Shown piece by piece: positions 1-64,000 of a DNA stretch of 64,000 nt; position 1 is the stretch's first letter; each line of letters begins with the position of its first letter. Source of the DNA: Flaccisagitta enflata (taxonomy: Eukaryota); assembly GCA_965153355.1 (NCBI GenBank), contig OZ231126.1, positions 42,842,001-42,906,000 of the forward strand, given 5' to 3'. A program made the translations under genes and the position numbers. The notes below the pieces were generated by a model that was given only the letters and a program-made list of their open reading frames with translations, was not told the origin of the DNA and searched no databases.

Positions 1-660
1 CGCTCCGTTCATCCGTCTGTCCATCTATTCTTCCTCTCGCCAGTCATGGACATCCACCAGTCCATCTATGAGTCGTCTCTCTCCAACTCTCGGTATATTT
101 TCTAATACAAATTGCGTTATGAATTGCGGCAAAATGCTTTCTTTATGATCTGACATCCCACAACCCGACCCGATAAATCTTTGCACAGATGCTTCTCCTT
201 TTCCAGAACCAACCTGATGTTCTTTATGGAAGGTAGGTGAGCTGTCGCGGGTCGGTCATTGGGTCAAAAAAAGAAAAAAAAAGAATAGTTGAAGAAATTG
301 GAAGAAAGATGACAAGACCAAAACACGGTTTCTGGTCGTTTCGCATCGCTGTTGAAATCTAGAAATTAGAATAGACAGTTTATTCGTTTGAGGGAAATTT
401 GAAACAGTGCAAACAAAATACAAAACACTCATTCAAAACACAAATTATGATATGTGGTAAGTAGTAGAGTTGTAATTTTCATAAGAAAACACAATGAACA
501 TGCATTAAACAATGCAATGCAACAATACAATCGGTACTAGATTCCATGGCGCATAAAAGTATTAAGGCTGTCGGTCTAGTACAGGTCATTGAACCGAATG
601 TATGAATAAATTAAGAATAGAAGTACTATTTACAGAAAGATATTCAAGTTGGTAGTGTCA

Positions 661-1205
<545 letters not shown>

Positions 1206-1335
1206 CTACGGACATACTCTAACTTTCTCGGGGTGATGACTTCTCTCCGCTGATCTAACCCCCAGAACTTGTTCCTTTGACACTCCTCCTTGATGAAGCA
1301 CAGATAGGGACGACGTGGATACGTGTGTGGCACTC

Positions 1336-1463
<128 letters not shown>

Positions 1464-2396
1464 AAGAGAGAGGAGAAAGAGAAAGAGAAAATTACCAAGT
1501 GAGAGAACACAAGAGTTAACTCGCGCTTTCCACCCCTGAAAAAAGATGTGGATCTGCATGTGTTGATAATTTCTTTCCGGCCGAGATGAGGAATCTCTTA
1601 TGGTCCTTCACACATGGTTCTATCATCCCATCCCTTCAGGCGGACGGACGGTATCTCGTTCGGCAGCACAGTAATTTCCTCAACCAGCTCCTACGGTAGC
1701 CCATCCAGTCCCCAGTGAATGTATGGTCTTCTGTTTATTGTACCACTTTTCATCCAGTCCTTTAAATGGTCTTTAAATTTTGATATGGTATCGCATACAA
1801 TCACCCATCAAGTCTCCTATATCCAGTACCCTCGTACGTTATCTCAAACGGTACCTCATTCTACGCCCTCGTCTAGTCTCTCATCCAGTCCTTCATACAG
1901 TCCCTCTCTCACACGGTGTTTAATTCATTTTTCCCTTCCCTCATTCTGCAGTTTGAGACGACTGTTGAAATGAGAAATGAGATTTATAACAAGATTTCAT
2001 CGTCAGCCTTCATTGGATTTCGCGCTCATCCGGAGTCAGGCAACATCTGCTGCCCTTTTCCTGATTTATTCCTTCCAGTTCGTGAGTCTGAATCGCTGTC
2101 AGCCTTTACAAAAAAAGAAAAAAAAATGTTGTGTCTGACTTTTTTTTCTGTTTTCTTTTTCTATACGTATAGCCGTCTTTTTCTTTGAAATGGTGTATTG
2201 GAGAAGGATGGTCTTAAGTTGTATTGATGGTGAATGAGTCTGAATCGCTGTCAGCCTCTAAAAAAATGTTGTCTGTTCTTTTTTTAAATGTTTAGCCATC
2301 TTTTTTTCATCGTGCATTGGACAAGGATAGTCTGAAATTGTAAGGGAGTTGTAATGAAACGCCATTTTCAAGATTGGGGACTAATATTTGTGTTTT

Positions 2397-2522
2397 TAGT
2401 TGCGAACACTCGACTCTACACCTTGCCATGTATGTCGGTCCGCCCGTCCGTCGATCCGTCAGTCCGTCACATTTCTGAATTGCGATTTGCCGCGACTGGA
2501 TTGCCGTGTATCCGGCCTTGTT
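2397..2522 (+). mobile_element. Family A DINE-1/HINE-like element (short variant)
   Basis: 5' TAGTTGCG..CGACTCTAC, (GTCC)-type microsatellite, 3' GCCGTGTATCCGGCCTTGTT hairpin end. Confidence 0.7.
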
Positions 2523-3089
2523 TTTACTTACAAATACACAATCATTGAGTAACAATACGTCAATACCTCGTTATTTCAATTCGGATTGATCTCTTGTACT
2601 TGATTCTATCTCAAGCTTATTGTTGTAGCCTCGTTGCCTGTCGGTTGTTACTGCTGACCACTGAAGAGACAACGTATCTCTCACTATTGCAGCCTTTCAT
2701 CCCATTTCCTAGCTCCTTCATACTCCATCCAAAACAGCTTCAAGCCTTAGGCCATCTATTTCCATATTTGTATTCACAAAGACGCTGGCCCTTGCCTTCA
2801 GCCAAATTCTCTGCCGTCTTTTTCTATTTTCTATTTCCCCTTTTGCCCCCATTTGATGTACACATAAACTCTCATTATGTACAATTCCTATGTGTTCTTT
2901 GTTGCTGTTTTTTCTTTCTTTAGTTTCGAGAAGTCAACACCTGACTTGCCTAAAGATGAATATCTGTTTGTTTGGGTGAGGATATATGACTATCTGTGGT
3001 CGGCCTGGCTCCTATTCAGTTAGAATGCGCGTCCATCTGTCCGTCTCGTTCAACATTTATTTCTTTTTCTGTATTTTTGTTTACCTGTG

Positions 3090-3434
<345 letters not shown>

Positions 3435-4412
3435 TTTCTTTTTCCCCATGTCTCAGCCCGGCCTCTCTCTCACACACACCCATAAACTCTCATCTTCTGC
3501 AAATCTCATTCTAATTGAGCTCCAAGCCGCGATCTGCCTGAACAAATGTTTGTCGCCTTGTTTACTCTCGACGATCAACTTTCTCATGAGATTTCTCCTT
3601 TGCCCCCTTGACTCCTTTGCCCCCTTGCCTCCTTTGCCTCCATTGCCTCCTTTGCCGCCTTTGGCTCCATTGCCCCCTATCCTTCTTTCATTGCTTTCAG
3701 GCCTGTATATAGTTGCATATTGCCCGGGGGGGGGGGGAGGGGAATAAAGTGAAAGGATTTGGAAATGGGGAAGGAAATTAAAGGGTGAAAAATGAAAGGT
3801 TGTGCAACTATATACAGCCCTGATTGCTTCCTTGTTGTTTTTGTTTCTCTGTTTCTCTGTTTCTCTGTTTCCCTGTTTCCCTGTTTCCCTGTTTCCCTGT
3901 TTCTCTGTCTCTTTGTTTGTTTGTTTGTTTGTTTGTTTGTTTGTTTGTTTGTTTGTTTGTTTGTTTGTTTTTTGTTTGTTTGTTTCTTGCTTTCATTTCT
4001 TTTCATTTGTTTGTTTGCTTCATTCTTTCCCTCTTTCCCTCTATCTTTCTTTTTAGTTGCAGACACGCTACTCTATGAGAGGCTACGTCCACCCGTAGGT
4101 CCATCGGTCTGTTGGTCCGTCAGTCAGTCAGTCCTTCGGTCGAAGGTCATCAAGTTGAAAAGTGGGAAAAATTTTAGTGTCTGTTTGAGTATGGGGGGTG
4201 GGTTGGGGTGTGGATGGGGGTTGGATGCCCCTGCCCGCCCGGCCGCAACGATATTGTGACCCCGCGTCACTAGTTTTCCTTATTTCTATTTTTCTTACCA
4301 ATAAGATTTGCTTTCTCGTTAGCCCGCTCTCTTTCCCACTCCATTTTCTACCAGAACTTTGTTACTTGTTTAGGTCTTCATCATCCGTTTTCTTTAGGAT
4401 TCCTTATGTTAT

Positions 4413-4623
4413 TAGTCGCGTGCACGCGACTCTACAACCCGCTTTGTCCGTCGGTCGGTCGGTTGGTCGGTCGGTTGGTCGGTTGGTCGGTCGGTCACAC
4501 TTTACTTCTTTTTATGATTTTATTTCTTGGACCTCACTGCTCCTGCCCACGTTGCCTAGTGACCTCAAATATGGCCCCTGCCCACCCGCACGCGACTTCG
4601 GTAGCCGTGTATCCGGCCTTGTT
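4413..4623 (+). mobile_element. Family A DINE-1/HINE-like non-autonomous rolling-circle element
   Basis: 5' palindrome AGTCGCGTGCACGCGACT, (GGTC)n, subterminal inverted copy CACGCGACT, 3' hairpin GCCG-TGTATC-CGGC then CTTGTT. T-rich flanks, no TSD. Confidence 0.8.
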
Positions 4624-4717
4624 TCCAGTATTTCTTCCTTTGGAACTCTCTCTGTCCTCGTCCTTTTCTGCCAGTCTGTCTTGTGTCTCTCTTTCTGTCT
4701 GTCTGTATATCAGTCTA

Positions 4718-4905
<188 letters not shown>

Positions 4906-5298
4906 TACAGTTGAGCTATACTTGAGCGCATGCCAAGGGACAAGGAAAAATTATGCCTTATAGTGAAGCTGCCTTATTGCAAATATACTTAGAAATAACC
5001 AAAAAATCTCTGATGGGACAAAAAAGTTGCATGCCTTAAAGGCGGGCATGCCTTTTTAGCGGATGGGCTCTTGTGGTGCTCCACTGTATTTGGCATTGAC
5101 TCTACATTGGGGGAAGGGGGAATAGAGAGATATCTGAGTCATGCATCCATTTAGCATCTTTCACCCCAAATGTCAACTTCAACTCCATATCCAAGTTTGG
5201 ATGCCACCCCACGTTTCGAGGTCACCAAAGCGAGAAAAAAAAAGAAGATTCCACTCCAACTGGCCTCTGAGCATTTATCCTTTAACCAAAAAAAGGCA

Positions 5299-5301
<3 letters not shown>

Positions 5302-5331
<30 letters not shown>

Positions 5332-5351
5332 AATGATGATGATATTGTTGT

Positions 5352-5441
<90 letters not shown>
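5302..5441. repeat. (GAT)n microsatellite
   Basis: Direct reading. Confidence 0.96.
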
Positions 5442-5442
<1 letters not shown>

Positions 5443-5506
5443 ACCACGCACAACCATGGATGAAGAGGCAGAATATTTGGTTGCAATCATCATGAAATCA
5501 TGGATT

Positions 5507-5591
<85 letters not shown>

Positions 5592-6053
5592 AGAAACCGA
5601 GACAGAGGCAGAGGCAGCACAGTAGAACGAGACTGAGAGATGAACCTAATTGAATAGACCGACTACTAAAAAGTCTCACGTGATTTTTGTTGAAATCCCC
5701 AGATAAAATATTTCACCAAAAGTCACGATTTTAATCTCAAATCCTATCTCATTTTTTTCTAATCTTTTTTCTCATTTTCTTGTCCCCTACTCTTTCATCT
5801 TTTTTATTCTTCTTCCACATCTTCATCTGTTCCTCTTTTTCATTTCATCCTCTTTCACTTTCTTCTTTTTCTACTCTTTCTACTCCTTATTCTCCTTCTT
5901 GTTTTTGTTTTTGCTCTTGTTCTTTTCCTACTTAAAGTGCCTCTTTCAGTCACCGACTCGCAATTCCGCCTGTCCATCCATTTGGCCTGTCCGTCCCTCG
6001 CTACGGTGGTCCTTCAGGCTTGAATTAGAGTGTGATCTCACACATTTGAGATA

Positions 6054-6137
<84 letters not shown>

Positions 6138-6286
6138 AAGGGCTATAGAAATAGTGGATGAATCATCCTCTTTGACAATTAATGGTAACTCATTAACGGT
6201 ATCGATCTACCCATCAGACAGAAAAAAAAAAGAATTCTTAATGGTTTTCTATCAAACTAATGCCATGTTTAAGCGGAAAAAGATTA

Positions 6287-7021
6287 CACCGTCTTTAAAT
6301 CGAAATGGCAAATAGTAAACCTTTGTCGCTCCAAAACTACGAGCCCAAAATCTTTCAAATTTTCAGTGAATGTTGGTAACAGCATTTTGTCACGCCAAAA
6401 CTCAGATTTTGACACTGAATAGTTTGGGGTCAGTAAAACAAACGGAACACGCCCAATTTTTAGGGCTGAATCTTTTTTTCTTGCTTTATTTGAGAGGACT
6501 TGTCTTTATCCATGTACAGATGTAAAAAAAATTGAGCTAGAACTCCAGGGTTGGTCTCAAATGATAAGAAATTTTTCAGAGATTAGACATTTACCAAAAA
6601 ATTTTTTCAGAGATTAGACATTTACCAATCATTGCTGAAATCCAGACCGTCAATTATTTGAAAATCATTCAAATCTTCATAAACACAATAAAATAATGAA
6701 ATTTTCAAGCAGATCTCATGTTCATGATTTGTAATTCTTCATTTAAGACCAACCCAGGGTTCAAGCTTGCTTAGTCAGGAAAAAAGCAATAAAAAAAAAG
6801 AGATTCTTCCAAATATAGTTGGGACAAATTGATTTTTTCCATAAAATTGATAGCTTTTCAATGCTTTAATGACCCTCAAACTATTCAGTATCAAAATCTG
6901 AGTTTTGGCATGACAAGATGGTCAGTTGTTACAAACATTTACTAAAAATTTGAAGGCTTTTGAGCAAATAATTTTGGAGCTAGAAAGGTTTACTATTTGC
7001 CCTTTCGATTTAAAGACGGTG
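6287..7021. mobile_element. MITE with long (~290 bp) imperfect TIRs, TA TSD (Tc1/mariner-like)
   Basis: TA|CACCGTCTTTAAATCGAAA...TTTCGATTTAAAGACGGTG|TA. Internal blocks also mirror each other. Confidence 0.85.
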
Positions 7022-8160
7022 TAGATTGGCGCTGAATGGATGTAGTTTCAAAGGGCTTTCAAATAATTTGAAATTACAATCAGTTTTTTAAGATGCGTCC
7101 TCGTATCTTTATGATAGGCTGTGTCCGTTGGTAGGTCGGTTGGTTGTTTGGTCGGTTGGTCAGTATCGCCTTCATAAAAAAAAAAACCCCATCAAAATCA
7201 TGCATTTTTTCAACAGACATTTAGCAGTTCATTCTTTGAATCCTTTATTGACATTCATTCCTAAAAAAAACTTATATTCATAAAAAAAAAAAAAACATAT
7301 ATTCATAAAAAAAAAAAACATTCATTCATAAAAAACATTAATTCAAAGAGGACGTATTGTTGAGCTACTTGACCTTGTTTTGTAGATATTTTGTTAGAAT
7401 TCACCATTTAAAGTTTTTTATCCGCGTGGTAAGCTAGGTTTTGCAAATCGATCGAGTTACCGATGAACAACGCACTATCTGAAGCCAACATAAGCTTGCA
7501 GGCCTACTTAAGGATGCCACACAAATAACCAGTTTTTTTTCTTTTTTGAGTAGAGAGATGAGATAAAAGGGAATTGGGAAATGGATCTGGGAATTGAGAA
7601 GTTTAAGCTCTGAATCCATTTATCCGAGACGGAAGACGATCCTTCAAAAGACGAAAATAAAAAAGAAAAAAACAAAACAAAACACTTCATTCTATTCATC
7701 ACTTTTGCAAGGAAAGAAGAAAAAAAAATCCCCGCAATGACAAAAAGTTTGATTGCTTGGAAAAATGCATTTGCGGAATTTTTTTTCTTGATTAAAAGAA
7801 GAATTACTATGAACAAAATAACGAAAAAAGAGAAGGAAAAACAATCGCGGCGGATTGATCATGTGATTCATATCATCATTAATGATTCGTTATCATATGT
7901 TTTGATCAAAACATAATTCAATTGTCCTGTCGTTCTCAGCCAATGTAAATTACCATAAAGCGGCTCAATCTTGATTGTCCAAAATGTCATTTCCATGGTA
8001 ATTTTTGCTTTCTTTCTATATTTTCCACGTGCGTCTTCTTCTTTGAAAAAATACAAATATTGTAGTTTTTCAGACAAGCTGCTAATAATGAAGTAATAGT
8101 AATATGATAGCAATATTATTATGTAATGCAGTGCAAAAGAGCTAAAGAAATGGAAAAGGC

Positions 8161-8776
8161 CACTGTGCTTTCAATCAAAATCTGAGTGAAGAATCATATA
8201 ACAGTGGGTTTCTCCGCATTTTTGTGTAGTGTTGGGGTGTGATAACATGTAACTAGCCTAAACAAAATCATTCACCGAGCGCTTTTTGAGTAATCTTCAA
8301 AATGGAAAAGATTTAGACCCATTTTCAATTAAGATTCTACTGAGATGTATTGACTTAGTTTTTGACTCCATATTGTTAATCTATGCAAAGTTTCCATTCA
8401 TTTGATAGGTCGCACTCTATACTTTTGCAAAGAATTAAAATTTTCATTTTTTGAGTCACCGTTACAAAAAAGTAACGGTGGCTCAAAAAATGAAAACTTC
8501 ATTTTGAAATCAAACCATATAGTGTGACCTATCAAATGAAAGGGAATTTTGCATAGATTAATAATATGAAGTCAAAAAATAGGTCAATACAACTCAGTAG
8601 AATCTTCACTGAAAATGGGTTTGATTTTTTTCCATTTTGAAGATTACTAAAAAAGCGGTCGGTGAATGATTTTATTTTGGCTAGTTACATGTTATCACAG
8701 CCCAACCCTACACAACAATGCGGAGAAACCCACTGTTATATGATTTTTCACTCAGATTTTGATTGAAAGCACAGTG
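8161..8776. mobile_element. Foldback (fully palindromic) MITE, CAC..GTG ends, 4-bp TSD AGGC (Chapaev/CMC-like)
   Basis: AGGC|CACTGTGCTTTCAATCAAAATCTGAGTGAA...TTCACTCAGATTTTGATTGAAAGCACAGTG|AGGC. Arms meet at CACCGTTAC-AAAAAA-GTAACGGTG. Confidence 0.88.
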
Positions 8777-9754
8777 AGGCACAAAGTCATTTGAGCTGTC
8801 GACGTACCAATGGGTAAATGCCAACGTATAGATTGAGCTCCCCGGTTATTTTTTTTGTAATTCCATTGGCTCTGGCACTGCCTCCGGTCATCAACAGTTG
8901 TCTGATAACTTGAGTTACGTGACCACTTGACAATCATGTACATACAAATGGGCAGGCAAAAGGGAGACGAAGGAAGAAGCAAACGGGAAACATCCAAGAG
9001 GAATGAGATCAAAATCAGGGCAACGAGTAGAGGAAAGATTGAGAGTGCAATTAGTGAGGGGGGAAAAACATTCAAGTAAGGCGGGGTTACAGAAGGGGAG
9101 ACACCGACCAACAACCCCCTTCCCCCTCTGCACCTTCCCTTCCCCCACACAAACAAGGACGCGGCATCTTAAATGCTCGGTCTAACATTTTCCAGATAGA
9201 ACGTGACGGACCCATGGACCAACGGACCGACGGACCATTGGACCAATGGACCAACAGACTTACGGACTAAGCCTTTTCTACCGTCGCTAGTCCGCGATTA
9301 AAATGGGAGAGAAAAGAGAGAGAGAAAAATGATGAGAAAAAGATAAGAATAAAAATGAAGACAGAAGAAAGTTAAGAATCAGAAGATTAGAAAGAAAAAG
9401 GAAAGATGAAGAGGAAAAAGAGAAGAAATGAAAGATGAAAAAGAAAAAGAAGAGAAAGTGACAGGAGAACTGGAGGTAGGAAAAAATTACAAAGAAAACA
9501 TAAAGAAAAAGAAGAAGAAGAAGAAGAAGAAAAAAGAGAAAGAAAAAGAAAAAGAAAAAGAGGAAGAAGAAGAAAAAGAAGAAAAACATGAAAAGAAAAG
9601 AAAAAGAAAAAGAAAAATACATAGAAAAAACATAGAAAAAGACATAAAAAAAACATAGAAAAAGAAAAGAAAAAAAGAAGAAGAAAAAGAAGAAGAAGAA
9701 GAAGAAGAAGAAGAAGAAGAAGAAGAAGAAGAAGAAGAAGAAGAAGAAGAAGAA

Positions 9755-9844
<90 letters not shown>

Positions 9845-10159
9845 AAGCACAAGCAGAAGCTGCTGAAGGTGATATATGGACGCAGTGAAAGACGTTGTGG
9901 TAATGAACCTTTGCCAGTCAAATAACGCCACGGCCAACTTGGAAGCTTGGAGTTGGAAGAAAACCTGCTCTGCCTCAGGACGGAGAAAATGAAGAAAACG
10001 AGGAATTAGAGGGGGAAGTAGAACTCACGCACTGGACAGAAACACAGGTACGCAGACACTTGGGGAAAACGCATGAACACAGACACAAACAGAGACAAAC
10101 ACAAAAGCAACCAGCAAATACTAATATTGACGCTATCACAAACAAAAATACACAAAGGC

Positions 10160-10249
<90 letters not shown>

Positions 10250-10421
10250 ACATACACGTATTTACAAACAAAATAATCCGGACGTCAATGCGTACATCCA
10301 TCCAATTATCTTTTTTCTCTCTACTATGTGCTCTTCACTGACCATGGATGCTTTTACGGTTTACGGTCATTCGGTCAAGGGTAAAACTAATTGAACTTGC
10401 TTTCGTCCATCTTTCTCTCTC

Positions 10422-10531
<110 letters not shown>

Positions 10532-10888
10532 CAAAGATTCCATAAAGATAGAGACCCGGGGGCCGGAGAGAGAGGGGGTCTTGTCCGTTCAATAAGATAA
10601 ACTATGCAGCGACTGAGATGTAGAATACCGGTTAGGCGCTTTGGCGGGAGCGACATTGCAGAAAACACGCTATATGAACAAACGTGACCACCAAACGGAC
10701 TGACTGACTGAAAAGTAAGTCATAGAGTTGCTTAGTACGCGACTTAAAGAAAGAAGATCTAGTAGAGTCCCTTAGAGAAAGGAAGGACCGGTCCAGGCGT
10801 TCTACCACTCTAAAGGGCGCATTTCATTCAACAATTCTTCTCACTGTCTCTGTCCCTGTCCCTGTCCCTGTCTCTGTCTCTCTCTTTC

Positions 10889-10937
<49 letters not shown>

Positions 10938-10966
10938 GTCTCTGTCTCTCTTCCTCTGTCTGTCTG

Positions 10967-11157
<191 letters not shown>

Positions 11158-11813
11158 GTCTCTGTATTGGCGCTGGATTGATGATGATAATGGTTACCGA
11201 GTCAACCGGGGCCACTTGTTCGTATTTTCAACTCCGCAGTTTGTGGAAATGAAAGAATGCTGATGGAAGAAAATCTGCAGATAATGTTCACAGGGAAAGC
11301 AGCGCTTGAAGTCACAAGTAAAATCTCTTATCATTGCCTTATACACTACCACTCAGCGACAGTGGATTTAATTTTCTGGTTGTTTATAGACTGCAGATTT
11401 TGTCATTTTTCCAACGACATTTATGCAGTATCCTCTCGTGCGTTTATCTCTGTGACTTTTTCATATGGCAGAACTAACAAGAAAACATAAGCTAAGAAAA
11501 AAAGTTGAGCAAGAAAAAAAAAAAAAAAAAAAAAAAAAAAACCATAAGGAAAATGAAGAAAAAAGAAAAAGAAAAAATTAAGAGATAAGAAGGAAGCTCA
11601 GAGAGGAAGAAAAGAAATATCATAAAAGAAGGCAAGGGAGAGTGAAAAGAGAAATGTGTTGGTAGGACACATGCGGCGATTATGATGATGGTTTTGGGCG
11701 GTGGCGTCTTCAATCTTGTCATTGCTGACGATGTTCTTTTGGATTGACGGTGATGACGGTGGCGCTAGTTGGAGGATAAAGACAGACATTCAGAAATGCA
11801 GCGAGAAAGCGAG

Positions 11814-11898
<85 letters not shown>

Positions 11899-11974
11899 AG
11901 GCAAACTGAAAAACAGACAGACTGATAGACAAAATTACAGAAAACAGATGAATTGGCAGACAGATTGAAAGACT

Positions 11975-12059
<85 letters not shown>

Positions 12060-12303
12060 TTAGGCAGATTTTTAGACAGAAATATTAAGAAAGAGACCAA
12101 GACAGGTAGAGACCCAGGACAGAAAGGGAGACAGAGGAATGGTTTTAGACCTGTTGGATTGTGTCTTGGCATGAAAACGCGACAGGCATCACTCAAGAGT
12201 ATCGAGTCTCAAGTCTCGAATCGACGCGAAGGCAATTCAGTGGTTATATAATCGCGTTTTTAGGGATGATTCTTAGGTGTAAGACTGATACTGTCATACA
12301 TAT

Positions 12304-12507
12304 AACAAGGCCGGATACACGGCTACCCCAGTCGCGTGCGTGTGGGCAGGGGCCATATTTGATGTCACTTCATCATTTGGGCAGGAGCAGTGAGGCCAAA
12401 GAACGCAAAAAAAAAAATAAAGTAAAGTGTGACGGACGGACCGAGGGACGGACGGACGGACGGACGGACCAACAAAGCGGGGTGTAGAGTCGCGTAGCAC
12501 GCAACTA
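12304..12507 (-). mobile_element. Family A HINE-like element
   Basis: Reverse-complement copy: AACAAGGCCGGATACACGGC...GTAGAGTCGCGTAGCACGCAACTA. Confidence 0.8.
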
Positions 12508-13250
12508 AAAACTAATACGAATCATCGTGCATGAAAATATGTAGCTGGTATGGACAGACAAGTCGACGCTGATGCACTGATGGTGGAAGATGATCGGGGG
12601 TGGGTGGGTGGTGGCTGATACCGCAAATGGTGGCTGGTGCCGAACTAAAGCGTGATGATGGCGTGTTGGCGTGTTGGCGTGATATTGGCAATAATTAGAG
12701 TAACCGGGGCTGATACGTGATGGTGTAATGATAGCTAATACTGAGGCTGATGTCGAGACTAATACATGATTGTTGTTGGTAGCATGATGTTCATAACTTC
12801 ATTGATGCTGTTGCTAATGTTGGCTGATGCCGTTGCTGATGTTGACTCATGCTTGTTAATGTTGACTGATTCCACTGCTGATGGTGGCAGATGCCGCTGC
12901 TGATGGTGGCAGATGCTGCTGCTGATGGTGGGGTGGAGCGAAATTAGTTTTCCCCCTGAATTCATCTGCATTTAGATGGAGAGCGTCTGACGAGAAAGAA
13001 GAGAATCTTCTTCTTTTATTCTTCTTCATCTTCTTTTCCTCGTCTTCTTCTTTTTCTGTTTTCCTTCTTTTTCTCGTCTTCTTCTTCTTTTCCTCTTCTT
13101 CCTAAGCCTTTCTTTTCTTTTCTCTACTGTTCGTCTCTCATTTTCTTCATCTACTCCTTCTCAACTCAACGATTACTTACTTCTCATTCTCGCTCCGCTT
13201 CTTTTTGTTTTCTTTATTTTTTTTCCTTCTGTCTTTCTTTTTCGGTTTTT

Positions 13251-13863
13251 GGGCAGCGGCCCCGAAGGGGCCGATGACCTATGCTTTCACACATAGGGGA
13301 AATTTCTCCTTCTTCTTCTTCTCCTTCTTCCGTCCCCCCCACCTCAAAATTAAATCTTGAAACCAAATTCTAACCGAGACTCAAATCCCCGCTTTGAAGC
13401 TCAAATCCCAGCCTCGAGGCTCAAATCTCAGTCTCCAGGCTCAAATCTCAGCCTTGAGGCTCAAATCCCAGCCCTGAGGCTCAAATCCCAGTCTCAAGGC
13501 TAATCCAGCCTTGGGCTCAAATCCTAGCCTCGAAGCTCAAATCCCAGCTTGGCTCAAATCAGCCTCGGCTCAAATCCCAGCCTCACAGCTCAAATCCTCA
13601 GCTCAAATCCCAGCCTCAGCTCAAATCAGCCTCAAAGCTCAAATCTCAGCCTTGAAGCTGAAATCCCGGCCTCGAAGCTCAAATCCCAGCCTCAAGGCCC
13701 CAATTCCAGCCTCCAGGCCTTAATTCCATCCTTGGGGCCCAAATAAAAACAGCATAGGTCATCGGCCCCTTCGGGGCCGCTGCCCCTCTAACCACCTCAC
13801 ACCCACATTCACTCACCTAGGGGCAACGGGTACCGCTGACCATCTAACGCTTTTGCGACTATT
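13251..13863 (+). mobile_element. Family B HINE-like element with ~35-bp subterminal inverted repeats and internal ~21-bp minisatellite
   Basis: GGGCAGCGGCCCCGAAGGGGCCGATGACCTATGCT ... AGCATAGGTCATCGGCCCCTTCGGGGCCGCTGCCC, then a ~75-bp 3' extension. Interior (GCTCAAATCCCAGCCTCGAGG)n. Follows a T run. Confidence 0.8.
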
Positions 13864-14885
13864 ATCCTTGAAGCTATTTTTGTTTGATTTTTTTTTTTTG
13901 CTTTGACTTTTTTTAAGATCTTGTTGTTTTGATGTTTTTGTTCATGATTTTCATTTTGTTTCAGTTGTTGTAGCAAAGGTAGCTATGACCGTAGGTCCAT
14001 TGGTCAACTCGTAGTCACTTTGCGGTTTTGGCTTATTTAGCCGGTTTTGCATCTTTGCCATCATATCTTAGAATGCATTGATAAGACTCATGATAGATGA
14101 CGTTAGCTTCGACAAATCATATCTTAAAAGATTGAATTTGTGAACAGGTGAATCCCAGCCCCAATTTATCAACATTTACCTGTTACTTCCTGCAAATAAG
14201 GAGAAGAGGGGGAGGGGGAAGGGAAATTGCAAAGACATCTTTGGTGTGTCGTCGCGTCGAAGATTCAAAACCGTAAAGCCGTGTGTTAGATCTGTCTGTT
14301 TCTCCCCTCCCCCCGTGTTCTCGTCTTTTTTTCAGTATTGAATAATGCTTGTGTGTTTGATACGCAATGTGCTATCTAGCACAAAAGTTTTTCGGCAAGA
14401 TTAGAATCAGGTTCTGTATCCATCATCCATCATCCATCATTCAGAAAACATCAATGAGACACATGTGAGACTTTCTTTGAGTGTTATGGACATCAACGTA
14501 TTTCATTAATTGAACCAATACGCTTTTGTTGACGTATTTCAAAGTGGAATGACACGACTTCCCCTTACAACATGAGAGCAGATTTTTTTTCAGCCCTTGC
14601 TTTATGGTGTGTGCTCCCGTCTCTGTAGCTGTCTCCATAAAAATATCTGACAAGAGACCGGGTTTAGAGGGAGTAAAGACATGCTTGTCATTTCTAAATG
14701 AATTGAGATAGAAGAATGCGGTTGGTGACGATAGCTCAGAAATTTAATGTAGTCTCAGAATCTCACAGATTTTCATATAAGTTTGAGCAGAGATATGTCC
14801 CATAATGCTTGCCGATAAACATATGTTCTAGATAGTATCAGCATAAGCTAGCGTGTGAAGCTCATATAACAGTCCGATCGTTTTT

Positions 14886-15519
14886 GGGCAGTGGCCCCAA
14901 AGGGCCGATGTCCTGTAGAACACAGGGGGGAATTGGGGCGTCCGTCCGTCCGTCGTCAAATCCGTCGTCCGTCCGTCCGTCCGTCCGTCCGTCCGTCGTC
15001 CGTCCGTCCGTCCATCTCGTCCGTCCGTCCGTCCGTCCATCCGATCGTCGTCTTCAGTCATCCCCGTTGACCATCAGGTCTCAAAGTGGTCCTCAGGCCT
15101 CAATTTAGCCCTCCAGGCCTCAAATCAGCCAGGCTTCAAATCATCCCCATGCCTCAAATCTGCCTCCAAACCTCAAATCTGCCCTCCAGACCTCGAATAT
15201 ACCCTCCAGACCTCAAATCTGCCCTCCAGATCTTCAACCAGCCCTCCAAGCATAAAACCAGCCCCCCAAACCTAAAATTTGCTCTCCAAGCCTTAATTAT
15301 GCCTTCCAGCCTTCAAATATGCCTTTAGTGGCTTAAATCAGCCATCTAGAGCCCCTTTAAGATAGACGGTAGGACGGACGTCTCGAAATTCCCCCCTGTG
15401 TTCTACAGGACATCGGCCCTTTGGGGCCGCTGCCATTCTCTCCCTCCACATCTTCACTGGATCACTCCCAGCAGGGCATCGGGTACCGCTGACCATGTGC
15501 GATCCTTGGATGACTAGTT
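14886..15519 (+). mobile_element. Family B element (GTCCTGTAGAACACAGGGG subfamily)
   Basis: Same asymmetric inverted-repeat layout, (GTCC)n, 21-bp minisatellite, 3' tail GGGTACCGCTGACC...ATCCTTGGATGACTAGTT. Confidence 0.8.
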
Positions 15520-15700
15520 ACATCTAAAGAAAGAATTATCACTGAGCTTATCAACTCATCTGTAAAGTTCACAACAACCATCTTTCTTTTTCCTTTCAAC
15601 GATACTCATGTTCCATTAGCCTCCCCCCCTCCTCTTGTTACTTATCCTCTCATCATCTTCTTCTTCTTCTTCTGCTTCTGCTTCTGCTTCTGCTTCTTCT

Positions 15701-15735
<35 letters not shown>

Positions 15736-15938
15736 TTCCTATTCTTCTCTCCTCTTCTCCTCCAGAGGGCCTTTATTTCTTTTTGCTCCCCCTCGTCCAT
15801 TTCTTTTCTGTTATGACAATCATAGAAATCCGCTCCGGGATGCTCCAATGTTTGCCCCCAGTTTCTCCTTCTTTATTGCTGTCACGCTACTCTCATTGTC
15901 CTGCTGGTTGGATTTGTCGCTGATATCGTCATTACCAC

Positions 15939-16035
<97 letters not shown>

Positions 16036-16037
16036 AC

Positions 16038-16136
<99 letters not shown>
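15939..16136. repeat. (TTG)n microsatellite
   Basis: Direct reading. Confidence 0.97.
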
Positions 16137-16991
16137 GATTGATCACAATTCTCAGTCGCGTGTCCGCGACTCTATGAGTCAGTCTGTCAGTCGATTGGTC
16201 CGTCGGCTTCTGGTTTTTTTTCAGAAGCTCATTTTTTGTGCAGTGTTGCATCACTACCTCCACGTACTCGCAACATTTACCAGTCGGTTTCAGCACATAT
16301 AACCCCCGAAAGAATACGTTAATCCCCATATTACAAGTTATTGGAATCTAGCAGCCGAAGAAGTGCAATTGGCGCTTGGCCATGGACTCGTACATGGACC
16401 GCCAACCATTTCTCGATTTCGCTTTTATTCTTATTTTCTGTTTTTTTTTTAATCTATTCAGAGTTCTGTCCTTCAATGAATAATACATGACGAAGGCTAT
16501 TTTCTCTCGCTATATGATATACTTAATCATAATTCATGAGAGAAATATGGCGTGATGAGGACAGGGAGGAGGGGGAGCATGAGGGGAAAGATGAGGAGGG
16601 AGGGGGATGGAGGGAAGGAGGGAGTGGCAGAGAGGGAGGGAAGTGAAGGGAGGGAGGGAGGGAGGAAAGGAGAGGGAGGGAGGGAGGGAAGGGAAGGGAG
16701 AAAATGAGGGAGTGGGAGGGAGGAAGGGAAAGGGGAAGGAGGGAGGAAAGGAGGGAAGGAGGGAGTGGAAGGGAGGAAGGGAAGGAGAGGGAGGGAGGGA
16801 GGGAGGGGAAGAATCTTTCAGATTTGTGGCACTCAGCCTACGCGATGCCCCGACGGAGATAGCCTCTCTTTTTCTCTGTCCCGGTTGTGTTCCTTATTGA
16901 CTAACTTCTTTTTTCCATTCTTTTTCTGTCTTTGCCTCTCTCTGACTCTGTCTTTGTCTCTTGTCTCTTTCTCTCCTTTCTTCTCTTTCTT

Positions 16992-17089
<98 letters not shown>

Positions 17090-17697
17090 TCATCATATGC
17101 GTGTCTGTTTGTTTTTCGCCATATTTAACTACAAAGCGCGGGCTGGAGCTTTTACTTTTTTTCTCTCCTGTTTCTCTCTCATTCTGTGTGTGTAAAACGA
17201 CGCCTTTCCCGATATTCAATCATATATATATATATATTCAATTCTATACATATTCATTACATGTTTTTCCGTTGATATCGATTTGTGCGCGATGGAATCC
17301 TTAGAAACGAAAGAGCAAACCGATCGTGCCATTTTTACGCGAGACTATTCAATATTTTCCACACAGGGGCACGAAATTTGAGTGATCGGTTACAGACATT
17401 GTTCCCAGATCTCATGCTCAAATAAGTGCGAGTGTAGTTCAAGCAACAAATTTGATGTTTGTCTTTGTTTTTAGTGGGGACACGCGACTCTATAATGGGC
17501 TTTGTCGGTCCGTCTGTCCGTCCGCCATTCCACCCGTCCAACAGTGATGATCGAGTCGAAAATTGTGAAAAAGTGTATTTATGATGTTGCAGTTATGATT
17601 GTTTGTGTGCGTGAATGAGCATGGGGTAACCCTGCCCACCCGTCCGCATCGATATTATGACTCTGCGTCACTTTTTGTGTTGTTTTGTTTTGTTTGC

Positions 17698-17761
17698 CTT
17701 CTTCTTCTTCTTCTTCTTCTTCTTCTTCTTCTTCTTCTTCTTCTTCTTCTTCTTCTTCTTC

Positions 17762-17793
<32 letters not shown>

Positions 17794-18124
17794 CTTCTTC
17801 TTCTTCTTCTTCTTCTTCTTCTTCTTCTTCTTCTTCTTCTTCTTCTTCTTCTTCTTCTTCTTCTTCTTCTTCTTCTTCTTCTTCTTCTTCTTCTTTCTTT
17901 TTTTCTTCTTCTTCTTCTTCTTCTTCTTTCTTTTTTTCTTCTTCTTCTTCTTTCTTTCTTCTTTCTTTTTTCTTCTTCTTCTTCTTCTTCTTCTTCTTCT
18001 TCTTCTTCTTCTTCTTCTTCTTCTTCTTCTTCTTCTTCTTCTTCTTTCTTTTTTTCTTCTTCTTCTTCTTTCTTTCTTCTTTCTTTTTTCTTCTTATTTC
18101 TTCTTCTTCTTCTTCTTCTTCTTC
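17698..18124. repeat. (CTT)n microsatellite
   Basis: Direct reading. Confidence 0.96.
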
Positions 18125-18348
18125 AGCCTTTTGTCCGTGCTCAGGGGATCATCCCCCAATGTGTACATATGTTTTCTTTTCCCATTATGCTAATGACAAG
18201 GACCTCCGCTAGGGGCTACAAGAAAAGCTGCAATTAAGATGTTCCTTTTTTTCTTTGTTTTTTTTTCTCTTTTGGAGAGCGTCCTGTTTTGACCTCCTTG
18301 TTCCACCTCACCTCCACAGAAGTTGGCCCGAATTTGTCTTGGGAGGCA

Positions 18349-18444
<96 letters not shown>

Positions 18445-18841
18445 ACTTTTTGAGACAACTTACATCTATTTTCGCAGAGTCAATATAAACGACCAAAGCG
18501 AGGCCCGTCTACAATCCCGCTCTCCCCCTCCCTTCTTCCAGCCTCCACGGACCTCGCCTCAAAAAGTTTTAATAATATCACTAAAAAGCGATAGCATAGC
18601 AATCACAGAAGCTTTCTATGCTAATTCTAGGTACGTAAACTAAACAACGAATAACGAAACAAAAATAAACTCGCGGTACTTCTCGAGTATCTAAATCTAC
18701 TAAAGGTAACAACACGGTTCACTCATTGTTCATGTCAGCTCGCCATTTCTCGGCGGGCGACTTTTTCCTTCTCTTCTCTTCTTCTTTGTTCGTCCAAGTA
18801 TCTCTCTCGTTCTGTTCGCTCGGCTGTCTCTTCTTCTCTCT

Positions 18842-20122
18842 TCATTTTCCGTTTTCTTCTTCTTCGTCGACGTCCATTCGTTCGTCTCCCGTCTTGAAGC
18901 CTTCTTCTCCTTCGCTTGATTCTTCTTGTTCCTCTTGTCTCTTCCCGTCGCCGCCTCGTTCGCTCTTGATCTTGACGTCGTCTTCCCCTTCGCTGGATTC
19001 CGCCGCATTCTCTTCCTCCTCTCTTCTCTCCTCCGTTTCCCTAAGCAGGTCTCGCATGTGTGGCTCCAGTACCATGGCCACCGATCTCTTCCTACCTCGT
19101 TCCCATAGCTTCAGAGACTCGTCGAGCTTCTTCTCTACTTCCGTTTCCCCTCCCTTCCTCTTCATGGCTTCGGCGTTGTTTTCCATCTGAATTTCCACCT
19201 CCTCCAGTGCATCTCTCGCTGATTTGAGTGCCGTCTTCACCAATTCCACCGACTCATTGAACCCCTTTGCCCCTTCCTGTCTCTCTGGCTTCTTCATTCC
19301 GTCCAGCCAGCCTCCCCACATCCTCATCGCCCTCCTGCCCTTTCCTACCACTTCCAACGTTTCCTTGAGCTTCTTTATATGCGCCTCTCTGTCTTCTCCT
19401 CTCATCAGCCTTTCTCTTCTCCATTCTTGTGCGTCCGCGTCCAGCAGCTCCCCGATCTTGTTCGCCTCGAAGTGCTGGATTCCATGCTCCCGCCATTCTC
19501 TCTCCATCTCGTCTGCCATTCCATATCCGCTGTCCGCTCCTCTTCTTTCTTGCTCTCGCCTTTCTCTCGCCATTGCCGCCTTTATGGCGGCCTCTGCCTT
19601 CAACTTCGGCTCGTCATCTCCGTCCTCCACCTTTCCATGTCCCTTCCTCACTTCCTCAATGACGTGACAGAGTGATTCGCCGGCCCGGAAGATCTCGTCC
19701 TCTTTTTCCGTGTCCGAGTATTCCGTCAACCCCTCTTCTTCTTCTCCTCCCTCCTGTGTAGAAGAGATCTCCTCCTTAGCTTCCTCCCCTTCTTTTCCTC
19801 CTTCCGCCGATCCCGTTTCCGTGTCCGCCGTCGCCGTTCGTGAACTGGTCGACGAGCCGGTTGACGAGCTGGTTGCGGTCATCGATGACCCCGTCTCCTC
19901 CGTCTCTTCCTTCGACTTTATTTGCGAGCTGGTTAGCGAGCTGGTCGGTGAGCTAGTTGGCGTCGTGGATGACCTCGTCGCCCCCTTCTCTTCCTTCGGC
20001 TTCACCTCATCCGGGCTCTGTGACTCCGACGGGGTGTAAGGCGCCGTTCCTCCGTTTCCGCTGCTTTCCTCTTCTTCCTCCGCCGAGGCCTCTCCCGACG
20101 ACATTGACTTGGTGTCAATCAT
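18842..20122 (-). CDS. Putative LINE ORF3, C-terminal part (426 aa ORF; acidic/Ser-Thr-rich, then charged helical region), unknown function
   Basis: Long non-microsatellite ORF on the LINE strand with the same composition. Joins in-frame to the 23048-23362 segment if the intervening insert is removed (...SPALSPV-S-SGEASAEE...). Confidence 0.65.
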   Translation of the reverse strand: MIDTKSMSSGEASAEEEEESSGNGGTAPYTPSESQSPDEVKPKEEKGATRSSTTPTSSPTSSLTSSQIKSKEETEETGSSMTATSSSTGSSTSSRTATADTETGSAEGGKEGEEAKEEISSTQEGGEEEEGLTEYSDTEKEDEIFRAGESLCHVIEEVRKGHGKVEDGDDEPKLKAEAAIKAAMARERREQERRGADSGYGMADEMEREWREHGIQHFEANKIGELLDADAQEWRRERLMRGEDREAHIKKLKETLEVVGKGRRAMRMWGGWLDGMKKPERQEGAKGFNESVELVKTALKSARDALEEVEIQMENNAEAMKRKGGETEVEKKLDESLKLWERGRKRSVAMVLEPHMRDLLRETEERREEEENAAESSEGEDDVKIKSERGGDGKRQEEQEESSEGEEGFKTGDERMDVDEEEENGK

Positions 20123-20724
20123 AAGAATTCAAGGCCTGTACATTCCTGGACCGGGTTGTAAACACACGTAGATCGGTTTTATCCGTTACCGTGTCCTGAA
20201 CAAAATCGCGACTTTTTTTAAGTTCAGGGCGCGGCGAAAAACTAGCTAACTAAGCAAAACCGATCATCTCACGAAAGGCAACCACGATAAAAGCGACAAA
20301 TTCATGCTGCTTTGGCAAATCCCTATACCTGACGATCTATTAGTCTATTGATAGTTCATCATTAGGCAATAACATGGAGAAATAAACATTTCAATGATAA
20401 GACTTTTATTAAAATTTTAATGAATTGACAGTAAACAATGCAATGATTACGCGATAAATACAATAATTACAATATCCGTCTGTTTAGTTTTTGTTCTTCT
20501 CCCTCTTTCTGATTTGCTACAATCTGACACACTTAGCATACTTTTCAACTCAATCCTCACTGAACTGATGGACCACCGATGGACAAAGTCTTATAGAGCT
20601 GCTTGTCCCCGACTAAAAACGGAGAAACCCTCCAATCTATCCATAATTACTTCCTTTTTTCAATAGGACAGTAATCATTCAATAAAAACCTGTACGTGCA
20701 GCCATCAAGGGCCTCGCGTTACGT

Positions 20725-21232
20725 TTGGGTGCTTCACATAGAAAAAGTTGGGAGTATACTTTCACCCTACTAAGTTAATGTGGAGGAGCAAATATCATAA
20801 AGATGACCATTTTCTTTTTTTCAAAATTCCTTCATCTTCCATTTTTGTTTTGGCCTAAAAGTTCTCACAGATTTCCCAGAATTCAGCAAAATCCTGTGTA
20901 GGTTTATTAAAAAAAAAAACAACTATTTGTTTAAGAAAATCATGATGATCATTAAAATTAATTAAAATGTCAGAATATAAGCTAAAAAAAAAGGTTATTG
21001 AAAGGCAAAATTATAATTCTATAAAGAATAAAAATTTGTAAAAGTTAATCCAAACAATGTTAGTATATTGATTTATCTTACTGCATTATGCAAATGCAAA
21101 TACAATTTTTAAAAAAATGGAAGATGAACAATTTCTGATAAAAGAAAAATGGTAAAGGTTCTAAAATTAGCCACTTCACATTACAAAGAGAGCAAAAAGA
21201 AAAAACTAACTTTTGCTATGTGAAGCACCCAA
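20725..21232. mobile_element. MITE with 9-bp TSD (Mutator-like)
   Basis: GCGTTACGT|TTGGGTGCTTCACATAG...CTATGTGAAGCACCCAA|GCGTTACGT. Confidence 0.85.
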
Positions 21233-21343
21233 GCGTTACGTTGAATAGGCTAGCATAATTTTTGACAAGCCCATTGTTTTTTACAGCAAAAGAATTAAAA
21301 CAGGCGTCCCCTGGCGGAGGAAAGATCACCATGAAACAACTGC

Positions 21344-21595
<252 letters not shown>

Positions 21596-22465
21596 AAATA
21601 CCGCGTGAAACACAATCTCCAACCGTCAGAGTACCTATGCGCTGACGTCGACGAACTAGAATCGGTCCGTTGGTCGCTACGCCACGACCACGCCAATCCT
21701 CACGATGCCACGCCACGCGCTACGCCAACAACGTCATTGTGTTTGTTCTGTGTGTGTTTGTTCTGTGTGTTTGTTTTGTATGTTTTTGTTGTATTTGTTT
21801 ATTCTGTTTTTGTTGTTCTGTGTTTTTGTTGTGTGTGTGTTAGTTGTGTGTGTCAGTTTTGTGTTCGCTGTGTGACTGTAAGTAAATTATGGGGTGTGTT
21901 TGTTGTATGAGCGTGTGTGTGTGTTTTTTTTCTTTTTGTCTGTAAATGTCTCCGAGTTTTCATTGTCTGTCATGCTGTTCTTGAACCTTACCAATTTTCT
22001 TTGCTCTGTCGTTTTGCGCTTCATGTGGCCTTGACCAGGTTTTAAATGAAGTTCTTTACAACATGGGTCTTCCAGAGTAGCCTTGAGATCGTGCCCCTTT
22101 TCCATAAACAGAACAAGGAATTACTTTTCTTAGATTACTGCGGGCACGGGCATGGGCTATACCCTTTGGCGGATTTGTCCATCAGTCAGTCCCTAATATC
22201 TTATGATTATTCATTTTGTTCTTATAAACTTGGTTGTTATAAAAAAGAAGTGTTCCGGTAATTTCTGAACGAGACCTCCCTAGTTCATGATTACCCTACG
22301 ATGCAGTATTACGTTTTGTAATGTCGCATTCATGGCGGCCGGCGGCCAGCAGAGTCTGTCGTTTGCTTCACCATTGGTTCTGGTCGTACCTGCAGTGTCA
22401 AAAAGAAAACTACAATGCAATTTTTGATGAATTAGAAAACAGCGAAAGGGAAGAATTATGGTCGA

Positions 22466-22499
<34 letters not shown>

Positions 22500-22502
<3 letters not shown>

Positions 22503-22639
22503 GGACACGCGACTCTACACCTTGCCGTGTCGGTCGGTCGGTCGGTAGATCCGTCACATTTTTGAATTCCGGGCGGTTCTCGCATTACAGCTCCTGCCCA
22601 ACCGTCCGCGACTGTCCTGCCGTGTATCCGGCCTTGTTT
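22500..22639 (+). mobile_element. Family A HINE-like element (short variant)
   Basis: CGCGGACACGCGACTCTACACC...GCCGTGTATCCGGCCTTGTT. Confidence 0.75.
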
Positions 22640-23047
22640 AAATCTTTCTTTAATTTTTTAAGTGTTCCCGCACATTCAAAAAGGTGTGCGGTGGGTCCCT
22701 GAAACAGCGATCATATCCGTATCGAGATTGATACATTATCTAGATACATAGACAAAACGAAACAGTGTCAAAAACCACCCCAATGTTTCCTATTTTCATT
22801 GCAAAGAAAAAGAGCCTGCGCGGCACCAAAAAGTCTCCAAGAATAAATGACCTTACCTGTCTCGTCTTTTTGTATTCGATGGACAAATGTTTTCCGATGG
22901 GACCCGCCCACAGCTCAAAATGAAAATAAAATTCATTCAAGGAAAAAAATAAAAAAACAGAAGTTCTTGTTGATTGTAGCACGTCGAAAGCGAATAAGAG
23001 CAGTTTCAACGCTTCTTCCGTTTTACGCTGTTTAGTTTCATATGAGA

Positions 23048-23362
23048 GACCGGCGACAGTGCCGGCGACCCTATTGCCCCTTCCTCCATCTTCATTTCGA
23101 AGTTGAATCGCAGGTTCCCTCCTCTTCCTTCCGCAGGCGTGCTGGTCATTCCTCCTCTTTCTTTCTTCCTTCCTTCATCTTTCCTTTTCCCCTCCTCTTC
23201 TCCTATTTCCACTGGGAGCAGAACCGTCTTCTCTTCTTTATTCTCGTCGTCTTCTTTCCCTTCTTCTGATGCCGTCGACGAGCGTGGCGCCCTACTTCCG
23301 CTTTTCCCTGCCGTCGACTTCTTGCATCCGTATCCCTTCCTTTGCGGCTTTGGTGGCGGCAT
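23048..23362 (-). CDS. Putative LINE ORF3, N-terminal part (from MPPPKPQRK), unknown function
   Basis: First ATG at 23362 inside ORF 23006-23521, about 240 bp downstream of the ORF2 stop. Same codon and composition style as the LINE. LINE-like sequence stops abruptly at about 23046. Confidence 0.55.
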
Positions 23363-23600
23363 CTCCGTCGGCGCCGGACCCACCTTCGCCGGGGGGGATT
23401 CTTCTCCAGCTTCTGGACGTCGTGCACTCCTCGAACGATTGACGGCCCCCCGTTCGTTGGTGAGTCCTGGAGAGTGGGTTGAAGAAGGGAGAAGGGGAGA
23501 AAAGGTTAGAGTACTTGTCACTTTCCCTTCATTTCATTCTTTCATTTCGGACCTCTCCTCCATTCCGTTTCGTACTCCAGCTTCACCCTCCACTCCACTC

Positions 23601-26402
23601 TCACGTCTCCCTGTTTTTAACGCAAGGATGATATGAGAAAACTCTACAGTGCACACAGTCACCACCCTCCTTCATTCTACAGTATTCATCCCGCATGTAA
23701 TGTTGCAAGAGTGTGGGCGGACGCCTGTCTCCCACTCCATAATTCGCCGTCCTCAACGCCAGTCCCCCTGCCCTCGGATTGTTCCTCATTACTCCCTCCA
23801 TTCTCTTCCCCGCCTGTATTCTCAATTTGTCTCTCAGTGGTACTCTTCCTGCATCTTCCAGCACCGCCCGCTGGCCCATGTGCGGCGGGAATCCGTTTAG
23901 CAGCTTCAGCGCTTTCTGTTGTAGCCTATTTATTTTTTCCCATATGAATTCCTTCGCGTCCAGATATGCCGGTGCCGAGTATCTCAGGGTGCTATCTACC
24001 ATGGTATCCAACACTCCATAAATCAGATCCGGGGTCTTCTTGAACGCTGGGACCAGTCTATTCACCATGTATACCCTTGGAGTTGCCTTCCTGATGATTC
24101 CCTCCACTTCCTCCTTCCAACTTAGCCACTCGTCGATCTTGCAGCCAAGAAATGTAGCTGACGACTTCCTTTCTATTCTCTGTCCCATCATTTCAACCAC
24201 TGCATCTTTCCTTCTCTGTGTCGCATTATGTGTTATCAGCAGGAGCGCACTCTTGGCCGCCTCTGGCCTCATTCGCCAACGACTTGACCACCATTCGAAG
24301 TGTCTTATTGTCTCCTGCAAGATTCTTGTCGCTTCCTCCGTCGTATACGCTACACACCAGGCGGCCAAATCGTCGGCAAAGATATAGGATGATTCCGCGT
24401 GGTGTCGGTTCTCTGGCACGTCGCTCTTAAATATATTATAGAGGCGGGGGCTGTTGATTCCCCCTTGGGGGGTCCCCGCCTCCGGCTCGAATTCTTCACT
24501 TTCTTCTCCGTCCTGTATTATCTTCATCTTCCGGTCCTTGAGGAATGAACTCAGGATTCGCACCAGCTTCTTTGGTAGTCTCGCGTCGATCATCTTCCTC
24601 CTGATCCCAGAATGCCAAAGCCCATCAAAGGCTTTGGCGATATCCAGAAACGCACATGCTGTTACTCCATTATTCTTTATCCCATGCTTCGCATCCTCCA
24701 CTAACTGTATGATGCCCTCTGTCGTCGACCTCTTCTTCCAAAAGCCTCCTTGCCTCTCCTGCAACACTCCCAGTTCCTCCAAGATGCCGTCAATCGCCTC
24801 CCCGAACGTGCGTTCGAATAATTTGCTGGTACATGAGAGTAGCGACACTGGCCTGTAGGACTCACTCTTCGCCGGATCGCGCCCTTTTTTAAGGAGCATT
24901 CTCACCGACGCCTTCTTCCATACCTTTGGGAACACTCCCCTCTCCAAGCATTTCCTTGTCAACTCCCTAAATGCCTCCCTCCACTCGTCCGGCGTTGTCT
25001 TTAGGTCTTCGTGCTTGACGGAGTCTTCCCCCGGCGCGCTTCCTTTCTTCAAACTCCCTATTATTTCGTCCAGCTTCTCCTTGGTGATAAAGCATCTTTC
25101 GAATAAGTCATCACCCTCTTCCTCTTTCCTTTCTCTCAGTACTTCCAGTACTTCCTTGTCTCTTTCATTTTTCTCTTCCACCTCTTTCTTGAACTCATCG
25201 TCGTAGTGGTCACTGACTGGAACAGCGCAGGTAGCTCTCATTCTTTCCTTGTGGATCTCCAGCTCTTCCTTCAAGGTCTCCGCCGTCGTGCCATCTTCTC
25301 TTTTTAGTTTCGCCTTCATCCCGTTATTCCACCTCTCATTTCCAAGTGCCTTATTTATGACACGCCACTGTTCTTTCGGGTCTTTTCTCTCCATCCCCTT
25401 CACATACTCCTTCCTTGTCTTTTCTTCCTTGTCTTGTTGAATCAACTTCCTTACTCTTCTGCTCCAATGGTTATGTTGCTTCCTGTTCTCCTCCCTTATT
25501 TCACTATTCTCCTCCCGATCTCCTCTTCTTCTCCTCTCCCACTTCCTTGCTTCCGCGATCGCCGTCGTTGTTTCTTTTGATAACATTACTCCCTCACTAT
25601 AACGTTTCCATTTCTCCACTGTTGCCACTTCCCTCGCCCTTATCACGATTTCCCCTGATTCCTTTGCTCTTTCCTCTATCTCTTCTTCCGATGGCCACTC
25701 GTCCAATCTTTGTAATTTCTCCATTTCCCTCCTTATCTCTTCCTTTTGCTTCCATCTCAGGACTACTTTTATTTTCATCCTCCCCGATAGCGCTGAGCTC
25801 CTCCATCTGATCTGGATAGCCCTGTGATCCGATCCCCAATCTTCGCGGGTTTCCGCCTTCTCTATCCTTTTTCTGGCTTCCCCGTTTATGAACCAATGAT
25901 CCAATACACTCGTCCCCGCCGTCGAGTTGCTGTAGAATGTTGGCTTGTCTGTTGGCACGTTTGTCCATCCTCGCTTTTCCATCTCCTCCTCCAATCTCTC
26001 TCCCCTTCTGGTGTGCGACGCTGAGCCCGTATTTCTGCAAGGGGCGTTAAAATCGCCCCCCATTAACACCATCGCCCCTTTCTCCTTTTTCTCCTCCTCC
26101 CTGATTCTGTCAAGCCAGTCCTTCCTCGCCTCCTCCCCTGGGCGGATATAAGTATTGCCGATGACCATTTTCCTCCCATCTATTGTCACTTTGAGTATCT
26201 GGCACTCCCTCTCCGGTTCTCTTACTTCCTCCACCTCACTTCCTCTTGGGACGCCAATTGCTACTCCTCCCGCTGCACCTCTCTTCTCCACTCCTTTTAC
26301 TGTCCATTCATGAGTTCTATTTTCCATTTCTTGCTCCTCTCCCAGTCGTACATCTTGCAACAATACAATACTATCCCGCCCCTCCCCCTCTAAAAATTCC
26401 AT
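23601..26402 (-). CDS. LINE ORF2: apurinic-like endonuclease + reverse transcriptase (933 aa from first ATG; frame open upstream to 26558)
   Basis: APE motifs LQDV, GGVAI, NTYIRP, GGDFNA, PTFY, SVLDHWF, SDHRAI. RT motifs YRPVSLLSCTSKLFE, QGGF, FLDIAKAFD, GTPQGGINSP, FADD, FLG. No RNase H motif seen. C-terminal CVHC...HPC. APE motif I (VSFNTNG) lies in-frame upstream of the ATG. Confidence 0.97.
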   Translation of the reverse strand: MEFLEGEGRDSIVLLQDVRLGEEQEMENRTHEWTVKGVEKRGAAGGVAIGVPRGSEVEEVREPERECQILKVTIDGRKMVIGNTYIRPGEEARKDWLDRIREEEKKEKGAMVLMGGDFNAPCRNTGSASHTRRGERLEEEMEKRGWTNVPTDKPTFYSNSTAGTSVLDHWFINGEARKRIEKAETREDWGSDHRAIQIRWRSSALSGRMKIKVVLRWKQKEEIRREMEKLQRLDEWPSEEEIEERAKESGEIVIRAREVATVEKWKRYSEGVMLSKETTTAIAEARKWERRRRGDREENSEIREENRKQHNHWSRRVRKLIQQDKEEKTRKEYVKGMERKDPKEQWRVINKALGNERWNNGMKAKLKREDGTTAETLKEELEIHKERMRATCAVPVSDHYDDEFKKEVEEKNERDKEVLEVLRERKEEEGDDLFERCFITKEKLDEIIGSLKKGSAPGEDSVKHEDLKTTPDEWREAFRELTRKCLERGVFPKVWKKASVRMLLKKGRDPAKSESYRPVSLLSCTSKLFERTFGEAIDGILEELGVLQERQGGFWKKRSTTEGIIQLVEDAKHGIKNNGVTACAFLDIAKAFDGLWHSGIRRKMIDARLPKKLVRILSSFLKDRKMKIIQDGEESEEFEPEAGTPQGGINSPRLYNIFKSDVPENRHHAESSYIFADDLAAWCVAYTTEEATRILQETIRHFEWWSSRWRMRPEAAKSALLLITHNATQRRKDAVVEMMGQRIERKSSATFLGCKIDEWLSWKEEVEGIIRKATPRVYMVNRLVPAFKKTPDLIYGVLDTMVDSTLRYSAPAYLDAKEFIWEKINRLQQKALKLLNGFPPHMGQRAVLEDAGRVPLRDKLRIQAGKRMEGVMRNNPRAGGLALRTANYGVGDRRPPTLLQHYMRDEYCRMKEGGDCVHCRVFSYHPCVKNRET

Positions 26403-26472
26403 TAGTCGTAGCCGTCTATTTGGGTTACCGTTCGTATTGAAGGATACGGCAGTAACAGCCGTATCTCCGACA

Positions 26473-29202
26473 TTACGTGGGCCCGCGATCGTCTTCCCTC
26501 TTCTTCTTCTCCTCTTCTTCCCGTTTCTTCCTCCTCTGATCGTCTGCCGCTTGGCGTTTCATCATTGCCCGTTGGACCCGTTCCGGCGCTTTTCCCAACG
26601 TAGCGATCTCTTCTCCCACTGAGCGTATCCGGGGGAATGACTCCTCCAGCCTCTCCGAGCTCGATGGGCCCGTCGTTCCGATCTCTTCCAGATTCATCCC
26701 TGTAGGTGGTGCCATATCGACATTTAAGTCCAACCTTGCATCGTTCATGCCTTCTCCTCTGATGTACATCATCGGTACTTCTTGCCCTGTTGCTTTAACT
26801 GCCGCCAAATGTTTCTCCAAGCTTTCCTCGTTCTTCAAAAGAACGTTCCTAGTCGAGTTATAAATTTCCGTTGCCTTGAACACTAAGTTCTTTCCGAATT
26901 TCCTTACATAGAGGCAACAGTCTCCCGCCAGCTTTTCTGCCTCCCCCTCTCTAACCGTGACTGTTTTTGACCAGTTATTCATCTTTTCCTGCATCTCATT
27001 CATCTTTTCTTGCATTTCCTGTTCCGTTTGTTTGAACCATTCCTCCTTCGTCGTGTAGTAGCTCTCAAGTTCCTCCTGCCTCGTCTTCATGTCCTGCTCA
27101 AACTTTTCTTTCTCTTCCTTCCATCTCTTCTCCCTTTCTTCTGCTTCTCTTTCCCATTGTTCCCTTTCTTCTCTCATTTCTTTTCTCTTCCTTTCTAACC
27201 TTTCCATTGCCGCCGTTGCTTCCGCATTTTCTTCCTCCTCTATTGGCGCCGACGCCCCCGTCTCCTGTCGCGTATCGAATCGCGTCCCTTTCGTTAAATC
27301 TGTGAGTAATTGAACCACTTTGTTCTGAAATTCTGTTTGGCTCCTAAGTCTTTCCTCCTCAATGCTCTCTATTCCTTTATTCTTTGCCATTCTTGTACCT
27401 ACTACTGTTCCGTCGCTTTCAGTCCTTTCGGTGAATCCTCCTACTCCCTCGCGTACGTCTTGCCTATTGTCGCCGTCGTTCCTCCTCGAATTCTGCGGGA
27501 ACAATCTTCTCGACGCCGTCGTTGACGTCGTCGTCGATGCCCACGCCCTTCTTGCTTCCGCGTCGCCTTCGTCCCGTACTGGGGGGTTCTCCACTGGTGC
27601 TTGTCGATTTGCCCCTTTTTCCTGACCCACTCTCACTCTTCTTTCCGCTTGTGCCTTCGCCCTCGCATCCAATTCCCCATTCTTCACTATCTGCTCATCC
27701 CTTTCTTCCAACATCTTCATTCTCATCGCTCTCTTCGCCGCCGCGTAGAGTGGGCATCTCCCTTCCGTTGGGCCGTGGTCTGCCTGCATTTCCGCCTCTT
27801 CACAGTTCACGCAATGAGGTTCGTTTGCACAGTTTCCGCGATTATGGCCGACGCCGCTACAGCGCCTACACCGGAAGTCCTGCCTACATCCTCTCGCTGT
27901 TCCCCGGTGTTCTAGTGACAAGCAACGGTTGCACTCTGGGTCGCATTGGATGTCCGGGCTCGTCGCCATGGAGACGTTGAATTTGTCGTGGAGGAAGTAT
28001 CCTTTCGTCAGCAGCTTCTTCACCGGCTCCCCCTTCTTAAAGTACACCCTCAACTTCAAATTATCTCTTGCCCGGTCCGGATTTTCCACCTCTCCCCTCG
28101 GTGCCATCACTTCTATCCTCACTGCCTTCTCTCCACATTCTTTCACCAAATCCTCCTGTAACCCTTTTTCTAGCGCGCTTCCCGCTTGGAACGGATTTCC
28201 TGTTGGACGTCCCATCCCCAACTTCCTTAGTGGGTATCCGTCGAAGATGATGGTTGGCCCCGTTGGTTTCCTCTCTCCCCCTCCCCCTCCTCCTCCTCCC
28301 CCACCGCTTCCTATTGGCACTCCTCCCCCTAGGCGTGATTCCATTTCCACTCTCCAATCTTTCGTTTGTGGGATCCACTTCCCTTCTCTTAGGATGTTGG
28401 TGTCCTTGTTGTCGTACACTGCCATAACTATCTCCCCTTCTCTGTTAACGTCGAATTCTGGCGGTTGCGTCAGCCCCTCCGGCATCATCTCCCTCATCCT
28501 CGCCTCCTTCTCCGCGTATATCATCCCCGCGAACTCTTCATCCCCATACGCGCCAATTACCTTTACGACGATCCTTTTCTTCGCCGCGGTTGACGATCCG
28601 ACGCCCACGCCCCCCGTCGCGCCCGCCGTTGCCACCGTCGATGCCGATGCTGCCGCCGCCGGGATCCCGGGCGGCGCCGATGCTGCCGTTGGCGCTGCTG
28701 CGGTTGTCCTCGATGACGATTTCCTCGCCGTCTCCTTCTTCTTCTTTGCTGCTTCCACAGTGTCCATCGCTTCGACGTCTTCCACTTCTTTCGCCCAGCT
28801 CCCGTGCGGTTCGACGTTGTTCGCCGCAATAGCTGCGGCGCCTCTCGCTTCGTCGGGCGTTTCCCCTCTGATGACACTGTTTGCCCCGTCGTCGTCGTCC
28901 GAGCTCGTGTCTTCGTATTCCGAATCGTGTGACTCGTCCGAGACGACGGCGTCCACTCCGTCGTCTTCCTCTTCTTCGCTTTGGCTTCCCCGCGCTTCTT
29001 TGAGGTTCTTCTCCATTTCCGGTTTCCCCGGCGTCTTTTTCTCGTCTTTTCGTTTCGCTTCTCTTCTATCTCTTATTAATTCTTTTTCCTGGGGTGTGAG
29101 TCGCAACTTGCAATTAGCGGAGTTTTTCTTTGAATGATTCTCCTCTCCTGTTTCTTCAGTCTGATCCGAGCTCCTCTTCCTTCTCTCTATCCCTTCATCC
29201 AT
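26473..29202 (-). CDS. LINE ORF1 (gag-like nucleic-acid-binding protein, three zinc knuckles, long coiled-coil C-terminal extension), 909 aa
   Basis: Uninterrupted ORF. Knuckles CNRCLSLEHRGTARGC, CRRCSGVGHNRGNC and CVNCEEAEMQADHGPTEGRC, the triple arrangement typical of Jockey/I/R1-group ORF1. E/K/R-rich heptad-like region after the knuckles. Lies directly upstream of the RT ORF. Confidence 0.92.
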   Translation of the reverse strand: MDEGIERRKRSSDQTEETGEENHSKKNSANCKLRLTPQEKELIRDRREAKRKDEKKTPGKPEMEKNLKEARGSQSEEEEDDGVDAVVSDESHDSEYEDTSSDDDDGANSVIRGETPDEARGAAAIAANNVEPHGSWAKEVEDVEAMDTVEAAKKKKETARKSSSRTTAAAPTAASAPPGIPAAAASASTVATAGATGGVGVGSSTAAKKRIVVKVIGAYGDEEFAGMIYAEKEARMREMMPEGLTQPPEFDVNREGEIVMAVYDNKDTNILREGKWIPQTKDWRVEMESRLGGGVPIGSGGGGGGGGGGERKPTGPTIIFDGYPLRKLGMGRPTGNPFQAGSALEKGLQEDLVKECGEKAVRIEVMAPRGEVENPDRARDNLKLRVYFKKGEPVKKLLTKGYFLHDKFNVSMATSPDIQCDPECNRCLSLEHRGTARGCRQDFRCRRCSGVGHNRGNCANEPHCVNCEEAEMQADHGPTEGRCPLYAAAKRAMRMKMLEERDEQIVKNGELDARAKAQAERRVRVGQEKGANRQAPVENPPVRDEGDAEARRAWASTTTSTTASRRLFPQNSRRNDGDNRQDVREGVGGFTERTESDGTVVGTRMAKNKGIESIEEERLRSQTEFQNKVVQLLTDLTKGTRFDTRQETGASAPIEEEENAEATAAMERLERKRKEMREEREQWEREAEEREKRWKEEKEKFEQDMKTRQEELESYYTTKEEWFKQTEQEMQEKMNEMQEKMNNWSKTVTVREGEAEKLAGDCCLYVRKFGKNLVFKATEIYNSTRNVLLKNEESLEKHLAAVKATGQEVPMMYIRGEGMNDARLDLNVDMAPPTGMNLEEIGTTGPSSSERLEESFPRIRSVGEEIATLGKAPERVQRAMMKRQAADDQRRKKREEEEKKKREDDRGPT

Positions 29203-29507
29203 ACCCGGCGGCCTGGCCTTGCTCGAGCATTCCTCATCCGTCGTTGCCCCTCTCCGCTGCCCCCCGCTTTTCGCTCCTCCCTGCTGCGGCTTCAGGATTC
29301 CGGTGCAGCTGCTGCTGCTTGCCCCTTTTCGAAATAAATTCTTTTCTCCCTTTTTCCTACCCCTAGGGGTCCTTTCTCTTCCTTATCCGATGCCCCTTAG
29401 CCTTTCCGAATTTTCAGGGGCCCACCAGGGGGCCTCTCACTGCCTGGGGACTCTCTATAAACCGATAAACGCGGTCGTACTCAGAGCTCTCCAGAGACAC
29501 GTGTTCT

Positions 29508-29584
<77 letters not shown>

Positions 29585-29709
29585 ATCTGATCTGATCTGA
29601 TGGACTATCGTTTTGCAGAAAGAAAATAAAGAAAATTTACATTTACATGATCGGCTCTCGGGTATTGGGCTTGACCACCAACACACCAATGCAATCTTAG
29701 AAATATAGG

Positions 29710-29795
<86 letters not shown>

Positions 29796-30021
29796 TGAAT
29801 AACAGCAACGAAAGAACAATAACAGCAACAACAATAACAACAAGCATTATATAACAGGTTGTATGCGGTTGTTCACTATTTAGCATCAGTCCCCCATGAC
29901 AAGGGTGAGAAATAAACATTTGTGTCGTGTTTTATGATCGCCGATGATCGCAATGCTCACCGTCTTCAGTGTTCGTCTCTGACTTATGTGATAATTTGTT
30001 ATCTGGCAAACCTCGAAGCAA

Positions 30022-30246
30022 AACAAGGCCGGATACACGGCCACCCTAGTCGCGTGCGAATGGGCAGGAGCAATGCTGCAGGTCACTAGGGCATCTGGGC
30101 AGGAGCCGTATGCTCAAAAAGCTAAAAAACGCCGAAAAAGTTAAAAGGGGACTGACCGACCGACCGACCGACCAACCGACCGACCGACCAACCGACCGAC
30201 CGACGGAGCGACTTAGCGGGGTGTAGAGTCACATAGCACGCAACTA
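30022..30246 (-). mobile_element. Family A HINE-like element
   Basis: AACAAGGCCGGATACACGGC...(CCGA)n...GTAGAGTCACATAGCACGCAACTA. Confidence 0.78.
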
Positions 30247-30906
30247 AAAACTAGCCGTAGAACATGCAAGATGTGCGCCTTTACGAATTGCGATGCCACT
30301 TTAAGCAATCATTTTCAAACCACCCTTACCAAAAACGAATGAAACTGTTTTTACAGGGAGTACCACGCCAGACAGGACCAAAGAAAACGATGTATCTCAG
30401 CTGCTACAAATGGTAGAAAGATTCTGTAAACAGGTTCAGAAAGCTCTTAAAAAACAATTTTTTTATCTGTATTTTGCCAAAGTCTCATTAATCAAACTGA
30501 ATCCCTTTATATTATTTAAAGCAAAGTATAGTTTTTACTTTGAGTTTATGCTTGTTTTGTTGTGTATTGACAAGCATCCTTTTATCCCACTCTCATTTCC
30601 AAACAAATGGTGCTACAACCCTGGCAATGGTCTTGAATTAAAGATATTGTGAGGTAGAATCATACCTGTGCAGAAAATGAGAATATTGTACAATATTGGT
30701 TGGGTCCAGAGACTTTTTTGTAAGTTTCATCACAAAAAAGTTTCATGTGCAACGACAAAACATTCAAAAACTATATTGAATGAAACAATTTTGACAAAGC
30801 TCATGATGGAATCCCAATCTTCAATGTCCTAGCTTAACTGACAAACATTTACCAATAAAGGCGGCTAATCGCCGTAGGAAAAAAGTCGTAAATGCTGAGA
30901 AAAAGA

Positions 30907-30959
<53 letters not shown>

Positions 30960-31098
30960 GGAGAGAGAGGGAGAGAGAGGGAGAGAGAGGGAGAGAGAGA
31001 GGGAGAGAAAGAGGGAGAGAGAGAGGGAGAGAGAAAGAGAGAGAAAGAAAGAGAAAGAAAGAGAAAGAAAGAGAAAGAAAGAGAAAGAGAAAAAGAAT

Positions 31099-31146
<48 letters not shown>

Positions 31147-31760
31147 AGGGGAAAAGAGAGGCAGAAGGGGAGAGAGAGACTGAAGGGGAGAGAGAGACAG
31201 AGAGAGAAACAGAGAAAAACATGTAACACAGGGTATCATTATCGTTGTGGACAGGGGCATCCAACCCCATCCGCACCCCAACCCCCACACACAAGTATCT
31301 AGACCGCTTGTTTTTCCACTTTTCACTCGGACGGACAGACGGACCAACAGACCGATTGATGGACTCACAGACAAAGCCTCTCATAGAGTCCGGAGGTGAA
31401 GTGAGAGAGAAACTGTGCTGCCAGGATGCACAATTATCACCAAAGACATTTCAAAGTTCAAACAGACTTCAACTAACTTGATTCCTTGTTTTTTGGGAAA
31501 ACGCGAAAAATGCAGAAAAATAAAAAAAGATTCAAAAATTCATAGCTCCAAAATTATTGATCGCACAGAATTCTGCTTGGCGTCATCTGAAAGAGGAGAA
31601 TTAGCTCTTTCTTAGCTGTTAATTTCATGCGTAGTCCCATTCGGCCCGAAAAAAGCATCAACTTTCCCAAAAAACTCACGGGAAAAAGGGAAAACCAAAT
31701 TCCTCCGCACGACTCAAAAAGCCGAAGGTATTCTTCGATTTTTTTCCAAATAACCATTTT

Positions 31761-31914
31761 TAGTTGCGGACACGCAACTCTATAAGAGCCTTTGTCCGTC
31801 CGTCCGTCCGTTGGTCGGTCCGTCCGTGACCACGAGTCGAAAAGTGTGAAAACGCGTATTTCCGCCCCTGCCCACCCGTCCGCAACTGGTATTGGCCGTG
31901 TATCCGGCCTTGTT
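31761..31914 (+). mobile_element. Family A HINE-like element (variant)
   Basis: TAGTTGCGGACACGCAACTCTAT...CCGCAACT...GGCCGTGTATCCGGCCTTGTT. Confidence 0.78.
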
Positions 31915-33453
31915 TGTTATCTAAACCTTGAATTGGGATAAGAATTGATGTTTTTTGCTCTAAAAAGGCATTTTTTCATGGTTTTGCTGAGGATATATGT
32001 TAACCATGAATACCAAAAATCTGTATCATTCAAAGATCGTCTGAAGTTATCTCTTAGAAACAGTTTTCAGAAATGATTTTGCACTTCTAGAAGCAGAAAT
32101 ACATCGTTTTCTTTTGTCCTGTTTGATGTGAAACACCCTGTGGTTGCGGACACGCAACTCTTTGAGAGGCTTTGTTCGTCCGTTGGTCCGTCGGTCTGTC
32201 CGTTGATCTGTAATGATCGAGTCGCAACGATATTGCGACCCCGCGTCACTTGTTCCTTTATGAACAAGGTCGGGTACACAGCTAATGAGGTCACGTACGG
32301 GTTAGATTTTTCGCAAAGTTGTGATCGGTCCCAAAGTTTGGCTGGGAAAGGGCAATGATGAAGAATATCACTGTGACTAGAAATCTAGAGAAAGGGGTAA
32401 GTAGCTCATAATTTCATAAACGCAAAAAAAAAAAAAAAAAGTAAAAGTGGGACCGACGGACCGACATAGCATGTGACTCAAAAGGACATGGAATATAAGG
32501 AGAAAAAGGGGAAAACAAACACCACCTCAAATAACCGAGCTTGTTTTCTTTTCCATTCTCTTCTCCTTTTGTTGTTGTCTTTTGGCTTCTTTAATTGTTG
32601 ACCTGTGAAAAGGGGAAAAATAGAAAATACTGAGGAGAGGGTCAAAACAAGAAAAACAAGGAAGTGACCAGCGGGGCACAGAGAAAATATATCCCCGACA
32701 AATTGACTTAAAGTAGAATTGCAGATACGTTGGGGTTATCGCGCTATCCAAAGGTGCCAGGAGTTACGGACCGAAGCCATATGTTGATGCCATGCTATAG
32801 GTAACAATACCGTCATGCACGACGGTTAAACTCGTATTCCTTGTCGGTCAAGTGGGTATTTTCTCGCTAAATACTTTCATTATCGACTATCTAGCCATGA
32901 TATTTATTAATGATGCCACTTGGAATTTGGGCCTCGAGAGTGGAATTGGGGGGGGGGGGGACAGAGAAGAAAGAGAAGATGGGGCCTTGAGACTGGAATT
33001 TGGGCCTCGAGATAGGATTTGAGGGGGGGACGGAGAAGAAGTAGGAGGAGGAGAAGGAGAAGATGGAGGAGAAGGAGAAAAATACCCATATGAGTGAAAG
33101 CATAGGTCATCGACCTCTTTAAGGCCGCTGCCCAAAAATCACAATCGACGGAGCTCTTTTTAGTTGCGGGCATGCAAAATATTATGAAAATATACGTTTA
33201 GCGTTTTTAGTTTTTTGTTTTGGTCAGAAGTGAATTGTGTTATTATGTAATCATGTTATGATTTAAGTATGTAATTATGTAATTATGTAAATATGTAATT
33301 ATGTAATTACGTAATTACGTAATTACGTAATTATGTAATTATGTTATTATGTAATTATGTAATTATGTAATTATTTAATTATTTGATTATGTAATTATTT
33401 GATTATGTAATTATGTGATTATGTAATCATGTAGTTATGTAAATATGTAATTA

Positions 33454-34161
33454 CAGTGGGATCTCGGTTTAAGGGATTTCTAAGGACTGACTATTCTTGT
33501 CTCTTAACTCCAAAATCCCTTAAATTGAATTTATGTTCTATTAAGGATTTTTAGTCGCGTGCTACGCGACTCTACACCCGGCTTTGTCGGTCCATCCGTT
33601 GGTCCGTTGGTCCGTTGGTCCGTTGGTCCATCCGTCGGTCCGCCCGTTGGTCTGTCACACTTTACTTTTTTGGGGTTTTTGCGGTTTTTGGCCTTACTGC
33701 TCCTGCCCAAATGATCTGGTGACCTCGAATTCTGGCCCCTTCCCACCCGCACGCGACTGGGGTAGCCGTGTATCCGGCCTTGTTATATTAGTTACTAAAT
33801 TCATAGTGTACCCACATCCTTTTGCTTTAAGTATGTTGAACAATAATGATTGATTTAGTTCATGGCAGGATATTCATGGCACAGGAAATATTTCATTTTT
33901 TTCTAACAAATTTTTTCTTAAAAATTATCTCAAAATACCATTTTTTTGTCAAAATTCATCAAATTTACCTAAAATTTCCCCTGACATAAGGGATATTTTC
34001 AAAAACTTGTCTCTTAAATCCAAATATCCCTTAATTAGAGGTTCCTAAAATAGAGGTTTTTTAACATTGGAAAAGCCTGAAAATTTTTGGGACCAGACAG
34101 TGATGTCTATTAAATGCGGATATCCCTTAAATAGAGGTGCCACTAAGGTGGGATTCCACTG
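33454..34161. mobile_element. MITE, TA TSD (pogo/Tc1-like), inserted in an 8-bp tandem array and itself carrying a HINE-like insert
   Basis: TA|CAGTGGGATC...GGATTCCACTG|TA. The (TAATTATG)n array resumes on both sides. Confidence 0.8.
33552..33784 (+). mobile_element. Family A HINE-like element nested in a MITE
   Basis: TAGTCGCGTGCTACGCGACTCTAC...GGTAGCCGTGTATCCGGCCTTGTT. Confidence 0.8.
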
Positions 34162-34362
34162 TATGTAATTATGTAATTATGTGATTATGTAACTATGTAA
34201 TTATGTAATTATATAATCATGTAATTATGTAATTATGAAATTATGCAATTATGTAATCATAAAAATTATGTAATTTTGCAACTGTTGCCCTGTTGGGCTT
34301 GTTTGATGTGCACTGCTCCTGCCATGGCACACATATTGTATTTCAAAACTTGTCTTTAACAT

Positions 34363-34402
<40 letters not shown>

Positions 34403-36220
34403 CTCTCTTTTTCGAGCACATTAAGGCAGTAAACCCCTTCGGTCTTCCGGTGACCCCCATAAACAACCCCCCGCCACAATTCATTTCAGAACCATTCGCC
34501 CTTTACTCTTCTGCGTCTTTAAGACTTTATGCCAAGCTGGCGCAAATGAGTATTTGGCTTATATCATACATGCGGTCATTTTCATATCATGGAGTATTTA
34601 CTCTTGTGCACATGGAAAGATTCTAAATTGCAATGCAAAGTTTATTGGGGGAAAATTTGAAAAACGTTTTCAGTACAACAATGAACGGGATACCATGATG
34701 CTCTTTGACTTCAAACAGAAGACTCGTTCCATCGAAAAAAGTCTTAACTGAACAGTTTTATGCAGAACAGAAATCAACGAAATGAATCTTTGCAGACAAT
34801 TCTTTTTAAAAGAATAATAACGGATTTGTTTATTATTAGATAAGATCTTGTCTCAAGGTTGTTAGTTTAAAGACGAATATTCTGTGTATCATTTTACGAT
34901 AATCGAGAATTATTCATCCTTACGACATTGTTTGGATATAAGAAAAAATTTGCAACAGTTGGAGAAGGCCTGATTTGACCTTGAGTCATCCTTGGGACTC
35001 CCAAGTTGAGACATTAATTGGAATAGTTGATTGAACAATTTGAAGACGAAGCAAAAAAGGAGGACAAAATTTGTAAGCAGAATGACAGAGATGATTGATG
35101 ACTTATCGTAAAAGCCGCATTAGTGACACAAAATGAAAGGCAGTTCAATGATTGGTCATCTACATTGGATTCTCCCTCGTGCGTGTGAAAATGAGTTTGA
35201 TATACATAAGATGATTAGTTTATATGTTAACACAAGCAGAATTATGCCGAAATACACTTGAGAGGATCTAGCAGTATTAAAAAAAATGAGAAAAACACAT
35301 GAAATGCAATCCTGATAAAATGCCAATAAACTTTCAACTTTCAACAAATAGACGGGGGTCTCAATATTCTTTCATACACGCGATTCCTATATATGTGGCA
35401 GAGGACACAAAATGCTGTTGGGAACTGTTTTCAGAGAAAATTTTCTCCGATGCGCACCCAAGGTCCGCATTGCATCGTTCCACGAAATTTTCAGATGGAA
35501 ACTACTCAACAAGAAAACTTTGGTTGAAGAAAGCAAGTGGAAATGAATGATTATCATAACCCAACTTGTGTTTAGTTATTGTCGTCTTGTTTGTATGAAA
35601 ATTGAACCCAATTAATATTTTATTGAAGAAATACTTTCAAAAATATCTAATAGAGCTTATTTCAACAATGTTTTCATGATAAGTGATGTGTAATTTTTTG
35701 GTATCCCCTCGCTACTGATAGACAGAACGTCCCCTAGGGGCCCTCTGCCTCCATGCTCCAGGTCTTCTTTTCTGGTTGAAAGCAACGTGAGTCAATTTGT
35801 TGGTCGGTATTTCTGTTTGGTCGGTTCTTTCTTTCTAAACCCTTCCCTTTTCTGGGCGTTTACAGACGGATTCTTCATCACTGCCCCTTGCCCACTTACT
35901 TAATCTTTTTTGTCGCTGTCCCCGCCCACCAGAACTTGATTTTGGTAGCTGTGTATCCTTGTTCTACATTCATACCGTTATTTTTTTTTACTATCGCTTA
36001 ACCATTTCCGCATGATTTAGCCATAACCCTTTATTATCTAACCTCATTTGAAAACCTCTTCGACTCTTTCTCTTTTTGACTTTTCAAGACCCTCTGACAG
36101 CCTCCCATCCTCGGGTCTCCGGGTCCCGTGGCTTTTGTTGCTTCCGGCTGCGCTGATGAACAAGCTATGAAGCGTCCTTCACCCCAATCAATAAAATGAG
36201 AGACTGTGGCCGAGGATGGA

Positions 36221-36525
<305 letters not shown>

Positions 36526-36673
36526 TGAATACGCATCAGACTTAAATTTCTTTTGAATTCTTTTTGCTGCCAGCCTCCTCAAGTTTTATTCATGTTGTAT
36601 GGCCCAACAAAGGTCGGCCCCTAATTGTCAACTTGGCGCCGGCAGACAAGTCCTAATTGAGGCTCTCTCCCAA

Positions 36674-36751
<78 letters not shown>

Positions 36752-36783
36752 ACTCTCTCTTCTCTCTCTCTCTCATTAATTTT

Positions 36784-36854
<71 letters not shown>

Positions 36855-37715
36855 GCTAATCCATACCCTCAGTCGTTCTTTTTCTTTCTTTTTTTCGCCG
36901 ACGCCGCTTTATGTCAAAACCAGGCGTTTGCATAAAATTGCATCGTTGATTAAGCTTTGGCGTATGTTCGAAGAAATGTTCGAAGGCCGCCACCGCCTCC
37001 TCCTCTTCCTCCTCATTCTCCTCCTCCTCGCCAACGCTTACAAGAAGCACCAATCGCGCGATGTTGGAATATGATGTTGATGAGTGGAAGGATTGGGGAG
37101 GACGATTGAGAGGGGCACGAGCATAATTGCCAGATATTTCAAGTCGCGTGCTACGCCCCGCTTTGTCCGTCCATCGGTTGGTCGGTTTGTACGTCACGTT
37201 TTACTGTTGTTATGTTGTTTTTTGGCCTTTTGTCGCACTGCTCCTGACCAAGTGCCCTATCGACCTCAAATACGGCCCCTGCCCACCCGCACCCGCACAC
37301 GACCGGGGTAGCCATGTATCCGGCCTTGCTTGGAAACCATCTTAGATTCTAATCAATATGCTAGTTCTAGTACTTCCATCAGTACAGTAAAATATTTTGT
37401 GTATGATTCATGGTATGGGCCTGTTTAATGATATTAACAATTAAGCTGATAGTTTTGTCAGGTAGGCATTTCGTAAGTTTATAGTAAAGGATAGTTGTGA
37501 GCAATCTGGAGTAAACACCATCAAAAACTTGTTAAATTGGGGAATTCTGGCCTCCAAGCTCCATTTGAAAAGTCAGTTTTGTTTCAACTTTTATATAAAG
37601 TGATAACAAAAAATAATCTATTGAATGTTATTAAGAACCTGGACAATTCTTAAGATATTCCGCTGTGCTTGGGATAAAAGGGAGAAAAACCATAAAGAAA
37701 GATTGAAAGAATGGA

Positions 37716-37934
37716 AACAAGGCCGGATACACGGCTACCCCAGTCGCGTGCAGGTGGGCAGGGGCCATAATTAAGGTCACTCCATCATTTGGGCAGGAGC
37801 AGTGAGGCCAAAAACCGCAAAAAACAAAAAAAGTAAAGTGTGACGGACGGACGGACCGACGGACGGACCGACGGACGGACCGACGGACGGACGGACCGAC
37901 AAAGCGGGGTGTAGAGTCGCGTAGCACGCGACTA
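37716..37934 (-). mobile_element. Family A HINE-like element
   Basis: Near-identical to 12304-12507. Confidence 0.8.
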
Positions 37935-37982
37935 AAAAAACTACAGAGGGTAAGTATGAGAAAAAGAAGTGGTTTCCAAAAA

Positions 37983-38026
<44 letters not shown>

Positions 38027-38707
38027 AACGGATTAGGAGAGGAGAGTTTTTACGATTTCAACTTTATATTAACGAGGAAAGCGTCAAAATAAAAGGAAAG
38101 TCTTCCACTTTTTATTGAACTTCTCCACTTTTTATTGAACTTGATCCGAAAGTTGCCACTCTTAAACTTCTTCGTCATCAAAATGCACTTGACTTGGCGT
38201 CTGTGAGTGAGGAGGGGAAATAGGATCAGAACAGAATGTCTGAGAGAAAGTGTTGTGAGGATGAGGGCATGTAGTGAAATACCTGAGGAAGTGAGGGTGT
38301 TTGCTAGATGGGATAAGTACATGCTATAAAGGCAGGAAATGAAGGAGTTAATAATTTCAGGGCGGATCCAAGAGCAAATGAGTGAAAAAAAGAAAGAATG
38401 TAATGAATGACTGTAAAAAGAAGTCATCAAAACCTAACGAGAGGATCGCACCATTCTTTATTTCTTTTTTTTTGCATCGGGAAATAATCGACCTAATTGA
38501 AGAGAACAGCCCACGAATGGAATGATAGGTTTAAGGGAACAAAACCGATTAATTAGGTTCCCGGGGTTACAACATTGACAGAATTTTTTAACTCCAGCAT
38601 CCCGGACAGATGGATCACTAGACTGACAGACATACGCACCGATGGAAGGACAAAGCCTCTGATGGTTTATGGTCGCGACCCAGCGACTTTAAACTACCTC
38701 AAAGAGT

Positions 38708-39241
38708 AATAGTCGCAAAAGCGTTAGATGGTCAGCGGTGCCCGTTGCCCCTATGTGCGTGAATGTGGGTGTGAGATAGTTTGAGGAGCAGCGGCCCTGA
38801 AGGGGCCAACGACCTATGCTGTTTTCATTTGAGCCTCGAGGCTGGAATTATGGCCTCGAGGCTGGAATTGGGGCCTTGAGGCTTAGATTTGAGCCTTGAG
38901 GCTGGGATTTGAGCTTTGAGGCAGGCATTTGAGCCTCAAGGCTAGGATTTGGGCCTTGAGACTGGGATTTGAGCCTCGAGACTGGAATTTGAGCCTCGGG
39001 GCTGGGATTTGAACCTCAAGGCTTGGATTAGAGCCTGGAGACTGAAATTGGAGCCTCAAGGCTGGGATTTGAGCTTTGAAGCTGGGATTTGAGCCCCGAG
39101 GCTGGGATATGGGCCTTGAGGCTGAGATATAGGCCTGGAGATGGGGGGGGGGATGAAAAAGAAGAGCAAGGTGGAGAAGAAGGAGAAAATCCCCCTATGT
39201 GTGAAAGCATAGGTCATCGGCCCCTTTAGGGGCCGCTGCCC
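38708..39241 (-). mobile_element. Family B element
   Basis: Reverse-complement homologue of 13251-13863. Confidence 0.8.
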
Positions 39242-40313
39242 AAAAACCGAAAGGTAGTTTCGTTGATGGCACCAAATGGAGGGGAAAGACGTGAAAATGG
39301 AGAGCAAATAAACGGGAAGAAAAAAGATCAAATGGATCAATGAAAAAAGAATGAACGTACGACGAAAAAAAAAAATAGATACAGAAAGTAAAAGAAGAAA
39401 GAAGAAACTGAATGATACTAAAACAAAAAGTGTGGAGCTTTACATCGCAAAGAGGAAAACATTGGAATGAAAAATGTCAGTATCCCATGGGCATATTCAA
39501 ATTTGAAGCTTTGATAAATTACTGGCATTTAAATCGGAGTACCAAGGCAAAAAAACTGTTTCATGTAACATAATTTATCATTCTTGTTAGGTTATTTTGA
39601 CATCATGGATTACAAAATGCTTGCTGATAAATTTCATCTGGTTTGCGATCGTTCATAGACCTTCAGAATCTAGGTGATTGATCCAAATCAATCCATCATT
39701 ATTTCCATCTTGTGTAAGTTACAACTATGCAATTGCAATAGGCCAATAGTGTCCAACTCGTCATGTCTGCCACGCGCAAATTGTGGTTCCATCATTCGGC
39801 ATATAACTTTCAATGCGTGTAAGGCCATATAAGGCTTTGCTCATGAAAGTATCATTTTATTCGTTTTTCGAGCCGTGCGTCCACGGCACGATAAGTTTCT
39901 TTTTTAGTCGCGGACATGCGACTCTACACCTTGGTCCGTCGGTCGGTACGTAACAAATATTTTTGAATTACGAGCGGTTTTTGCATCACGGCCCCTGCCC
40001 AACCGTCCGCGACTGTCCTGCCGTGTATCCGGCCTTGTTTTTTTGGTCGGTAAGTCTTTTGGTTTCTCCTTTTGTTCATTTTTTATTCTATCTGTCCGTT
40101 TATTTTTTTATTTTATCATTTGTCCGTTCACTTGTCAATCAGTTGATGTAAACAATTTCACAAGGCAGATTTACAAAACTGCCTTGGCTACTTGTGACTA
40201 TGGTAGCATGGTTGTTCGACCTTAATTTTGAAAAGACCGCTCTTTTTCAATTTTTTTTTCATTTTTTTAAAAAGAGGTCTCGGATCGGTGGCGCCAGAGG
40301 CCGATAAAACGGA

Positions 40314-40396
<83 letters not shown>

Positions 40397-40723
40397 GAGA
40401 TAGTCCGTCCCGTGTTTTGGGGTCGTGTCAAAACGGCCATTTATGAAGCTAGTGACACAAAAAATGTGTCATTAACCCATGAAAAATATCGTTATGACAC
40501 GGCTATAAATCACCGTTACAAAACGATCTTTTTTTGGTGTTACAACACTTATGGCATGCCGCAGTTTTGAAACGCTTTTTTGGGGGGCTTTATACACGCG
40601 TTTCATACAGCTGGCATACCGATGCTAAAAAACTAAATGTAGCTACTGTTTTCATGTGTCAAGACGCCCACTTTTTTCGTTTCTGAAACGCATATATGTA
40701 AAGTTATATAACGACAGCATTTA

Positions 40724-40940
40724 GTGTTTCAGAAACGGCCTTTTTTGTGTTTCAGAAACGGCCTTTTTGGCATTTCAGAAACAGCCTTTTTGGCGTTTCA
40801 GAAACGGCCTTTTTGGCGTTTCAGAAACGCCATTTTTCGCGTTTCAGAAACGCCTTTTTTGGTGTTTCAGAAACGCCATTTTTGGCAGTTCAGAAACGCC
40901 ATTTTTTGGCATTTTAGAAACACCATTTTTGGCGTTTCAT
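40724..40940. repeat. ~21-bp minisatellite (GTTTCAGAAACGCCATTTTTGGC-like)
   Basis: About ten tandem units with a GTTTC-A-GAAAC palindromic core. Confidence 0.9.
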
Positions 40941-41883
40941 AAACACTACAATGTGAAGGAATGAAACGCAAAAAAAAGATTGTTTTTGAAGCACTCATTC
41001 TTATTGTGAAGGAAATGATTAGTTTTGATCAGAAAAGATAAAACAAAGCCGGATACACAGCCAATACCAGTCCCAGACGGGTGGGCAGGAAATGCTTGTT
41101 TTCTCCACTTGTGCATGCAGACTAAAGGACAGATGGATGGACAAAGCCTCTTAAAGAGAAACCAATCCGCAGCTAACAAGGCCAGATATAGGGCTACCCC
41201 TGTCGCGTAAGGTGGTCAGGGGCTATATTTGAGGTCAGGGGAGCATTTGGGCAGGAGCAGCATGCCTAAACACCCCATAAATACTGAAACGTAAAGTGTG
41301 ATTGACGGACCAATGGATGAATGGATGGATGGATGGATGGACGGATGGACAGACTGACAAAGCCGGGTGTAGAGTCGCGTAGTACGCGACTGAAAACAAC
41401 TAGCATATTAAAGAGGAGGAACGCAATGGAACCTTGTTTTGCTTAAGAACAAGGCCAGAGACATGGTTACCTAGTTGCTGCGTGTGGGCAGGGGCAGTTA
41501 TAAACAAGTCATCCAAGGATTGCACATGGTCAGCGGTGCCCGATGCCAGGCTTGGAGTGATCAGCTGATGAAGTAGAGTGAGAGCAAGGCAGCGGCCCAA
41601 AAGGGCTGATGTCTTGTGGACCAACAGACCAACGGACCAACAGACCAACAGACCAACGGACCAACGGACCAACGGACCAATAGACCAATGGACCAATGGA
41701 CCAATGGACCAATGGACCAACGGGCCAACGGACCAACGGATCAACGGACCAATGGACCAACAGACCAACGGATGAGAGAGTTGCATGTCAACAACTAAAA
41801 AGACGCTCTGCTGAGTAAGTCCAGATAAAGAAATGCTACTGTAAATCTTTTGAATGAAAAAATTTGATTTTTTGTTTTCTTAG

Positions 41884-42046
41884 AACAAGGCCGGATACAT
41901 GGCAATCCTGTCGCGGATGGTTTGGCAGGAGCAGTAAAGCAAAAACCGCTCAAAATTCAAAAATGTGACAGACCGACGGACGGATGGACGGACCGACTGA
42001 CCTACCGACCGACACGGCAAGGTGTAGAGTCGCGTGTCCGCGACTA
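41884..42046 (-). mobile_element. Family A HINE-like element (short variant); further copies near 37142, 39905, 41174, 42094, 42735, 48113, 51800, 59596, 61797
   Basis: AACAAGGCCGGATACATGGC...GTAGAGTCGCGTGTCCGCGACTA. The same terminal motifs recur at the listed positions. Confidence 0.75.
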
Positions 42047-42286
42047 AAAATGAAAAGAGTCTTTTTGTCAGCTCTATCTTTACTCGTTTCTTTTAGTCGC
42101 CTGCTACGCGAATCTACAACCCGCTTTGTCGGTCCATCCATCCGTCCATTGGTCTGTCGGTCCATCGGGCTGTCATACTTTTCCTTTTTTTTTGGTTTTT
42201 GTGGTCTTTGGCCTCACTGCTCCTGCCCAAATGATGAAGCGACCTCAAATATGGCCCCTGCCCAACCGCACGCGACTTTGGTAGTA

Positions 42287-42697
42287 CTATACGAATTAAA
42301 AAAAAAGACGCACCTTTGTATTTGCTGATAAAACTGACTTAAAAAGTACAAAAAAAATTTTACAGAAAGAGTGTTTTTAAAGATTTTCAAATTATCTTTC
42401 ATTCTAGACCAATCCAAGATCTGTATCTTTAACGGTTTAGGAGCTAGAGCTCTTTAAAGTGAGACACCAATTTGCTGAATTGCATCTTTTTCAAAGAGAC
42501 TGCAAAAACAAATTTGGCAACGTTTTTACTAAAACTAATGCCATTTCCAAACGAAAAAAGATAGAGATACCAGATTGGTGCCAAACGAAAGAGTTTTTCA
42601 AGAGCTTCAAAATGGTCTAAGATTTTAGTTAGTTTTTGTGATTTTCAATGGCGCAATCAATCATTCAAAAGTGCGTCTTTTTTTTAAATTCGTATAG
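42287..42697. mobile_element. MITE, TA TSD
   Basis: TA|CTATACGAATTAAAAAAAAAGACGCAC...GTGCGTCTTTTTTTTAAATTCGTATAG|TA. Confidence 0.8.
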
Positions 42698-42793
42698 TAG
42701 AGTGGGCTCAATTTGGGCATTCAAACGAAATATAAGGCCGGATACACAGCAATACAGTCGCGGATGGTTGGGCAGGAGCAGTAATGCGAAAAC

Positions 42794-42929
42794 TAGGGAT
42801 GTGGAAGCGGTAGATTTTAGTGCCGCTTCCACCGCTTCCGCTTCCGCTTCCGCTTCCATTTTGTAGTTCAAACACTAGTAGCTATCCCATCCTCCAAAAT
42901 GGAAGCGGTCAATCGCTTCCACATCCCTA
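42794..42929. mobile_element. Small hAT-type MITE (136 bp), 8-bp TSD, nested in a HINE-like element
   Basis: GCGAAAAC|TAGGGATGTGGAAGCG...CGCTTCCACATCCCTA|GCGAAAAC. Internal (CCGCTT)n. Confidence 0.9.
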
Positions 42930-43097
42930 GCGAAAACCGCTTGGAATTCAAAAATGTGACGGACGGACCGGCATACCGACCTACCAACCAACTGACACGG
43001 CAAGATGTAGAGTCGCGTGTCCGTGACTGATAATCTCTAAGCACGTTTCATGTTCCATTTGTATATCAAGAGCCAAATCTCTTTGGAAAATCGATTT

Positions 43098-43228
43098 GGA
43101 CTTGATCTAGGCACTCCGTAATCAATGCTGTAGTTGCATAGAATTACTGTGGAAGAAATTTCTCTCCTAACTCCAGCAATCAATTCTCTACAACTACAGC
43201 ATTGATTACGGAGTGTCTAGATCAAGCC
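43098..43228. mobile_element. Small hairpin MITE
   Basis: CTTGATCTAGGCACTCCGTAATCAATGCTGTAGTTG ... CAACTACAGCATTGATTACGGAGTGTCTAGATCAAG. TSD not identified. Confidence 0.7.
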
Positions 43229-43253
43229 CAAAGAAATTGGGATCTTAACATGC

Positions 43254-44513
43254 AACAGGTCGCCCAAGGGCAATATGTGGTCAGCGATACCCGTTGCCCT
43301 GCTTTGACTGATTGTGATTTGGAGTGAGGGGAAGCAGGGCAGCGGCCCCAAAGGGGACGAAGTCCTGTAGAACACAGGGGGACTTTCGTTTGTCCTACCT
43401 GAAGAAGTGGATGAGATGCTATAGAGGGCTGACTGAAGGCATTCAAGAGCCTAAACTGAGGTCTAAGAAGGCTGATACAGGGCGATCAATCTCAACTGGC
43501 AAAAAGTATTAAGCTTTTACCGTTATGTGCATCATCTCACTAATCTAGAAACACCTGTCTCTTGAAGTACTATGTTTGAAATTTTTTATGTCCAAATTTC
43601 ATAGGTCTATGATGAATACTTTGCCCACAGCATCAATTGGAAGAATAACAAGTATTTAAACTTGTAGCTCAATAAATTTGTTTTTCTCACTATAATTTTA
43701 TATTTAATAGTTCTTTTTTTCTAAATAGACTCAACTGCTGAAGTCAGATGGGTCTCAAATGAAGCATGATTTGAATCTTTGCCATTTGAGACCACTATTG
43801 AATCAGTGGGAGCATTTCAAAGAAAAGTTATATTGAATAAAAAAGATCTATTGACCTACAGGTGAATACTTGTTCTACTTGAAATTGATGTTGTGGGTAA
43901 ACTATTCATCTCAGACTTATGAAATTTGGACACAAAAAACGTCAAACATAGTTCTTTAAGAGACAAATTATTTCAGATTAGTGAAATGATGCAATTAAGG
44001 GTAAGAGCTTAATACTTTTTGCCAGTTGAGATTGAACACCCTGTATAAGGCCTCAGAATGCCGATTGGAAGCTTGAAAGGGCTAACTTGTGGCTTGAGAG
44101 AGCTGGATTAAGGGATGAAAGGCCAGAGGACTGATTTGAAGCCTGGGAGCAATGAATAGAGGTTTAGATGGCAGATTTGAGGCCTGAGAGGCCTAATTTG
44201 AGGCATGAGAGGCCAGGTTTGAGGCCCGAGAAGCCAGATTTGAGGCCTGGAGGCCAGATTTGTGGCCTATGAGGCCAGATTTGTTGCCTGAGAGGCCAGA
44301 TTTTAGGCCTGAGAGGCCAGATTTGAGGTCTGGGAGACTGGATTTGAGACCTGAGAGGCTGGATTTGCGGCCTGAGAGGCCAGATTTAAGGCCTGAGGGG
44401 TCTGATGATGGGGGGGACTAACGGACGAACGGACAAACAAACGGACAAACAAATGGAGGAACAAAAGTCCCCCTGTGTTCTACAGGACTTTGTCCCCTTC
44501 GAGGCCGCTGCCC
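43254..44513 (-). mobile_element. Family B element with nested MITE
   Basis: AACAGGTCGCCCAAGGGCAA...GAGGCCGCTGCCC. Interior (GAGGCCAGATTTGAGGCCTGA)n. Confidence 0.8.
43478..44043. mobile_element. MITE with long TIRs, TA TSD (Tc1/mariner-like), nested in a family-B element
   Basis: TA|CAGGGCGATCAATCTCAACTGGCAAAAAGTATTAAGC...GCTTAATACTTTTTGCCAGTTGAGATTGAACACCCTG|TA. The empty site is visible in the sister copy near 46490. Confidence 0.9.
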
Positions 44514-44710
44514 AAAAGGCACAAGAAAAACGCTTGGAAATTATGTCTCATTCGAATGCCCAACTTGTGCCCATTCTATTAGGTAGCTGTATATCCGGCC
44601 TTGTTCTATTCTTTGTCACCTAAGGTGATTCACCTTGCAAGATTATAGCTTCTAGTCACGTGCTACACCCTGCTTTATCGGTTGGTCAGTTGGTCCATTG
44701 ATCCCCTTTT

Positions 44711-46130
44711 GGGCAGCGGCCCCTACTTCACCTTCTTCTCCTTCTCCAAACCCCCCCCCTTAGATCTCAGTCTCAAGGCCCAGATTCTTGCCTCAAGGCC
44801 CAAACTCTAACCTCAAGGCTGGTATTTGGGCTTCATGACTGAAATTTTAGGGGACAGAGAAGAAGGAGAAGAAGGAGAAGGAGGAAAAAATTCCCAATAT
44901 GAGTGAAAGCATAGTTCATTGATCCCTTTGGGGCCACTGCCCTGCCTTTCCTTCAACTTCATTCACTTAGGCAGGGCAAGGGTACCGCTGACCATCTAAC
45001 GCTTTTGTGGATTATTCACTTTTTGGGCAGCGGCCCCAAATGGGACGAAGTCCTGTAGAACACAGGGGAATTCCTTTTGTTCGTTCATCCGTCCGTCCGT
45101 CCGTCCGTCCGTCGGTTTGTTCGTTCGTCCCCCCCAGGCCTTCTAAGGCCTGAAATCTGCCCTCTTAAACCCTAAAATCTGCCCTCTCAGGCCTAAATCT
45201 GCCCTCTCAGACCTGAAATTTGCTCTTTCAGACCTGAAACCTATCCTCTCAGGCTTTGAATCTGCCCTCTCAGGCCTAAAATCTGCCCTCTCAGATTCAA
45301 GGCCTGAGAGGGCAGATTTCAGCCCAGAGAGGGCAGATTTTAGGCCTGAGAGGGCCTGGGGGGACGGACGGACGGACGGACGGACAGACGAATGAATGAA
45401 TGAACCAATGAAAGTCCCCTATGTTCTACAGGACTTTGTCCCCTTTGAGGCCGCTGCCCTGCCTCTCATTCTGATTTACAAGCATGCAAAGCAGGGCAAC
45501 GGGTATCACTAACCACATATTGCCCTTGGGCGACCTGTTCTAGTCGTGTGCTTCGCGACTCTACACCCCGCAATGTCGGTCCGTTGGTTGGTCTGTCCCT
45601 TTTTGGGCAGCGGCCCCGAAGGGGCCAATGACCTACGCTTTCACACAGGACAAATTTCTCCTCCTCCTTCTCCCCCGTCCATCCATCCCCTTCAAAGCTC
45701 ATAACCTAGCCTTGAGGCTCAAATCCCAACCTTCAGGCCCAAATCCTTGTCTTGAGGACCAAATACTAGGCTCAATGCCCAAATCTTAACCTCGAGGCTC
45801 AAATCCCAACCTCAAGGCTCAAATTCCAGCCACTAGGCTCAAATCCCAGCCCCGAGGCTCACATCCCATCCTCAAGGCTCCAATCCCATCCTCAATGTTC
45901 CAATCCCAGCCTGGAGGCTCAAACCCCAGCCTGATGCCTCTAATCCCAGTCTAAAGGTTCAAATCCCAGCATCTTGCCTCAAATCACAGTCTCAAGGCTC
46001 AAATCACCGCCTCGAGGCTCAAATCACCGCCTCGAGGCTCAAATCACCACCTTGATCCTCAAATCACCGCCTCCAGACTCAAATTACCGCCTTAAGGCTC
46101 AAATCACCACCTCGAGGCTCAAATCACAGC
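44711..46130 (+). mobile_element. Three consecutive family B elements (44711-45016, 45025-45539, 45605-46130) with family A stubs
   Basis: Each begins TTTT|GGGCAGCGGCCCC. Shared 3' tails in the first two. Confidence 0.75.
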
Positions 46131-46269
46131 CTATGGACAAAACAATATTTGTGTATATTGCGGTTGCATGAGATGATTCACCGACAAAGATTAATGTAAA
46201 AGGTAGAATATTCCGGTCCGTAGAAATAATCTCGGATCAGAAATATTCCTGCCTGTAGGAATAGAGAAA

Positions 46270-46837
46270 AACAAGAGGTCGCCCAAAGGCAATATAAGGT
46301 CAGCGATACCCGTTGCCCTGCTTTGAGTGATTTTGAAATGGAGTGAGGGGAAGCAGGGCAGCGGCCCTGAAGGGGACGAAGTCCTGTAGAACACAGGGGG
46401 ACTTTCGTTCGTCCTACCTGAAGAAGTTGATGAGATGCTATAGGGGGCTGAATGAAGGCATTCAAGAGCCTAAACTGAGGTTTAAGAAGGCTGATTTAAG
46501 GCCTGAGAATGCCTGGAAGCTTGAGAGAGCTGACTTGAATCTTGAGAGAGCTGGATTAAGGCATGAAAGGCCATGGGACTGATTTGAAGCCTGAGAGCAA
46601 TGAATTGAGGTTTAGATGGCTTATTTGAGGCCTGAGAGGCTTAAGTTGAGGTATGAGAGGCCAGGTTTGAGGCCTGAGAATTTGGATTTGAGGCCTGAGA
46701 GGCTGGATTTGAGGCCTGAGAGGCAGGATTTGAGGTCTGAGGGGTCTGATGAAGGGGGGGACTAACGGACGAACGGACGGACAAATGAAAGTCCCCCTGT
46801 GTTCTACAGGACTTCGTCCCCTTCGGGGCCGCTGGCC
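46270..46837 (-). mobile_element. Family B element, close sister of 43254-44513
   Basis: Shares the interior TCCTACCTGAAGAAGT.GATGAGATGCTATAG...GGCATTCAAGAGCCTAAACTGAGG but lacks the MITE. Confidence 0.8.
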
Positions 46838-49800
46838 AAAAAGTTGGAATCAGTTTCATTTGCATTTTTGGAGGCCAGGGTTGAAGACAATAATAACATT
46901 GGTGATCGCCGGGAAGAAAAAAGTCATGGGTTGAAGGCCGGCAAACAACCATGGCTACACAGGGAGCAGGTCGCATCCCTCTTAAAAATTAAAGGGCATT
47001 TTCCAGAAAAATGACATTTTGGTCCATTTTTCTTTATCAGTTAACTAGTTTAGTCCAAAAAACCTCTCAGCCAAAATTTCAGCCATCTGGGTCGTCGGGA
47101 AGTACCCCCCCCCCCTATGTAAATCGGCCATTTTGGGGGTGGTCAGGTGTCAGGGGTAAAAAATCTCAATGTCTTGGATTTGGCTGAAATTTTTCCTGCA
47201 GAAAATACATGACTTAAGGGATCTGTAGGTACTTTTATTTTTGAATTTCATTGATTTTTGGCCGCGCTATGAGGTTCCAAAGTTGGCATGCTAACAAAGA
47301 ATGTACTACGGCGAAGGGTGACCCTCAGCCCAAAATGCTCAAAAAAACCCCCCAGGCCACCACCTTGCCACCTGTTTTGAAGGTCTCCACCTAATCCCAA
47401 CAACCTAATGAGCATCTGGTAAAAAATTTAGGGCAGATATCTGAAGATATTAGGAGATATTTAAAAAAGAAATTACTTTTTCAAGGAAAAAAAACGCGAT
47501 TTTCGCGATTTTCGCGATTTTCTGCGGTTTTTGCAACTTTTTCTTTTTTGTTGAAACCTTTATATATGAAGTTCAAAATCACTCTCTCAGAACTTTTTTA
47601 AAGCAAAAACAGCATAACTAAGGAAAAAAAGTATTGAAAAAAAAAAAGAAAAGTCTGGATTAATGGTTACCCCAATCATGTGTGGGTGGGCAGGAGCAGT
47701 GATGGACAAGGTCACTTGAGCACTTAGGCAGGAGCAGTAGGCTGAAAAGGCAAAAAAAGGCCAAAAAATCAAATAGTCAATAATCAAATCATCAAGCTAT
47801 TTAGATAGTTAGGAAATGTCACTAGGTTGGGATCAATATTTTTTTTTTTACAAACATGTCTTGTCCATAACAAAAATTTTTTGCCATAATAGTACTCAAT
47901 AGGCTAGGTTTCCCATGCTTTCAATTTCCAAAACTGAATATATCCATTGATAAGCTGCGAGACCACTATTTTAGTTCACAGATGACACTTTAAGTGCCCA
48001 AAATTTGTTTTGGCTGAGGAAAGATGTTTCTTCACTCCATGCATATAATTTTAAGGGGCCCAAACAGTGTTTGCACCCAAAAAGATTCTCTCAGGTCTAT
48101 GATTAGCATTTTTAGTCGCGGCCACGCGACTATAAACCTTGCCGTGTCGGTTGGTCAGTCGGTAGGTTGGTAGGTTGGTTGGTAGGTCCATCATATTTTT
48201 GAATTCCAAGCGGTTTTTGCATTACTGCTCTTGCCCAACCGTCCCCGACTGGATTGCTGTGTATTCGGCCTTGTTTTTCAATATGACCCAGTTGATCTAT
48301 TTTGCCCTTTTTTGGTTCAAAGTGGGCCTTTTAAGGGTCCTTAAAGGGGGCCCCATGGGTGTTTGTTCCCAGAAATATATACTTCAAATGTAAGCTCAAC
48401 ATTATCTGCCTTACTATGTCTTAGCAATCATGGGTTTAAACTGAGCAATTCCATTTTTTGCTTGTTTTTTAACTATGAAAGGGCCCTTGGAGGGGGCCCT
48501 AGAGGTGTTAGTCCCAAAAATATATTTCTCAAGTCTGAGCTAAGCATCTGCAGTGTAAATATGATCCAGCTGATTAATATTCTTGGTTTAGAACCAAAGC
48601 AATCTTATTTTTTCCTTTTTGGGCAGCGGCCCCAAAGGGCCGATGTCCTGTAGAACTTGATACAACTAAGCCAATATACAGACTACATCAACAGTGTAAA
48701 GTAGAACCCATGATAAACGAGCAAGAAGAGATGACGTTAATAACTCTGGGATAAACGACTGCATTATGCAAATGAGATTATCAGATGTCAGTAAAAAGAA
48801 ACTTCTCTTGAGAGCCACACACGCCCCCCAGACGTTTTGTTGGAAATTAGGGAGGCAAAGCGTCTTTACAAGATGATAGTAGCTTGATGGCAACTTTCCT
48901 CCTCCAATAACAATGAAGCAGAAATAATGACCAAAAGCTCATGATTTTAGTCATTTTCAGCTTTTCCGGTAGTGATGATTTGTTTTTTTTAAGCCAGTAG
49001 ACTCCTACAAATGGGGTCCCCAAATGATCCTCACCTTTGTTACTGCTCCTCCACACCAGATGAAAATATCTTGAAAGGAAATTGCCTCCTCTTATGATGA
49101 TAAAGCAGAGAAAGAGAACAAAAAGAAATTGTGATTTTGGTCATTTTCAGCTTTTTTGGCTGTTTTAGGGACCCATTGAGAGCCCCTGGAGGGTCCCTCA
49201 GGGGCTCCTGTCCCCAAGTTCCTGATTTTTATACTCCTCTGTCAGATACTTTTCAAGCTAGACCATTTCCAAAGTTTTCTCTCAATCTGTTATGAAATTA
49301 TGAAGAAAATTATATGAACACTACCTTTACCGCTGATACTTTAATCCCATTAAGCATACCTGGATCATTAGTCATGAACAATTGGCACGAGTTGACGTTT
49401 CCTCATGAAATGTGACAATTTTCTTATCTTGCCCCCCTTCATAAATCACCCCTCCATGAGAAAATGCAAGGGTGGGCCAAAAATCTGGTAATTCCTCCCC
49501 TACCCATAGACATCAAGAAACGTATGAACAAGGCCAGATCATAGTCCCTCGCTGATGGGCAGGGGCAGTGAAGCGGCTGGGCAGAGACTGTACCTGGCAG
49601 GGAAGGGCTGTATTGTGTCTGGGCAGGGGTAGTTTTGCTCAGGAACAACTATTTCAGTCGTTTTCGCGTGCTGACTGAAGAGACGCCTTCACAGCCAGCG
49701 AAGACTGTAAAAAGTCGGGGAAGAAAAGAAAGGAATTCTATCCATATTCCCTTTTGCGATTAGTCCCTATTTATGGCAAAGATCCCTCGTTCCATTTTCT

Positions 49801-49934
49801 CGGAGATGCTGTGAATATTTATAGCGAAATGCAGTCTTCGGTGCCTCTCGCTGCCGCAAAGAAACAAGAAGAAGAAAAAACAGTGAGTTAAAGAAAACAA
49901 AAACAAAAGAAAAAACTGAAACAAAAACAAAAAC

Positions 49935-49998
<64 letters not shown>

Positions 49999-50129
49999 AA
50001 CAAAAACAAAAACAAAAACAAAAAACAAGAGACATAAAACAAACAAAAGATTCAGAAATTACAGGTGCACCATTTGCAACGTGTCCGAGATAAACGAAAA
50101 TCCGCCTATAATGGTCATGAAACTCTCTG

Positions 50130-50354
<225 letters not shown>

Positions 50355-50469
50355 CTTTTTTTTGTCAACCACCTGACACATGAATTGAGTCCCAATGCCT
50401 TCCACGAGATCGGGAGTCGACGGAGAACAAGATGGCTTCCCAACCACACTTAAGTCCACGCTGTGAGAA

Positions 50470-50548
<79 letters not shown>

Positions 50549-51100
50549 CGGGGGGAGGGAGGAAGAACGAGGGAGGGATGAAAATATGTAGAATATTTCT
50601 TGCCAGACATAGACGAGTGTTTGTTGAGACGCCTCACAAAAGTCAGAGGAGAGGCTCCGGCAAGTTTCTTCATTTTCTGCCTCTTTAGTTATGACTCGGT
50701 TGAGAGCTCATATTTTCAATGTTGACTCTCTTCATAATCTTATTTTCCACGCGATGGCAGTGAAAAAATGTAACGGAGTTTGTTTATTATAACTTCTTTT
50801 TTTTTGCGTCAAATTCTTGAACGCGGAACGAATGTCTATTTGACTCAATCCTCAGGTCGGTCCGTTGGTCCGTCGCGTCGGTCTGCGATCGGTCGGTGAC
50901 TACTTCTTCCTTATAGCTCGCATCATTCTCTCTCGTCAGTGGTACCAATGGTATCAGCCTAGAACCCTAAGACCTTGACCCATCTCCAACCCCATCCCTA
51001 ACCCTAATCCCACCCCTAGTCCTAGATCATTACTCGCGTGAAAACACTTAGAAACGGAAATAACGATAGTACATAATACATACTGCCCATATATGGAAAT

Positions 51101-51395
51101 AAACGACAAACGACAAACGACAAACGACAAACGACAAACAACAAACGACAAACGACAAACGACAAACGACAAACGACAAACGACAAACGACAAACAACAA
51201 ACGACAAACGACAAACGACAAACGACAAACGACGAACAACAAACGACAAACGACAAACGACAAACGACAAACGACAAACGACAAACAACAAACGACAAAC
51301 GACAAACGACAAACGACAAACGACAAACGACAAACGACAAACGACAAACAACAAACGACAAACGACAAACGACAAACGACAAACGACAAACGACG
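51101..51395. repeat. (AAACGAC)n 7-bp tandem repeat
   Basis: Direct reading. Confidence 0.95.
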
Positions 51396-51959
51396 AACAA
51401 AATCGCTCGACTGCGTTCGTTATTTGCTTTATGTATTTGCTTTAACGAAATGTTTGAACAAGAGGAAACTATTTTCAAAAATGTGAATTGAAATGTTATA
51501 ACGGAGCCTTTGACAATTGTTCAACGAACTGAAAGAAATATCAAACAAACATTTTACTTAACTTTTATCAGATGTTCAAAGGCCAACACCTCTAAGTCGC
51601 GTGCGGGACATAAATAACTTAAGATGACAATAATTGACTTAAGATGACCAGAAATGACTTAAAATAACTAATAAAGACTTAAAATGACGTTATTGACTGA
51701 ATTGACCTGATTGACTAAAGTGATTTAATATGACTTAAAATGACTAAAATGACTTAGCATTTGAAAAAAGCTGTGAGCCCAAAAAAGCTTAAAAACACCG
51801 AAAAAGTAAAAAGGGGACCAACCAACCAACGAACCAACCGACCGACCAACAAAGCGGGGTGTAGAGTCGCGTAGCACGCGTAGCACGCAACTAAAAAGAT
51901 GGAAGCAAATTGCTTCAAGCAATGCGTGATGCAATTAACATCCGCTTTTTCAGTCAACT

Positions 51960-52260
51960 CTTTTCCATTGTTAATCTGATACCATATGTTCAGCTGTGCT
52001 CAGATTTTACCAATTCTATCCCAACAGGTTTAGACCAACTCCCTACAGCAGAGTCAGAACAACGGGAGTACCGCCCGAAGATACGCCAGAGAGACGAGGT
52101 GATACGACCGAGCGGAAGGGTACGACTCGATAACACCGGAGCAATCGATTACCGAAGGGCGAACGAACCAACCAGCCAGGACAACCAGGAAGACGCGCGA
52201 CTAAGGCAACCTAGACACAACCTGAGGGATGCCACTGGACGATTCAAAAAGAAGCAATAA
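51960..52260 (+). pseudogene. Possible C-terminal remnant of retrotransposon pol/integrase
   Basis: SIVNLIPYV resembles the RPI.KL.PL end of BEL/Pao integrases, followed by a basic tail (RQPRHNLR...RFKKKQ*). No catalytic motifs remain, so this is weak. Confidence 0.4.
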
Positions 52261-53670
52261 GACCGTCCTTGTTTATGTGTCCGTCATATGTCTCTTGTCC
52301 TGTATGCCTCTATCTGTTACCATTGTTATCAGCTCACGTTTGAATTGTGTTATCCTTTACATCCGTCACCATTCAGATCGTATCTAATCGCTTCTGCCAT
52401 TGAATAACTGCCTATCTTGACCCACTGTGCAGGGGACTGCATACCTCGGGTTTCTGAGAATATTTCTATCCAACTAACATCGCGTTGCCAATGTTTAGGC
52501 TGGTGTAGCCTTTTACCATTGAGTTGATCTGTCACTGCATGAAAATTTCATGTTAACCTTCAATTTAGGATAGCCTATAGAATACAAGGCGCTGCTAGCC
52601 AAAGGAAAATTTGATGTCTCTCATCATTAGGAAAATCATTCCCACCATCATGAATTTATTCTCATCCTTACATTTATTCGCACAATAAAACAGTAACTCG
52701 CGCCTTCCATTTCATTCGTTTCCATGACCATAGCTGATAGTGTATAGTATTGTAACATACTAACTAGCATGCCGGCGTAGTAACTGTAGATTATCCCTAC
52801 TAATACATTACCACCTCCCATTACTGCAAGGAAACACGTACCGAAACATGGATCACTACCCTTCTTGGTCGGAGGAATGTGAGATTGACGCCGGGACAAT
52901 GCAAACTAAATTAAATCTCAGAACTCAACAGGAGGTAACATTGTGGTTGACTTGAATTGTACCAAATAGAAGAAATCGTGGATAATCCTTGAATGTGAGT
53001 ATGCATGGGAAGCAATGTTCATGGGAAGCAGTGTTTGAAGTATGATCATGAGGAATTCCACTTCAGAGTTTAATCAGGTACTGGCCATTGTTTGTTAAGA
53101 TTCGTTTGCTTATTTATTTGGTGACAATGCCATTTCATGCCTAATGAAAACCATCTCTGTTATAGGAACTTGCCTGGTCATGGAAGTTCGTTTGTTACGA
53201 TGGAGGCGCCTGTGAACCTGTGAGCTTCACAGCAACTCTGGGATTTGTTAGTAGAATAGCTCGGAGACGGGAAATCAACACAAGAAAGACGACAGTTTTG
53301 TTAACCATCCTGTCCAACAACACCATGCGTTGATTATGAGTTGTTAGTAGATAGAACTGGGATGAATTCCAATGAACAATGAGGACGTTAATAGACCCTT
53401 GAAATGCAGAAGTGAAATTCGATGTATGACGTAGTTCCGTGAAACTTGAGTTCAGTTTGTGATTTAAAAAGCTGAGTGGTAATACAAGGTAACGCATTTA
53501 CAAAAAAAAAAGTTTCCTTTTATAACAGACCTATGCCGAATTCTGTCTGACGCTTTTGTTTGAGATGATGTGTATAAGTGAGGTTCATCTGACAAAGATC
53601 CCGCTCTTGAGTTAATAAGTCATTTGTTACTTTATTGCCAGTTATTTCGCCGTTCCGTTACACTTATCAC

Positions 53671-53699
53671 CTGATTACTCCCCTCCACTTTCCCCTTAG
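53671..53699 (+). promoter_or_regulatory. Candidate splice acceptor upstream of the exonuclease ORF
   Basis: CTGAT branch-like motif, pyrimidine tract CTCCCCTCCACTTTCCCCT, then TAG|G. No ATG between it and 53880. Confidence 0.5.
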
Positions 53700-53879
53700 G
53701 TGTGCTCAGGAAAAATTTGTTTCTCCTTATCGCGGAGTTTGCTAACTAGCATCGAAAAAGTGTATAGTGTGTCAGTCAAAGTGACTTTCTATCGCGATTT
53801 CCAAAGTTACACGCATTCCCTGGGGTAGGGTTAGTTGCGTGGGCCGGGAGGCCATCAGTCAGTGCCGAGCAGCCCCACC

Positions 53880-56800
53880 ATGTCAATCCCAATTTACTCC
53901 AAAACCGGAGGGGTTCCGGAAGCTGGTGCCACATGCACAGCTGGAGTACAGATAGAGGTCGCCGAGGATTTACTCGTGCAAAACCCCAAATTACCCCCAA
54001 TCATTCCCCCAGACACCACAAAATTACCGTGGGGTGGGAAAAAGTACAAACACACTCCACAAAACGACAAAAAACTAACCTCAATCCACGAGGCTCAGCA
54101 AGAAGCCAAATATGACAAACGGATCTGTATGGACAAAGACAAACAACAATACATCAGGGAGTTTAGAGCTGCTAATGCGTTTGGGGGGGTATTGTTGAAG
54201 GAAACTGATAAGTGTCCAAACGCGTTCATCCCAGTTGGTGTTGATACAGAAAATAACGACAGCACACTCCAACTCTCTGTCCACATCCCAAATCATTTCG
54301 GCAAAAACAGACACTTCGAGAGACATGCACTCGTCCAAACCAATACAGCATGTGAGGACAAAGTGCACATCTTCAGCACGGGTGAAACACCACTAAAAAT
54401 TAGGGAATTTTTGCTTAGGCCCAAAAACTTTTATGTCAATGTCAAGGCCAAACAAGACATAGGCGCTATGGCCAAAACCTTTGAATTTGATGCCATCGAA
54501 AAAGAACGTATAGCCTATGTTGAGTTGAAAGATCTTTTCACCTTCGCCATGTGTCTCGCCCAAGACCCGTCTGTCGCACGGCAGTTCTTGGAGAGCAATC
54601 CCGACGTTCACAAGAGTTACGGACGATTTGAAACGGAATTAGGTGAACCTGGCCTAAAACAGGTCGCGCGTTTGGCTTGGCCAGACAAATGTCTCCTAAA
54701 GGTAAGTTTCTTGAGAGACAACACAAACAACTTTGACCTGAAAAAGGGAGAGTTGACACAACTTCAACTCGATTACGGCGTCAATGACGCCAAAGTACCA
54801 CAGGAAGCGGGAAAGGAAATTTCCGAGAGGATGATGGGAATACCGCTGCACTGGTTCATGCGGTTTTATGGTCCGTCTGACAGCAAAACCAACGGGTATC
54901 GGTTTAACCACTTGCTACGTGTGTGTGATGTCCTTGAGGGCGCTAGAGACGCCAACGAACTTGAGCCTATGGAGGAGCGCATTCTTGAGGGCATTGAGGA
55001 AAAATTAAGTAATGGTTTGGCCCAAAAATGCCTCGACAGTCTCAATATTTTGCGCCATTATTGGGCAATGCGCAAAACAACAAACGGCATTTACAAAGCG
55101 AGTAGAGAAGGCACCAATATGGCCGTGGTTACGGGCCCCATTCATCCCCGCACAAAAGCCCTTATGGAAGCTGCAAATAGGCCTTATGTCAGCCGTGTGA
55201 GACGCGGAACGCCGATGGTTTTGGCAATTTCCGCGACGGACGCACCGACGGACCAAACGTGTTCCACAGAAGAGCCCTCAGATGGCAAAAAGCGTTCGTG
55301 GAAACACGATAAGGATAACGTCGACATTTCAGGTGAGGAAAGTGATGATTGTATCATTGAAACTGACCTTACCAAAGATGATAACGTCCCAGAGGAAATG
55401 CAGACGGACGAACACGGCCAAACAGACACTCTTTCTGAGATTCCTGACGCCAATCAGTCAAACGTCACAATAACCATTTCTTCCACCCCAACTCAATCAG
55501 GTCTTTCGGTAACCGAGGTAACCTCTAGCATAGTTGCGGGAGCGGAGTTGCCGACTCTTGCTGACCCGGATAGAAGTAGCGAGATAGTCTTAGGCCATAG
55601 TACTTCGGAGACCGGAGCCATTCCAAAAACAGGTACTGTGGTAAAAATCGTTGAGCCAATCAGGGGTGGGGTTGAAAATTTTGTAAATGACGAGTATCTT
55701 GAGATGATTGAAGTTGGAAATCCTAAAGGTAATGGGCAATCTTTGAAAAAAGTCTTAAGTTGCGTAAGTAATATGAACGTGGTGCAACAAAAATTGGTTA
55801 CCATCTCGCAAAGCGGTTGCTTAAATGATGGAGGAAGCAGCAAACCAAAACGTTACAGTCTCATTGATCTCGCCAAAAATATGGACGGTATCAAATCAGT
55901 TGCAAAAAGACGTCTTTCTAGATCTTTCATGGGTCCAACTATTAGCCGTAACAACGTTAACTCTTCCTCTTCCTCCTCTCAATCTCTTTCTACAGACGTC
56001 ACGCGCGAACCGACTAAAATTTGTGCCAATGATCAGTCCGTTTGTCACACTGCCCAAAGTGTCGGTCCGTCTGTCAGTCAAGATGCACGTCAAAAGATCA
56101 GTTGCGCTGACAACCAAAACCTCAGCAGAATTCCAACCAACAGCAGTCAGTCAGTCAACCAACAAGCCAATCAGTCACTCAATCGGCAAAATTCCAACCA
56201 ACCGATAAACCAGAGAATTGGCCAAAAAAGAGCCCCACCCGCACAGCGACCTCGTCTAGGTCCAGTTGCGCCAAAACGAGGTAAAGTAGAAAGTGAGAGA
56301 GAGAGACTTGAGAGAGAGAACCATGAAAAAGTCATGAACGGCGTTGAATGGGTTTCTAGGACGAGGATGACCGTCCAAGCAGCAGTAAACTCATTTTTTG
56401 TGTCTGATGATGCGTTGTTTTTGGAAAATTGTGTAAAATTTGCGCGTGAGTATAGGCTCAAGCTTGACATCAGCAAAAGCTCCAAAAATGATTTCATTAG
56501 ACAGTTAGTGAGGAGTTTGGGCGGAGAGATACAGCAGAGATTCGTCAAAAAAGTCTTAGACGAAAATGTGTTTGAGTCTGGACCATTACATGCCGTTTTG
56601 AAAATGGCTTGGAACGACATGGTCCCGGCGGAAGTCCTATTGGACTCTTTCCTGCGAAAAGTCGACGAGAATGATTTGATCAAGGCCATCAAAATGTTCG
56701 AGAGGCACGAATTGACGCGCGTGCTCAGAAAACTGGCAGTGAAATTCGGGAATAGCGCCGTCCTCGTGCAGTGGTTGAAAGAGTTCAGCTTTTTCGGTAA

Positions 56801-57773
56801 TGTGAGGGTTGAACAAGTGGAGAGATACTTTACGTTTGCCAGAGTCAAGTATTTCTTACAAAAGTTGATCAAGGAAGGAAAGAGCCTTGTCCCGGATGAA
56901 GCCCGGTTTCTTTTCTTTGATTTTTTTCTCCACCCATTCCTCAAAGCCTATCACCGTAAGGAAGTAGAGCCACGCGATTTTTATATCGCCATTAAGGGAA
57001 GAATCGGAGACGACGAGGCCCTGATGGATTCTTGCATCAGGCAGGTAATGACCAAGTCCGTCTGGTTAGGCTCGTACTTGGAGGCTAAGGAAGGTAGACC
57101 AGCGACTGCAGAAGCAATGGGTGGTCCCCCCGGGTGCGCTCAACCCTACAACCGCCCCCTTCACGCATTGGCGCCAGGGAAGGAATTGATGATGACATGT
57201 AAAAAGGATGTATCTAACTTAAAGGATTATTTGGATGACGCCCTTTACTACGCCATGGACACTCATGATACGAATCAGTACGACGGCACGTTAGTCCTTG
57301 ATTTCGTCTCATTCAGGTTTAGGAAAAAGGTTTTCCATTATTTGCCGGCAGTGTACCCGCAACTTGCGAGATCGATCGGCAAGGCTCTTGCCAAATACGA
57401 CAGGGTGTGCGTGATGTTTTATCCCGACCGTCACGGTAAGCATTTTGAGCAATTGTTTGGCGATGTACCGTCAAGAGTAGTTGACGTTAGGTCCATCGCA
57501 GAAAGTATCGGATGTGAGCAGACGCTGAACGGCATCTCGAATGACGTCACCGGCGGTGACCTTTGTCGGCGTGGAGCGAATTTCTCCGCATCGGTTCAAC
57601 CATCAGTGGAGGCAGTGGTGCATAGAGTCTATAGAGTCAGTCTGTTTTTTGAATTTGCATGGAAGAATTTCCGACTGGGGTTGAAGGAAATGGCAAGAGA
57701 ATTGAGGCGTGAAGCGGATGAAGCCCGCGAAGGACGCGATGGCGCTAGTAGTAGCCGCATGATGCAAGAGTAG
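53880..57773 (+). CDS. Intronless ~1297 aa protein: N-terminal DEDDy 3'-5' exonuclease (WRN/EXD2/mut-7-like fold), disordered linker, helical region, second degenerate exonuclease-like domain
   Basis: ExoI VGVDTE, LQLS, ExoII VNVKAKQD, YVELKDL, GLKQVA, ExoIII LTQLQLDYGVNDA. C-terminal YAMDTH...VVDVRSIA...TLNGISNDVTGGDLC echoes the same motif order. First ATG at 53880 in CCACCATG context (track ORF starts at TTG 53835). Confidence 0.85.
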   Translation: MSIPIYSKTGGVPEAGATCTAGVQIEVAEDLLVQNPKLPPIIPPDTTKLPWGGKKYKHTPQNDKKLTSIHEAQQEAKYDKRICMDKDKQQYIREFRAANAFGGVLLKETDKCPNAFIPVGVDTENNDSTLQLSVHIPNHFGKNRHFERHALVQTNTACEDKVHIFSTGETPLKIREFLLRPKNFYVNVKAKQDIGAMAKTFEFDAIEKERIAYVELKDLFTFAMCLAQDPSVARQFLESNPDVHKSYGRFETELGEPGLKQVARLAWPDKCLLKVSFLRDNTNNFDLKKGELTQLQLDYGVNDAKVPQEAGKEISERMMGIPLHWFMRFYGPSDSKTNGYRFNHLLRVCDVLEGARDANELEPMEERILEGIEEKLSNGLAQKCLDSLNILRHYWAMRKTTNGIYKASREGTNMAVVTGPIHPRTKALMEAANRPYVSRVRRGTPMVLAISATDAPTDQTCSTEEPSDGKKRSWKHDKDNVDISGEESDDCIIETDLTKDDNVPEEMQTDEHGQTDTLSEIPDANQSNVTITISSTPTQSGLSVTEVTSSIVAGAELPTLADPDRSSEIVLGHSTSETGAIPKTGTVVKIVEPIRGGVENFVNDEYLEMIEVGNPKGNGQSLKKVLSCVSNMNVVQQKLVTISQSGCLNDGGSSKPKRYSLIDLAKNMDGIKSVAKRRLSRSFMGPTISRNNVNSSSSSSQSLSTDVTREPTKICANDQSVCHTAQSVGPSVSQDARQKISCADNQNLSRIPTNSSQSVNQQANQSLNRQNSNQPINQRIGQKRAPPAQRPRLGPVAPKRGKVESERERLERENHEKVMNGVEWVSRTRMTVQAAVNSFFVSDDALFLENCVKFAREYRLKLDISKSSKNDFIRQLVRSLGGEIQQRFVKKVLDENVFESGPLHAVLKMAWNDMVPAEVLLDSFLRKVDENDLIKAIKMFERHELTRVLRKLAVKFGNSAVLVQWLKEFSFFGNVRVEQVERYFTFARVKYFLQKLIKEGKSLVPDEARFLFFDFFLHPFLKAYHRKEVEPRDFYIAIKGRIGDDEALMDSCIRQVMTKSVWLGSYLEAKEGRPATAEAMGGPPGCAQPYNRPLHALAPGKELMMTCKKDVSNLKDYLDDALYYAMDTHDTNQYDGTLVLDFVSFRFRKKVFHYLPAVYPQLARSIGKALAKYDRVCVMFYPDRHGKHFEQLFGDVPSRVVDVRSIAESIGCEQTLNGISNDVTGGDLCRRGANFSASVQPSVEAVVHRVYRVSLFFEFAWKNFRLGLKEMARELRREADEAREGRDGASSSRMMQE

Positions 57774-59044
57774 TGAGGCGTCGAGACGGTCTTGCGGAGA
57801 GTCGACTTGAGTAGACGTCGCTTGAGGGGTGAAGACCGGTAGGAGCTCACGGCGTTGTTCCAGAGCGGCCTCGTTCGCGTTCTACCGCCGGAAACATAAC
57901 CTAGACTTTTGTCAGTGTGGATACGTCGTCGTAGTAATGAAGCTTTTATGTGAGGCGCGAAAGGTCGTCGATGTTCTTGTCTCTTTTCTTACGTCGTTTC
58001 ATCGATTACCGGTTTTGTTTTCTTACCGTTTCTATGTGGTTTTTTTTTCGTATTTAGTTATCATCATCGTTTCACGATTTGCATTTCCGATTCTTTTTCA
58101 TAACTCTTATTACGATCTGCCTATGATAGTCGCCGTGGCCGTTAGTAGCATCGTCATCGTCGTTGCTTAAAACACTTTTCTTTCTTTTTTTTATGCCGTG
58201 TATGTCGTTTTTTTTTCCGCGCGGATGCTGTATAGTCGTGTTCTTACTATATTGTTGTTGCTTACGCTACTTGCATTATTTGCGTTACTTACGTTTTTTT
58301 TTTTCGTTGACTTTTTTTCCCGCGGTAGTCGTTATCGTCATTATCGTCGCGCGTTTACGGTTCTCTCCTATTTAGTCAACTGCCGTAGTCGCCGTTGTTG
58401 TCTTCGTGACGATCGTGGTTGTTGCATGTGGTCAGTTGTTTTTTTTTCATTCGATCATTTACCGATGCAGGATGCAACATTTGGGTGGTCCCTGCGGTTT
58501 CGAGACCCAGGGCCGTCGTTCTATCACCCACAATCGAATCATCCTAGATACATACATGCGTACATGTTCTCTTTTCCGATATTTTTGCGTTCGCGCGCGA
58601 TGTCAGTTACCGCCAGAAATTCTTTTTTCTCGTATGATCATGTGTCCCGATGCAGATTTGGTTTCTTCTCCGATATATAAAAGCAACACGCGATATCCGT
58701 TGCCGTTGATAGTATTTTCTTTTTTTTCATGATCATGTGCATCATTACCTCGTCGTCGTCGCGGTTGGATTGTGTAGTAGTTTTTTATCTTTCCTGATTA
58801 TTTACCGTCGCCGTTGATTCCTTTTTTTTTCGCGTTTATGATTGTAACGGCTTCCCCTCATTTCCTTTTTTTCGCATATTGAGCGCTTATGCGCCATTAG
58901 ATTCGTCGTCGTTTTCTTTTCTTTTTCTCACCCACTAACTCGGTGGTTTCCGTAGTGGTGGTTGTTGTCGTTCGTTGACGTTGTGGTTGTTTTTTTTTAG
59001 TCTATTTCGACGCAGGATTTAGTCTGCGGACAGCCTATAGCGTC

Positions 59045-59053
59045 GAGGGGAAG
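59045..59053 (+). other. Polypurine tract
   Basis: GAGGGGAAG followed by TG-TGTTACA. Confidence 0.65.
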
Positions 59054-59055
59054 TG

Positions 59056-59595
59056 TGTTACAGGTAGAATATTGTGTGGAGGCGACAACGGATATCGGTA
59101 GATGGACGATGGCGCTATGATGGATCTAAGGACGATTAGAATCATGGATGAAGATTGAAGTTATATATGAGTTATATTTCGATTGCGTTTAAGTCGTATA
59201 TGAGTCTTGATCCATATTGTTATTGATATTTATATAAACGATCGATTCTTATACTATTGCTTGTGCGCATAACATTTGTTATATTTCTCTTTCTCCCTTT
59301 AGATATTAGATATATGCCTGAGGCTTTAATGATAGTGTTTTGGGTCGTCTATTGGAATCGTGGTACACTACTTGTTGCTTCTTGATTTCCAGAGCCATAA
59401 TACATATACATAGTGCCAGTTGTTGATGAATGCTTACGTGGAACTATCGGAGACACGTTGTGTAAAGACTTGATGAGATACTATCTGACTTTCATAGTCG
59501 TGTGATAACAAGCGTCAGTGGATGGACGCATACTGGCCTTTGCACTCACTCGATATGTCGACGCTCTGAAGGTAAGGGGAAAATATCCTCTTACA
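59056..59595 (+). repeat. Putative 3' LTR (540 bp)
   Basis: Starts TGTTACAGG two bases after the PPT and ends CCTCTTACA (reverse complement TGTAAGAGG, 7/9 match). Contains TATATAAA near 59231. No second copy in the window. Confidence 0.7.
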
Positions 59596-61232
59596 AGTGT
59601 GACCAACCAACCGACCGACGGACAAAGTGGGTTGTAGAGTCGCGTGCACGCGACTAAAAACGTGAATCGATGTCAGATGCTAATTTTCAAAAAAATGGGT
59701 CAGCTTTTTTATTCGTTTTTGGCCCCAACCTTAAGGAGACATGGTAATTTTTTTCTTCCTGATACATGATGTATAAAACTACATTCACTTTCTTCAAAGG
59801 GACTTTTTCTAGCTCAAAACGAGATCATAAAGACGTCATAAACATGGACTGTAATGCGCTCCTCAGATTGACTTTTTCAGAGAACCACGCTGAATGCGCT
59901 AGAACATGTCAGGCCATTTGACAGTAAAAGTCTAAAAATGATTGGTGCCGCCATGAGTGAAAGTAGTTACTGGACAGGGGAGATGACACACAAAAAATCA
60001 AGACGCCTGGAAACCTTTTCTTGTACTTTTCAAGACCAGTAATGGGCAGAAACTTATTTTGGTGGTATAGTTATTTCCTAGGTAGTAAGGCTGAGATTTT
60101 AGCCTTGAGGCCTCGACATGAGCCTTGAGGCTGGAATTTGTTTCATAGGGAATGGGCGGAGAAAAAAGACAAGAAGAATAAAAACAAATTCCCCATATGT
60201 GAGACAACATAGGACATCAGCCACTTCGGGGACGTTGCCCGAAAATGGAATGCTCTTCGGATTGAACACATTTATCCACTTGTGCACTGAATGATATCAA
60301 GGCAAAATTTGCTAAAAAAGCTTCAAAGGGAAAGCTAAGCTCAAGCTAAATACTCATTTGCATCCATAATCATCCGTTCACAAATATCGCAATTGCTGGT
60401 GGATTTTGCGAAAAGTCCTCACTCGAGGCTATATAACGCAGCTTCGTGGTTTCATCAAGCCTCTTACTCAATCTTTTCACTGACTTCATTACAATAAATC
60501 TTTCATCATTTTCTTTGTCTTTTCGTTAAAGCTTGCAAAGCACTACTTCTTTTCGATGTCGCCTCGGCTGTGTACATGATATTCATGCGCTTCTTAGATG
60601 GGATTGAGTAGTAATGTTGTCTAACTTTCATATGCAACGCTAGATTTCGCCTTTCGCTGGGATTCATTTTGTCACTTGCAGTATAAAGGGATAGCAAAAG
60701 CGGCGTAATGACATTGTTCCCTGTCTGTTTCAGTTAGTAGGTTAGTGAGAGAAAAGAAACTTATCAAAGATGGCGATATCGTGGGCGATTTTGTAGATAA
60801 ATGATTTCATTTTGAGATTACGTCAAACCATGTCAGGCAGAGTCGAGCAGAGACCGCAAAGTCGTAGTCAGGAATTCATACACAGGCAGAGGACAGCAGC
60901 CAGCCTGAGTCAGGCTGAGTCACGGAGTTCAGCAGAGTAAGGCAAAGTTAGGCAAAGTCTGCAAGTGTCAGGCAGGGTCAGGCAGAGTCAAGCAATAGTC
61001 AGAGGCAGAGTCTGTAAATGTCAGGCAGAGTCAGGCTGTCTAACGTATCTTATATCGATGCTTGCGTGGGAACGAAAGGATTATAAGACGGCCCAAGTGA
61101 AGGACGTGGGAGGAATGCCGATAGCCGATCTACGATGCTGCGTGGTTTATAAACGCCAAATGTAATCAATTTGGCGCTTTCTATACAGAGAGAGAGAGAG
61201 AGAGAGAGGCAGAGGCAGAGGCAGAGACGGAC

Positions 61233-61301
<69 letters not shown>

Positions 61302-62239
61302 GTCAGACAGACAGATAAATGGTTAGACGCAGAGAAACACAAGTACGCAGATACTGAATATGATAAATCAGTGTATAAACAGTGCGGAATTAGTGGGACT
61401 GAGAGCTGGGAGATGGAGCTAACTTGGATGAAATAGAACAAATACCGCGGGGTGACGATATTGTCATGGACGGACGGGCGTGGGTATCTAACTCACTTTC
61501 ACTCACACAGACACAAAAATGATCACAACCGCGGCATGGAAATTGTGCGGTTTTACACTTTTTATCTCAACTGGGACCCACAGATCGACCAACGGACCGA
61601 CAGACCAACGGGCGGACCGATGGAAAGACAGAGAGATAAAGCCTATGATAGAGCCACTGGTCCGCCACTAAAAAGTTGATGGACATGGAAACAAAACAAA
61701 ATGAAATAAACTAGCCTTTGTTTACATGTGTTTGTACTGTTTGTAACACGCAAGTTGATGAATATCATTTGCAAGAGGAAAAAAAATCAATATCTTTAGG
61801 CGCGTGCACGCGACTCTAAAAGTCACTATGCCTGTCGGACGATCTATCAGTTGGTCTAATGATCAGTCTGTAAGACCGTTGGTCCATTGGTCAGTCTGTC
61901 GGTCTGTAACACTTTTATTTTTATTTTATGGATAGTTTTTGCATTACTGCTTAGTCAGCCTTTTTTATCACTGCCCCTGCTCACTCGCACTTGACTTTGG
62001 TGGTCGTGTATCCGGCTTTGTTTTCATCAAAACAGAGGAGCCATAGAGGCCGGCCAGAATATAGGGTTCACGTGCAATGTTAGATCGATTTAGCTTCTTA
62101 CGATGTCTATGGTGTCTCTTTCATAACATACGGTTATTTTTCTATTGGCTAAGGTGGGATTATACTGTTCTTGTCTGCAACCGGATATCGGGTAAAGTAA
62201 GTCGTCAAAAGGAATGAGGTTTTTCACTGAGATGACCTA

Positions 62240-62748
62240 CAGTAGATGTCGTCTAGACTTGGAAATACGGGGGCCCTCATATCCTAACTACCATTTGCGC
62301 CAATGAAATGAAACTGTGTCTGTATAATGCTTATGTCCTATAGGGTTGACGATGAGGTATGGCAGCTCTGGGGATAGAAAATTCTTTTGAATATACTGAA
62401 ACAAATTTGCTTTGCTCAAACAGCTGCCAGAATTGGTCTTGTGGTTAACTCACTTGACTTCAAATCCCTCTGGATTAATTTCTTTCTTTAGAAGTTCCGG
62501 GTTCGAATCCCGGGCTGGTTTTGCAATTAAAGCAAATAGATGAAGCTGAAATTCTGCCATAAAAGTGATTGATCCTAATATTTTATACTAAAAGTTTTTT
62601 TTGTAAGGTAAGCCGTAGGGGGATGCCATACCGCATTATCAACACCTTAGGGTCTATACATTACACTAGCAAAATATCAGTCCCCTCACTGTACTGATGC
62701 TGAGGTTATGAGCTCCCCCGTATTTCCAAGTCTAGACGACATCTACTG
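62240..62748. mobile_element. MITE, TA TSD, containing a tRNA-like segment
   Basis: TA|CAGTAGATGTCGTCTAGACTTGGAAATACGGGGG...CCCCCGTATTTCCAAGTCTAGACGACATCTACTG|TA. Confidence 0.9.
62426..62519 (+). pseudogene. tRNA-derived segment (pseudo-tRNA or SINE head)
   Basis: A-box-like TGGTCTTGTGG, GACTTCAAATCC, T-arm CCGGGTTCGAATCCCGG (B box), GCCAG...CTGGT ends. D and anticodon stems pair poorly. Confidence 0.5.
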
Positions 62749-63105
62749 TATCACAATCCGAAAGAATGGAGGAAAAGGCCGGACACACATGTCGCGTGTG
62801 GGTAGGCAGGGGAAGTAGCAGAATTGGTCAAAAAATCATTTGGGCAGGGGCAGTGAAGCAACAAATCGTGAATGTTATTCTTCTGAGTACTGGCAGATGG
62901 ACCGGCAGACCGACATACCGACATACCGACCGAGAGACCGAGAGACCGAAATACCGATCGACCGAAATACCGATCGACACAGCGGGCTAAAGAATCGCGC
63001 GCTTGCAACAAAAAATAGTCCAAGCCCGTATAATATGGACATGGCCGTTATCGAGCTCCGATAACTGTAAGACTCAGTGGATGGAGCCAGTAGTGAAAAG
63101 TCCTT

Positions 63106-63443
63106 AACAAGCCCGACCGGGCAAAGATGCGTCCGGACTGTGTCTCTGCGTGTATTGTTATTGATCATGTGACATATATGGAGAGACAGATGGACGAACA
63201 GACGGCTGAAACGACTGAGTAGTAGGGCAGGCTCTCAAAACACGTTGGTTGATCATTTGTTTCAGTATAGGATCTCACTGTGGCCAAAAACAGCCGAGAA
63301 ACGCGGTTTACGCACAGGCGTAACGGACCGACCGACGGACGGACGGACCGACGGACGGACGGACCGACGGACGGACGGACCGACGGACGGACCGACGGAC
63401 GGACAGACCCTCTTATAGAGATGCGTTCCTGACGGACGCATCT
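63106..63443 (-). mobile_element. HINE-like element, distinct family
   Basis: On the minus strand: 5' TAGATGCGTCC..ACGCATCT palindrome, (GTCC)n, subterminal GGACGCATCT, 3' hairpin GCCCG-GT-CGGGC then TTGTT. Confidence 0.75.
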
Positions 63444-64000
63444 AAAAAGAAGGCGCCTCGTCATCATGGCAAATTAAGTCTAAGCAACGGTAACAGCGTA
63501 ATTTGCGACAATACCAACAACATAATGCGCCTTTTGCGAAAGTGTTGATATTAATGGCAGAAATGAGTATCAAATGGAAAGGGGGGCAAGTGCCGGGCAA
63601 CGACAATTTATTAGCGGTTGTGGCTGCGGCAATGGCGACGGTGGCGGTGGTGTTGGTGATGGTGGTGAATCACCACTGGTGATGGTGATGGTGAAGGCGA
63701 TAGTGGTAATGGTGGTGGCGGAGGCGGTTGCGGTGGCGTTGATGGTGATGTTGATGGCGGCGGTGGCGGTCGCGGCAGTCCAGGAGGTGGTGGTTCTGCT
63801 GCTTTCTTTGCTTATTATTTGCCTCTTAGTAAAAGAGATTCCTTGGATTTTCCCACTGAAAGCTTTGAAGCGATGAGAAGGGATTACAAGGGGGAGAAGG
63901 AGGAGGGGGAAAGGAGGAGGAGAAGAAGGAGGAGGAGAGGGAGGAGGAAGAATGGTAGAAGAGGTGTGGAGAAGAAAGGACGCTGGATAATAAGGAGAAA

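What the first reader, a model, noticed from the sequence alone, without database searches (positions are those of the whole stretch)
56330..57670. Second, apparently inactivated exonuclease-like domain with His/Cys substitutions after a helical region
Seen: YYAMDTH (ExoI-like, His where Glu is expected), VVDVRSIA, TLNGISNDVTGGDLCRR and PSVEAVVHRVYRV follow the same order as DEDDy motifs but lack the ExoIII Y-x3-D. A ~270 aa helical-looking stretch precedes them. Known: mut-7/Nibbler have a helical region before the exonuclease, and Maelstrom is a DEDD-derived fold rebuilt with His/Cys residues. Inference: an active plus pseudo-nuclease tandem, where the second module could be an RNA-binding or decoy domain, possibly with a new metal site.
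Basis: partly seen in the sequence, partly recalled or inferred. Interest (0 to 1): 0.7.

Follow-up and report, generated by a model that had tools for sequence, protein, structure and literature searches.

The report
Inactivated exonuclease module with Cys-His tetrad
The last 480 residues of a 1,312-residue eukaryotic protein form a helical-repeat domain followed by a 3'-5' exonuclease fold that has lost its catalytic acids and instead carries four almost invariant Cys/His residues, which defines an undescribed protein family that probably binds nucleic acid rather than cutting it.

Summary
Window 56330-57670 lies in one uninterrupted ORF (53835-57773, +; first ATG 53880; 1312 aa), and all quoted motifs are at the stated places.

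An AlphaFold2 model of the last 481 residues is confident (pLDDT 91.9, pTM 0.84). It shows 16 helices followed by an alpha/beta domain that superposes on WRN exonuclease, RNase D and Nibbler EXO (Z 18-19).

The DEDDy residues are gone:
- ExoI is D-T-H in this protein. Among homologues the Asp column is Asp in only 27 of 77.
- The ExoII acid is absent.
- ExoIII is H-x3-R.

The module defines a family of 131 cluster representatives. None of the 42 scanned has a Pfam hit, and none of the 10 looked up has a name.

Four residues are nearly invariant: C1101, H1110, C1244 and H1263. The full tetrad is present in 52 of 58 sequences.

Whether the four residues cluster in space could not be measured, so a Cys2His2 zinc site remains inference.

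The N-terminal domain keeps all five DEDDy residues in every long homologue, which supports an "active plus dead" tandem from sequence. Its fold was not modelled.

The helical domain is a HEAT-like solenoid. Its best match is the Nibbler NTD, but weakly (Z 7.3).

Verdict: a new variant of a known kind (pseudo-exonuclease).

The parts
53880..57773 (+). Single-exon ORF of the whole protein (frame open from 53835; first ATG 53880; stop included), 1312 aa as translated from 53835
   Evidence: Long homologues of 1091-1242 aa share the same domain order.
54135..54869 (+). N-terminal DEDDy-type 3'-5' exonuclease domain (about residues 101-345) with intact ExoI D137/E139, ExoII D208 and ExoIII Y314/D318
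   Evidence: The five residues are invariant or nearly so in 10 aligned long forms. In the Atlas, 25 of 30 hits belong to the PF01612 set at 0.92. PF01612 is sub-threshold in 2 of 7 long homologues. Nibbler ExoIII matches at E 0.25. The fold was not modelled.
55155..56324 (+). Low-complexity, poorly conserved linker (about residues 441-830)
   Evidence: S+T+N+Q+P+G fraction 0.45. The region is gappy and unconserved in alignment A2.
56346..57089 (+). All-helical HEAT-like solenoid domain (residues 838-1085, 16 helices, pI 9.1)
   Evidence: AF2 models (pLDDT 91). Only generic helical-repeat matches were found. The best of 48,161 chains is the Nibbler NTD 7jw3_C at Z 7.3. pI.
57135..57164 (+). 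Interdomain segment C1101-x8-H1110 (motif P-x-C-x2-P-x-N-x2-L-H), first half of the conserved Cys/His tetrad
   Evidence: Cys in 70 of 71 and His in 67 of 72 homologues. Model pLDDT is 96 for residues 271-280.
57141..57680 (+). Catalytically degenerate DEDD-fold (RNase D/WRN/Nibbler-like) domain, residues 1103-1282
   Evidence: VIA Z 19.2 to WRN exonuclease (178 aligned, rmsd 2.7, model 272-451), 18.6 to RNase D, 18.2 to Nibbler EXO and 16.3 to Exd1. Foldseek gives 22 matches at E<=1e-3, top Nibbler EXO.
57258..57266 (+). ExoI-like D1142-T-H1144 on the first long beta-strand (DxE replaced by DxH)
   Evidence: Asp in 27 of 77 and His in 54 of 78 homologues. Strand 307-316 of the model.
57564..57572 (+). 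C1244-R-R1246 in the G-G-x-x-C-R-R loop, third tetrad residue plus an invariant Arg
   Evidence: Cys in 106 of 107 and Arg1246 in 99 of 106 homologues. The coil 409-426 of the model has pLDDT 95-96.
57621..57635 (+). H1263-x3-R1267 in the last long helix, in place of ExoIII Y-x3-D; fourth tetrad residue
   Evidence: His in 103 of 104 homologues. The Asp-equivalent column is Arg in 46 of 104 and Asp in 8 of 104.
57681..57773 (+). Charged C-terminal tail (helix, then low confidence) and stop codon. It is longer and Arg/Ser/Asp-rich in most homologues.
   Evidence: pLDDT falls to 46-79 after model residue 450. Tails are visible.

Best explanation
Residues 832-1312 are a conserved two-domain module: a HEAT-like helical solenoid packed against a 3'-5' exonuclease (DEDDy, RNase D/WRN/Nibbler-type) fold that can no longer carry out two-metal catalysis.

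Shown:
- the fold;
- the loss of the ExoI Glu, the ExoII Asp and the ExoIII Tyr/Asp;
- the family-wide conservation of C1101, H1110, C1244, H1263 and R1246;
- the presence in the same polypeptide of an N-terminal domain with all five DEDDy residues.

Inferred:
(1) The four Cys/His residues bind one structural Zn2+. This would staple the linker that enters the domain (C1101, H1110) to the loop and helix that used to carry ExoIII (C1244, H1263), filling or reshaping the former active site.
(2) The dead domain and the basic helical domain act as a non-catalytic nucleic-acid-binding or adaptor unit, most likely for RNA 3' ends. EXD1 and Egalitarian use their exonuclease-like domains this way.
(3) This unit selects or holds substrates for the tethered N-terminal exonuclease across the roughly 400-residue flexible linker.
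For: Fold:
- AF2 model: pLDDT 91.9, pTM 0.84.
- Foldseek: 22 PDB matches at E<=1e-3, all listed ones DEDD exonucleases or Egalitarian.
- VIA: Z 19.2 WRN, 18.6 RNase D, 18.2 Nibbler EXO, 16.3 Exd1.
- The same ranking comes from a Foldseek-independent scan of 48,161 chains, where 67 reach Z>=8. DEDDy entries score 14-19 and DEDDh entries <=11.6.

Loss of catalytic residues and conservation:
- ExoI Asp 27 of 77.
- Glu position is His in 54 of 78.
- ExoII-equivalent columns are not conserved.
- ExoIII is His in 103 of 104, followed by Arg in 46 of 104.
- C1101 70 of 71, H1110 67 of 72, C1244 106 of 107, R1246 99 of 106.
- Full C-H-C-H in 52 of 58 sequences that cover all four columns.
- Four of the eight columns that are >=90% conserved in A1 are Cys or His, while mean column identity is 18%.

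Model confidence: the coil carrying C1244 and the segment carrying H1110 have pLDDT 95-96. A pTM of 0.84 for the two-domain model argues for a fixed packing of helical and EXO domains.

Tandem architecture:
- D137, E139, Y314 and D318 are invariant and D208 nearly so in 10 long forms.
- Long forms are spread over the family tree: 9 of the 42 sequences in it.

Precedent (passages read):
- EXD1 is an inactive DEDD domain that binds ssRNA (PMC4712191).
- Egalitarian's EXO domain binds RNA (10.1101/2025.08.03.668247).
- The Nibbler NTD is a HEAT-like RNA-binding scaffold before the EXO domain (PMC11347159).
- Maelstrom has an ECHC zinc finger in a DEDD-derived fold (PMC7968707).

The helical domain is basic, pI 9.1.
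Against: - No distance between the four Cys/His residues could be measured, because no model coordinates were accessible. Their spacing (C-x8-H ... C-x18-H) is unlike a classical zinc knuckle.
- Five of the six tetrad exceptions lack the H1110-column His. One natural variant (P0090) has the dead domain without the C1101/H1110 segment.
- RNA binding is by analogy only. The dead domain itself is not markedly basic (pI 7.9).
- The N-terminal domain's fold was not modelled. It does not reach Pfam's PF01612 threshold in any of the 11 long forms scanned: P0001, the 9 other members of A2, and P0090.
- Profile-profile comparison sees no similarity between the two exonuclease-like domains (probability 0.2).
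Confidence: 0.6

Rival explanations
1. The Cys/His residues form a rebuilt catalytic centre (a mononuclear Zn or His/Cys-based hydrolytic site). On this reading the second domain is still a nuclease or other hydrolase with a new mechanism, and the protein carries two different active sites.
For: - Conservation of C1244, H1263 and R1246 is at the level usual for catalytic residues.
- H1263 sits at or next to the position of the ExoIII general-base Tyr, and DEDDh enzymes use His there (established knowledge).
- H1144 (54 of 78) and D1142 (27 of 77) remain in many members.
- The Maelstrom (MAEL) domain, which lacks the DEDD motif, is described as an endoribonuclease in the passages read from PMC7968707. 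The same passages add that mutation assays point to ssRNA binding rather than catalysis.
Against: - Four protein ligands of Cys/His type are typical of structural rather than catalytic zinc sites (established knowledge).
- The acidic ExoII and ExoIII residues needed for two-metal chemistry are absent.
- H1144 and D1142 vary widely.
- No activity data exist.
Confidence: 0.12
2. The tetrad is not a metal site. On this reading the residues are conserved for packing, hydrogen bonding or a disulfide between the linker and the domain. The module works mainly as a protein-protein scaffold or an intramolecular regulator of the N-terminal exonuclease, not as a nucleic-acid binder.
For: - The long spacing between ligands, and the H1110 column being the least conserved of the four (67 of 72).
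- HEAT-like solenoids are common protein-binding scaffolds. The matches include PP2A-A, retromer VPS35 and CLASP TOG.
- EXD1 pairs its inactive nuclease core with a separate Lsm domain that binds TDRD12, so the protein acts as an adaptor within a complex (PMC4712191, passages).
Against: - Two Cys plus two His, all above 93% conserved in a family with 18% mean column identity, is the classical signature of a Zn site.
- An invariant Arg sits two residues after C1244, and the helical domain is basic. Both fit phosphate-backbone contacts.
Confidence: 0.2
3. The ORF is a decaying or transposon-derived relic, and the degenerate second domain is simply drifting sequence without function.
For: - The window is repeat-rich, with a LINE at 23601-29202 and dispersed repeats.
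- No homologue carries a name.
Against: - A 3.9-kb open frame.
- 131 diverged relatives with position-specific conservation.
- Confident folds for both C-terminal domains.
- The same architecture recurs in relatives only 16-23% identical.
- tblastn finds no second copy in the window.
Confidence: 0.05

Closest known systems
Nibbler / MUT-7 / EXD3 (HEAT-like NTD followed by a DEDDy EXO domain)
   Same: - Same order of a helical-repeat domain and an RNase D-type EXO fold.
- Nibbler EXO is the top Foldseek hit (7jw2_A, E 9.3e-5) and scores Z 18.1-18.2.
- The Nibbler NTD is the best of 48,161 chains for the helical domain (7jw3_C, Z 7.3, 159 aligned).
   Different: - The NTD match is weak and tied with generic solenoids.
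- Nibbler and MUT-7 are active DEDDy enzymes (PMC11347159, passages), whereas the catalytic residues are lost here.
- No MUT7-C domain is present.
- There is no detectable sequence similarity to the C-terminal module.
- This protein has an extra N-terminal exonuclease domain.
EXD1 (inactive DEDD-family domain, RNA adaptor of the PIWI-EXD1-TDRD12 complex)
   Same: A DEDDy-type fold without catalytic residues (Z 16.0-16.3). It is the best documented case of such a domain acting as an ssRNA binder (PMC4712191, passages).
   Different: - EXD1 has an Lsm domain and a C-terminal dimerisation hook.
- A conserved Cys/His tetrad did not come up in the passages read, which were found with the terms 'inactive', 'homodimer', 'catalytic residues' and 'Lsm'. 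'zinc' and 'cysteine' were not searched in that paper.
- EXD1 has no helical NTD and no fused active exonuclease.
Egalitarian ExoHD
   Same: An RNase D-like EXO fold used for RNA recognition independently of catalysis (Z 13.6; Foldseek E 5e-4; papers read as passages).
   Different: - Egl keeps all DEDDy residues.
- Its flanking domains are LOTUS-like EDs and a small helical XAD/EHD after the EXO domain, not a solenoid before it.
Maelstrom (MAEL domain)
   Same: A DEDD-derived fold in which the acidic catalytic set was replaced by a conserved four-residue Cys/His-containing zinc site (ECHC; PMC7968707, passages). It is the closest analogy for an 'active-site switch'.
   Different: - MAEL derives from the DEDDh (DnaQ-H) branch, while this domain groups with DEDDy enzymes.
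- The tetrad here is C-H-C-H, with two ligands contributed by the linker before the domain.
- There is no HMG box.
- Maelstrom was not among the listed structural matches.
WRN exonuclease / RNase D / Rrp6 (Pfam PF01612)
   Same: Best overall structural matches for the second domain (Z 19.2, 18.6 and 16.6). These are also the probable family of the N-terminal domain.
   Different: - These are active enzymes with DEDDy intact.
- The second domain here fails every catalytic motif and gets no PF01612 match.

Membership tests
DEDDy 3'-5' exonucleases (PF01612; RNase D/WRN/Nibbler) - second domain | RNase H-like DEDD exonuclease fold | tested here: met
   Z 19.2 (WRN, 178 aligned, rmsd 2.7), 18.6 (RNase D) and 18.2 (Nibbler EXO). 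Foldseek E 9.3e-5.
DEDDy 3'-5' exonucleases - second domain | ExoI D-x-E | tested here: not met
   D1142-T-H1144. Among homologues Asp is present in 27 of 77, and the Glu position is His in 54 of 78.
DEDDy 3'-5' exonucleases - second domain | ExoII Asp | tested here: not met
   The columns after strand 360-363 (P1197/D1198) have no conserved acid: W 45 of 102 at one column, and E 21 plus D 16 of 102 at the next. The residue equivalence comes from motif order, not from a superposition.
DEDDy 3'-5' exonucleases - second domain | ExoIII Y-x3-D | tested here: not met
   H1263-x3-R1267. His in 103 of 104; the Asp column is Arg in 46 and Asp in 8 of 104.
DEDDy 3'-5' exonucleases - second domain | Match to the Pfam PF01612 model above its gathering score | tested here: not met
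   No PF01612 match on the C-terminal domain of P0001 or of 42 homologues at E<=0.01.
DEDDy 3'-5' exonucleases - N-terminal domain of the same protein | All five DEDDy residues in canonical order | tested here: met
   D137, E139, Y314 and D318 are invariant and D208 is >=90% conserved in 10 aligned long forms, 7 of them non-redundant homologues.
DEDDy 3'-5' exonucleases - N-terminal domain | DEDD fold / PF01612 match | tested here: inconclusive
   - PF01612 is sub-threshold in 2 of 7 long homologues (E 0.017 and 0.041, cut-off 23.6 bits).
- In the Atlas, 25 of 30 hits are in the PF01612 set at 0.92.
- Nibbler ExoIII matches at E 0.25.
Nibbler/MUT-7 family | HEAT-like NTD directly before the EXO domain | tested here: inconclusive
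   The helical domain's best hit of 48,161 chains is the Nibbler NTD 7jw3_C, but at Z 7.3, within 1 of unrelated solenoids. It does not appear in the Foldseek-based list.
Nibbler/MUT-7 family | Active DEDDy site; MUT7-C domain in most members | tested here: not met
   The catalytic residues are lost. No MUT7-C or other Pfam family is present, and only about 30 residues follow the domain.
EXD1-like inactive exonuclease adaptors | DEDD fold lacking catalytic residues | tested here: met
   Z 16.0-16.3 to Exd1.
EXD1-like inactive exonuclease adaptors | N-terminal Lsm domain and C-terminal dimerisation hook; homodimer | not testable with these tools
   No Lsm family appears in Pfam scans.
Maelstrom (MAEL) | DEDDh-derived fold with an ECHC zinc tetrad | tested here: inconclusive
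   - Maelstrom is not among the listed matches.
- DEDDh entries score Z <= 11.6 against 14-19 for DEDDy.
- The tetrad here is C-H-C-H.
- The positions could not be compared residue by residue.
Structural Cys2His2 zinc site (generic) | Four conserved Cys/His ligands | tested here: met
   70 of 71, 67 of 72, 106 of 107 and 103 of 104. All four are present in 52 of 58 sequences.
Structural Cys2His2 zinc site (generic) | The four side chains converge within coordination distance; metal present | not testable with these tools
The complex predictor with Zn never ran.

The most novel reading that the evidence does not exclude
This would be an ancient, so far unnamed eukaryotic protein family. In it, an active RNase D-type exonuclease is permanently tethered to a Nibbler-like NTD+EXO module. 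The module's active site has been rebuilt into a Cys2His2 zinc site, with two ligands reaching in from the interdomain linker. That would be a second, independent 'Maelstrom-type' active-site switch, this time in the DEDDy branch. It would give a built-in RNA 3'-end reader that chooses the substrates of its own exonuclease.
Probability: 0.35. Interest if true: 0.7.

Novelty: new variant of a known kind. Interest (0 to 1): 0.55.

Why it matters
Dead exonuclease folds reused as RNA binders are a recurring theme in germline and RNA-localisation biology (EXD1, Egalitarian, Exuperantia, Maelstrom). Each known case stands alone or pairs with other domain types.

Here the dead domain:
- sits in the same chain as an apparently live exonuclease;
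- keeps a Nibbler-like helical partner;
- carries a Cys/His tetrad that may be a zinc site in the DEDDy branch. The papers found in the searches describe none there.

The family has over a hundred diverged representatives. None of the 42 scanned has a Pfam model, none of the 10 looked up has a name, and sequence search finds no solved relative. It is therefore a clean target for defining a new domain family, and for testing how pseudo-nucleases guide active ones. Near-identical DNA occurs in runs labelled marine metagenome.

Tried and rejected
**Sequence searches that found nothing**
- Word-index homology searches with the whole protein, the N-terminal 405 residues and alignment A2 all found nothing.
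- PDB sequence searches:
  - with P0001: 0 hits;
  - with A1: 2 irrelevant hits at E 0.33 and 1.2;
  - with A2: a Nibbler ExoIII stretch at E 0.25 and five unrelated chains at E 0.048 to 2.5, the best being hypothetical protein TT1426.
- Pfam gave no family at its threshold on P0001 and none on 42 homologues.

**Comparisons and structure searches**
- hhalign of the N-terminal against the C-terminal exonuclease-like profile: probability 0.2. A duplication origin is therefore not supported by sequence.
- The ESM Atlas on the second domain gave only a lead: a WRN-like cluster at rank 4, score 0.88.
- BFVD gave only viral PolA-type and giant-virus exonucleases.

**Genome and contig searches**
- No whole genome is held for this window.
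With the single protein in metagenome contigs it found no relative.

**Expression**
- No RNA holder is listed. The one RNA run of the same study gave 0 reads on 52000-60000 from about 6% of the run. This is no test of expression.

It was never queued and was finally declared unavailable. No docking or zinc placement was obtained.
- Distances within the tetrad could not be computed, because models are not exposed as files.
- One script used a trimmed alignment and printed shifted columns before failing. Its numbers were discarded and recomputed.

**Readings rejected**
- That the flanking repeats at 51829 and 59602 are terminal repeats of a mobile element carrying the gene was rejected. The same roughly 60-nt unit is scattered at ten or more other places in the window.

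**Earlier findings and literature**
- Earlier findings of this scan returned nothing by place, sequence or words.
- Literature searches for a described DEDDy pseudo-exonuclease with a zinc site listed only Maelstrom-related and unrelated papers.

Full report
**Gene and setting**

The flagged region lies inside one uninterrupted reading frame, 53835-57773 on the + strand, 1312 codons. The first in-frame ATG is at 53880.

The window looks eukaryotic:
- Only six ORFs of 250 aa or more occur in 64 kb.
- There is a LINE with endonuclease and reverse-transcriptase domains.
- Long microsatellites are present.
- A short repeat is scattered through the window.

No genome is held for this window.

The His of YYAMDTH is at 57264-57266. 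Below, residue numbers are those of P0001 and model numbers are residue minus 831.

**A real family, not a chance pattern**

Pfam finds nothing at its threshold on the protein. PDB sequence search finds nothing, and the word-index searches find nothing.

The exhaustive HMMER search with the last 481 residues finds 131 cluster representatives at E<=1e-3, 65 at <=1e-10 and 16 at <=1e-30.
- Four short fragments are 74-88% identical. The rest are about 19-40% identical.
- None of the 42 I scanned has any Pfam family at E<=0.01.
- The ten I looked up come only from unnamed ENA contigs of 0.6-5.9 kb.
- Six representatives of 1091-1242 aa show the same full architecture as this protein.

**Fold of the last 481 residues**

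I aligned the query with 49 of the 131 hits. I chose them by E-value and took those of 730 residues or fewer; the long forms and short fragments were left out (alignment A1).

AlphaFold2 on this alignment gives pLDDT 91.9 and pTM 0.84. The model has helices over residues 2-254, then a beta-alpha-beta-beta-beta-alpha-beta-alpha-beta-alpha pattern ending in a long helix (286-474).

Structural matches for the alpha/beta domain:
- Foldseek against the PDB gives 22 matches at E<=1e-3. The Aedes Nibbler EXO domain is first (E 9.3e-5), followed by RRP6, RNase D, Egalitarian, NrnC and WRN.
- VIA-align gives Z 19.2 to WRN exonuclease (178 residues, rmsd 2.7, model 272-451), 18.6 to RNase D, 18.2 to Drosophila Nibbler EXO and 16.3 to Exd1. 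Of 990 chains aligned, 291 reach Z>=8.
- A scan of 48,161 representative chains that does not depend on Foldseek gives the same order, with 67 chains at Z>=8. DEDDy-type entries score 14-19. DEDDh entries (PARN, CAF1/Pop2, ISG20, the epsilon subunit) score 9.7-11.6.

The fold is there, and it belongs to the RNase D/WRN/Nibbler branch.

**The catalytic residues are gone and a Cys/His tetrad is conserved**

I aligned all 131 hits to the A1 profile and counted only sequences that cover each column.

| Position | Residue in this protein | Count among homologues |
|---|---|---|
| ExoI Asp | D1142 | Asp in 27 of 77 |
| ExoI Glu | H1144 | His in 54 of 78 (otherwise R, K, Y, Q) |
| ExoII Asp | P1197/D1198 | no conserved acid |
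| ExoIII Tyr | H1263 | His in 103 of 104 |
| ExoIII Asp | R1267 | Arg in 46 and Asp in 8 of 104 |

In contrast:
- C1244 (the Cys of GGDLC) is Cys in 106 of 107.
- R1246 is Arg in 99 of 106.
- P1256 is conserved in 103 of 104.
They lie in the motif P-x-C-x2-P-x-N-x2-L-H, in the linker just before the domain.

Of the 58 sequences (query included) that cover all four columns, 52 have C-H-C-H. Five of the six exceptions are the most distant members and differ at the H1110 column. One differs at C1101.

Four of the eight columns conserved at 90% or more in A1 are Cys or His, against a mean column identity of 18%. The segments carrying them are predicted with pLDDT 95-96 although they are coil.

This is the signature of a structural Cys2His2 metal site that ties the incoming linker to the former ExoIII region. 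I could not test the geometry. Model coordinates are not exposed, and the complex predictor, to which I had added a Zn ion, never ran. Residue-level equivalence to the DEDDy positions rests on motif order and secondary structure, because the fold tools print only ranges.

**The helical domain**

I modelled it alone, using 44 of the 131 hits (alignment A3; pLDDT 91.1). It has 16 helices.
- Foldseek finds nothing at E<=1e-3, only TPR, ARM, PUF and designed repeats at TM about 0.2.
- Against 48,161 chains, none reaches Z 8. The first is the Aedes Nibbler N-terminal domain (7jw3_C, Z 7.3, rmsd 4.5, 159 aligned), followed within one Z unit by pre-ribosomal HEAT proteins and other solenoids.
- The Foldseek-based second look lists only generic repeats.

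By the tool's own calibration this is not significant. It is nevertheless striking that the best match is the domain that precedes the EXO domain in the protein whose EXO domain is also a top match.

I read it as a HEAT-like solenoid. A Nibbler-like NTD+EXO arrangement is plausible but not shown. The domain is basic, pI 9.1. The Nibbler NTD is described as a HEAT-like scaffold with basic RNA-binding patches (PMC11347159, passages).

**The N-terminal domain and the tandem**

In an alignment of this protein with nine long forms (six distinct homologues plus three near-duplicates), D137 and E139 (G-x-D-T-E), Y314 and D318 (Y-x3-D-A) are invariant. D208 is conserved at 90% or more.

Supporting leads:
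- In the Atlas, 25 of 30 hits belong to the PF01612 set at 0.92.
- PF01612 matches nearly its full length, but below threshold, in 2 of 7 long homologues (E 0.017 and 0.041). It matches in 1 of 10 members of A2.
- There is a Nibbler ExoIII match at E 0.25.

"Active" is therefore an inference from intact motifs.

Profile-profile comparison shows no similarity between the two exonuclease-like domains.

I built a FastTree of the 42 sequences with at least 330 aligned residues; 90 shorter ones were dropped. The tree was midpoint-rooted and supports were not inspected. The nine forms with N-terminal-domain sequence are spread over all major branches. This suggests the fusion is ancestral and that many short entries are fragments or isoforms.

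**Mechanism**

Shown: a confident two-domain module with a dead DEDDy fold, a conserved Cys/His tetrad plus Arg, and a probable live exonuclease in the same chain, separated by a low-complexity linker of about 400 residues.

Inferred, by analogy with EXD1 (an inactive DEDD core that binds ssRNA; PMC4712191, passages), Egalitarian (an EXO domain used for RNA recognition) and Maelstrom (an ECHC zinc finger in a DEDD-derived fold; PMC7968707, passages):
- The module is a zinc-stabilised, non-catalytic nucleic-acid reader or adaptor.
- It presents substrates to the N-terminal exonuclease.

Rivals are a rebuilt catalytic site, a purely protein-binding scaffold, and a functionless relic. They are weighed in their own sections.

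**Other checks**

- DNA runs of a coded organism hold the locus. Runs labelled marine metagenome hold parts of it at 95-99% identity.
- No other copy of the gene lies in the window.
- Literature searches listed no description of a DEDDy pseudo-exonuclease with a zinc site. These two searches cover only the held library.

**Verdict**

This is a new variant of a known kind, the pseudo-exonuclease module, in an unnamed and unmodelled family. The zinc site and the RNA-reader role are still to be tested.

Noticed in passing
window 53615-53671 and 56196-56504: A 124-aa ENA protein (P0032, about 86% identical) matches the window in two pieces. Its residues 1-19 match 53615-53671, which is upstream of the ORF and in another frame. 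Its residues 22-124 match 56196-56504. The relative's contig therefore joins the upstream region directly to the start of the C-terminal module and skips about 2.5 kb (the N-terminal exonuclease and the linker). No GT..AG is visible at the window's junction, and the DNA runs show no such joint. It could be an isoform, a paralogue or a misassembly.
   Followed up: partly
protein P0090 (565 aa), compared with P0001: This is a natural 'compact' relative. It has the N-terminal DEDDy domain followed almost directly by the dead domain from its first strand onward. It lacks the linker, the helical domain and the C1101/H1110 segment, but keeps the C-x-R and H motifs.
   Followed up: partly
window 23601-29202 (- strand): A LINE-type retroelement. 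A 933-aa ORF carries endonuclease (Exo_endo_phos_2, E 5.5e-17) and reverse transcriptase (RVT_1, E 7e-25) domains. It is preceded on the same strand by a 909-aa ORF with no clear family.
   Followed up: no
window 59595-59663, 51815-51880, and about ten other places (e.g. 4408-4480, 33548-33621, 37878-37938): A dispersed repeat of about 60 nt, ending in a GC-rich palindrome. The summed contig depth over 59476-59742 is about 2.2 million in run X1, against 100-300 nearby. It is therefore an extremely abundant element of this genome.
   Followed up: partly
window 54870-55154 (residues about 346-440): The segment after the N-terminal exonuclease domain is conserved among long homologues (for example L361 and R424 are invariant) and is probably helical. 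Its nature was not examined, for instance whether it is HRDC-like.
   Followed up: no
C-termini of homologues (e.g. P0002, P0010, P0027): Most relatives end in Arg/Ser/Asp/Glu-rich tails (RS/RD-like), as in splicing-related proteins. The tail of this protein is short and only mildly charged.
   Followed up: no
window 50075-50625, 51031-51464, 60819-61046, 61156-61348: Long microsatellites and short tandem arrays flank the gene: (GA)n, a 14-nt array, a 10-nt array and (GACA)n.
   Followed up: no
window 53680-53700: A pyrimidine-rich tract ending in TTAG|G lies 180 nt upstream of the first ATG. It looks like a 3' splice acceptor, so the 5' UTR may be spliced.
   Followed up: no
window 18842-20122 (- strand): A 426-aa ORF without any Pfam match.
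   Followed up: no
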